64,000 nt of DNA from Takakia lepidozioides. Its lineage: Eukaryota > Plantae > Bryophyta. The stretch is taken from assembly GCA_030704615.1 (NCBI GenBank), contig CM060732.1:16120001-16184000 (forward strand). Reading direction: 5' to 3'. This document shows positions 1-64,000 of the stretch, piece after piece. Numbering within the stretch: position 1 is the first letter of the stretch; each line of letters begins with the position of its first letter. Below the pieces are notes generated by a model. That model ran no database searches. It saw nothing but the letters and a program-made list of their open reading frames with translations, and was not told where the DNA came from. The translations under genes were made by a program, and so were the position numbers.

Positions 1-524
1 AAAAAACATGGAAAGGATAAGGTGATTTCACTATGGGATCAGGATCTGAACAAGCGTTCCACAGTTGAAGGGAAAAGAGGGATGTTGGGGTATTTGGGTT
101 GAAGTCTGACAAAAGAGATTGAGAGCTGTTTGAGCGATGGGTCATTGGAAAAAGGGACAAGAGAGAGAGAAAGAGAGAGAGACTGATGGATGGGATGGTT
201 GTGTCTTGAGAGACCGAGGATGACTTCAAGGCTGGCCGCACTGGATGCCTAGCAGCGTGTGCATTCACATTACATGACAGATCTGCTGTTGTGAAATAGT
301 GGGGAACCTGGGGACATAGACAGAGATAGTGAAACAGACAAAAAGGGAAAAGAAAGAGAGAGAGTGAAAAATGGGATTTGGGTAAGGAGAGAGCTGCAAT
401 TCAAAAGGGCTGTTGGGGGGGGGGTTTGGCCAATTTGGGGAGATGAGATGAAGAAAACCTGAAAGAAACCAGTGCCCCTGCAGACCATGAAGATCTGAGC
501 TGCCTCCTCCTAAATCTGTGTCAC

Positions 525-545
525 CACTACAAAAAAGGGATTTCC
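525..545 (+). mobile_element. Possible CACTA (En/Spm) terminal sequence
   Basis: CACTACAAAAAAGGG at 525; no matching partner or TSD established. Confidence 0.35.
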
Positions 546-1159
546 GACCTGTCACTGCTCAAGTGGGCTTCACATAAAGGATCGTGTTTACCGCTGCCAT
601 TGGGCTGATTTGCATCACTGAATACATCGCACCAGCATAGCTGGTGCTGTACCTGCTGATAGGGGATGTTGTGTAAAAGGTAGAACCAAGAGTGAACAAC
701 AAATTGACTCCCCATCCATGTCTTCCCTTCCGCTGCGGCGTGGATGAGGATTGCTTGAACTCTGATCACGGAGGAGCTGAGGGAAACCCACAGCCAAGTA
801 ACGACAGTTGGACAGATTAGAAAGAACGCTTCTTTCCTCTTGCTCCGCAATCAATGGAGGGGAGCACAATTAGAATTATACAGAAGGGGATTCACGCCCC
901 TTCTTTTCACACTACATATCCACTTAGGTCACCTACAAACCATTTTCTGCTACCCCACAACCGCCTGCCAAAATAATTGCCCCATAAACTGTGCGACTTC
1001 GCCCCATCATCCATGAGAGCTTCTACCTCAATACCGCTCCCAACCTACACGCCCCCCACTCGCTAGACTGTTTGTCACCCCCATATCTCATCCAAGCGCC
1101 GCTCAACCTATAACTGCCCAAACAACGGATCCACAACAACCTGACACAACCCAGTTAGT

Positions 1160-2565
1160 ACAAACCCTACTGGAACCCCACTATGAGCTTCAAGAAATAC
1201 AAGGTATCGTTAAGAAAATGCGAGTGGACCAATATGGAGCCTCGTGCGCTGATACTATGTACCTGTGTAAATGGAAATGTGACCCCGACAAGAAAGCCAC
1301 TTGGGGACATAATGACACCCTCTTTAATCGTCTATCAATACAACAATTGCAACACAATATCCAAATGATAGCTGATTATTACCGCAAAACCAACATTAAC
1401 TATTTGGCGCATATTCATAATCAGCATATTACGGAACTGCAAACTTATGACAAACGTTTCATTAGCCCACCACGAAATGTGTCCAACCTACATATTTCTC
1501 AAGACGAGTGCAACCCAGACATCGATATTCTCTGCACCCACCCAAAGATCCAGACCCACGCTGGTCTTGCCTACATATATAGACCACTAGGCTGCTACAT
1601 TGGAAGCATATCGCTTGCTAGATTGAACTGGCTATGGAATATGTCCAATTTAAACCCCTACCTAGCTTGCAACCCCAGATCCCGACAACATTTGAGACAA
1701 ACATTTCCACACTCCTCCAACGCTATGCTCAAGATTTGCCCCCCAAGTGTCCAACCACAACCAACAAGCTCTCTCTCGCACGTTCTCACTCAACCTTACC
1801 CATGGCCCTTCTAGACTTTCTTACAACATAACTTAAACTCACTCACTCATACTACTCTAACCCTCTCACATGCCCCATGGGGATGAAGAGTTACTCCAGC
1901 TTGTATAACGCAGACCAGTGTTTCGGCCCTCTAGGCTTGGCCAGATCTCATCACTAGCAAGGTAGAGGATTTGCGCACCCCCCGGACTCTAGTACAGCTA
2001 CCGAAGCAATCCATTGGGCAAGAATAGATGCCCATATATCCACATAAGCTTTTACCGTATTGTACATCCCGCACAATAATCACAATAACACTGATCACCC
2101 TATATTGGCTAGCCCCCCCGGAATGTTCACATTTGCTATATTTGACCCACATACGATCATCTATGAATCAACCCACCATTACCAAAGTATATGAAATATC
2201 CAGAGCCATCCCTAACTAAACTAGTTTACGTACACCATTCAGGCAGCCCACAAATACCATGTATTTTTTTTCATAATTAAAATAAATATTAAACCAGTTG
2301 TTTGGCACTACTGCCATAGTCTATGAACCGCAACAAGTGCCCCACATCTACCCTCGCATCAACCAAGACAAACCATGGAATATGGCCACCCCACGACCAC
2401 GTTGGTCAGCAGAACAACAACACCCATTTAGACAAATGCCGGACTTTACAAACTTCGCCCCTTTAAAATTCCCTCCCCACCAATGTGTATATACAGATGG
2501 CTCCCTAAAAGATGCACATGCAAGGTATGGTATATACTCTCCCAATAACAACTCAAGAACATACA
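1160..2565 (+). pseudogene. Non-LTR retrotransposon (LINE) ORF remnant: chromo-like, PCIF1-like MTase and RNase H N-half
   Basis: YELQEI...YLCKWK...ATW (chromo-like); YYSNPLTCP...DQCFG..G...*QGRGFAHPP (PCIF1-like, read from 1832); CVYTDGS (RNase H); stops and frameshifts. Confidence 0.6.
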
Positions 2566-2870
2566 TGCTGTCTCATTACCCGTGATACCTATATGGGATT
2601 TGACTTTGTGGAGATGAATTTGTATTGGGGATGAGTGTACAATATCTATGATGGCCTTAATGAGGTGAAGGTCAGGGTGATGAATTTGGGAGGAGGGATT
2701 AAGGTTTTGGTTAGAGAGGAGATACAAAGAGACTAAGCTATCCGTAAAGAGGTAGTAGCTGGTCGAACCAAGATGACATGGTAGTGCTTTCAAGGCATCA
2801 TGTATAGCCATGAGTTCTGCACGTAAAATATTTTGACGACTGTCAACCAGAATGGATACGTGTGTGCCAG
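2566..2870 (-). pseudogene. RNase H C-half of a non-LTR retrotransposon, inverted
   Basis: QNILRAELMAIHDAL...LFTDSLVSL...HKVKSHIGITGNETA: RNase H E, D and H..GNE motifs. Confidence 0.8.
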
Positions 2871-4480
2871 GTGAATAGGGTCAGTCGTGGGGTAAGTAGT
2901 AGGTTGGATGGTTCCAAATTGGGCAAGTTCATTTCTATCTTGAGGTTACAAGGCTACAAAGATTTCAAACCTTAGATATGATAGAATTGAACCATGACAA
3001 ATAGTTGTTGTTGAATAGATGTCTTCTATCTCTCTCTTTCTCTCATCGTTCTAATCAAATCTGCCATTCGAAAACTGCAATGGACTTACATCCACAGTGC
3101 TCTTGCTGCAATGAGTATTACAGAAAAGATTCCAACTTACACACTATCTGCTACTCTTTGTAGCCACGGTGATGAAATTGTAATTCAAGAATGTTGTCAA
3201 AAGTGTCCAATCTACTATTTGGAAAGAGGAGGGATGAGCAAACATCACAAAACTCTATGTTCCAGCATATATCAGTGTTTTGGTGAGGCTGTAGTTAAGC
3301 AACTGCATACCTGAAGATTATGGATCCTATAAAAGCTGAGAGACGCAAAAGATGGACATATTGTTTAACTTATTTAATCCAACCCTCTAGGATGAAAGAA
3401 AGCCCATGCAATGTGTGGACATGATCCATTAAAGGGGAAAACAACCTGAGTCTGTAAAATGTTTAGCCTTTTATAGGTCGGCCCTTTGTGAATAGGTAAG
3501 GCATTACTCTCATACATGGGAGATCTCTCCTAGTCCTCATGAATAGTGTCTTTACTGGTAGGACGCTCTTTCTAAGAGCCAGACCAGAAATGACAGGAAA
3601 CTATATACTAATACCTAGTTAGCAGGACTGCCTGCCACCTTCTGTCCACATACATGAATAACCTGCTTTTCCTTTTATGTTATTGCAGCCTACGACAAGC
3701 TTTGCATGTTTGGAATATGAGTGCATGCAGGGATTGATGGGGCTTCACACTTTGTGGTGTATGCCAAAGTGGCCCGCGACAAAACTGCAGGGACAATTTT
3801 CTCAGGTACATAGTTAAGACTCTATGTACTTTTGCACATCTTTTTTGCCCAAGTGAACTAGCTGTAGTTTCCAAATGACAGTGTACCACTAACGAGCATA
3901 TTTGTGGACAACTTACAGGGAGGCAGTCTCCAAGTACAATGTACCTTTGAGGATTCGATCAGATTTCGCATCAGAACACAACTTGATCAAAGAGCATATT
4001 GAGGGAGCTCGAGCCAATATTAGAAGTCCATTTTTAGCAGGAGCATCCACGCATAATCAGGTGCTATGATGATGAAGTCCCTAATGAGGAGAAATGTGCA
4101 CATTGAATGACGAGAGCAAGTGAAGGGTTGTAAGGTTATCTAGGTTTGAGATGTGAGAAAAAATGGGTGTGCATTCCACTGGTAGTCCATCAAATTGACT
4201 GTAGTTGGTATACTTCAAGAGGGCCTTGATGTTTGGAGGGCTCTTGTGGGGCATAAAGAAGATGAAAGCACTGCAGCTTGACAACCTGAGATATTCGCAG
4301 CTTTGTAGAGTGACATATATGTCCCGCATTGCATAAGAATAATGTCTGCCGAGGGTGAGGTGAGTACCCCAGAAGTCAACAAGGTCAGCACCGTGGGGGT
4401 TAGCACCATGGTAAGGTTGTCCGTGGAAGTTAGTTTGATAGTTAAAAATTGACAAGGCTTTCCATGACTGTTTTGACATG

Positions 4481-4760
4481 TAGCGAATAGAGCACTGGTG
4501 GAGGCACTTATGGGAACGAGTGGTTTTCTTCTACAAGAACTGTTTCCAACAAATGGAGGTTGATGGCATTCTGAACATGGATGACCCATGGCAGCGGGAA
4601 TCATTTCTGTTTGTGTACATCCCGATTGTTCAGGCACCCGTTGATGAATACGTTGAGACATGGAGCCATCACCGAGTGCGACGAATCAATGAGAACAATC
4701 GTTATCGAGATTCTCATGTCCCTGCGCGTTACTTCCGGGAGTACGAACGCCTGCACGGGT
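4481..4760 (+). pseudogene. DDE integrase-core transposase fragment (NQRIERLW-type, IS3EU-like)
   Basis: *RIEHWWRHLWERVVFFYKNCFQQMEVDGILNMDD...FVYIPIVQAPVDEYVETWSHHRVR resembles RIERLW...LD.F...WN.H.IR. Confidence 0.55.
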
Positions 4761-7245
4761 GTAATACCTTACCCTCCAAAGAAGCATGTGTTCATTTGCT
4801 ATTATTGTTATGAACAAGCCCATCCCTAGATCAAATTTTCACATTAGAACATTAGACAAAGTGTAGGGTGAATTCTTGTCCATTATTTTGGGCTGGGAAG
4901 CCACTGGATATGGCAGAGTGAGGTGGGCAGTCTTCCAGGCTGCGATAAAGGGGAAAGATGGCGATTGACTGCTGGATTGTTGGTGATTAGTGGAAGGTGG
5001 AGCAATGATATTGGGGGATCTGAAACTATGAGAGATGACTCATCGGAAAGGTGTAGAGATGTTCCCTAAGTGGCCGAGACATGAGGTAAATTAGTTAATC
5101 TTTGTCCAGGGGCCTCTCTTGGTATAGTGCCACCGAAGTTTTGTAATTTCTCTGTGATCACGTGAGTGTTGGTGCCTGCCACGGTACGCCCGACTACTGG
5201 GTTTTTTTATCCTCTTTCATAGTAGAGAGGGACACCAACATGCGGGATTAGCAGCATGGTAAATGCAATATATTGTAGAATCAGAGCCAATCATTAGTTC
5301 AAGCTAGTGTCACTGATTTATACTCAATTCTTTCTACATTTTTCTCCGATTCTCGGAAGAGAGGGAGAGAGAGAGACCTTGGGTGTGATATTATGGTATA
5401 TCCTCTCTTGTTGTAGAGGGCTGCTACTGAGTACATGTTAGCTGGAAATAAAATTTATAATTTGGCTTCTACATTTTGTCTTTACCTTTGCTCTCCTTCA
5501 ACCAGCCCTTTGTTATGTCTGTAGTGTGTACACATGGGCTGTCCCGGTTTGTTCTTTTCTGTCTATTACTGCAAACGTCAAGTTTTGAAGTTGTACAAGG
5601 ACGTCACTCCATTTCGGATGCAGCCCGTAGCACACCTGCCTCCTGTCTGAATTTCAAGTAAACGATGTTCTGGGTTCATGGCTGGCAGACAATGGTAGTG
5701 CGCCAATAAACACCTGCCCACTTGCGTGCTCTTTCTAGAAGTGAACCTCATTGTCTGCCCCAAACCCAAAAAGATGGATTCCCTCTGCAGGCCAATGGAG
5801 TCCACCACTTGCCAGGGTTGATGGCAGGTGGACTATTGTGATTCCATTGTTTACCTGTCACTTGTGTGTGCTCTTCAAGGAGTGGACCTGTCTGTGAATG
5901 TGATGTAGGGGGTCTCTCAATCTTCATGAGCAATGAAGTCCACTGCAGTGAGTGTAGTGCAGCGAAGACAACATCTTGTGTCTCTCGACCATGTTTTACT
6001 CCTAAGCCATAGTCCTGCGGTTTTTGTTGTCTATAAATGGATACTTGCCCTTTGTATCCTAACGACGGAACACAGTGATGAGAGTATTTTGAGGCTGATG
6101 CTTTGTAGACACCTGATTTCGATGACGTGTATGGGAAAGTTTGATTAAGGGTTGTGATGAAGACAAGGGCTGCATCACCAGTTCAGTTTTGAACCCCGGT
6201 ACCAGTAAGTGATACAGCTCATGGGCTGGCAAGATATCCTGTGATTGTTTGGAATGCTGGGTAGATACATCGCAACGATGTGCGATCACATGTGAAGGCC
6301 GGCCAAGGACATGTAAACAGAAACCCTATCTGCGTCTTCCCTTCCGCTGCGGCGTGGGTAGAGTTAGTGTGTATCTCTGATCAAGTAACTAATTAGTGGG
6401 AATGATATGCAGAGCCCCTTGTTTTCACTCTACAAAAGCTGAAGATGAAGCATGTGTGGTAGAACACATGATGGATGTTGATGGTGTTTTTTGGTTGTGT
6501 AGGTGGACAGACCATCTCCTCGAGGATCCTGATGCAGGCCTTGAGCACCCTGATGCCATTGGCACGCAGGACCCAGGTCCACGAGGTGGTGATCAACAAT
6601 GGCGAAGCACGCCTGTGTTGGATGATTTGCCAACTACTGGGGCAAAATTAACTCGTGATCTCACCCTCTTGAGAGATCGGGCCTATGCAACCCAGGTAGG
6701 AAGGTTGCCGCATTCGGTGGCCTGCTTCTCATTCCATTTGTATTGTTACGAGGCGATGACACGACATGTGTACATCGATGAACTTGAGTTGATAGATGAC
6801 TTTGATTTTAGTAGAGAGGCTTTGCAAGTTTTGGTCGATGTAGCACATGTATGAGAGCATCTATGGAAATATATGGCCTCACATGAGAACTTTCTTCATG
6901 TTTCTTTATGTTTGAGATCCAACACTTGTGACTCATATCCCTGTCTATTCTATGTAGTTTTGGTGCATCCAATTAATCACTCGGGATTCTCCACAAACAA
7001 ACCCTTCGCACAATAAAGAGAGATATTTTAGTGTAAATATTATTTATTAGGCAACCAACAAAATTTAATTTTAGCTCACCAATTTTAATGTTTATTTTTT
7101 GTGAATATTTGTATTTATATATATTTAAGTTTAAAAGATAGAAATATTTATTTACTTATTTTTTATTAATCCCAATTAATTTAGGTGAGTTTATATTCAA
7201 CCAAGTAACATTCTTAGAAAAGCAAAACTAACTACAAAAAGAACT

Positions 7246-7475
7246 GCAGGAAGAGGATTTGAACCCCCAACCAAGGGGCTGAAATCTATGTTTGTAACCA
7301 ATAAGTCCACAACAATCTCTTGAAAAATTTGGACAATTGAATTATTTATAGAGCTGCCACAAGGATCTGAAAATTAAAAAGAACACAATCAAAACGAATT
7401 ACAGGGTTGCGGCCAGCGGGGGTTGAACCTCCGACCATAAAAGTACAAGCTAAGTTACTAACCAGTATGTCCACA
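7246..7475 (-). repeat. Two tandem degenerate tRNA-like (Pol III A/B box) units
   Basis: Minus strand GTGGACTTATTGGTTA...GGTTCAAATCC and GTGGACATACTGGTTA...GGTTCAACCCC, about 160 bp apart, each with a TATAAA-like motif upstream; no full cloverleaf. Confidence 0.45.
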
Positions 7476-8098
7476 ATGATTCATAACAAAAGCTTGGCTA
7501 TCTATTTATTTATAGAGATACAAAAGGGATCTAACTAGTCCAGAGGCAGGACATTTTCTCTTATTCTTGGCTTCCTTCCACTAACAGTCTGTCTCTGGCA
7601 GTGTCCAGCAGCTTTTCTGTAACTTCGTCTGAGTAGCAAGTCTTTCGTAGAGAAACTCCAGACTTTCCGGGTTTTAATTCACTCACTCGATCTCACATGC
7701 CAACATTGATCTTATGGTCAGATTAGAACATTCTACCCGGGATTCTTTCTCCATCTTTTAACTTGAACATTATGCTGCAGTTTGAAATTAATTAACGACT
7801 TGTAGGCTCAGTCATGATTACTGCACCGATTGGAACTTATACTTATTGCCTGAGGACCACCCAACGTTAATCAGAGATTCTGGAATAGAGTTTAAGATCC
7901 CAATTTACTTCATCAATTGGTCGACACTTCTCTCCATGAAAGACTATCTGCATATAGAGAAAAGGGACAGAGAGAAAAGGGCATTATATATAGAGATGGG
8001 TACGTACAACATACAACTTGTTAGCACCTTGTCTTCAAGTAATCACTATGCTGTGCTCTCTATATAGACCTATCAGTTGTTATGCATTCAGCTCCTTT

Positions 8099-8166
8099 GA
8101 AAAGAAAGAGTAAGAGAAAAGAGAAGTTGAAGAGGGATAACTATGAGAAAAGATTGGAAGAAATCT
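8099..8166 (+). mobile_element. About 70-bp Gypsy gag fragment
   Basis: KRKSKRKEKLKRDNYEKRLEEI, near-identical to 25157-25223. Confidence 0.8.
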
Positions 8167-9435
8167 GGGTTTTAGGGCCACCACTTTCTGCAACTATTCC
8201 ATCAGCACAACATCGAATAGCTAACACCTTTGCCATGCAAATACTCTCTATAGCACATCCAAAATGTGATTATGAGGAGAAAACATTTTCCCTTTGTTCA
8301 GCTTGTCCGATTTTGGCAAGACATCCCCCATCTAGCCACAGTCTCTGAAGTTTCTGTTCAATCACCACTATACTACACGTCACTGTGCAATATGTACACC
8401 TTCCAAACTCATAGCATCATGAACAGAGGATCTGCAGTGATGGTCAGTAGCCCTTGTTTCCTCGAATTCGCTTCGTCATATCCACCTGTCCCACAATCGC
8501 CTTGAAAATTCTCTGAGAAAGATTCTGCTTATAACACCTTTAGTTGTTGGTCTCTGATGAGAGGTGAAATGAGTTCTCTTTCAGTTTTGTCGAGGAATTC
8601 AATGCAATGCAACTCGTAGTAGCTGTTATGTTAACCAAATACTCCTCGTTTCGTAAGAGACATTTTACGAGATCCAACAAACAGGAAGGAAAACGGATGC
8701 TCAGTAAAAACGACGCCTTTGTTGTTTGGCGAGAGAGGCAGTGCTCTCGTACGTGAGACACCTAGAAAATACGCGATGTAGAATACATGGTCGACGGATG
8801 AAAACTGCCTTATGTAAACCCACGGTTAAAGGGGTCAAGGAATATTCGTCTGGAATATTTCTTGGGTGTCTTCATATCCCAAGGTAAAGAATCTTTCCCT
8901 AGGGCTAGCGAATCTTTCCCGGGGTTTCTAAGCCCGGGCCACTGCAACCCCGGGACAGCAGGAAAGGACGGGCAGCAGCCGAAATTTGTTCCCAATGAGT
9001 TCCCTGTATGGACTGGGGTGCAGGACGTCCAGTCGACCTGGCTTGGTCCATGGTCTAGACCCCGGGCAGCGCCCCAGGCCAGCCCAAAACTCTCATTTTT
9101 ATGGCGTCCCGCAACACGGCCTTTTTGCTATTCCCTACATATCACGGTAGAGCAAAGGCAAGTCCGCCGAGCGCAGCACAGCCGCGCTGCTCGGTCCTTT
9201 CATGCCGCTTTCTCGGATGCGAGAGCCAGGCCCGTTGACTCCGTGGGTCTTGTTTTTCGGCGCTACCCGTTTTTGGAGAGATTGGACCCGGGTTGCGGGG
9301 TGGTCACCCGGCAATATAGAGGGTCGGTCGAGTGCCACAATGCGCCTGCCTATTGGAGTCGTTGTAAGATTTACGGTAAACAGATAAGGAATTGCATAAT
9401 CGCGAAACTGAGTCCTTTCGAGTGGCGAAACTAGG

Positions 9436-9444
9436 TTAGGGTTT
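9436..9444 (-). promoter_or_regulatory. Telo-box (AAACCCTAA) of the RPS25 promoter/5' UTR
   Basis: TTAGGGTTT about 100 bp upstream of the ATG; site II-like AGCCCA at 9081; typical of plant ribosomal protein genes. Confidence 0.7.
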
Positions 9445-9540
9445 GATGCTTGCCTCCTGGCAGCAGGTTCTCTTTTCGTCTCTCCGCGTGTGTCTGGTGG
9501 CGTGAGCGACATTGGTTGCGTCCTAGCGCCGCGGCTCATC

Positions 9541-11148
9541 ATGGTGAGTGTCCTCCCTTACTGGCCTTCCCTGGAGAGCTTGTTTTGTAGGTAGACCTAA
9601 TCAAAAGTGGTGGATTTTTTGGTATGAAGGTGTTTGATGTGTGGCGCGTGAGTTTGTGAGAGACAGGCCCCCAAGAAGGAGAAAGCACCGGCCGCGTCTG
9701 CCAAGCCTGCCAAGAGTGGAGGCGGTGGAAAGCAAAAGAAGAAGGTGCGCATCTAGGGGTCCATTGGAGATTAGGAAAGAGAGAGAAAATGAGTACATGC
9801 CGTTCCCTGCAAACGTTGGCTTGCCAGAGCCTTATGGTCATTGACCCCGAGGGAAACTAACCCTCGCGGAGCCTTTTGTGGGGTTGGCACCCACCAGGGG
9901 TTTAGCTTATCCCCGCACCTCAGCTGAAGGTATAAATTTATTTTCCCACAACTTTTCAGTAAGGCCTTAAACTGTGCTTTCCCATCAGGGACGGGAGCCA
10001 GTGTATTAGTAGTTAGATTTTTAGTTCCAGCTTTCACTGTGCTTCCTGGCCAGCTTAGTGGGCTGATTGGATGAACTCGGTTTGATTTGTGTTTTTCGGG
10101 TAATTGTTTCAGAAGTGGAGCAAGGGAAAGCAGAAGGAGAAGGTAAACAACATGGTGCTGTTCGATCAAGGCACTTATGACAAGCTGCTGAGTGAAGTGC
10201 CCAAATACAAGCTCATTACCCCTTCAGTGTTGTCCGACCGTCTTCGGGTACTAACTCTCTTTCTTTTCCATTCATCTCCTGAATGGGATAGCTAGAGTAA
10301 ATCCGTTCTTGCAGATGGGACCGCTGAGGCTATGTCAGAAAGTATGTTAGTCTTACTTGGGCAGCTGGTGCTCCCCTCCCCTCCTCCTTTAGAAGAACTA
10401 TGATTTCAACAGTCTTTCGAGTCATCCCGGACTTCGTCCCTAAAAATTCTATTTCCTTCTAGGTAGTTCTTTGAGACTTTGCAAAATGCTTGCCGTAGCA
10501 GTGGATTCTCTCTCACCATTTTCGATTTCAAGACTGAAACCTTCAACTCTCAGATACACAATGACAGCCTCAAAGAACTAGGAGAAAATGGAGGGGTTCT
10601 CTTGTAACTGGCAATTATGGAGCCATACGAAATGCCCTGAAATTAATACCGACTGTAGGTAAATATGGCAATTAGCAAGGGTTTTGTAGGTTGTTTGGTG
10701 GCATGGTCTGCGACTCCTGGGGCCAACAGTCTTAGCAACATGAGATCCAGCCTTCACACATAGTGCAGAGAGCAGCAAGTCAGAATTCCAATTTCTACAG
10801 AGTAATTGAGTCTTTTCAGTTTCTGTAGATGCCAGTCATTGTCGTGTTTTTGTTTCGTACTTGTGTGGTTGAATTGTACTCTTGAAATGGTGTTGCTGTT
10901 AGTAGTGAGAACGGTAAGTAGAGCTGTGCCTAGCCCATCTATTGCAGATTGCTGTACATCAAACATTCTTTCCTTCCTTGCATTGTAAAGGGTCTGTTGA
11001 TCTATATTTACGTGGCTCTTTCTGAAATGTGCAGATTACTGGCTCCTTAGCACGGAGAGCAATCAAGGAGATGATGTCACGGGGCACCATCCGATTGGTT
11101 GCGGCCCATGCAAACCAGCAGATCTACACCAGGGCTACAAACACATAG
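9541..11148 (+). CDS. RPS25: 40S ribosomal protein S25 (eS25), 109 aa; exons 9541-9543, 9667-9744, 10113-10247, 11035-11148
   Basis: Spliced product [109 protein letters not shown]; three phase-0 GT-AG introns. Confidence 0.97.
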
Positions 11149-11923
11149 GCATCATGCTCCAGATATTTTTCACTTTTAGGTGGCTGCTTGTATGTGGATC
11201 TAAAGTCTTCATTTGGATGGATGCATGTGGACACTGTCAGAGATTGATGTGGGTTAGCTCTGATGGCATTGGATAAAGGCCGAAGCTTGTGGGGTGGATT
11301 ACTTCTTGTGGCTTTTGCAGATGCTTTTGGGGCTGTCCTCTTTGATCCATTTGTAGTGCACACTGTGTATCATGTCATGTATGATTTTTCTTCAGAATGC
11401 TTTCATTTGTCGGGGGAAGTTCAGGGAAGCTATTGGGAAGGTCCGCAACGAAAGCTGCCAGGCTGTTGAGCTGCTACCAAAGCAGGAATGATTGATGTGA
11501 CAAGTGTCCACAACAAATTTTAAGCTTGAAGGGTGTAAGATGAGAACACATGCAAATCATGAACTTCATTGTATCTAGGGCGAACATCCCTTCTGCCATC
11601 CTACCAGTTTTATGTTTTTTGGTCAAATCATAAACACGGCATTGAAACATGAGCTCTCTGCTGAATGTAGTCATACCAGTGCATTCTGCAGACACCTTGT
11701 AGAGTATTATCACTGACAATCCCCGAAAGGAATCAATTTCATGGGGATCGTCTTGGGTGTGCAGTGAACCCTTGATATCAGGGCCACTTCACCCTACAGC
11801 CCAAAATGGAGAACCCAACAATCCTCTTGGTATTGCAAATTGGGTTGACAATGGTGCCACAGAGGATGAGAATCCAATATGGACAATGTGGGAAGTATCC
11901 AGAATGCAATGCTCTCCTACCCC

Positions 11924-12209
11924 AACCGTGCTGGGTTTTCGACTTATGTAGACGAGTCTGAAAAGTCAGACTGGGGACTCAGGTTATGAACTCTAGTGTA
12001 AATGCTCTTTGGACCAATTTCAAACCTTCAGCAAATGACCATTCACCATTGCAACTTGGGTTGCTACCTTAACCGTGCTGGGTTTTCGACTTATGTAGAC
12101 GAGTCTGAAAAGTCAGACAGGGGACTCAGGTTATGAACTCGGTGTAAATGCTCTCTGGACCAATTTCAAACTTTCAGCAAATGACCATTCACCATTGCAA
12201 CTTGGGTTG
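11924..12209. repeat. About 140-bp near-identical tandem duplication
   Basis: 11924-12063 vs 12071-12209 (AACCGTGCTGGGTTTTCG...GCAACTTGGGTTG). Confidence 0.9.
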
Positions 12210-13019
12210 TCAATTGGGCTGGCCCTTTGCTACCTCCATAAGTGTTAAGTGCCCTGTATTTATAAGTTAGATCACTCCCTGAAATCCTACAAATGCAATG
12301 GGTTCTGTCAAATAATAGAAGACTGCTACATACTCGGGTCTTAAAGACTCTGACTTGAATAAATGTTAATTGTAGTTATAAACTTGCTGGTTGTGCAATT
12401 TAATAAGCCCATGGCCAACCACCACCTACTATTTTCAGATGAATGCCCAAATAGAAACCTTCGTAAGTGTCTCTAAATGTTGTTATCTGTGAATCTTTGA
12501 GGTCTAGAATGTTATCCCTGCATACTAGTTAGAGCGTCCTTCCACGTGGAAGGAGCCCGGCCCACGCAAGGAGGAGTTTGCGGAGCGCTTGGAGAAAATA
12601 GCCCGGTTCTCGAGAGTGTTTCCACAATCATGTGGAGCGGGTGCCAAGTAATAGAAGTGCCCTTCGTCGGTGCCCATCCCACCTCTGCGGTCGCTCGCCC
12701 CACCGCGGTGAACTACATAAGTACATGAACTGCCGCACATGACCGAATGGCCCCCCATACGCACCATACCCACCATGCCCCCCATCCATGCTCATGCCCA
12801 TGCATACTCTGAATCCTACTGAAAGCCATGCATGACATGCCTGCGAAGACATGCTTAGATTTTACAGAAATTTGAATTTCAAATTTCCCAAAAAAAAATG
12901 GCGGATGTTCCCGCCTGCTGTATGTGCATTGATGTCTTGAATTGGAAGCTTCCCTCTTGCTCTTCCAAACAGCATGTACGTTTGTTCTTTCTTCCTTGGT
13001 ATGTCGCTCTCCTCAACCG

Positions 13020-16000
13020 TTGTTGTTCCTCGCTTGGTCGCACAATTGCGAAGCGCCGTTCAAACCCCTTTCGCGGGCCCCTTCTCCCACCATGCACTAT
13101 CCTGGAGGGAGCAATGGCACGGAGGTGCGGCTGATTGTAGCAGGGCGGAAATGGCTTTTGTTCCGTGGGATCGTGTGGAAGACTTCATTGCAGGAGAGTC
13201 GGCGCGCCCAGATGCCCCTTGTAAATTCATCAAACAACATCAATTTGTGACACAAGAAGGTGCCCTACAAGCACCACGCATGAACAGCTGCTTGCAAAGT
13301 TATGTGCCCTGTCTACGTCGGTTCCAGCTCATGTGAAACCAAAACAAAGAAGAATAACAAGGAACAAGGGGGGCGAGGGGGCGAGGGCATCAAACGAGGT
13401 TGTACATGTAGATTCATTGTCAAGCAGTGTTATCTTGACCCCAAAATAGCTATGTTGGTTTACTACCAGAAGAACCATGTAAACAGCCATGGCCTGACTG
13501 TTCATGGCCCTTCGTATGAGAAGTCTCGTCATGCTCTCGCACCTCACCTTAGTGTCGACATGAAAGCTTGGATTCTTCACCAATTACGCCTGGGACTGTC
13601 TATTAACAAGATCATTACGAACCACACACAAAAAGTCAAAGAAATCATGGAAGGTGGTTTGGAAGTTACAAGAGATACATTCCTTTTGTCTCATGATATC
13701 AGAAACATTGCCAACAAATGTGACGAGGAGACATTCAAAAAGCACCCTAACGACGCTAGGAGCGTCCGCATGTGGGTGGCCGAAAACCCAAAGAGTGTCT
13801 TCTACTACCAGGAGGAAGTCAATCACCCGGTGTGGACAGTCAGTGACTGGAAGCTTGACCTGCCATTTGTATTGGGCATTCAAACTGAATGGCAGAAGGA
13901 CCAGATGCTTGACCTGGGCCATGGAAGAATTGTGGCATGCGATGCGACCTTTGGTACCAACGAGAAAAAGGTATGGTGCCACTACGTTCTGTCCTTCCCA
14001 TCGTGATTCCCTATCTGTATGTTACCCGCTCCTCCATGTATATATTCTACTTCATCACCTCATCGCTGCCTATTCTTCCTGAAGGATTGTTACGTATTGT
14101 GTTTCTCCTTTACGCCTCCACTTCCTAGAGTACTCCCACACTAACATTTGTCTTCTCCACTCACACAAACCACTCCCGATGCGATCGTCGTGGATCCGGA
14201 TGATGAGACTCCCCAATTTCGGCTTGCAATTTCGTGACCAGAAGTATACATCAAGCCCACCCATGCACCAACTAATGACAATGTCGTCAGACCTTCCCAC
14301 AAACACACCTTCAATAGCCTTCCCAGACCCAATGTCCGGTGAAAGACCTTACAGGACGTCTACGCATGGTTGCGACTCACAGTCTGTACCCACTGCTTTC
14401 TGTCGTTGCTCCATATCCACCACATGTAGCTTCTCCAACTTCTCCTGTCTGTAATGCAGGTGGCAGTTTGCGTGCCCTCTGTGATTTCCAGATCCACAAA
14501 AGACAGTACGAAACAGGCTGTCCCCTTTCTGGTCAATTCCTCTGCTTCTTCCGTGCTGTAGATCTTTGCTCTTATCTTCTTCTCTCCTTCTTTCCACACC
14601 ACTACATCGCCTGCTCTTGAAACATATGGCTCCATCATGCGTTGTCAAACAGTTCCGGGCGGCCGTCTGTTATATGCGGAAAGACGTCCGGCCAGTAGCC
14701 ACGGTCCTTATTTTGAATTCAAATTTCTCCTGTCATGTGTTATGAAAAACATGAAGTCTGAATCCACTGCGAATTTGTGCTGTGCTGGTGCAATACCCAC
14801 TGTACACTATGATGGTATTCGACCAATGGCTTAATGGAATCCCAGTGGCATATGTTATCACTGTAAGGAGCAAGACAGCCGATTTGGAACCATGGATGCT
14901 GGCGCTCAATGTGCGAATGACTACTGCTCGTCCACTTTGGCGTCCAAATGTGGTCATTGTGGACGACGCGAATGCTGAGATCAATGCCATCAGGTATGCT
15001 CAAAACACGTCCATGTATGGCCAGACACCCAATACATGCCCGTATGAGCAACTACAATTAAGAATTTTGTTTCGTGCATGACATCAGGTACTGTCAAGAT
15101 ATTCTCACCGTGTTCTCGTGTGCTGCCTGCAAATTCCGAGCATATCGGTTTGGGGTGACTCTGCTATTTTCTTGTGCTTGTGGCATGTGCGTAGAGCATG
15201 GTTGAAAAATGCAGTCGCTAAGATTAAAGATCCAGCAATGCGTGCCTCGGTTTTGCACGACTTGGGCGAAATTATGTACGACTCCAGAGGGATATCCGGA
15301 CATGCAGCTGCTGCGTGGGCCGTGTACAGACTCATTAGCCTGCGGGAGAAGTATCCCAGTTTGAACGAGTTCATGCATTACATGGAGACATACTGGCTGC
15401 CGAAGGCGGACATGTGGATAATGCGGTCTCGAAAGATCCCCCATGCTTCTCAAGACACAGACGCAGCAATTGAGGCGTACCACGGAAATCTCAAAGCCCA
15501 ACTTAAGAGCACGAAGAGCACCCTCACCAGCCGCCGTGTCAACTGGCTGATCTCAGAGCTTGTTGGCAATATTCTCACTCACTACTGGTACATGACTCAG
15601 CTGAAAGAATATGGGTTTGTGCGCAACAAAAGACAAGAGGGATTCGTCTGTAGTTCTATTTTAGCGGCCCGTGAAATTCCAAATGCCAATGTGGAATTGA
15701 CCTCCGCCCTAACACAACGTACACCATTCACAAACCGGAATCCACGTGGGCATGTTGTGACTATACCTTGGCACACAAGGGGAATTTGTGTGCACACCAA
15801 GTGAAAGTATTGAAGATGCTTCATCCGCACTTGGAGGAGGGACTCATTGCCAAATTTTGTGGTTCGTTACTTGGGACGAAACAAAGGGGGCTGGTCCGTC
15901 TCATTGCAGGCCCTTCCACAATTCTTCCTCCAAATTCGACGTCAGCATCATCTCCCAACCCTGCAGGCAAGTCCACTTCCGCTCAAAGCCCATCAACAGA

Positions 16001-16240
16001 CTTGAACGCTTGTATACAATCTGAAATACATGACCTTCTGGAAGTGACTTGCGGAAACGTCCGTCTCTAACAACATTTTCTTGCGATGTTGCGACTTGCC
16101 CGGGGAAAAATTCTGGGACTGAAATCACAGATCCTTGAGGGAATCGCTCACCCGGCCGGTGAGCCCACTCTTTCTGTTGTCGACTATGGGAAAGGCAAAT
16201 CCCTTGTTCGTTTGAAAGACTTCCTGGAGGGCCCTGGTAA
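13020..16240 (+). pseudogene. Mutator-like (MULE/FAR1-related) SWIM zinc-finger transposase, intron-containing, degenerate
   Basis: KRGCTCRFIVK..H...HG; LGIQTEWQ...IVACDATFGTN; VVIVDD; LCLWHVRRAW; AIEAYH; SWIM CCDY...GNLCAHQ; introns near 13971-14793 and 14994-15140; frameshifts. Confidence 0.85.
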
Positions 16241-16384
16241 GTGATGCCGCCACAACGACACTACAGATCTTTCTCCTTCAGCCCGTAAACGCCTCTACGA
16301 CTAGTGACCTCCACAGACAATTTCTTTCGTTCAATGAGGTCATGTTTTTTCATTGTATGTGTTCATTATTGACCTTACCATGGA

Positions 16385-16670
16385 ATTAACTTATGGTGTG
16401 GCGCCATGCCGATTTCTGCTATGTCCGTTGACTTGCAGGTGACCTTCACAAGCCCCTTTTGAGGTCCTTCACATATACTGAATCTAAACTGCCATTCTCC
16501 TGCACAGACGATTTCTTTCTTTCTATGTACTTTAATACTGACCATACCATCTAATTTACTTGCGGTGTGGCGCCATACCCATTTATGGTATGTCTGTCGA
16601 CTTGCATGGGACCCTTCACAAGCCCCTTTTCAGGACGTTCGCATATATTGAATGCAAACTAGCATTCCCA
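16385..16670. repeat. Diverged tandem duplication, about 168-bp period
   Basis: GGTGTGGCGCCAT...GACCTTCACAAGCCCCTTTT at about 16395 and 16563. Confidence 0.7.
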
Positions 16671-16859
16671 CGCCCTTCGAACACGTTCCATCCGTGTACA
16701 CGGATGGGAACACCCTCAAGTCTCATTCATCCCGTGCAAGAATTTAACCTCCCCTATCAGTTCCAAATTGGTGGGATTCCGAAAGTCCTCTCCTCTTTCC
16801 CCTCACCATCCTCATGCCCTCGCAAAAGAAGGGGTGTGCGGGATTTTGGCCCTGCACTA

Positions 16860-17055
16860 GTTTGGCTGTGTAAGGCTGTGTATGGCCGTGATAGACTATG
16901 ATAGGCTGTGTACGACTGTCTACCACCCCTAAAGCTTGTGCTGTCACCCCTAAGGCCTCTGTTGGTCTAAGTCTACCATCTGTAAGTCTGCGCAAAAATT
17001 AAGGGTACCCCACAGAGCCCATAAAAGTGTCCAAGTCCCAGACAGCCCTCTAACA
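16860..17055 (-). mobile_element. LTR 5' fragment related to the LTR at 22144
   Basis: Reverse complement TGTTAGAGGGCTGTC...GGTACCCTTAATTTTTGCGCAGAC...TTAGGGGTGACAGCA aligns with 22144-22245. Confidence 0.8.
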
Positions 17056-17812
17056 CTTGCATCAATACGCAGGGTCTTGTCAACGAGGGTCAGAAGGTAT
17101 GCTGCGATTTTCCTCCATTCTGCCAATTTCTGCGCCGAAATTGCTCATGTACGTGTAGGCCACCTCTCACGTTCTCATTTTCCTTCTTTGCAGACTCTTA
17201 TCTTTCAGGCATTCTGCTTCGAGAAGGAACATTTGAAATTCAAATTACGTCAAGCAGGCAGACTTGTTGATTCCACAGTTGATCCACTGGAGTATAATGT
17301 CCTGTTCAACCATGTGGGAGAGAAGGACGTGCTTTGTGATTTTTCGGGCAAGCCTTGGAGGTATGGCAGGACCAGGAGTCCTGCATTCATCCAGACGCTC
17401 ATGGAAATGTGTACGGATGTTGAAGGCAGGGTCCTCGACGTCACTGCTAATACAGGTGAGAGCGTTCAGTGATTGCGGCACCGAAATTGACACTGTTTCC
17501 GATTGTCTTTGTTTGCTTGCGCGAGGAAGCGACTCATTCTTGACTTTGGCTTTGGTTGTGTTGTATGAATTTGCAGGTGCTTGTATGTGGGCGGGAAGGA
17601 TGTCCAACCCATTTGTGTTCTTATTTGAGGGGGATACGGCCTTGTACGATTTCAATTTGGCGGGCCTACAACGTCTGCCTCCTACTGAGGATCCCAACAA
17701 CGCAGAACAGGACGTGGAAGGGGAGGAGGAAGAGGAGGAGGAGGAAGTCCAGGAAATTCGTCCCATTCAGGGGCGCCCAAAGCCGCTTCCTGCAATGCCT
17801 GTCTTCGAGTGA
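17056..17812 (+). pseudogene. Beta-class DNA amino-methyltransferase-like gene, 3' part (copy A), 5' end cut by the LTR fragment
   Basis: Exons 17056-17096, 17194-17455, 17577-17812: PWRYGRTRSPAFIQTLMEMCTDVEGRVLDVTANTG|ACMWAGR...FLFEGD (SAM-binding motif I region). Confidence 0.65.
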
Positions 17813-18669
17813 GTTGCACCATAGTAAGTGTATTGGTTTCGGTTGTAGGGACCATGCAACCTGCCGATGATTCCCTGTTTGAATGTTCTAATGTGCTTCA
17901 TTATTTGTTTGTGCATACACTCAGCCTTGCAGAGTCGTCCGACGAGGAAATGTAGGGAGACTTGCTCGAATCGGACCCTGTTGCAGAGGACAGAATCGCA
18001 TCGGCCATTCTTTGCCAAAAAATCATTTATTGTGAGTCCCCAGAAGCCTTTTTTTCTAACACCCTATGCAGACACGGCTGCCAGAGAAGCCATCAGGAGG
18101 GAGGATAGGCCTACTCGGTTTGAGCAATTGATATTCGGGAAGGAGCAGAGAATTATAATGAGGCGTGAGGCCAAACATAGAATTGTGAAAGGCAGAGTAG
18201 GCAAGTTCGTCATATAATCCGCGTCTCAGAGTGAGGGGGATGATGAGGACAGTTCCGCACCCAGGTGGACAGTTCCAGCTGGTGAGGATGGTATTTATGA
18301 GGGGATGCTTCTTAGAGTAACAGCGGTAGCAGTAGTGCAGGTTCGGAGGCAGGTGGAAGGCAGCCATCCTTGCATGAGGCCGGGGATGCATTGGACAGTG
18401 ATCGCGGATCCTCGCCATAGCAAAGTCTCATTTGGATCCTTCTGTTGTACAGTTCTGAATCACTTAATGAAAAAATTGACGATTTTTGAAATCATTGTGT
18501 TCAGACTGTGCATGTCCGATTCCCAACATATCTTCCGCAAACCACAATGTAATAATAAAAGCAGAAGAGAAGCAAAGTAAAGTAAAGAACCCTACAAGTA
18601 ATTTATGCACACCAACGAAGCGCGAACTAGAAGCCATCAAAACACGGTCGTTTCTCACATTCCTTTTGG

Positions 18670-18952
18670 GAATTTTGGCGCCAAAATTCCCCAGTGTGCG
18701 CCTTCATAATATGGGCCTTATAAAATTTCACGTAGGAATTACGGCACCAAAATAGCACGATGGAAGCCTTCAGCACAAGGCACTTCAGCACATTCCACTT
18801 GGGTATTTCGGCGCCGAAATAGCCCGCTCTACGCCATAAAATACGCCAGTATATCACATTTCAAAAGGGAATTTCGGCGCCGAAATACCCCGGTGGAAGT
18901 CTTCAAAACACCACTTTAGCACACTGCTCTTGGGAATTTCGGCGCCGAAATA
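18670..18952. repeat. Palindrome array 1: ATTT-CGGCGCCG-AAAT x5, period 65-67 bp
   Basis: GGCRCC cores at 18677, 18743, 18810, 18876, 18941; one more at 20180. Confidence 0.85.
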
Positions 18953-20281
18953 GCACGGTTGGTGGTTTTAGCACAATTTTTTCCCCTCATGTCGTGGCAC
19001 CTTCTCTGTCTAGCCCCTTCTAGCCCCAATCATTTTCGATCGGCTGTGTGGATAGCCGTTGCCGGCCAATGGGGGCACGTATTGCCGTTGCCCCGGAGAA
19101 GATCATGTCAGAGGGTGTTCCGCAGTGGGTTTTCAATGTTTGCATCTCCGTGTTGAAACACTACAGTGATTACTTGTCCCTCTCCATTCCCGGTGGGCGC
19201 ACACTTCCTCAATGCCGCCCTGTGAAAATGCCACCTGCATTCGACGGAGCGGGATTCGAGGTTCGCGATTGCGTGAGCCAGTGATGGGAGACATTATGGT
19301 GGATTTGGACTTCAGTGAAGGTACACGAGGGTGACGAGTTTCCGAGCACTTCTGTGGGATTCTGTTTGGGTGAGGCCTACCAGTGGACAACAGTGGATAC
19401 TTGTTGTGTGAGATAGACCTGGAAGACGGAGTGTTCGTCTCTTCATCACGAGATGTTGCTGCGGCGAGTTCTGGAGGTCTTACTACCATAACTATACTGC
19501 ACCTCCACAGTATTTGCTCCCGGATAGGGCTCTTGAGTTGCTCACTCACTCTTCTGGGCCAGGGAATATATTGTTGACACTAAGGGAAAATCAGAGCAGG
19601 TTTGTCCTGGATGTTTGCGAATTTCACGACGCTGTGGAGGAGGTCCCACCTGGCCTCCAATATCTGCATGTTTTCACGAACGTGACCTCTATAGATATCT
19701 TGTATCTTTATGTGCGCCATCTTAATCCAGAAAACGACAATGCGTAGTGGACGACTACCGCACCACTCCTAATTCTAGACCTATGGTTCGACGACTCGGT
19801 GGTTCGTGTTGTGGATGTCAACGCAGCAGCATAGAGCGTTAAGGATCATTGTGGAGGGTGATTGGAGGGCACAGGCTCCGGGTTATGGTAGTTCCACAGG
19901 TTTCTTATGCCGCAGTGGTCCATTTCTGATGATGGAAGCTCGGAGTTGTCGCTGTACAAAATAAAAACTTGTAGTTTCTTGATGTTTGTATTTCAAGCGT
20001 GTATGGCAATTTTCTGTCATGTCAATGTGGGGTTGATGTTATGTTGAATGGGGTTTGCAAGTTGAACTGTCGTCTGACCCTAAATATATTACCCTGTCAG
20101 TACAATGGCTTATGAGGGCTACAAGTTTGTGTCTCTTTCCTATCCTGCACAATGTTTTACAATCGTGACGTGGAATAACGGCACCGAAATACCTCATTCC
20201 GCATCCTGGACCAGGAGAAATAGACCCTATTATCGAGGTATGAGGATATAATACCGTCAATAAAGGCAAAAAAAATTCCAA

Positions 20282-20372
20282 TTCCGTGGATGCCCGCTCA
20301 TGAGCTCATAGGCTCATGGGCTCATGAAATAGTAAACCTCTGCTCATGCCGCTCATGAAATAGCAGCCCCCC
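20282..20372. mobile_element. TIR-like terminus with GCTCAT subterminal repeats
   Basis: GCTCATGCCGCTCATGAAATAGCAGCCCCC (20342-20371) is the exact reverse complement of 21896-21925. Confidence 0.6.
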
Positions 20373-21893
20373 GTAATGGGCCCTCTCAGCACCCGAGCGG
20401 CTATGTTGTGACGCTACCCTTCTATGCGGAGGTCCATGGTGTGGAGCCCGCGGGATTCATGATGCATATCTCACGATTTCACTCACTAATCTGATGGCTT
20501 AGTGCCACTTGCATGCACACAAGCCTATTTCCAAGGTGCTACTGTCCTTTTTTATATCATGACTAAGATGCCCGACATGCCACTCAGGCCCTCTGCTACT
20601 CCAGAATCATTCAAAGTGCCCGTATGTATTACTGTGTATGCTCAACTACAAGCTTAACCTCCTGTCTGATCTCCTGCTAAGTCCTTGCTCAGCGTCCATC
20701 ATTAACGTTCTGCCATACTCGTCTCTCAATTTCTCCACACCATTAGAGTTGCTATACCAAAATCTCATGACAAGAACCAGAGCCATCGCTGCTTTGTCAT
20801 TGTGCTCGCTAGTCTTGTACTACCAAAAACTCATAGATTAGCCCTTCACATGGGGCCACTCCATTCTGATCACCGCTCAACTGATTATTGTAATACTAAA
20901 CCCATTACCCGTATCGGGTGTACCTCCCCTTCATGCGTTTAATACATGGCCAAGTGGCGTCTTAATAAAGGTTTGATAATATCCCTAAGCCTAAAAATGT
21001 ACTTACCAAAATCTGCTTAGTCATGTACCCTGTCGATTCAAGGTGGCGCCCCCTCAGCCGTCGATCAGTATTGCATCAACGCCATGCATGTCGCCATTTC
21101 CCCGGTCTTCATCCTGCTCCGTCGATCGTTCATCCCAACTTCATCCACTATCCTCAGTGAAAGCACGCATGCTTTCCCCACCAATGAACTTCTTCCAACG
21201 CTGAGTGTTCATAATTTGTTCATCCGTCATCGCAGTGCAGCATCCTGGTGTGGTTAACTCCATCCATCCGCACCATGCGCTTCATCCGTTCATGCCCTTG
21301 GCACGTACCTCACTGTTTTATACACTCATTCCTCCCAAGTTCATCCTACTTCCGTCCGCCCATCATCCATTTGATAAACCCCTAGGGTTTGGCATTTGTT
21401 TTCCCCTTACAGCTGTAAAGTACTCCCTTTTTTTTAGAGTGGAAGACCCTTTTCACCAAGTCAGCACACTTACTTCACTGATGCACTAGCTTGAGGTCCC
21501 GCCATGATCATGTCCATCATTTCTTAGCTGCAGCCTCGATCATGCATATTCGATCAGACTCCTCCATGTTAGAAAGGCTCAGTGTGGAGCCAAATGAAGA
21601 TCAAAACAATCATGCTGGTAAGGAAGTTCTTAATGGCTTGGCCAACCAACAAAAGCAGGCAGCAGTGTACACTACTTCACTGTAGAGAAGCATTGCAGGA
21701 ACCAAGGCAAGGAGGCCCAATGCCTGAAGGCAAAATTCAAAAAGCATGTGATCAGGGCTGCAACTCAAGAAGGATTGCTTTAGGAATGGGTACGCCAGGT
21801 CACCCAGCAACAGCAGGGGTGGAAAAGCTTTAAGGTTGATCTGTGGTGGATTGTTTGTTCTTTTGGGTTTAGGAAGTTTTTCTGGTCGCTGCC

Positions 21894-21980
21894 CAGGGGG
21901 CTGCTATTTCATGAGCGGCATGAGCATGAGCGGGAAAAAAAAAAGCATGAGCAGACCATTGTGAGTCCACGGAAATAGGG
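21894..21980. mobile_element. TIR-like terminus CAGGGGGCTGCTATTTCATGAGC with ATGAGC repeats
   Basis: 30-bp perfect inverted match to 20342-20371; related termini at about 30394 and 36725. Confidence 0.6.
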
Positions 21981-22265
21981 TTAGGAGGCACGGAAATAGG
22001 GTCATGTGAAGTTGGAATGTGGCACCAGTGGACTTGAAATGCAACATTTTATTGCAAATTTTGTGGCAAGCCACGTCTATACAAGTGTGTTCTAACTGTC
22101 ATAGCCTCGATGGGCACTACTCTCCTACAGCCTCCGAGGAACTTGTTAGAGGACTGTCGGGGACTTAGACACTTATACGGGATCTGTAGGGTACCCTTAA
22201 TTTTTGCACAGACTGAGACCAACAGGAGCCTTAGGGGTGACAGCAGCGCACTGTAGAGGGGGGTT

Positions 22266-22520
22266 ACACAGTCGTCACAGTCGTCACAGCCAACACAGCC
22301 CGTCACAGTCGTCACAGCAGACACAGCCGACACAGCCCGTCACAGTCGTCACAGCAGACACAGCCGACACAGCCAACACAGCCCGTCACAGTCGTCACAG
22401 CCGACACAGCCCGGCACAGCCACACAGCCAGTCACAGCCCGACACAGCCAAACACAGTCGCACAGCCAGTCACAGCCCGTCACAGTTTCACACAGCCAGT
22501 CACAACTTGACACAGCTGTC
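22266..22520. repeat. CACAGCC/CACAGTCGT low-complexity repeat inside the LTR
   Basis: Many 9-10 bp variants visible directly. Confidence 0.9.
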
Positions 22521-23187
22521 ACGATCATAGGGAACGAAGAGTAGGACAGGGAACGACTGTGGGGAACAACACCTGCGAAGGGAACATGTTAGTTCACAGA
22601 CGATGGTTAGTGAGGGAAACGGTTAGAACCACGGATAGGAAGATAAAGGGGAAAACGGGGAATCGAGGGATATCATTCGGAGGAGGACTTCTTGGTCAGG
22701 GAGGAGAGGGGATCGGGCAAAGATTAAGAACGGAAGTGAAGATAGAGAGATGATGAGTAGATGCTTGATATATGCAAGGCTGTAATGATATTGTAGAGTA
22801 GATTAGAGACACAATGGCTTCGGCCTGATACCTGATAAATCATAATTGGATACTTTTACGATACAATCACACTGTGTAGAGAGATCTGAGTGAAGCTGTG
22901 AAATGAATGGATGAGTTGATGGAATCCAATAGATTGATAAAGCAAACTGATACTTAATTATCAAGGGTAAGATAGCTAACATGAATACCAAAAGGGAAAC
23001 AAATAGGAAACACCCCCATGATACACTAGCTGTAGGTCATGACTGATTGTTCTGCGCGGGCTGAGTACTTAGAGATTTCCAACTCTTCTATCTTGGAGTT
23101 TCCGCCTCGAATAGCGAAGGGATGGGTGAGTAAAAGCCGCGCGACATTTGGCGACCATACGGGGAACTGAGTCATGAACAACCAGAT

Positions 23188-23733
23188 GTGACAGGCATCT
23201 GGTGGGATCATGGTGGTTGGACCATTAAAGAATTTGAAGTGAATCAAATTCCCTGTGGAACGAAGGAAGAAAGATTGTCCAAACAATTCTTTCAAAGGTT
23301 CTTGGAATTGCCAGACGGTTGTAAAGAAAATATTCTTAAGCGAGTGCATGATGCTGATCCAGAATGGGGTCTGGAGAAAGGAGTGATAAAGATTTATCAG
23401 GTAGCCTGTAGAGGAAGAGCACGTTGGTTACCAACATTGGTTTATGTGATAGCATTGCTATCCATTAAGCGAGTAGAGTTTGAAGGCTGGGAAGAAAGAA
23501 AGGTGAATGTTTATACTCATATGCATGAAGAGCTTGTACTGGTAAAGAATTGGATTCCAAAGGATATTTTGTGGATCAAACTCACACCAAGAACAGCTTT
23601 TCAGACTTGTTTGCCATATGGTTATATGGTAACGGAGACTTCAAGTATAGCCAAGGGTGCATTGAAGCTTGAAAGAAACCCAGGCATATACGAGAGATAT
23701 TACAGAAGAGAGTTTTGGTTATTGCCACATTAA
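23188..23733 (+). CDS. Extra ORF upstream of gag, unknown function
   Basis: 181-codon open frame between PBS and gag; extra ORFs are typical of Tat/Ogre lineages. Confidence 0.5.
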   Translation: MTGIWWDHGGWTIKEFEVNQIPCGTKEERLSKQFFQRFLELPDGCKENILKRVHDADPEWGLEKGVIKIYQVACRGRARWLPTLVYVIALLSIKRVEFEGWEERKVNVYTHMHEELVLVKNWIPKDILWIKLTPRTAFQTCLPYGYMVTETSSIAKGALKLERNPGIYERYYRREFWLLPH

Positions 23734-26700
23734 AAGAAATGAAAGACATGGGACATGAGTGATGAAAGAGAAGCTAGACGCCAGAGATATTCAGCAAAAA
23801 GAGAAAGCTATCTGAAAGCTAATTATCCATATCTTTGGGAGAGAGGAATAGACATAGGGGAATCATCTGGACCTCTCACAGCATTAAGATCAAAGAGTTC
23901 ATCACCTATACCGGAAGAACTAGAGTTGGATGCCACTCCTTCTGTTTCTTTGCAAGAAAGATTAAGGGAATTGGTACAGGAAGAAGATCAATCACGAGGT
24001 GAAAGATCTGAGGTACATCCTTGGATAAAAGATTTGACAGAAATCTTTGATAAGAGTTGGCATGGAACACCAAAAGCAGGAACTCCAGTTTCTGAAGCAG
24101 AAGGTGAAGAAGGAGAAGAGGATGTGGCAGAGCCAACGGAGAGTTCAGACTCTCCAACACCATTACAGTTGAGTTACATGAGTGAAGAAGAAACCCAAGG
24201 GCAGAACTTGGAGGATGAAAACAGAGAGAAGAAATTGGAAGAGGAAGAATATGAAGAAGTAGACCCAACAGCTGAGGTTGAGACTACAACCAGGACATCC
24301 CAACCCGTTGGACCTGGATCAAGTGGAGCACTTGGATCACAGGCCAACGAAGGTGTCGGCTCAGGGGGATCAGGCGGGCTGCCTGGATCTGGCTCTGGGG
24401 GGACAGGGAGTGTGGGAAGTAGTGCAACTGAAGCTGGGAATACTGTGAATATCGTGGGGCCAGAAGCAGGGAGTGCTCAAGGGCCACCACTTGGTGGAAG
24501 ATCCACCACAAAAACAACAGGTCCAGAAGGACCAGCACCAGCAAGGGTGCCAGCACCTGTCAGTGGGCAGAAGGTAGGGCCACAGATGGCGTTACAACCA
24601 ACACGGGCAAAACCACCCTTTCCAATATATTCAGGAAAAGGGGATCCCGATGTACACATTAGCCAATTTGAGCACATGTGTATAGTGAACAATGAGAATG
24701 GCGATGATGCCAAGATGAGATTGTTTCCTTGTTCACTTATCAAGAAAGCAAGTGAATGGTATGCAAGATTCCCTGATAATCATTTCCTAACCTGGAATGG
24801 CTTGAATACAGCATTTTGAAATAGGTTCAGGACAAGTAAAACTGAGGATGAAGTGTATGGAAGTTTACAACAGCTGAAGCAGAAGAAGCATGAAACTGTT
24901 GAAGAGTATATGGAGAAGATGGAATTGATGATGAAAAAGCTGGCTGCAGTACCAGCACCCGGTTTACAGAAGACTTGGTTTGTGAGTGGACTAAGACCAG
25001 AGTTGCAAAAGAAAGTGGATATGTTACCCCATAATACAGTGGAGGAGGCATTTGAAACTGCGAACAGAATTGAGCAATTGGGAATGCTCAGGAGAGAGAA
25101 AAAAAGAAGATGAGGACTCTGAGGATGAGTCAGATGAAGAAGAAGAGCAAGAACTAAAAAGAAAGAGTAAGAGAAAGGAGAAGATGAAGAGGGATAACTA
25201 TGAAAAAAAATTGGAAGAAATCTTGAAGAAGTATGCCACAGAGGCTGCAACACATTGGAGGAAGGGTGTATGGTGTGCAAAGTGCCAGAATGAAGGCCAT
25301 ACCACCACAGAATGCCACATGAAGGAGAAACACTGTACTATCTGTAAAATGGATAACCATTCTACTAAGAATTGTTACTACAACAGAAGGACAGCTGCAA
25401 GAGAACCTAGGCAAGTAAGGGTGCATCAGGTGCAGCCCCAGCCAAGAAGAAACAATGATCATGACCACTATGGTAGGTCTGGTGGTTATAACAATGGCAT
25501 GGAAGGGAGAGGTAATTCAAGAGGGAATTACCAAGGAAATTCCAGAGGCAACTATCAGGGTAATCCAAGGGGGAATTACCAGCCCGGGAATCAGGATTAT
25601 AGAAATAATCCAAGAACAGACCAAGGGCGAGGACCCAATGGTGAAGAGCTATGTTACTATTGTAATCAGCCAGGACATCGCAAGGCAGCCTGTTCATTCT
25701 GGATAAGACACCAGAATGAGATGAGAGCTCCTGTGAATGAGGGCCCAGTGGTGGCAGCTCACATGGTTAGGCCATGTGTTGTACCAGAAGTAAGTACAAT
25801 GATAGTAACAAGAAGTAAAGCCAAACTAATACCTCCAGTAGAAGAGGAAGAAGATGATAATGGAAGTGGCAATGATATGCCTGAAGATGAAGAGACTTGG
25901 AAAGATGAGAAGGAACTGCACAAGAAAGTGGCAGATACTATAAGGGAAATGCAGAAGAGTACTGATATTCCTGTGGCAGATTCCTCTGATTCTGATGGAG
26001 AAGAAGAAGGGAGTGAGGAAGAAAGGAAAAAAGAAGATGCAGACATGCAAAGTAATGAAGAGACTTTGGCTGAAGTAATATGCAAGACCAAAGCAGAAAT
26101 TACCATTGGACAGCTATTAGCTGTGGCACCTTATTGTAGGCACAGGCTGTATCAAGCAATCAATCGAATTGCCCAAGAGACAGGAAACACAGACCTGAAC
26201 AGCAAGGTGACCAGTTATAATGTGAAGCCGGAAGGGCGAGAAACAGTCATGGACTTTGATGATTCTATGCCAGTAATCCAATTGAGAATTGGAAGCACAG
26301 AACTAACTGATGTACTGATAGATGGAGGTTCTGGAGTAAATATCATGACAGACCAATTAAGGAAGAAGCTTGGTCTAAGTAACATGAAACCAGCCCCATT
26401 TACAGTAACAATGGCAGATCAAAGAAGTGTACAGCCATTGGGATTAATAAGAGGAGTTAAGATACAGGTACAGAAAATGATCTTTATGATCACAGTAACT
26501 GTATTAAAAATGGATGAAGTCATGGAGGCTTACTCCTTATTATTGGGATGTCCGTGGCTGAAACAGGCCAGGGTATTCCATGACTGGAATTCTCAGTTAC
26601 TAACCGTGCATAATGGGATACACGAGATACAAATTACCACAAAGAAATCTAGTAGATTACCTGCTACAAGAAGACCTCGAGGAGTCAGAGAGTATGACTG

Positions 26701-27242
26701 GAAAGGAGGACTGGATGAGGAGCAGGAAGCTACCCTATTTGCTGCACACCCAGAGTGGGAGAAGGTTGCAGAAATGCGGCTGGAAAGCCTAAGTTGTTTG
26801 AGAGGTATCTGCTGTGGTGTAGTGACAGCAACACCAACTGAAGAGGAAACCAGCATTTACCCATCACATTTCTATGAAGAAAGAGAAGGAGAAATAGAAA
26901 TCCTAGAAGAACCAGCCACTGTGAGCTTACAGGATGAAGTGGTGACTGGTTGGACAATCACAGCTGATGAGCAGGTGAGGGAAGTAAATGTGGGAACTAA
27001 AGAGGAACCGAGGATGGTGAAAGTAGGAGCTGATTTGGAGCCGAAATTCTTCGAAGAAGCTAAAAGCTTGTTCATCAAATATAGAGATGTATTTGCTTGG
27101 AGCTATGAGGATCTAAAAGGGATACCACCTGAAGTCTGTCAGCATAAGATTGAACTGGAACCAGGGTCAGTACCAATCAAGCATGCGAGGTATAGAATGA
27201 ATCCCAACTACGCACAGAAGGTTGGAGAAGAGATACTTAGAT

Positions 27243-27382
27243 AGTCGTTTATATGACTACAGTCGTATGAACGACTGCGGGAAGTCAATTTCATATAAAA
27301 ACATGGTGCAGTCATGGTCAAAGTCAAGAAAACCATGACTACCACGGTTTGGCAGTCATAATTACCACGATCTGTTGTAGTG
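27243..27382 (-). mobile_element. CACTA-like terminus with GACT/AGTC subterminal repeats
   Basis: Ends TGTTGTAGTG (reverse complement CACTACAACA) at 27382; abuts the truncated Gypsy. Confidence 0.5.
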
Positions 27383-28099
27383 CAAGCACAGTAGGAAATA
27401 TCATCGCTTTGGAGTTCATATGTTGTCTCGTTCCTGCACTTCAATATCATGGCATTCCATTTGTTGAAGAACGTTCAATGAGTGCCACTTAGTTAGTCTT
27501 GACCTGAAGAGATCAAGTTATCATCTACTGATGCTTTGGTCAGGACTAATGTATTTCTCAATACATGACAGGCAAGGGAGTTATCTCTGGAAATATTCAA
27601 CTCTACTAATTGTATGAGGTAAGTAAACTACTTGTAATCTTACTTGCTTCTTGGATCATAATTTCCTCCACTAGGCATTGGTATAGTATATAATCTACTG
27701 GTCTTAATATCAGTAACAAGTTAGTCCATCAATCAGGGATCAAATCAGATTACTCTATGTGATCTCTATGCCTCTATAGTAAATTAGTTGATATAATACT
27801 AGTCTAGTAATTGTTAAATCCATTTGTCTATGCTGGAAACCACTTGCATATGATCTGATGGTGTTACATATTCTAAGTACAAACAGCCCTCATCCTTAGT
27901 GTTAGTGAAGAAATAGATCCTAATTCTATGATCAATCTAGTACATAGTGAAAGAAATAAGTAACAAAGCTTTCTCCCGTGATCATGAGATTCAAATGCAT
28001 AAATCGAAATCAGCACTATATATTTCAGCTGAACAGTCCTGATACACCAGCCTACTCGCTGGTTATGAAATGGAGGGACAGGGTAAGACAAAGCGTCAA

Positions 28100-28642
28100 A
28101 AGACGACATCTTTCACACCAAATACAGGACCACAACCCTTTGTGCATCAACTCGGCCCACATCACATCTTCCCCTTTCAGAGCCCTGATGATTTCTTCCA
28201 CGAAAGTTTTGCTGAGATACATTTGATTGTGCTTCATGTTAAACACAACATTAAGCACTTGACCCACCTCTCTCAGACCTGAATACTTTGCATTTGTGCA
28301 TGTGTATTCCTGAGTAGCAGAAAAAACTCCCTTCTCAAACAGGTCTGAAATCTGCAACTCCTCCAGTCCTTCTCTATCAGGTTGTTTCCCTACTGGCAAC
28401 TCAAAAACTTCCTGCAGCCTCTCTGAAGTGAGTCGTATAACCACGCCCTTAACTGTCGTAGTGTCTGTCATGGAATCAAAATTGCTAACAAACTCAATCA
28501 TTAACTCTCTGTGATGCAAAGTCCAGTCTTTGTGCAAAAGATCCTTCAAACCTAATTTCTTCAACAAAGCAACCGCTTCCAGGGTGGCCATACTCTTCTT
28601 GTGTAGCACTACACCGCTCTTCACCTTCATGTCCTCCATCAC
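28100..28642 (-). pseudogene. Plant transposon accessory protein fragment
   Basis: HRELMIEFVSNF...VKGVVIRLTSERLQEVFELP...ALKGEDVMWAELM resembles plant TE accessory ORFs. Confidence 0.6.
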
Positions 28643-29603
28643 TCACTTCATTTCAAGTAAACAGGGTGGGCTTGATTGGAATAATTGCAAGAAACTCTGC
28701 AGCGCACAAAGAATGAAAGTATGATTAACACACAAAGGCAAGGGCAACGCCTTGTAAGCTCCCGGCGCTTGCAAACAACGCGTAAGTGAGAAACCCCGTC
28801 TTTCCCGTTCATCATGGCGCCACTGTGTGAGCAACAAAGCGACTGTGTAGTCCGTAACGCCTGCCATAGCTGCTAAGCTATAGCCTTTATTGCTCATACT
28901 ACGTGTGCTGCAGTTATCCGGAATAACCCCTACTCTGCCGCTCATAACATGTTTGAGTTCTTGTTCTTGTTTCTTGAATGGAGTCCCTTGCACAAAATTC
29001 ACATTGCTGATTGGTCGTTGCCTCATTAGGTAATTTTTTATTTTTACCCTATTTTGTTCACATTCCATCTTGGAATGATCACTAGGACTGCATATGTGGC
29101 AAAGGTTCCCTTTTGCTGGACGCATAAAGTGTTCCGTTTCCAGCAACTAGCTTCACCCCGGAGTGTTCCTTTTGTGAGAGAGACATCTGTCCCTGTAGAC
29201 AACAGAAGAGAACATTGAGAACAAGCTTTGAAGCGATAGGGATATGCATATAACGTGTACAAATTCATGCATATCGCAGGCAGTCGTGACATTAGAAGAG
29301 AGCTCAGACGGTTGGCAGTCGGACGGTTCGCACGATGAAAAAAAGGGCATGCCTTTGCGTTTCCCATACATTCCAAGCGAATATGCATACCCAAATACTC
29401 TTGAAGATTCACCATTCAAAAAACAGAATAGAATCCAAGAGAGTGTTGGAACAGAGTCAACAAAATCCAGCCATGATAAAGGGTGATATACTACATCTAC
29501 AGTATGTCTCCGCAAGCATGCTAAAAGCCATGAACTACTGTCTCGCCTTTTTCTCACTGCCAGCAATGTTTATGCCCGGGCGAACCATACTTTTAACCCC
29601 TCC

Positions 29604-29870
29604 TCAGGTTCTTCTCTGGACAAAGAGTGTTCCTACCGAGGATTGGTCCAACTCGGTTTGCGGTGGGTCGTCTTCCTCATTAGGATGAGGCAAGGCACAA
29701 TGTGAAACATAGACATACTGGACCCCAACACGGTACATGCCTTCGGGAATAACTCGACAATGATATGTGTCTTTTCCAGGCACACCAGTGACAACTCCAG
29801 TGCCGGCCCTCTGTTGTGGTGATGAAGGATCATATAGGTGGACTTTGTCCTTCAACTTAAACTGCACCCA
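29604..29870 (-). pseudogene. Tnp1/En-Spm-like (CACTA TnpA-type) C-terminal domain fragment
   Basis: VHLYD...AGTGVVTG...YHCRVIPEGMYRVGV..V....ALPHP. Confidence 0.55.
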
Positions 29871-30142
29871 ACACCCACCACAAAATGCATATGAATCAAC
29901 CCATGAAGACATACATGTACTCGTGGTATTGAAAACTAGAGAATGAGGAACGTCAACTACAATTAAAAATTAAAAGAGTACAGTACTTGTGGTAGCATAA
30001 GTGGATCTGTGACAGTGGTAGGGGGTTGAATTTTGGGGGTTGGCTTTGATGCAGGTGCAATTGGTGCACTGCATGTGGAAGGTGTAGAGCAGATAAACGG
30101 GCAAAAACTAGAGAACCTATCATTGATTACTCCAAATCTATA

Positions 30143-30395
30143 GTGATGACTTCCGAGGATTATGTGGCGGCATTGGACGAGAAAATTAGACGTAAAGAAC
30201 AAGCAGACAAAGAAAGAGATGAGAAAAAAAAGCAAAGGGAGCAAAGAAGGGCTAAAGCTACAACAGAAAAAGAAGCTCTCAAACTTGCACAAGAACAGAG
30301 AGCGAAGGAGAAGGTGGCCAAAAAAACATTTGACAAATTCTGGTCAGCAAAAAATGTGAGGGAAGTGGGAGACAAGCTCCATGCTGCAATTAGAG
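30143..30395 (+). pseudogene. Transposase-like charged coiled-coil tail fragment
   Basis: MTSEDYVAALDEKIRRKEQADKERDEKKK resembles pogo/DDE_1 C-terminal tails; cut by the terminus at about 30394. Confidence 0.4.
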
Positions 30396-30644
30396 GGGAG
30401 GTGCTATTCCGTGAGCCCGGAGGCGTGAGCCTGTGAGCCCAGGAGCCCATGAGCCCAGCACAGGCTCACGCCACGTCAGCATGCATACAGGGTCTATTTC
30501 CGCGGGAGTCACATATTACCGCAGGTTGATCAGCCCTTTCCAGGGAATGCAGACTGGATGTGTTACATCCATTGTATCTATCCATTGCATCCATTTAGAC
30601 GTTATTAACATACCAAGCCCTTGCATTGGAATGTGGCTACGTCG

Positions 30645-30815
30645 TGAGCAGGTGCACACTCACATCATCCAAAGCGGATCCCTGCGAAATGTTTTCTTAC
30701 TCACCACCCTTGCAAACATGTATGGTATGTGCGGGAGCATCACGGATGCTCACTAGAAGAATGCCTGAACGATCTTTGATCATGTGGACTTTAACGCGAT
30801 GGATTTACCAAGCAT
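30645..30815 (+). pseudogene. PLS-class PPR fragment
   Basis: EQVHTHIIQSG...TLANMYGMCGSITDAH; nucleotide match to 56905-57080. Confidence 0.8.
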
Positions 30816-31796
30816 TCTTCTGGCAGGAATGGTCTGGAGACCAACGAGCAAATGATGCGAGAATGCACTGCCCAAACCAAAAACGTTTGTTTGTTTATGC
30901 AATGCACACAAGCCTGTGAGCTCCGGAAAACACCAAAGAGATTGAAGGACCAATCTGGGCACTCCATGCAACCCCAATCTCGAACGACAGTTTGTTCCCA
31001 GAATTTGCATCCCACGCACACATTGCAAACATGACAACAATGACACAAACCCATCCCATTTCAAAATTGGCCCCGAATAAAAGTAAAAAAAAACTTGATA
31101 TCAAGTGTCACAGTCATCAGAATGAGAATCGACCTCATGTGCTATGTCATCCACAAAGATTCCGGCCCCAACACCACGTCTTCTACCACGGCCGTCGATG
31201 GTTGGACTGCGAGTGCCATGAACGGACATACTGCCTGCGAGTGCCTCCGCATAGACGGGTAGCATGTAAGACTGAGGAGGACTTGAAAGAAGTCCAAAAA
31301 GGTGTGACAGCCCTGGAGGGTCAGTGGAAGCACACGGACTCCTGCACAAGTCGACAAAAACCCATTTTGAATACAGTGATGCAATGCACAAGTCCAACGA
31401 AGAGGATGTCTCCCATGTGCACTTTGCCTTAAGAACAGTGATTCTGGGTATTGAAACAAGAATGCAAGCATCCACAGGTTGAACTTACTCACAGGCAAAG
31501 TCGGAGTCCAGCTCCTTGTCGGACGTCTCCCCTTAATCAATATCACCGGGAAATGGCTTCAGAAGGACTTGAGAAGTGTGTCCACCCAAACCCATCAAGA
31601 GGTTCTTGTAAATCTCGGCATCCCCTTCAATCCCGAAGAGATGTTGCGCACTGGCCTTGCAAGCGTGGTACGAAGCACCTGCAATGGAATAGAAGGAAGG
31701 AAACAGACATTGAAGACTCATTTGGAACGGTGGGAAGTGCTGAAAGTGCAAGCTCAAACAAACCCGATCAAATGTGAATGCTGAAGAGACGAACTT

Positions 31797-34500
31797 GTGC
31801 CCATTGACAAATCCAGAACTCTGGTGTCGGTGTAGGTGCAGCACTCCACAATCGTTTGAATGAAAGTCGGGCTCCTCTCCCTGGCCCCTCTCCAAGGAAC
31901 CCCATTCCCCCTTCGCAAGCACACGTTGTTGTCCACGTAGTTGTGGTGCATGTCATCCGTGGGAGGATCTGTCCTCTCGTCTATGAACTTTCCCCCATGA
32001 GTGATGGCGAACTCCCTAATGACGGCTGGAGTCGTAGGTGGATGCACCTGGACGAGACAAACAGCTTCAAACAGACGAGTCTGCGAACAAGACATCCACA
32101 AGGAACTAAGAAGCTTGAAAACCAGGCCTCTACATATTCATTTGAGCGACTTATGCAACTCTATCCGATAACCACCAAGAAGAGGAAAAAGAAGGCAGAT
32201 GTACCATCTCTCTCGGACGATCCCTCTTCGTCAAGTACATGTTGTTCACATAATTCCATGTCTTCACGACCCTCATACCGGAGGCTTTCAAATAGCTGGC
32301 AAGTGCACGGCGACAGCGAAGGTCGATGGATTGGATGAGCACCAAAACACCTGCATCGGACAAAAAGAAATTGCAAAACGAGAAAACCCATCGCCAGTAG
32401 CGCTCATCAAAAGCATTCCAACCTGGACAAGCACCCGCTGGAGGGACATCCGAAACTGGCAACCCATCAAGGATGTCCAAGATAATGAGTTCGGCTACAT
32501 ACGGCTTCTCCTTCCCGTTCACCCAGGATCTGGTCATTTTAGCCTGCAAACAAGCATGCAATGAAATGCTCAAGATGATTGAAACGAGCCATGCCCACAA
32601 CACACAAGAAGCAAAAGACAACACGCATCGTGCTGAGGAACTCCGCAATCCTCTCCCACACTGGTGATGGATCGCCCTTGTAATCAGATTTCTTGGACTC
32701 CAGCATGGCAAGGAACCCGACGTTGGCCATCTCCAAACTGGTAGGGCGAATGATCCTCGTGGGATGCTCCACTGCATGGTACAGGTCCTTAGGATCAACC
32801 ACCCCCTTGTTCTTTCTCCCGGATCCCCTACCATGCGGTGGAGTCTCTTTGGTCTGCTAGACATCCGCCGCAAGGCCAGTTTCTGCAACACTTCCCTGCC
32901 CAACAACCTGCCCTTGCGCTCCCTTCCCCCTACCCCTTCCTTTCCCCACACCAACAGCAACATCATTTCCCTTTGCCTTTCTACCTTTACCCGGGGTATC
33001 TTGAGCGGGAGGCTCCTTCTCTGCAAGTGTCCTCAAATTTCTATCATGAATCTCGAGGTCGGCAGCCGCGGCGGTGGATGCTACACGCTCATTCTCTCTT
33101 GTCAAAGACACCTCCTGCGTCGGGGTCTCAGAAACAGGGCAATCCAAATACCAACCACAGGCAGAAAGATGGTCTGGGCCCTAGTCCTGCAAGATCCCCG
33201 CAGTAAACATGCTCTGGTTGCCAGCAGGAACTAGCCACAGGTCCACGAAATCAGGATGTTTGTCCAAGCAGTTCTCTGCCATGAGAACATACTTTATATA
33301 CCTGCAGGCACAGAGACAGCCTCAATATGCAATGCAACTATTGTCTCCCAGCTTTTCTACCACATCACGAAGACCCCCTAAAAGACTATGCGGCACCGCA
33401 CACTGCAACCACCGCACACAAAATAGCCTGAAGAGCCCAGGGTGCGCACGTTGGTGTTACTACACACGGATAGAGCAAATGAGTGTGCGGCACCGCACAC
33501 TCATATGAGCCAGCACAAAACAGGTTGGATGGAGGAGAGTGTGTCTTTTCAAATCAAAGAAGCATAGTCTATTTTGCACCTGTAAAGGCATCGTTTCCAA
33601 GCTTCCTCTCCTTTCTCTTGCCGGTCAAGCTCATTTGTTCGACTGATGCCACCCTCCTTGTTGAACTCCCTGAAGAAACAAGATTGTCACACTGTGGCTC
33701 TCCATTTCCGCATGTATGCTTGGAAGGAGACCTTCGGTGCTGTCATGGTGATGCCATAGTCAGCCAACTGCGTATGTAGAACAAACTGGGTCATTTCCTC
33801 CAACTGCAAAACAATTTGAATGCAAGAATGAACCAAAAATCAATCACAGCCATTGTAACATGGAATGAGAACGACAGAAAAGTGAAATGAAAGCGACATA
33901 GGAAAAGACACCATACCTGGCTCCAGTAAGTGGCCTTGTGAAGCCATGTGTCCATCATATTGTCACTGACAGGAATGACATGCTGGGTCTTCTTCTCTTT
34001 CTCCGGCCTGGGGAACATGTGGGTATCCCTAACAGTGGGATGGGAGTTCCATATCTGTAGCCACTTCACCTTCTGTTCTGAAGACACAACGGCGGTAGAC
34101 AACCTGTGCAACTTCTCCTGGGCCATCTCCGGCTTGCCCGGCTTGTTGAAATGGTTTTTCACCTCTTGAAGAAACTGTGGTCCGAAGGATGGGTCAGCAA
34201 TTCTCAACTGCTTCACAAAAGCACTCATAATATTCTTTCTTGTGGCGGTCAACTCTTGCTTGATGTGACTCTCAACCCTCTTTGCTAGTCGACACGGATT
34301 TCCCAAACGGTTGTTGTGGTCGAACTCGGCACAGACTTCCAAAAGGGTTGCTGTGGGAAGTCGGCACAAACTTCCCACCGGGTTGTTGTGGGAAGTTGCC
34401 ACCGACTTCCCAACGGGTTGCTATGAGAAGTCTATGCCGACTCCCCAGTTTGTCAAAGTGTTCCCTAATATTCTGTTTGCTCTTCCTGCCCATGTGCATC
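31797..34500 (-). pseudogene. Multi-exon TE gene ending in a beta-class amino-methyltransferase-like domain (copy B)
   Basis: ELIILDILDG (motif IV position)...FLSDAGVLVL; intron 32204-32081; GVPWRGARERSPTFIQTIVECCTYTDTRVLDLSMGT; homologous to 17056-17812 with the same intron position; stops in upstream exons. Confidence 0.65.
34295..34446. repeat. About 34-bp hairpin tandem repeat (GACTTCCCA...TGGGAAGTC), 4-5 copies
   Basis: Units at about 34333, 34368 and 34403 plus degenerate flanking copies. Confidence 0.7.
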
Positions 34501-35344
34501 CCCGTAGGTGCCGCGTTCCGGGTCCCGTCATCCCGTGTAATTTTCCACGGTTCTAGAAACCCAACCTATTACCGTGGGTACGTTCACGTGGCTGTAACCA
34601 CGGTTTCCTGCCTGCAAATCGTTGCCGATGGTAGGACACCCATCCGTCACAGATTAACAACTGCCTTGCATGTGATCACGCATGCTGCAAAACACCCAGC
34701 ATAGCCTTCACAGAATTTCCCTTGAAAGATGGGCCTTGCCTGTGAAGAGCAGTCACCCTCTTGTATTCATGGCACCCCCGTCGCGGAAGTGCCAACGACG
34801 CCGAACCTGTCTTGCTTGCCGAACCTCCAGTTTGTGTTTTATTCTTAGCGGTTTTGGGCACATAAACACCCCCGAGATAGAGTTTTTTCGAGTAAATATT
34901 CTCGAAAATCCATTTTTCGTCCATTTTTCGGCCTCTGCTCATGTTTTTAGGTGCTCACTACTCATAGGAAACCCACCCCCCCCCCCGCGCCCCCCCCCCC
35001 AAGAAAACCACATATGATAAACTAGAAATGAAATGACAAACCATTCGCATCCATTCGATGTCTTCAAGCAAGAATCCACTTCTTAAAAGCAGAAGTCCAC
35101 GCGACGCGTCTCCTTGAAATGGATTGAAAACATAGTAGAAATGGTATGCTTCGAAACACACCGTTTGTGCCCCATCCAAAAGGTTTTTTTGAGGTCTCTT
35201 CAGACAACAACATAAAGCAAAGAGGGTACTTGAAAGGGATTGCATACATAGCAGAAATGGTGTGCTTTGAAGCACACCGTTTCCGCCCCACCCAAAAGGC
35301 TCCTTTTGGGGTCACTTATAGAGGGCCCACCCCTGAAAGGAGGC

Positions 35345-35675
35345 AGTAGCCGCACACTGTTTTGGGGTCCCGCATTCGGTGTTTTTCAGTGGGCAGAAAG
35401 GGTGTGCGGCGCCGCACACTGTTTTGGGATCTCAATTTCGGTGTTTTTCAGTGGGCAGAAAGAGTGTGCGGCGCCGTACATTTTTTATTTTATTTATTTT
35501 TGGTTCCTGGTTGGTTGGACCCCAAAATAGTGTGCGGCGCCGCACACTGTTTTGGGGTCATGAATTCGGTGTTTTTATAATGGGCAGAAAGGGTGTGCGG
35601 TGCCGCACACTGTTTGGGGTCCGAATTCGGTGTTTTTCTAATGGGCAGAAAATGTGTGCGGCGCCGCACACTGTT
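35345..35675. repeat. Palindrome array 2: GTGTG-CGGCGCCG-CACAC x6, period 61-66 bp
   Basis: Starts at 35402, 35464, 35530, 35593, 35654 plus a half unit at 35350; two more at about 33386 and 33483. Confidence 0.9.
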
Positions 35676-36514
35676 TTCCAACCAACCAGGGGAAAAATAA
35701 ATAAATAAATAAAAATAAAAAATGATCTGTGGTCTGTGGTTTTCATAGTGACTAGTGGTGCAGCCCTCCTTGTTCATACATCCTCCCCGACTACGCTGAG
35801 GCCATTGCTCGTCAGCAGTGTCTCATGCTGTCTCCCCCAACTGCCTATTGGTCTGCTTGGAAGTCGAACAGGCACGTCGGAGCAAGGGTTTTGGTGGATG
35901 ATAGTCCAAGTTTCGGGGGATAACAGTAGTTCCGCCAGTGCAGACAATACATCCGCATGTGACTGAAATGCAAACTTTATAATGTTGTTGCCATTGGACA
36001 CATACTTCTTGGTTTATCAAAATTCAAATATCGGTTCTCTTGTTTTTCCGCTTCTTAAATATGAAAACAGCAGCAGGTTCAATCTGGGGTTTGCATTTTT
36101 TGATTGGGGCGAATGTCTCACATTTTCCATTATCATTCATCCGCAAGATTTCATGCATATTCATCCATATTCTGAGCGTGTCATCCACATTGATTCTCCT
36201 TCATCCTCATTAATTTATCCACAACCATTCTTCTATATTCGGTCTCAAACACAATCATTCAGCAACATTCATTCGAACCCTTTGTTCTGCACTTCTTCTC
36301 ATCGCCCAAATATGGTTCCCTATGTGCCGAATGTTCAAGTCCGCGGCTATAGGGCCCCTTCACGCTGTTCTGTCCGCGGTTATAGGTCCGTGCCTATGAG
36401 AATGATGTGGCGTGAACTGCGCTGGCGAGAACCAACGTGGCGGGAACTGCTGAGTGGCGTGAGCCTGGCTGCGCTCACACGCTCATGCGGCCAGGCTCAC
36501 GCGGAGGTTTTCCC

Positions 36515-36722
36515 CGTTTGCAGTGCGTCTGGCAGCCCTGGAAAAGGGCAAAGAAATCCCTGGTGACATCATCAAATCTGCAATCGTACCAGATGTCATC
36601 CTGAACATTGCTCTGGTGGCCATGTATGCTAAATGTGGGAGCATTGAGGATGCCAAGGGAGTGTTCAACACTATGGTTGAACGAGAGGTGGTGTCGTGGA
36701 ATGCGATGCTTGCAGGGTGTGC
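36515..36722 (+). pseudogene. PLS-class PPR fragment
   Basis: LEKGKEI.GDIIKS..VPDVILNIALVAMYAKCGSIEDAKGVFNTMVEREVVSWNAMLAG; matches 58560-58730. Confidence 0.85.
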
Positions 36723-38856
36723 GAGATTTACTATTTCATGAGCAGAAACCATGAGCCATGAGCCGCATGAGCCGCATGAGCGGTGAGCTGAAGTCTAAGA
36801 CACGCGGATTTCATGAGCGGACTCCTCCAAATTTGGAAATGCGGCAGATTAAACAAGTATTAAAATAATATTTTTTATTTGACCTTGCCGTTTTTGGAAG
36901 TTCCACATCCTGTAATGCGGCAAAGATATGTCGTCAATAACAAATCCGCTCATGGTTTTTTAGATCCGCTCATGGAAATGAGTGACCGTGCAACGAGAAA
37001 TCCAGTATACCACGGCAAAAGGACGTCATATACTGGCATGTATAGAGTATTTCGCGGTTTTACATGCCTTAACATTGGAATGAAGGTGACCCTTTTGCCG
37101 CGATTGAACCAATAGAGTCTGCACCAATAGAATCTGCAGTACTTCACAATTCTGTCATCTTCGGGTATTCGGCGGGAAAGGTTTGGGACTCAACTGGGAA
37201 ATGCGGTGCCGCATTAGGGTTCGCACGTGCGAAATGACTGGGCGGTTTGGTGTTGGCGAAGGCCGCATCTACCAATACCTACGACGTTACTTGGAAATGC
37301 GGCGCCGCAAAGTTTGGGAGAGCAGAAAAACAGGTTCCCTCCAACACACAAAAATACATGCACGTGGAAACACAAGTGAATGACATAGTATTATCTTAGT
37401 TCGAGCAAAACAAGTTACTGTAGGCAAGACATAAGTCGGACCTTTCTGTGGCCAAAGTCAAAGTTACTTGCAGCAGTACAGTTCTACTATCCGAAAAGGA
37501 TGGGCGTACCATTGTGTTGGGACCGCAAGCCAAGCTCACTGGTCCCCTGGATCCATATTCAGAAGAGTGTGCACCTCTTGGGGGCTCAACCCTGGTGCAT
37601 GTATGAAGTGATGAGTTGTGGAATTACACCGGAGTCTCTTTAGGTACACGTAGTACAGATGCTTGCAAGGGCAGTATGATGCCCCCTTGTTCGCCATGAT
37701 CTGGAAGTCGGTGCAATTGCAGGTGGGTAATTCTGAAATGGTGATGGTGTACACCTCATTGCGAACAGTTGAGCCTGCCGTGGCCCATCTGATACACACG
37801 CCCGAAGCCTGGTGGGGGCACTTCTGTCGAGCTCTGGATTGTACAGTTCATCCGAAGTGCATTCCCCATCTTTGTCTCGTTCACTTTTGAGGGAGGTCGC
37901 CGCCTCTTCGGTTTCCCCCAACGGTGTGTAGAATGCTTAGAGCTGTCACGTCCCATTGTTCTTGCTCTCACAGGGGTCGGTGGTGGAGGCTGTGGAAGCG
38001 GAAATGGTTGTCTGGGGACGTCAGTGTGCTGCACCATCCAAAATCCTGCAGCAGTAAGGGCGTCGGCCTTGTCGTGCGCATACATATCGCTACACAACTA
38101 CATCGCTGTCCAAACCACACCACACATATATGCACAATAAAGTAGTCTGCCACAATGATAAACAAGCTAAAAAGGACACACACTCCCAAACAAGAAATAT
38201 AAAATCCATCGCTATCACTCATTGAAACAGAAGTCGAGCCAGGGGCACCCCAAGCTATGGGGACTCCACCCCACAACAACCTGTATCCCTACATAAGCAC
38301 ACTCAAACCTAAACACATGCAGGAGCTCGATCGCGCAGACTCAACTCGAGAGAGATGAGCCGCGCGACTGCCGCTCTCGTGAAGATAAGACGGACCAGGT
38401 GTCAAACTAAACTTGACACCTGATTTAACACTTGACCTAAATCCAAGTGTTAAATACAATAACTAGTTTTATTCTAGCTGTTTTCACACTGTGCTTATTT
38501 AACTTGATAGCTGTCGTGCGCATACATATCGCTACACAACTACATCGCTGTCCAAACCACACCACACATATATGCACAATAAAGTAGTCTGCCACAATCG
38601 CCCCCCTAGCTGGTGGATAGGTCCCTCTACCTCCAGATAGCTACAAGATGTAATAGTCACAGCCGTACTAAGTCCTCTATCACTGTCCCTATTGTACTCA
38701 AACTCTATAGACCAAGGGGCCGGGTTCAAGAGTAGCCCCATCGTTAGTCGCCGTCTTGCAATCTGTGAACTTGAGCCAGGATCTCGTGTGTTCAAGGTCT
38801 CCTAGTAGCTGGGCCTTGCGTTGCTTGTTAGCCTTCCATGGTTGTATCCACTCCCA

Positions 38857-41435
38857 CTATCCAATGCAATGTGGACATAACCAATCCCCATCTGGAACCA
38901 TCTCAAGAGGTGGAGTCAAGCATCCCATATGCCAACCTCTAGAGCATCGATCGCACACCAGCATGGTGGCTGCCCCTTTAGCAGACCCACACAACATGCA
39001 CCTCAAACCTGCAGATACCACTGCCAGGTTTGGGTCAATCCTGCCATCGACATTCGGAAGGTGACATGGCGCACAATTACGCACATGGTCCTTCCAAGTT
39101 ATGCCATCCCGACCCTCCAAGACCAAGACGCCTGAGGGCAAGACCTCTCGAACCCTCAAAATAACACGTCCTGCAGTCACATCCAGGGTCGTAGGAGCAG
39201 TCTGCTGCAGATAGACATAGTCACCAGGGTTGAATCTCCGAACCCCAGGACGATAGCCCCCACCACGTATGGTAGCATACCTCAACGTATCACGGTGTTG
39301 TGCAATGGCAAGGTTCTCGAAAGCCATGGGCATGACTCTCTTGAACAACTCTGCACGCTGCTCACATGCACGTGCCCACACGTCCGGATCGTCAAGGTTA
39401 AGAACTGTAGTAGCTTCTCTGCGAATGGATGTAGGCAAATCCGGCTCTTGGCCAAAGAGAAGAAAGTATGGTGAGAAGGAGGCAAGTGATGCTTGCTTGC
39501 TGAACCTGTAGCCCATGGCTAACCAGGGTAACTGAAGGTCCCAATCTCCTAGGTGTCCCTTCTGCAAGCCATACTTGCGCAAACCCCTCTTTACTGTCTG
39601 AACAACTCTCTCTGCCAAGCCATCGGCCTCAGGATGATCCCGAGAAGTGGTGCGGTGGTCTATCAAGGCCTTATCACACAAAGCCTGAAACTCCCCCAAG
39701 AACTCTCTCCCTTGGTCCGTGAGTACCTCAGCTGGAGCACCAAATCGGCTAAGCACACAATCCAGGAATGCATACGCAGCTCCCTCACTAGCCTTATCAG
39801 GCAATGGAACCAATTCAATCCACTTGGAGAAGTGCTCCACCATCACCAACACGTACTTGTTGTGGCGCATGGTCAGTGGCAACGGCCCTGCGAAGTCAAG
39901 ACTCCACTCGTAGCCCAATCCCATGATCGGAAGAGGGTGCAATTGTGGAGTAGGGGCGTTGAATGAAGCACGCACCCTGTCACACACCATGCACCTAGCC
40001 ACAAATTGTTGCACCTCTGTGTGCATACCACGCCACCAATACTGCCCCTGCAGTAGACTATGAGTGCGTCGCACCCCAAAATGCCCCAACTCCTCATGGG
40101 CATGCCGCACTAACCGTGCCCGCTATGTTGGGTGAGGCACAATCCTCACTCGACCATCCTCCCACACTCGGAGCAGGTGTGTCCCCTCCCACCTGAACCT
40201 CTTGGCTTGTTGTAGGATCTGATCCCTCTCCTTGGCAGTCACAGTGGCTGCCATGTCTCCAGTGCGGAGGTAATCCAACACAACTGAATCCTCATGTATA
40301 TCTTTGGCGCCACCTTGCTCATTGTTGGCCTCAGGGTCCTCAGACACTTGATCTACAGTCATCCCTGTTGCAGGTCCAACCTGGCCTTCCACTGCCAAGA
40401 TACACAGAAATGCAGATGCATGCCATCCGGGCACCATCTCCTCGTCCGTCTCACCATGCCACCGAGCTCCAGTGTCATCCTGTTGGCTCGTGCATGGATT
40501 GCGACTCAACCCATCTGCATTGCGATTGACCAAACCCGGTCGATGCACCACCTGAAAGTCATACTCTTGAAGGATGAGTGCCCACCGTGCAAGCTTCCCC
40601 GTAAGCTTATCTGACTCCATCAACCACTTGAGTGGTTGGTGATCCGTGACAAGGGTGAAGAGATTGCCGTATAGATAGCACCTGAAGTGTGCCACGGCCC
40701 ACACTGCAGCTAAGCATTCTCCCTCATATGAGCTATACTTAGACTCTGCAACATTGTTCGAGCGACTAGCATAAGCCACTACGAACTCGCTTCCCTCATC
40801 ATCCACCTGTGTGAGCACCGCTCCAAGCCTCAGCATGCTCCAATCTGTATGCAGCTGAAAAGGACGCCCCCTGATAGGTCGTCTCAAGATGGGCGCCGAG
40901 GTCAACCTCGCCTTGAGCTCTTGAAAAGCTTGTTCTTGCTCATCTTCCCACTGCCACTCCTGGTCCACCTTGGTCAGCTTGGTTAGAGCCTTTGCAATGG
41001 CACTAAATCCCTTAACAAACCGTCTATAATAGTTTGCTAACCCCATGAAAGCTTGAACTCGGCTCACATCCGTGGGGCGTGGAACCTGTGCAATGGACTC
41101 TACCTTAGTCTGCTGTACCCCCAATCCTCCAGGATATATCATGTGACCCAGATACTCAATCTGGTTGTGGAAAAACTTGCACTTTCCCGGATGTAACTTC
41201 AATCCGTGTGTCCTCAAGCGCTCAAATATCCCCTGAAGGTGTCTCTCATGCTCCTCCACCGTAGCACTAAAGATGATGATGTCATCTATGTAGCACCGAG
41301 CAAACTCCACCCCTGCTAGAATCCTGTCCATGACTCTTTGAAACTCAGCGGGAGCATTTTTAAGCCCAAATGGTAAGAACCGCCACTGGTATAGGCAATC
41401 CTTCCCGTGCTCATTGATCCCCCAGAATGCCACCT
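38857..41435 (-). pseudogene. Gypsy pol: RT C-half, RNase H, integrase, PHD finger
   Basis: LPFGLKNAP, CYIDDII, TDWS..GAVL, HHCC zinc motif, SLDFAGP/TDQG/DGLAER DDE, CMLC...CDRC..GWHMGC...WLCPHC; one in-frame stop at 40123. Confidence 0.95.
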
Positions 41436-42023
41436 GTTGCAGTTTAAGGGTCATATCCCAATGGCTCAGGGCACCTGCACCTGCATCCACCACAAGAACT
41501 CCTATGGTTGGCTGGTCATCAACCCAACCTCACCATAGAAGAAACACTGGTGGTCTTGCTGGTCATCACTCCAGCCTCACCACCGACAGCATACTCTAGG
41601 ATTGACCGGTGATCAAATTCGGCCTAATCCCTATGAAAACAAGCGCCCACACAAAACCAACATGGCGCACAGTCAAGCATGCAGGTGTTGGGGGGGATCC
41701 AAACACAAGAAATCAAAACATCAACACCCCCACACCAAAATCCAGCTGCAATGCTGATCCTGCAGAATATCCCAGCCCAAAACCCCGGACTGACTGGCCT
41801 CCACCAAGAGAGGCTTTGGCAACTACGAGTACAAGGTAATGAAAATAGTACAGAGATGGAGGGGAAGAATAGAAGCCCGCCCAAGCAAGATCTAATCCTG
41901 ATCTATGCTATCAACTGCCAGACTTCTCTCAAAGTGCCTCACTCTACATGATGGTAAGGTGTAGGAGGTATATCTATGTCCAGAAACCTGCCACTAACCT
42001 TGTCCAAGCTACAGTAGCTCGCT

Positions 42024-42650
42024 CTAACCAACCCTCCTCCTCTTTCTGCCAGGTAGAGACAAGCAATACTCCCCTATCTCCCGCTCACTGAATACTAAAG
42101 AAAACAAAGGTAGGGTCTGATAGTCTCTCAACTCGAAAGCTTTGAGACGGTTGCGGGTGTCCTCATTACGAATGACTGCATCTCCTTCACGCACAACAAA
42201 CATGTCATTGCTGATGAACCCCCGCTCGTGGTTGCCCTGTGCAGAGCGTATCCGGCTGCAACCATGTCTGATTGCACAAACTTGTGTAGCTCCTGCTCCT
42301 CTGCTCCAGTACACCACGGCCTTGTGGCTGAACACCTTGGTCCCCGGGGCTGTCTTTGGCTGTGTTCCAAGCCTAGCTTTCACCCACTTTGGTATTTCAC
42401 CTACAGCTGCAGAACTGCTGGCTCCAACAGAGTTCTGACTGTCCAAGGCGATATTGAGGCCCTCAATGCCAACTACAGCAGTCTGTTGTCTACTGCTAAT
42501 GCCTGACTCCCAGTATGCAATCAACTCGTCCAACTGTTCTCCACTCAAATCAGTCTGAGTTCCTTGGGAAACATAAATCCTGTCCCCTTGTGTGCACAGG
42601 CTAAGAGAAGAGACCTGCCCTTCAATTACGTCCTCATTTCCCCCAGCCAT
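42024..42650 (-). CDS. Hypothetical 208-aa ORF inside the retroelement
   Basis: ATG-initiated, uninterrupted, ends in basic RKRRR; no family recognised. Confidence 0.4.
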   Translation of the reverse strand: MAGGNEDVIEGQVSSLSLCTQGDRIYVSQGTQTDLSGEQLDELIAYWESGISSRQQTAVVGIEGLNIALDSQNSVGASSSAAVGEIPKWVKARLGTQPKTAPGTKVFSHKAVVYWSRGAGATQVCAIRHGCSRIRSAQGNHERGFISNDMFVVREGDAVIRNEDTRNRLKAFELRDYQTLPLFSLVFSEREIGEYCLSLPGRKRRRVG

Positions 42651-43404
42651 GCAAGGAGTACATCCACAGATTTATGTCTCATGTAGACCACAACAATTCT
42701 GGACACAGAATTGTGGATCTTTCATAGCACACTCACACTCTAAAAATTCCATAGATTTTTAGCAGAGTCCCCAAAACAAAAACCAGGTGTAGATATGTAG
42801 ATTTCCCCTTTCTGCAGCTCTCCACCCAAAAACTGAGTCAAACGGAGTCCATTTGACAAAGTTATGACCAACCAGGCTCTAAATCATTTAAATTATATCA
42901 AAGTTTTTTTTTTTTTTTTTGTAACACCAAAACGTTCCTGCCATTAAGAACCGTTCCCAGGTTTCATTTGTGGTTACAGGTGCACCACAGACTTGCTCGC
43001 TTAGTGAGCTGCTTTGCTCCAGTGACGACTCTCGAGCTCGGGTGTATGGCTATGGCGATGGTGATGGCCTGTGCAGCGTCAGGCATCTGTTTCCCGTGAT
43101 GCAAGCACTCGAGCCATCCCTAATGCAGGGACAAGCCCTGATGATACTCTGTCAGAATTTGGTGGGCAGCTGCCATCTGCACTTGCTCTCTCTTCAGACA
43201 ATCTTCGGACCTAGTGTCAAATGTGGAAGTGGTGAAGGAGCTTATTGACAAAGACAACTGTGTTGGACTATCCACAGAGTAGAGAGTAACCAGATCAGCT
43301 TCGTCATTTAGTTGAAGCTTGGAGCATAGGTCTGCATACTCCGATAGGGCAAGGCACTATCTCAATTCAGGTAGCGATCATGTTCAATGTAGAAACATAC
43401 CCGC

Positions 43405-43945
43405 TAGCGGTATACTGATCCACCGCAACATCCCCGTTGGACTTGTCTGCAATGTTCCCTGCAGCTTTGCAAGCTCGTGTACCGAGTGTCTGGCCAAGTT
43501 GGGCAGCAACAGCATTCAGACTGGCCACAAACTTCAAGGTTGGATAACCACTCACTCCATGTCTCGGTCACAGGTCTCCTCTGTCTTTGAGCTATGTTGG
43601 GTCGACTTGCTGGAGGGAAAGGTTGCTGGTCATTCCAACTGACACCAAGCATTTCAGTTCAGCCTTCTACCCGGCCGGCGCTACCACTGCCGTTGCTGTC
43701 CTACCAGCCAATGTCCCCGACCCCGTGCTTGCGACCCTACGCCACTACGCTACCTCCCTGCAGCTCCAACACATGATTAGAATCCCAGTTCTTCACATAC
43801 ACCGCCATCCTCCGAATTCAGATGAATACCAGCATACTGGCTCGCCCATTGCACATATTGCGTCTTCCACCGAAGATAGAATAATTATTGGTGAAGGTGA
43901 GTATCAATCGTTTTCCCTGTCTCTTGGCTTCAGCTACCACAAAGC
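43405..43945 (-). pseudogene. Mosaic of captured host gene fragments (GH5 mannanase, PDI/thioredoxin, GH1 beta-glucosidase)
   Basis: FVVAEAKRQGKRLILTFTNNYSIFGG..QYVQWA and YVKNWDSNHVLE (43764-43943); HGVSGYPTLKF (43529-43561); GNIADKSNGDVAVDQY (43409-43459). Confidence 0.7.
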
Positions 43946-46900
43946 CGAGTGCATCCCTTCCATTTCACCATGTCTGCTATAGCGTGGAGCGAGAGCTTGA
44001 GCGTGGAGCTTGTAGAGCGGGAAAGCTTGAGCTGAGCAGATGAGGCATTTCCTCACTTCCTTGGTCATAACTGTCATATAATGAACACTCCATTGGCTGT
44101 GTTGAAGAAGCTTAATCCATGCAGCTTCAGAAGCACTCAGGTAGATAATCCGCATGTTGTGTTGAATATTTTCAACACTGTAAGCGGGTTTTTTGCATCG
44201 TTACTCTTCATCGATTCTTTCGAGATAACCCGTGGTGCGTAGCACGATGTTATGCCATGGCTGCCAGGGCTCCCTTTCCCGTACACTCTTCACTGCTCCT
44301 CACCTTCTTTCTATAAATCGCTTCTCTGTCTATGTTGCTTTAACAAGGTCTGGATTTGTCACCATTGGACTGACCAAGTACAGCAAAGGCTGTAGAGCTG
44401 CCTCTCGCGGTGCTCCTGTACAGTTGCAGTTATAGCGACGCACCGAGTGCCCAACTTGCAACAACTATTCAACCGCAAGCGTTTGTTCCCTTGTCACAAC
44501 CACACTCTTGCATGCATGCTGCATACAGTCTTCCACCTTCGGAGAAGAAGTCCAGGGACAGAGTTACGGTTGTCAGCAGCTACCAACAAACATAGTCTTC
44601 CTTACATTTGCGCATCATCCTGTTGCTCCACCAGCCTTGTCACAAACATAATCTACCATAATTTTCTTCTCTCACTTCTAAAACAAAAACCACAAGTGCT
44701 TAAAACTAAACTCACCTCTGGCACTCACAGATGCAAGCCTCATCTCTCTCGAGTGATAAACAAGCTAAAAAGGACACACACTCCCAACACAAGAAATATA
44801 AAATCCATCGCTATCACTCATTGAAACAGAAGTCGAGCCAGGGGCACCCCAAGCTATGGGGACTCCACCCCACAACAACCTGTATCCCTACATAAGCACA
44901 CTCAAACCTAAACACATGCAGGAGCTCGGTCGCGCAGGCTCAACTCGAGAGAGATGAGCCGCGCGACTGCCGCTCTCGTGAAGATAAGACGGACCAGGTG
45001 TCAAACTAAACTTGACACCTGATTTAACACTTGACCTAAATCCAAGTGTTAAATACAAATAACTAGTTTTATTCTAGCTGTTTTCACACTGTGCTTATTT
45101 AACTTGACAGCCTCAACTTGACTCAGGTCGCAGCCCGGTTCCACCGGCCACACCGGGGGAGCCTCTGGCATTGTTTGTATGCCGTACTTGGGCTTTCCAT
45201 ACACGCAAGTCATAATGTCGTGCCTGCAGAACCAGAATTGGGTGGTTGTTGCCTCCGCAAACTTTGCATGGACAAATCTTCCTGTAAAAGTAGGAGCAGG
45301 GACAGCCCCATGTGGATTCCTCCTTATCATCTCTAAACAACGTTGCCGTGTATCCACTCGAATTGTGGAACACCTGCCTCGAAACGACGGCTTTGTGCGA
45401 GCAATTCTCCACTATGACGCAGACACAGTCGTCTCCACAATGGCTTGGCCATACTGCATAACAGCGGGCGTAATCAGGGGCAAGCGAGCGGTGGGAATTT
45501 CTCGCACGAAATCCCCGCTTGAAGGCGATGGCGATCTGGAATTTCTTGGGCTTCCACTGCTGGAAGACACATTGTGCGGCAACATGACGGGACCTTGAGG
45601 TGCTGTCCGAATGTTCCTGTCGGATCTCCAGGAATCCTCTTCGCACCCGGGTTCCTCTTCAATCCTCCGCCTCACAGGGCGAGTACGGACGTCCCCCTCT
45701 AGGTGTTCACCTCTGCGGTGCAGAGGCGTCCCTTTGATCTTCTCTCGCAATGTTGTCGCCCATTTCAGTGGATTCTTCGACCTCGTAGCTGTTCGTACCA
45801 ACAATTCCTCCCTGTCCGGCCCAAAGCCCCATTGTTTCCCACTCAGGAACTTGTAATACGTGGCTTGCTGCATGATTGCTCTGTCGATGTCCTCCGTTGT
45901 GGCCGTCACTACGTCCACCAGATGTGCGGCAGAAGACGCTCGCCAGGAGGAGTGCACTGATTCTGCCATATTCGTGTTTGGCATGTCCGTGTCGGAATCC
46001 AAGCACCGCTCCTACAAGGACACAAACAATGGTGAGGGACCAATGGAAAGGTCCGTAATAGAAAGACAATTGCACGAAAATGACAGCATCATACCTCTTG
46101 CATGTACTGTCCGAACTGTCGATACCGGAAATGCCACCACCCCAACCAGCTGTGCAAGGCTCCCAGATTGGTTGTCTCCACTGCACCTGACGTGTTCCAC
46201 CAAGCCTCGATGATAGCAAACTTAACCTCCGCGTCATCAAATGTGGGTGCATCCTTCTACGCCGTACAAAGGACATGGTGTTCAGCCTGGAACCCCTTTC
46301 ATCTCGCAGATTGCAATCGTCATGAGCCTCTTGGAGTGATAGTCATAAATATGCGCACCCATAGTCACCCACTGATGGTTTATAATTCGCTTGATGTGAT
46401 CAAACATCACCCAAGCATTCGACAAGTTTCCAGTTGTCATGCGAGTGACCAAGTCGACTCCACTCCCAGGCCCACACGTCGACATTTTAAACATGTAACA
46501 ACGATCATATTTGCTGCCTTGCCCTAGAAACCTGCTACCTTGGATGTAGTCATATCCAGTCATTCGTTTCACCTCCAGGATTGAGTGCATGTCCGACCCC
46601 CGGCCGAACTCCTGCTTGCAAGATACGATGTGATTCCGCACATTCGGACTACAAACGTGCGAGACGGACTCCAACAAGTCAAGCATCTCCTCTTCGTTCA
46701 AGGGCACTCGGTCTGAACAATCTTTAGACATGATTTTGCCAAGAGCAATCTTGTGGGTTGCCTTCAGCTGAATCTGCTTTGGTCTGGCTCTGGGGCTCAA
46801 TTTCACCTCCTCTTTTATGATGTCGTGTGCTTCCTGCACAGCCTCACGCATGTTGCCTCTCGCCAAGGGGTGGCAGTGGACCCCAACGTGTATGCAAGCT

Positions 46901-48241
46901 CTAGTCAAGTCTGGGAGCAAATGGATTACGTAACATTGCTTGGCTCTACACATGGACATGCACGTCGGTGGTTCTTTGCAATGTGCGCACTTGAAAGTAC
47001 CCGCAGGAACTTGGCTGAAGACAATGAATGGATGATGGGTTGTGCCAGTCCAATCCGTCTCGTTTCTCCGCCCTCATTTGGAGAGAAAGTGGAAGCAGAC
47101 GGGATTGAGGCACCTCAGCTTCCCCACAGAGGACGTATCGTACACGAACACCATCAGCAATTTTTGTGCTACTGGTCTTCGTCACACACCAGGGGTGTCC
47201 GTCATGCTTTCGATCCATGTCTGTTAACATCCCGGAGGCTTTGTTTGACGAAGTAACAGGTGGAAACTCGAAGATGACATTGCCATCGACTTCGGGAGGC
47301 AGATACGTTACCTTCCTGATTGGAAATTTGGCATAGTCGAGAGCAGCCAGCTCGGAGCGAGAACCATCGAGGTGATGTTGCCGTAGGAGCTGCACAATGG
47401 ACCGGGTTGGAGTTATGCTCGAGGGTACATGCGTAGCACCTGCAGAGACGTCCATGTCGGATTTGAACGACCGTGTGGAGGACATGGGGACCTCAATGCA
47501 CTCATCTTCCTTGTCGGAAATGTCGAATACGTCCACACGAGAAGCTATGGAGGGTCATGACGGTCCAGGTCGGGAATGATTATCGTTGCATACCTCTCTA
47601 TTGGCAGTGGCCGCCTGTCACGTGCCATTCGATTCCGCAACCTCCGTCGTTACCTAGCACGACAATGGTCTCGTCAACCTATCCAGGAACATCCTTCCTT
47701 TCTTCTTCCAAATAAACTGTGCCCGGTTTGAGCTTGAATTTGGAACAAAGGTAAGTTTCAGTCACTCTGCAAAGTCCTCCCTCGTTTGGGATCCAGGCTC
47801 TCCCAAGTTGCGAAGGACAGCAAACTATAGTGTAGGAATTCGGAGCCATCAAAGACCGCATGAAGTTGGCAAGTGCGAGGTTCAGTATAGCGACAGACCA
47901 AGGCTCACAGGCACCATCTAAGTGGATCTGCAGAGTCCATCGACGATTGGAAGTTGCTCATTGAAGTGGAAAGTATTGTTTCAAGCTACATGCATAAAGG
48001 TGGGACGTGTGATTCCATATCCAGTAAGTATGACAATGATGGCCGATTCGGCGATGAAATAATATCTCCTGACAGTTTCTCCTAAGGGTTGATCCAGCAG
48101 TATTCTCGGTGCAGACATGAACGTTCGCACTGACAAGTGCCAGGACTGTGAGTTAAAACGGTAAGACAACCAAGTTGTGCTCATTAAGACAGGCCGCAAT
48201 TGTGTTGTTTCGGAACAACGCAACCCATTGAGGTTCCGCAT

Positions 48242-49370
48242 GCAGAAATGAGGTTCCGCATTTCCGTCCGGAGTGATACTTTTGATTGCTGTTGGACAGA
48301 AATATAGCGCCGCATTTTCGTTTTGCATCTCAGTCATGCACCAGTGCGACTGAAATGCGGCACCGAGTTTCCGTCCAGGGGAAACCTTTATACTCTCCAG
48401 AACGGAAATGCGGTGCCGCATTTCCATCCAACAAGAACAGTATGTGACAGTGGAACGGAAATGCGGTACCGCTTTTCCGTTCTGATTGAAAATCATGAAC
48501 CACTGGAACTGAAATGCAGCACAACATTTCCGTCCGAATCGCACCTTCCGACATTCCACAACGGAAATGCGGTGCCGCATTTCCGTTTTGTATCTGAGGC
48601 ATGGAGCTGAGGGACGGAAATGCGCCACCCCATTTCCGTCCGGTTGAGACCTTCATACGCTCCAGAACGGAAATGCGGTACCGCAATTCCGTTCTGACTG
48701 AAAATCGTGAACCATCGGAACTGAAATACGGCACCGCATTTCCGTCCGAGTCGCACCTTCCGACATTCCAGAACAGAAATGGGGCACCGCAATTCCGCCC
48801 TGGTGAGACCTTCATACTCTCCAGAACGGAAATGCGGCACCGCATTTCCGTTCTGACTGAAAATCGTGAACCATCCAAACTGAAATGCGGCAACGCATTT
48901 CCGTCCGAGTCGCACCTTCCGACATTCCAGAACGGAAATGCGGCGCCCCATTTCCGTTTTGTATGTGAGGCATGGATCTGTGGGATGGAAATACGGCACC
49001 GTATTTCCGTCCGGGTGAGACCTTCATACTCTCCAGAACGGAAATGCGGCACGACATTTCCGTTCAACAACTAAGGTATGTGAAGGTGGAACGGAAATGC
49101 GGCACCGCATTTCCATTCTGATTGAAAATCATGTACCACGGGACCTGAAATGCGGCAGCGCATTTCCGTCTGAGTCGCACCTTCCAACATTCCAGAACGG
49201 AAATGCGGCACCGCATTTCGGTCCGGTTGAGACCTTCATACTCTCCAGAACGGAAATGCGGTACCGCATTTCCGTTCTGACTGAAAATTGTGAACCATCG
49301 GAACTGAAAGAACGGAAATGCGGCACGACATTTCCGTTCAACAACTTAGGTATGTGAAGGTGGAAATGCG
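48242..49370. repeat. Palindrome array 3: 26-bp ACGGAAATGCGGCRCCGCATTTCCGT plus 27-bp spacers, strict 53-bp period, about 21 units
   Basis: Repeat starts 48296, 48349, 48402, 48455, 48508 ... 49197, 49250, 49303. Confidence 0.95.
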
Positions 49371-49586
49371 GTTTGGTTGGGTGGGGGGTATTTTTTGCCT
49401 CGATTTCTGTGAGGTCGTTGGAGAATGCTCCCATAGGCCCTCCTCTGGCTTCCAGGATCATTTTATTCTACAAAATTAACTTTTAGGAACTATTTTGACA
49501 CCTACTCAAACCTACTTAACAGGGGAAGGGTTTAGAGTTATGTCTTTTTAGAAAACCTCGTTTAGTGTTGTTCCGATTGTTGTAGA

Positions 49587-51924
49587 ATGGCAGAGGGCTA
49601 GGACGATGACCGTCATGGAAGAGATGACCCCAATGAACATGGACCACCTCCTAAGAAAATCAAATGGTCAAGGCAAGACTTACATTGGGAAGTATATGGT
49701 GACCCTAGCATACTAGCAGAAGAGGGCTGGGAGGATATTCCGGAAGAGTTCCGGTGGCCGATGGCGAGATACAAAAAATTCGGGAAATGGTACCACATCA
49801 ATCAATTATGGCCTTTGGATAGGCATGATGTACAAACCCGGAACAATTACGCAAAGTCCAGGTCTTGCACGAACTTGCATTTCCAACATAGGGCGAATGA
49901 GTTGCATTGCATATTGTGGGGTCAACCTCTCTTAAAGGGTCAAATCCCGTACACCTTGGCAGCCATGTTGTACGTGGAGGTCATACTCTTGCGTCCAGTG
50001 AATTGGCAAACTGCTAGTAGGAGCAACGCAAGGTTGCTATACGATTTGGAATACATCCCGGACACGTTCGGAATACAACCGGCTGCAACGTTAGAGGAAC
50101 AACTGGCGGAAAGAGGCCAGCGAATCAGGACCCCACAGAACCGGTTAGACTGACAAACACTGCGCATAGCCGAGTTGGAAGCTAGATTGCAAGACATGCC
50201 TCCAAACAATGAAGACACTGGTGTCCACAATGAGGATCGAACAAACGTCGTGGACATGGACGCGGACTTTGCGATGCCCAATCGCAGTATTGACCTCATC
50301 ATTCAGGAAATTACGGACGTCCTTGACCATGTGGCCGATGAAACCATGGTTGAGGAACAGCGAATTGCGGATGAGAGAAGGAGGAAAGGAAAAGAACCAG
50401 TACTGGAAACCGGGGAATGCTCGAGGGTCGTCATTCAATCGGAGATGAACCTGATATTAGATGTCGACCGCGTTACAAAGGAGCCGGACATTGTCATAGC
50501 AACTGCATGGCGCTTGTCCAAAACGCTGGAGATTCAGGCATGGGTCCCATTGAATGACGATTGAGAGAATTGGGTACAATAGGCGACCCATTTGGCCTCC
50601 AGAGAAGCACAAGTGGAGCGGGCACTGTAAGGCTTGCAACGTGTCGCACACATGTCGAACCGTAGCGTGGATAACATTTATGCCAACATGCAAAGGTATA
50701 ACGATCTTCACATCGCATCAAGCGTGTTCTCCGGGTATACCAATTGGGCAGATGTGGATTCTATGTTCGATCGATGTGAGCACAGAATTTTTGGGTCGAA
50801 CAGAAGCATAAACTGGGAATTGGAGATAGATGAAGAGTGGGACACCACAACAAGGATGACCAGCCACATCAAACCGGCCCAGAGGAAGAAGATACCACGA
50901 GGCGTTTTGCCGTCATGGATATCAGATGGCACAGTTTGTTCGATGTGTAGGAATCCATACTACCCAGAGGGATGTCATGTGCTTGGATCATGTGGACATA
51001 TGTTCCATCTCACATGTCTTATCTCGCAAACCGTACGGACGAGCGCTTGCCCAGAATGTCGTACACCAATCCATCGTCGTTTCTATGAGCTGGTGGGCTT
51101 GGAGGATCGGATGCCCATAGATTTTGAATACAATCGACACAACCTCCCATTGGATGGGTTACCATACACATTTCTGAATTGTGTGCATTGGGGCAAGAAC
51201 TTGGTATGGGATGCAGACAGAGAGATGCATAGCATACATGCTGGAAACCCGGCATACATAAAAAATCCCCAATATTTCTGGGTCACATCTGATTGGGAGA
51301 TAACCATACGTGCGGAAGGCATTCGAGATTGGTGAGAGAGAGCAGTTTTGCCACAATCTGGGATGGCATTGGAGTCAAAGAAGGTCCAGGTTTATCCGGC
51401 TCCCACAGGTTCCATAGGTGCCAGAGGAGAACGAATTGTATGACCGACAACCGATTAGGAGACATTTGTTGCTGTCCGAACTGGAAGATGCTATAATATG
51501 TTAACGCCGAATAAATGATGCGTATGAGGCGGCTTATCGTCGAAACGACACAATGATTAGGGACAGGGCCCGTGAGAGGCAGTTGGAAAGTTTCAAAAGT
51601 ATCATTAAGGCAGTTGTAGAGAAATGGAGGCGACTATGGACAGACCGTTATCATCGTGTTTCGGGGGCTGTATTGCTGGATATGGACGGCCTCGTTGCCG
51701 ATTTGCATGCAGCCCGAGCACTTGTTCTCGATCCACCTCCGCCACATCGTGAGAGTGAAGAAGAAAGTCAACTTTCGCCGCAAAGTAGGCGGATGCAGAC
51801 CAGAATTGATCACATGCCATTGGGCCCCTCATTGACCACGAGATCACGGTCGCAAGCTCTGGCAATTGGCAGTGCAAATCAGGCCACAGCATCAAATTCC
51901 ACATCCTCGGACACTGACGACTAG
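49587..51924 (+). pseudogene. TE accessory gene with RING-H2 zinc finger
   Basis: AAMLYVEVILLRPVNWQ; CSMC...SCGHMFHLTCL...CPECR; several stops and frameshifts; divergently oriented to the transposase. Confidence 0.7.
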
Positions 51925-52477
51925 GCTTTTAATGACTGGCAGTGTAGTACATATACAATATGCATTTTTGTTGTACCTTGAATATTGTTGGAAAACACGG
52001 TGATGGCATTCCGCCAAGTTTGTATATCACCAATTTTGTTAATACACAATGCACATGTGCGGCACCTGCCAATTTCAATTGCATGAACATCGTTTTCTTC
52101 ACATTTATACTCGTGTGATAGGGAAAAAGTAGTTCACCCTGTAAACAAATTTACAATGGTGTCATATTTGGTCATGACGTGTATGTGGGTATTTGCAATG
52201 AATTCCGAAAGCTGGAGAACAAGGAAAATTGATGTTAACAAATAAGTTATAACGGGTTACGAACGGTCGTCTTCCAAACAAATTTCGCCTGATCCCTGCG
52301 TATTTCATAATCATTTCGCAAAATCTATGATCTTTCTACGAACATACCCACAAAGTATACGTCCCAGTGTAATATGAGATCAATCAAAATTATTTTGTGC
52401 TACATTGAACACACTGGCCAAGTTTCAAAGCGAACGAAAATCATTTGGATGGGCAACCATCCGTTGGCCCATTGGTT

Positions 52478-54232
52478 TTAGTCGTGGTTAAAGCATCGTG
52501 GACACAACCATTCTCCACTAGGAACCTCCTCAAGTGGCAGTGTCAAACATCCCATGTGCCACCCCCTTGAGCATTTGTCACACACCAACATGGTTGCGGC
52601 ACCACCAGCATGCCCACATAGCATGCAACGCAACCCTGCAGGTACCACTGCAAGGTTGGGATCTATCCTCCCATCCAAATGTGGAAGGTGACATGGCGCA
52701 TAATTGCGCACATGGTCCTTCCATACCATGCCATCTCGACCCTCCAGAATCAACATTCCTGAAGGCAACACCTCCCGGACCCTTAGAATCACACGTCCTG
52801 CTGTGACATCTAAAGTCGTAGGCGCTGTTTGCTGCAGATAAACATAGTCCCCACCCTGGTCCGTGAGTACCTCGGCTGGAGCACAAAATTGGCTAAGCAC
52901 TCGATCTAAGAATGCATACGCAGCCCCCTCACTTGCCTTGTCAGGCAATGCCATCAGTTCAATCCACTTGAAAAAATGTTCCACCATCACCAGCACATAC
53001 TTGTTATGGCGAATCGTTAGTGGCAATGGGCCTGCGAAGTCAAGACTCCAACGATAGCCCAAACCCATAATGGGTAAATGATGCAATTGTGGAGTAGGTG
53101 CATTGAAAGAAGCCCGCACTCTATCACACACCATGCACCTTACCACTAACTGTTGCACATCCGTGTGCATGCCCCGCCACCAGTACTGTCATTGCAACAA
53201 ACTATGAGTGCGCCGCACCCCAAAATGTCCCAACTCTTCATGGGCATGGCGTACCAATCGCGCTCGTTGTGTTGGATGAGGCACAATCTTCACTCGTCCA
53301 TCCTCTCATACTCGGAGTAGGTGAGTCCCCTCCCACTTGAACCTCTTGGCTCGTTGTAGGATCCGATCTCTCTCCTTAGCAGTCACACTGGTTGTTGTCT
53401 CTCCTATACAAAGGTAGGCCAACACTGCTGTATCTTCATACACATCATTAGCATCACCAAGCTCCTCACTGATCTCCGGATCGTCATGTACACCATCTAC
53501 ATGACCAATCCTATGGGATGGACCAGCTTGAGCTCCCATTGCTAGGATGCACAAAAAGACAGATGCATGCAATCCTGGCACCATCTCCTTATCCGTCTCA
53601 CCATGCCACCGAGCTCCAGCATCATCATGCTTGCTCGTGCATGGATTATGACTCAACCTATCTACATCCCGGCTGGATACACCACCTGGAAGTCGTACTC
53701 TTGAAGCATAAGTGCCCACCGTGCAAGCTTCCCTGTAAGCTTGTCTGACTCCATCAACCACTTCAATGGTTGGTGATCCGTGACAAGGGTGAAGAGGTTG
53801 CCATAGAGGTAGCATCTGAAATGTGTCACCTATACCGCAGCTAGACACTCCCCTTCATTTGAGCTATACTTCGCCTCGGCATCATTGTTCAAGCGGCTGA
53901 CATATGTCACTACAAACTCTCTTCCCTCGTCATCCACTTGTGTGAGCACTGCTCCAATTCCCAGTATACTCCAATCCGTATGTAGCTGGTTGAGAAACTT
54001 AAGGCTTGATTGGCTTCTGCACCTATTCTGAGGCGGCTTATTCGGGGGCGGCTGCTAAATCCCTTGATAAACCGTCGATAGTAGTTTGCCAACCCCATGA
54101 AAGCACGAACTCTACTAACATCTATGGGGCGTGGAATGCGTGCAATGGCCTCCACCTTCGTCTTTTGAACACCCAGTCCTCTAGGGTATATCATGTGGCC
54201 CAGATACTCAATCTGGTTGTGGAAGAACTTGT
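52478..54232 (-). pseudogene. Second, more degraded Gypsy RT/RNase H/integrase/PHD fragment of the same family as 38857-41435
   Basis: Near-identical peptides (FFHNQIEYLGH; SLDFAGPLP; PHD); internal deletion in the integrase core. Confidence 0.9.
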
Positions 54233-54239
54233 AGTACAA

Positions 54240-54380
54240 CACACCCTATGTAATTTCGACGATTTAGTTTGACGCTGGCGTTGACTGTTGTCACTTTCGA
54301 CTGTTCCAACCATTTTGCAGTCAAAATTTATATTAAAATATTCAAGGTGCTGAACAACCACGAAAATTTTGACTGTAGTG
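54240..54380 (-). mobile_element. Possible CACTA terminus
   Basis: Ends TTTTGACTGTAGTG (reverse complement CACTACAGTCAAAA) with TGACTG/CAGTCA repeats. Confidence 0.35.
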
Positions 54381-55085
54381 AGAGACTTTGACTACCTAAA
54401 ATGAGCTAACTGAGACAACCAGTTAAGCAATGGCACGTGTAATCACAATATATAAATTATATAACAATATATATGTGATAATAAGAAGTAAAAAAATACC
54501 TTTTTTTTCACTGACCCAGCACATTAATAGTAAACTAATCGTGTGCTGGTTAAGGTTTAGTGAAACAAAACAACTGAATTACCTGAACGAGTGATAAACA
54601 AATGCCTTGCTGGCAGCTATTGGATAAACGTATGAAATATAATTTTTGTGCACTGGATGAACGTATGAACGAACGATAAAGAAAACGCCTTGATGGCAAT
54701 TATTGTATGAACGTATGAACGGATGATAATGCACTTGGCTCGAGTTTAGGATTGCTAGATCACAGTGTGCAGCCTGGCTGGGACTGTGTTTTTTTTGGGT
54801 CGGCGTGGTTCGAGAGCTCCGCAGGCTTAGGGACTTCGCGTTTGTTTGTCTTTGTGCCACCATCTGTGTTTTCTTAAGGTTCGCGAACCAGGATAAGCGG
54901 TTTCTGAAAGACTAGTATCTTGCTGTGTGCACATGAGAGAGCGGGTGGGCGGGGGGAGGAGAGAATAGAGAGAGAGAAGTGCCGCGCAGCGAGTGTACTG
55001 TTTGTGGGATCAACCTGTACGTTTGCTCTTGTTGTATCGGCCATTGTCACGACGTGTGCTATATGGGAGCTTTAGAGCGGAGACA

Positions 55086-58000
55086 GCAGGGAGTGTTCAA
55101 CAGTATGGCTGAACGAGATGTGGTATCGTGGGGTGCGATGATTGCAGGATATGCACAGCAAGGGCGCGGGATGGAGGCTTTGCAGACATATGAACACCTT
55201 CTTCAACACATTTCAGCCTGTTTTCCCTGTTATCAGGATTCAGAGTCATCCCTAAATTTTCAGGTTGAATTCTGCAAGTTAGCTCGACGTTGGTGCAAAA
55301 AGGTGAATGCCTGTTGGAAGCGCAAGTCAGCATAGGAACTAGTGTGAGAAGTAGGGTTAGGGTGTTTGCTGGAACAAATCTAGGCTGTCATTGTCAGCTG
55401 CTAGCAGCAAGGCAAGGAGGTACTATGCATGATTTGTGCAGAGGTATGGATAGCCGAAGGAGCAGGGATAGAGTGTGGGTCCAGATTCATCCAAGAGGGC
55501 CGGATTTCAAGCTCCAGATTACCTATGAATCCCTGTGGAATGATAGCTACAAGAAACCTACATATGTAGATGGTCAACTGGAAGCCGCAACAGCAGCAGC
55601 GGCGGCACAATTGATAAAATTCAGGCACTGCTACTCAAGGCACCTTCTTCAACACATTTCACCCTGTTTTTTCCTCTTATCAGAACCGGCCCTAAATGTC
55701 TCTTAAGGCCTTCAGCAGATGGGTTGAACAGAGTCACGTGGTTTACTTTTTCAACTTGATTTTCAGATCTTAGGGCATGCGAGAGACAGTGTCAACAATC
55801 AATCATTCTTCCTGCAAAGTCTTGGTCTGCACAATCTGAGACTTGAGATTCTCCACAAAGGCCAACATGTTTTTAGTTGAGGATCCACCCTCTGCCATAT
55901 CTTCATGAGCACAATATTTGAGCTTCCCTACCCTGGTTCGAATTGCCATGCCCTCCTCCCCTATCATTAGCTCCCTGATGTGTGCATGATTTGTGCAGAG
56001 GCAGAGATAGCTGAAGGAGCAGGGATAGAGAGTAGGTCTAGATTCATCCAAAAGGGCCAGATTTCAAGCACAAGATTACTTATGATTTCCTGTAGATCAA
56101 TAGCTACAAGAAACCTGCATGGGTAGATGGTCAACTGTCATGCCGCAGCAGCAGCGGCACAACTGATAAAATCAGGCACTGGTAATCGAGGCACCTTCTT
56201 CACATTCACCCTGTTTTCCCTCTTATCAGAATCGGCCCTGAATTTCCATGTTGAATTCTGCAAGTTAGCTGGTTGAGTGAATGTAGTTTGGAGTGACTTT
56301 GACATGATACTGCCACTGTGACAACAGGAAAGTATCCAAAAATACGTAACAGAGATGAGGAGAAGCTGTGGAATGAATACTTTTCTGACTCCAGTCAATG
56401 GTGGGACACCAGGCAAAAAGGTGAATGCTTGTTAGATTACAGGAGAGTAGCAGACGCAATTCAGTATAGGAACTAGTGTAATAAGCTGAGTTGGGTGTTT
56501 CCTAGAACAAATCTAGGCTGTCATTATCAGCTGCAAGGCAAGGATGTATGCATCATTTGTGCAGAGGCATGGATAGCTGAAGGAGCGGGGATAGAGTGTG
56601 GGTCCAGATTCATCCAAGAGGGCTGGACTTCAAGCTCCAGATTACCTTGATTTCAGGTGGATCAGTAGCTACAAGAAACCTGCATGTGTAGATGTTCAAC
56701 TAAAGGCAGCAGCTGTAGTGGCACAGTTGATAAAATCAGGCACCTCAACCATGACCACAGCTGTTGAAATTAGAGGATCAAGAGAGGGAGTCCACAATGC
56801 CTCTTCTGGCACTTCTGGGCATGTGAAGATACTTGTGCTGCAGGATTCAGATATGTCTGTCTGTTGCTTAAGTGCATCAAGATGGATGGTCTGGAAGCTG
56901 GAAAGCAGGTGCACACTCACATTATCCAAAGTGGATTCACACCAAATGTTTTTCTACTCAACACCCTTGTCAACATGTATGTTAAGTGCGGGAGCATCAT
57001 GGATGCTCACCAAGTGTTCAACAGAATGCCTCAATGATCTTTGATCACGTGGAATATTATGTTGGCAGGATTTACCAAGCGTAGGTGTGGTAGAAATGCT
57101 TAGGAGACCTATGAGCAAATGTTGCGTGAAGGGGTGAAGCCCAACCACATCGCGTTTGTTTGTGTTTGCAATGCGTGTGCAAGCCTGGGAGCTCTGGAAA
57201 AGAGGGAAGAGGTCCATAGTGACATTGTCAAAGTTGGAATTGTACCCGATGTCATCCTGGAAACAGAAGCGGCAGCAGCCCAATTGATAGAACAATTCGC
57301 TGCTAATGAAGGTATCTTCTTCAATACATTTCACCCTGTTTTGCCATGTTATCAGAGTCGTCTCTAAATTTAGAATTCTGCACGTTAGCTCGTTCATGAT
57401 GTGAGCTGGCATGAGTTTTATAAAGATCCTTCACGATGGTGGGACAACCGCAATCACAAGGTGTGGCTGCAAAGGTGGGCTCTTGGCTCCTGTTAGTACC
57501 ATGATTTGGTGTTCTTCCTGATGTTTACAAGGTTCTTGGGAGAGTCAGCTTGGTCTTAGTAGGCCGTGTTTCAATCTCTGCCTGCTCAGCTGCACCGTGG
57601 TGGTTCTCACAGACCAACATTACCTGACTACAGACACAAACATCACACACAAGAGGTCATTTTGGGTTGATGCTCAGTCAAATCCTCCATGGGTCAAGGA
57701 CAATGTGGTGAGGGCACCTTCTTCTTTGACCCGTTGCAGCCTGTTTTGCCCCCTCATCAGACTTGGCCCTGAGATGCATATTGAATTATGTAAGTTAGCT
57801 CATTGGGTGGATCTGTGGTGGTTTGGAGTGACTTTGAACTAGTGTGATAAGTAGGGTTGGGGTGTTTGCTGGAACAATTCTAGGCTGTCATTGTCAGCTG
57901 CTAGCAGCAAGGCAAGGATGTATGCATGATTTGTGCAGAGGTATGGATAGCTGAAGGGGCAGGGATAGAGTGTGGGTCCAGATTCATCCAAGAGGGCTGG

Positions 58001-59390
58001 ATTTCAAGCTCCAGATTACCTATGATTCCATGTGGATCAATAGCTACAAGAAACCTGCTGCATGGGTAGATGGTCAAGTAAAGGTAGCAGCTGCAGCGGC
58101 ACAGTTGATAAAATCAGGCACCTCAACCATGGCCACAGCTTCTGAAAGAGGATCAAGAGAGGGAGTCCACAATGCCTCTTCTGCTGGGCATATGAAGGTG
58201 CTTTGTGAGGCAGGCAGACTGACAGAGGCTCTACAACTTTAAACCAACAAGGCATTTCAGCATTCAGATACGTCTGTCTGTCTCTTGCTTAAGTGCATCA
58301 AGATGAAAGGTCTGGAAGCTGGAAACAGGTGCACACTCACATTATCCAAAGTGGATTAACGCCAATGTGGGAGCATCATGGATGCTCACCAGGTTTTCCA
58401 CAGAGTGCCTCAACGATCTTGATCACGTGGAATATAATGTTGGCAGGATTTACCAAATGATGGGTGTGGTAGGAGTGCTTTGGAAACCTATGAGCAACTG
58501 CTGCGCGAAGGGTGAAACCCAACCACATCACATTTGTTTGTGTTTGCCATGCGTGTGCAAGGCTGGGAGCTCTGGAAAAGGGGAAAGAGGTCCATGGTGA
58601 CATCGTCAAAGCTGGATTTGTACGAGATGTCATTCTGAACACTGCCCTGGTGGAGATATATGCCAAATGTGGGTGCATTAAGGATGCGAAGGGAGTTTTC
58701 AACACTATGGCTGAACGAGATGTGGTGTCATGAGATGTGGTGTCATGGAACGTGGGGGGAATGTGATGCTTGTAGGGTATGCACAGCAGGGACATGGAAT
58801 GGAGGCTTTGGAGACCTATGATCAAATATTGATGGGGGAAGGGGTGAAGCGCAACCACATCACGTTGCAGCATACTGGTACTTCACAGCCATGGCAGCTC
58901 TCTTAGCCCCTCCATTTTTTTTTCTTTTGGTTTTTTTGGCACTGGGAGAGAGCAGCAGCTCTGCTGTCTCCTTCCCCTTGCTTATGCCGATCGTTAAAGT
59001 GAAAATTGTCATTCTGAACTCTACCTTGGTGGACATGTATGCCAAATGTGGGTGCAGCAAGGCTGATGTGAAGGGAGAGTTTGACAATATGGCTGAACGA
59101 GATGTGGTATTTTGGAGTGCCATGATTGCAAGGTATGTGCAGCATGGGTATGGGATTAAGGCTTTGGGAACATAAGAGCAAATGATGTGGGAAGGGATGA
59201 AGCCAGATCAGGCCGTCATGTTCATTTGTTTTTGTAATATGCATATGCGAGCCTAGCAGCCCTGGGAAGGGGCAAAGAGGTTTATGGTGACATTATCCAA
59301 GCTGAAATTGTACCAGATGTCATTCTGAGCATTCCCCTGCTGTACATCTACGTCTAAGCACTGCCTTGGTGGATATGTATGTCAAGGCAG
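55086..59390 (+). pseudogene. Tandem cluster of decayed PDF-motif plus PLS-class PPR gene copies
   Basis: Four copies of IHPRGPDFKxxITYDSLWINSYKKPAWVDGQL (about 55485, 56042, 56608, 57982); WWDTRQK and WWDNRNHK exons; PPR motifs MYAKCG.I.DA..VF..M.ERDVVSW; many stops. Confidence 0.85.
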
Positions 59391-59868
59391 CCCTGGAAGT
59401 GGTTGTCACTTTGGATGACAAGGTAGCTGGCACCACCATTATCTGGAACTGCCTGAATGCACTCTCAAATGATTTCTAATGTTCTCTTGACATGTCCACG
59501 ATAGTGCTGGACCTAGCTGCACAACATATTATCCTTACTCAATGACTTCAGTTGGGCAGTGATCTATGGATATGGCAACATGGCCCTCATATTGGTCATT
59601 TGTAGAATGTGGCCAAAACTTGTTTTGCAAAAACACTCTTGATATAAACCAGTTTTGAGCCATCTAAATGTTTTTGGTTCCGACCTGTATTTGTATTCTA
59701 TGTTTTGTTGTATTTGTAATATATTTTCAATGCAGTGCAGCAAATCAAAATATTTAAATACAATACCCACTAATTCACATACGTACAGATATAGACTAAA
59801 AGTAAATGAATAAAACGAAATAACAGTAATAAACAAAAAAAAACCAAATATTAAATAAAAAGCCTCCC

Positions 59869-59869
59869 A

Positions 59870-59907
<38 letters not shown>

Positions 59908-59926
59908 TTATATATATATGTATATA
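59869..59926. repeat. (TA)n microsatellite
   Basis: Directly visible. Confidence 0.95.
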
Positions 59927-60186
59927 CACCCCCAGAGTGAAACCTATTTACTAAAATGTGTCCTCTTTTACTGCTTCACGTAGAATATTACACTATACAA
60001 AGTCAAGCAAACTCACTATCACTGATTCACAGTCAAATTGCATACTAAACATCATGGAACATAGTCAATATGTTCCACATCAGTTAAACCACTTTACTAC
60101 ACGTCATAGCCACGTCGCATCCACGTCATACTGTGCTGCCTACACGTCACCCCCTAGTTTTACTGTCACATTTCACTGTCAGAACC

Positions 60187-60962
60187 TATAAAATGGATAA
60201 CCATTCTACTGAGAATTGTTATTACAACAGAAGGACAGCTGCAAGAGAACCCAGACAAGTGAGGGTGCATCAAGTGCAACCAAGAAGAAACAATGATCAG
60301 GACCACTATGATAGGCCTGGTGGATATAACAATGGTATGGCGGGGAGAGGTAATCCAAGAGGGAATTACCAAGGCAATCCCAGAGGCAACTATCAGGGTA
60401 ATCCAAGGGGGAATTACCAGCCAGGGAATCAAGATTATAGAAATAATCCCAGAATAGACCAAGGGCGAGGACCCAATGGTGAAGAACTGTGTTACTATTG
60501 TAACCAGGCAGGACATCGCAAAGCAGCCTATCCATTCTGGATCAGGCACTAGAATGAGATGAGAGCTCCTGTGAATGAAGGCCCAGTAGTGGCGGCTCAC
60601 ATGGTTAGGCCATGTTTCGTATCAGAAGTAAGTACAATGATAGTTACCAAAAGTAAAGCTAAACTAATACCTCCAGTGGATGAGGAGGAAGATGTTAATG
60701 AAGATGGCAGTGATGTGCCTGAAGATGATAAGGCTTGGAGAGATGAGAAGAAACTGCACAAGGAAGTGGCTGATACCATAAGGGAAATGCAGAAGGATAC
60801 TGATATCCCTATGACATATACTTCTAACTCTGAAAGAGAAGATGAAGAAGGTGAAGAGAAAGTGAAGCAGGAGGCTTCACAAGTGCAAGATAATGAAGGG
60901 ATTTTGGCTGAAGTAATATGCCAGACCAAAGCTGAGATTACCATTGGACAGCTGTTGGCTGT
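60187..60962 (+). mobile_element. Gag fragment of the 22144 Gypsy family
   Basis: KMDNHSTENCYYNRR...GNYQGNPR repeats...CYYCNQAGH...TIGQLLAV matches 25345-26125. Confidence 0.9.
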
Positions 60963-63900
60963 TGTCGCGGCCCTATGCCATGAGGGCAGGGGGTCGGGAC
61001 GCAGGAGGGGCTGCCCCTGTGGTGGGGGCAGTGGCAGCGATACGTACGGGGGGCTGAAGCACCCTTGAGTGCCCAAGGCACTCAAGGAGGCGGAGGCGCT
61101 CATTAGGTGGAGCCCCGCACACCGGGTTACGGTGGGGGTGGCTCCACAAGGGGTGGTGGTAGCTTAGCGGGACTTAGTGGGGGTGGCTTAGGACTCACCA
61201 TGGGGCGGAGACCTTGTGGTGGGAGTCGTGGGGAGTCTTGGGACTCATCACGGTCCAATGGGGCCGTGGTGGGTGGGCCAAGACTCGCCGCGACTCATCA
61301 CAGGGAGTCGAGGGTCTTCGTGGTGGTTCGCCATAAAATGGCAAGGTTGTTTGTGAAACCCCCGCGGACAGTCACAGAAGTATATATAGGGAGTAGTAAC
61401 CCCGAGAATGGTGCAAGCCCATTGGTGACCAAAAAACTAGTGAGTAAGCGAGCGAGCCAGAAAGCGACCAAGGAGTGGGGAGCTATTCCGGACTGCCATC
61501 TACCAAAGGGAATTTCCACTAGGCCCAAATTGGTGGAGGGTCTTTTGGAAGAGTAAAGGGGGACCGTTATGTCCCGGTGAGCAGCCGAAGCTCCAAGTTG
61601 GCCCGGCGGCCAAGTTGGGAGTTAGGCGCGCGCATCAAAGCGATTAACTATGACTTGAAGGGGAGCTTACCGAAGTGAGGTGCGCGACACTTGGTATCAG
61701 AGCCTAGAGTTCAGTACGCGATCGTCCTTGGGATCAGCCTCATCATGGGGTCAGGCAAGCCAAAACGAAAGCGGAACGGCCCGAAAGATGATGATCATGG
61801 TGAGCCCGATGGGGGCGACGTGTCACCGAAGCGGTCGTTTGAGGAAGCGATGCATGCTTTTGAAAACGACGCCGCTCAAGAACGGGAGGAATCTGAGGAG
61901 TCGGAGCCCGAGGAATTCCTGAGAGCTCCGATAGACCAACAGATGCCTCCCATGCCAGCAGCCTTTTGGGAAGGGTTGTTGGCGCAGTTTGGCGAGACGT
62001 TGAAAGATGTGTTGAAGGCGGCTAATGTCACTTCCACTAAGGCAAAGTTTAAGGTGAAGCCTAAGGAACCTAGCACCTTTGAGGGCGTCCGAAATCGGAA
62101 GACACTCAACACCTGGCTCTTGGAGCTAGAGCAGTACTTCCGGGCGGCCAAGGTGAGTGACGAGGATCGGGTGGAAGTAGCTCCCACCTATTTGAGGGGC
62201 TATGCTCAACAATGGTGGCAGAAACGCCTTCACGACCGAGGTCCAAACCCGGAAACCTTGAACTGGAGTAGGTTCAAGGAACTTATGAAGAGACAGTTTA
62301 AGCCCCTCAACGCGTCCTGGCTCGCCCGGGACAAGATGAGGAACTTGAAGCAAACGGATGACATTCGGGGATATGTTCAGGCTTTCAATGTGCTGTTGCT
62401 CGAAGTCGCGGACATGGCAGAACCAGAAATGGTCTTCAACTTTGTGGCGGGACTAGCCCCATGGGCGAGGCGGAAGTTGGAGAAGAAGCCACCTAAGACT
62501 TTGAACGAGGCAATTGAGAGGGCTGAATGTTTCTCGGATGTCCCTGGGGGCGAAAGACAAGGCCATACGGAGCTGAACCACAAGAAGGCCCGGCGGGAGG
62601 GTGATTCTTTCCGACCGGAAAAGAAGTGGGATAGGCCATGTGGCGACAATGGCACGTGGAAATCGAAGGGAGGGCCTTCACACGTCAAGGCGGCACCCGG
62701 TGCTCCGAAAGGAAAAGCAGGTGCGGCGGCTTATGGCGGATAGAAGGCGACCTTCGATGGAGTGTGCTTCAATTGCGGGGAGCCCGGACACATGGCCAAG
62801 AAGTGCACGAAACCCCGACAATTGAACATGACTCGGGCGGCCACGGAGCTGTCCGAAGATTCAATCAGCCGCTTGGTGGAGGTGGTGGTCGCCGAGACTT
62901 GCAAGATAGGCAACTACTCTTGTGAGTTGTATCAGGAAACTGGCGCCTTGCGTAAAGAAAGTCAGTTAATGTTCGTGGATGGGATAATTTCCGAAACTAA
63001 CGTGTCGTTGTTGGTGGACATATGAGCGTCGTACTCCTTCATGACACCGGCAATGGCACGAAAGCTGGGGCTCCCGACAAGTGACGTGGGGGCCTCTATT
63101 GAGGTGCATGCTGCCAAAGGAGAACCACAATTGGCGACGAGGTTGGCGTTCGATGTTCCTCTTCAACTGGGGAGTTGGGAGGGATGTGAGAACTTCACCA
63201 TTTGCGAGATCGATGGAGTGGATCTCATTTTGGAGATGACCTTTTTGACCAAATCCGGAGCGGTCATAGATGGCCGCAAGAGAGTAATCACGCTGCTGTG
63301 TGGGAATGGTGGCGAAGATTTACGAGTGTCGAAAACGCCCAAACCCGTGGGAGGGCGAATAAACCTTCTGTCAGTGGGAGTGGGCCGTAAAGGAGCCACA
63401 CGAGCCCCAGTTTTTGCTTTACGTAAGACAAGTGAAGGGAGAAGGCGATAGGGAGCCGAGCCCAGATTGGATCAAGGGGATCTTGGAGAAATATCAGGCT
63501 GTGATGCCGGAGGATTTATCAAGCGGCTTGCCACCGCGAAGGGGAATTGATCACAAGATTGAGGTGATACCGGGATCGGAGCCGCCTGCCAAGGTGCCCT
63601 ACCGGTTGAGCCACAGAGAGTTGGTCGAGCTGAAGACTCAGCTCAAAGATCTAATGTCAAAGGGGTACATCCGGCCGAGTACGTCACCTTACGGAGCCTC
63701 GGTGCTATTTGCAGACAAGAAGGATGGGACGTTGCGGATGTGTGTCGATTACCGGGCTTTGAATAAGGTGACTATCAAAAACCGGTACCCTTTGCCAAGG
63801 ATCGACGACCTTTTCGATCGGTTGGCAGGAGCGAAGTATTTCAGCCGGATCGATTTGCGCTCCGGCTATCATCAAATTCGAGTGGCGGAAGGAGTTGAGG

Positions 63901-64000
63901 AGAAGACCGCGTGCAGGACAAGGTATGGTTCATATGAGTTCTTGGTGATGCTTTTTGGGCTCACCAACGCACCCGCGACCTTTAGCACGCTAATGAACAG
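60963..64000 (+). mobile_element. Chromovirus-type Ty3/Gypsy element nested in the gag fragment: LTR 60963-61689, PBS-iMet 61692, gag, protease, RT running off the window
   Basis: TGTCGCG...CGCGACA; TGGTATCAGAGCC; gag PSTFEG...YLRGYAQQWW; CFNCGEPGHMAKKC; [14 protein letters not shown]...IDLRSGYHQ; stops at 62741, 63023, 63449. Confidence 0.92.

Follow-up and report, generated by a model that had tools for sequence, protein, structure and literature searches.

The window analysed here, a 64,000-nucleotide stretch of DNA from the bryophyte Takakia lepidozioides, contains in this order the left end of a DNA element, a broken transposase gene, an array of short palindromes and a broken accessory gene. 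The left end (36723-36743, plus strand) abuts a PPR-like fragment and is matched, on the opposite strand, by another end at 20320-20340; it starts with GAGAT, like maize Mu. Neither a matching right end nor a 9-bp target-site duplication of the left flank was found within the window. Motif searches near the left end located a palindrome half site (36835-36846, plus strand) and two single palindrome cores, for which no strand is assigned, at 37197-37215 (centre TG) and 37293-37309 (centre CG). The lone motif copies that an earlier note on this DNA had placed near the other end of the transposase gene are thus present, at 37197 and 37293, together with the half site at 36835. A probable 3' remnant of the transposase, read by eye, lies at 37756-38069 (minus strand), beyond a Gypsy-type retroelement (38070-45111, minus strand) that sits within the transposase gene and is not part of the system. 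This retroelement was recognized by its RT/RNase H- and integrase-like open reading frames and by its end repeats (38156-38511 and 44754-45111), which are 98.6% identical. Its ends do not form two plain LTRs but are laid out as A-B-A ... B, with identical 87-bp A segments and 356-bp B segments of 98.6% identity, and its integrase terminates in a PHD-like finger.

The main part of the putative Mutator-like transposase pseudogene occupies 45112-47536 (minus strand) and has a Cys/His-rich N-terminal domain (47425-46798). It is followed by the palindrome array (48242-49364, no strand assigned), with 21 palindromes, a 53-bp period and five spacer classes, and by the accessory pseudogene (49587-51924, plus strand), which comprises an N-terminal domain, a coiled coil (recognized in homologs), a RING-H2 finger and a C-terminal region. 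The array therefore lies, as the earlier note had described, between divergently oriented transposase and RING genes, and it fills the divergent promoter region between them. Its end is around 220 bp upstream of the accessory start codon.

Other mobile DNA surrounds this locus. Element ends related to that at 36723, at 20320-20371 and 21896-21926, carry tandem CATGAGC motifs; two end variants are arranged one after the other, and a pair of ends is oriented face to face, 1.5 kb apart. Pieces of what appears to be a second, distinct Mutator-like transposase were read by eye at 13302-16070, with no Pfam match. An open reading frame at 28052-28642, close to Gypsy gag-pol, matches Transposase_32 (PF20167) weakly (E=0.024). 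Many decayed, block-duplicated PPR-like fragments were found at 30646-30930, 36529-36722 and 55088-59350, the left flank of the element among them. A pair of inverted arms 5 kb apart (16906-17055 and 22144-22504), with a 9-10-bp CACAGCC minisatellite, appears to mark another DNA element end.

The transposase gene is degenerate, with a frameshift, stops and a deletion of around 82 codons near 46295 that eliminates part of the core, around the second catalytic Asp and the CxxH motif. The window copy is 35-52% identical to homologs in environmental assemblies, in which the Asp, CxxH and Glu motifs are conserved in MULE-type order. One homolog (P0080) gave a weak match to Pfam Transposase_mut, below the cut-off (E=0.015). 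From this match and the motif order we tentatively regard the transposase as Mutator-like (MULE-type DDE). The broken genes were searched piece by piece rather than as a joined protein. An Rfam scan of 36000-46900 gave no match.

The array consists of 19 full palindromes of 26 bp each at 48296 + 53n (n = 0-18), the last at 49250, plus two offset end copies: a degenerate one at 48242, 54 bp ahead of 48296, and a full one at 49312, 62 bp past 49250. The best copy is 48826-48851. The earlier note had counted about 21 copies starting 53 bp apart from 48296 to 49303; the number and the period hold, but the period ends at 49250, and position 49303 carries a 9-nt stub instead of a full palindrome. 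Each of the 19 internal spacers, like the final one, measures 27 bp, in agreement with the uniform length claimed previously. Clustering resolved the spacers into five reused classes; starting at 48322, they run C D E A B C D A B D A B C D E A B D A E. This is exactly the order that had been read from 48375, with a C spacer (48322) preceding and an E spacer (49338) following that series. The classes had been described as dissimilar, and most pairs indeed have only 3-9 of 27 positions in common. However, classes B and D agree at 19/27 positions (p=0.002), and C-E and C-A at 14/27 and 13/27 (p of about 0.01); the two resulting groups (B/D and C/E/A) are unrelated by alignment. An inversion link between classes (E with reversed D or B), spotted by eye, was not significant.

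The window contains 25 copies of the strict palindrome core, CGG-(CG/CA/TG/TA)-CCG, where 1.1 would be expected, and all of them are confined to three elements with differing arms. Two of these carry further arrays with the same core and different arms, at 18610-18960 and 35349-35677; their periods are looser (65-66 and 61-66 bp, respectively), and a broken methylase-like gene lies close to each. Single core copies were also observed at 17476, 20179, 33391 and 33488.

The order of the spacers shows how the array grew. It parses as CDEAB / CD-AB / D-AB / CDEAB / D-A / E, from an ancestral block C-D-E-A-B of 265 bp. Thus, the array is a five-unit higher-order tandem repeat, in which the block was duplicated and whole units were trimmed by recombination. 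A variant at repeat position 3 is linked to spacer class, and so is the central dinucleotide of the palindrome; both links are predicted by tandem duplication and not by spacer acquisition. The central dinucleotides are CA in 13 copies, TA in three, CG in two, TG in two and TT in one, and the central CpG is kept in only 2 of 20 cases, compared with 61 of 80 CpGs in the arms (seven deaminated). These states fit the decay of a central CG by deamination of 5-methylcytosine, as had been suggested. However, because they follow spacer class, they represent some four or five events, not 19.

The same order bears on the resemblance of the array to CRISPR. A 26-bp palindromic repeat with constant 27-bp spacers falls within the CRISPR format (repeats of around 23-47 bp and spacers of similar constant length), and the earlier note had called the array CRISPR-like. 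The likeness is one of looks only. CRISPR spacers are unique and independently acquired, whereas here five classes are reused in the order of tandem duplication, in the context of a eukaryotic transposon and without cas genes. No cas-like gene adjoins the array, the flanking reading frames being the transposase and the RING gene amid plant retroelements and PPR-like fragments, and the spacers match nothing else in the window. The array would fold well as RNA (-484 kcal/mol, compared with -320 ± 7 kcal/mol for shuffled sequences), as would any palindrome array. We consider it extremely improbable that the array acts as RNA, be it a transcript rich in hairpins, a decoy for small RNAs or a source of CRISPR-like guides.

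The spacers have diverged far more than the palindromes. Tree length is 1.42 changes per site in the repeats versus 4.38 in the spacers, roughly three times less change in the repeats; the class consensus repeats are identical at 22 of 26 positions, and the spacer cores agree mostly in only two or three of the five classes. Nevertheless, 20 units that require between 82 (minimum) and 142 (maximum likelihood) substitutions, counts that are rough in a recombining array, require no indels. Other duplicated DNA in the window, which is partly coding and hence a conservative yardstick, has 65 gap openings per 862 mismatches (0.075). At this ratio 6-11 indels are expected in the array, and at half of it 3-5. 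The chance of finding none is about 0.002-0.05 with the minimum substitution count and 0.005 or less with the maximum likelihood count. Since no indels accompany these 82-142 substitutions, where 3-11 are expected, the 53-bp spacing and the palindrome site look constrained, in an estimate that is based on one array copy. The proposal that spacer length rather than spacer sequence is under constraint is thus supported, the spacers drifting while the palindrome is conserved.

A neutral minisatellite, in which palindromes promote recombination that keeps the repeats alike and fixes the register without any protein partner, would account for the higher-order arrangement with its block deletions, for the class-linked variant at repeat position 3 and for the relatedness of some spacer classes. 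It accounts poorly for the lack of indels, for the dispersed single copies that retain the same core, and for the occurrence of the same design, with different palindromes, upstream of accessory genes in other contigs. We regard such a neutral origin as improbable.

A period of 53 bp corresponds to 5.05 helical turns, and the earlier note had proposed a design in which five turns place all bound proteins on the same face of the DNA. Comparable arrays do not follow this rule. In the two other window arrays that share the core, successive palindromes are spaced by 133, 66 and 65 bp and by 62, 66, 63 and 61 bp; a palindrome array at locus L017, in another contig, has a period of 60 bp, and one at L004 alternates between 125 and 130 bp. 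Arrays of the same core or layout thus span 5.7, 5.8-6.3, 6.2-6.3 and 11.9/12.4 turns, and about half are off phase. Because comparable arrays show periods of 60, 61-66 and 125/130 bp, helical phasing was rejected as a general rule: the fixed period is family-specific, and whole helical turns are not the rule.

The accessory gene reads as one frame of 582 codons with five internal stops to 51335, followed by a frameshift, and ends at 51924. Its RING-H2 finger (50937-51059, plus strand) has all eight ligands in the C3H2C3 pattern, by which the protein is a predicted E3 ubiquitin ligase. The conserved N-terminal domain (49635-50070, plus strand) belongs to an unassigned family and has a confident structural model (pLDDT 85), which matches no solved fold among PDB or viral structures. 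An alignment of the domain, including a row translated from 49602-50150, had no matches among PDB sequences, and neither DUF1985 (the VANC domain) nor any other Pfam domain was found in 69 family members or in full-length homologs. A word-indexed search with the RING-containing reading frame returned no homolog, within the length and word limit of that search. At least 76 relatives of the N-terminal domain were found among 50%-cluster representatives, and none in viral contigs. Intact homologs are 732-1077 amino acids long and have a common order of N-terminal domain, coiled coil, RING-H2 and C-terminal region.

Several of these relatives adjoin hAT transposases (L003, L007 and L009/L011), and the copy in L003 lies inside long inverted repeats. 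A tree built from the RING region places the window copy, on a branch of its own, in a group with P0001 and the hAT-linked copies that has 100/100 support; with ten rows and a midpoint root, no direction of transfer is claimed from this tree. At locus L001 a related transposase is accompanied by a RING gene that is more distantly related and divergently oriented, and there is no array. The earlier note had regarded the RING gene as cargo. A RING-H2 gene does lie beside the array; judged by its at least 76 relatives, their common domain order and the location of several of them inside hAT elements, however, it belongs to an old transposon gene family that rides in Mutator and hAT elements, and is not a fresh host capture. 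L003 contains an apparently complete hAT element (2850-13200) with long inverted ends and the RING accessory gene ahead of the transposase, as well as a second accessory copy (280-10) placed head-to-head. L017 (7357-8759, 9183-11792 and 12263-12689) has an intact RING accessory gene, P0124, with dense clusters of GACGG/CCGTC at a 20-21-bp period on either side, and no transposase was found in the 21.8 kb of this locus.

Taken together, we think it probable, though well short of certain, that the array served a dead, multi-gene Mutator-like transposon in cis, as a set of operators bound by a protein of the element family. A dimeric, sequence-specific protein of this family would bind each palindrome and spread along the array. 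Once bound, it could keep both divergent promoters open against host methylation, or tune them, as VANC does for VANDAL. The fixed 53-bp spacing would then reflect a footprint particular to this family, and not an integral number of helical turns.

As to the binder, the leading candidate, for which we put the chances slightly below even, is an accessory protein of ParB/methylase type, which sister copies or the lost right part of this copy would have provided. It is placed first because the palindrome core is common to ParB/methylase-linked elements. The core CGG-NN-CCG occurs in three window elements, two of them beside methylase-like genes. It is also found three times, against 0.2 expected, in L002, which combines this type of transposase with a ParB-like gene, and it is absent from L001, which has the related transposase and in which no ParB gene was found; this contrast between ParB and transposase is one of two loci. 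Furthermore, L017 and L004 have palindrome arrays of fixed period immediately ahead of their ParB-like genes. For these two loci and for L002, the ParB label comes from a motif read by eye, not from a Pfam match. A search of 36723-55000 turned up no trace of a ParB or methylase gene; the right part of the element is missing, and such a gene may have been lost with it. The minus-strand ParB-like cluster of L017 (12773-19196) includes a NIF phosphatase domain and is preceded by a 20-bp palindrome with a 60-bp period and two alternating spacers. In L004 (13153-17107) inverted arrays bracket the ParB-like gene, and a 255-bp unit contains two different palindromes at 125/130-bp spacing.

The next candidate, possible yet on balance unlikely, is the RING protein itself. 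Its N-terminal domain would read the outer ACGG/CCGT ends of the palindromes, the coiled coil would supply the dimer, and the RING-H2 finger would ubiquitinate chromatin or silencing factors on its own element. The array stops around 220 bp before the RING start codon, and RACGG clusters in the window are confined to the array. GACGG/CCGTC clusters, irregular or with a 20-21-bp period, occur upstream of RING homologs in six of the loci; such clusters accompany homologs in L003, L006, L007, L009-11 and L017, and none occurs in L001, L002 or L004. Because the window palindromes end in the related ACGG, the RING protein stays a candidate. However, such clusters could instead be sites of the hAT transposase, there is none in L008 and L012-16, most of which have little upstream DNA, and the outer ACGG ends are missing from the lone motif copies beside the left end.

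The structure of the N-terminal domain likewise argues both ways. Four of the six best rows of an Atlas structure search were plant-transposon domains, the nearest named ones being PF20167 (TM 0.42) and DUF7745 (TM 0.36); PMD and the DUF1985 domain of VANC have a common fold (10.1101/2024.09.27.615353; PMC13547354), and four Lys/Arg columns are conserved in the domain. On the other hand, the TM scores are below 0.5, the domain has no PDB match although a structure of VANC21 (9LNK; PMC13547354) exists, profile comparisons with PMD-like and Transposase_32 open reading frames were not significant, and the net charge is only about +2. Kinship of the domain to the PMD/VANC group may be taken as a lead only. 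The fuller proposal, that the accessory protein is a DNA-targeted ubiquitin ligase with a remote PMD/VANC-like domain on ACGG sites and a RING-H2 finger that marks chromatin or silencing factors, is speculative, and we consider it doubtful.

The third candidate, which we also judge unlikely, is the transposase, whose Cys/His-rich domain would bind the palindromes in both places, those at the element end serving transposition and those of the array self-activation. Motif copies do lie 110-570 bp from the left end, and the palindrome half site resembles the GCM consensus, which counts toward this candidate. However, searches for a GCM fold in the N-terminal domain gave no Pfam, PDB-sequence or Atlas match (model pLDDT 36), and the transposase of L001 is 63% identical to that of L002, yet L001 lacks the core motif. 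The AtMu1 transposase is a sequence-specific self-activator that alone binds and activates its own copies (10.64898/2026.08.24.746577); its binding peaks are at TIRs. AtMu1 resembles the present case as a Mutator transposase acting as a sequence-specific activator of its own copies, but differs in that it binds the TIRs of a one-gene element without an internal array.

The operator reading has two close parallels. VANC, which is described as dicot-specific (PMC13547354), binds to motifs that have been multiplied into tandem repeats (Hosaka et al. 2017, PMC5735166). Like VANDAL, the present element would belong to the Mutator superfamily and has an accessory gene and a short motif tandemly amplified in non-coding DNA, including the region upstream of the transposase. 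The parallel with VANDAL drawn earlier is apt in that the array sits in the transposon promoter, as VANC target arrays do. However, VANC targets are 8-9-bp non-palindromic motifs instead of 26-bp palindromes, VANC carries DUF1985, which was not found here, and VANDAL is without a RING gene. In algal transposons, inverted-repeat arrays lie next to ParB genes, and binding has been proposed (Petroll et al. 2025, 10.1101/2025.02.11.637652; PMC12477816). Plavaka PAG3 and Sola1-1_Ec32, of red and brown algae, similarly combine a tandem inverted-repeat array with an accessory gene in a large DNA transposon; their accessory genes, too, move between transposon families, and self-binding is proposed for the algal ParB. 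The present case differs in its land-plant, Mutator host and in its RING-H2 gene with an unrelated N-terminal domain, with no ParB in this copy. Thus, the array would work in a way that resembles VANDAL/VANC and the proposed ParB arrays, and differs from both in its accessory domain.

To our knowledge, VANC is the only accessory protein shown to protect the DNA of its own transposon by way of an array of motifs; the ParB counterpart is a proposal of 2025. A land-plant Mutator element with a long, clean palindrome array and three candidate binders offers a direct test, in which one 26-bp probe is set against three domains. The RING accessory family, with its well-modelled domain that matches no solved fold and its occurrence in Mutator and hAT elements, is absent from the literature searched (mostly papers outside subscription), in which no report of RING accessory genes in bryophyte transposons was found. 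Such a family would add ubiquitination to the known counter-defences of transposons. A DNA-targeted ubiquitin ligase, if real, would represent one more separate class of transposon anti-silencing protein, which Mutator and hAT elements of non-seed plants have exchanged.
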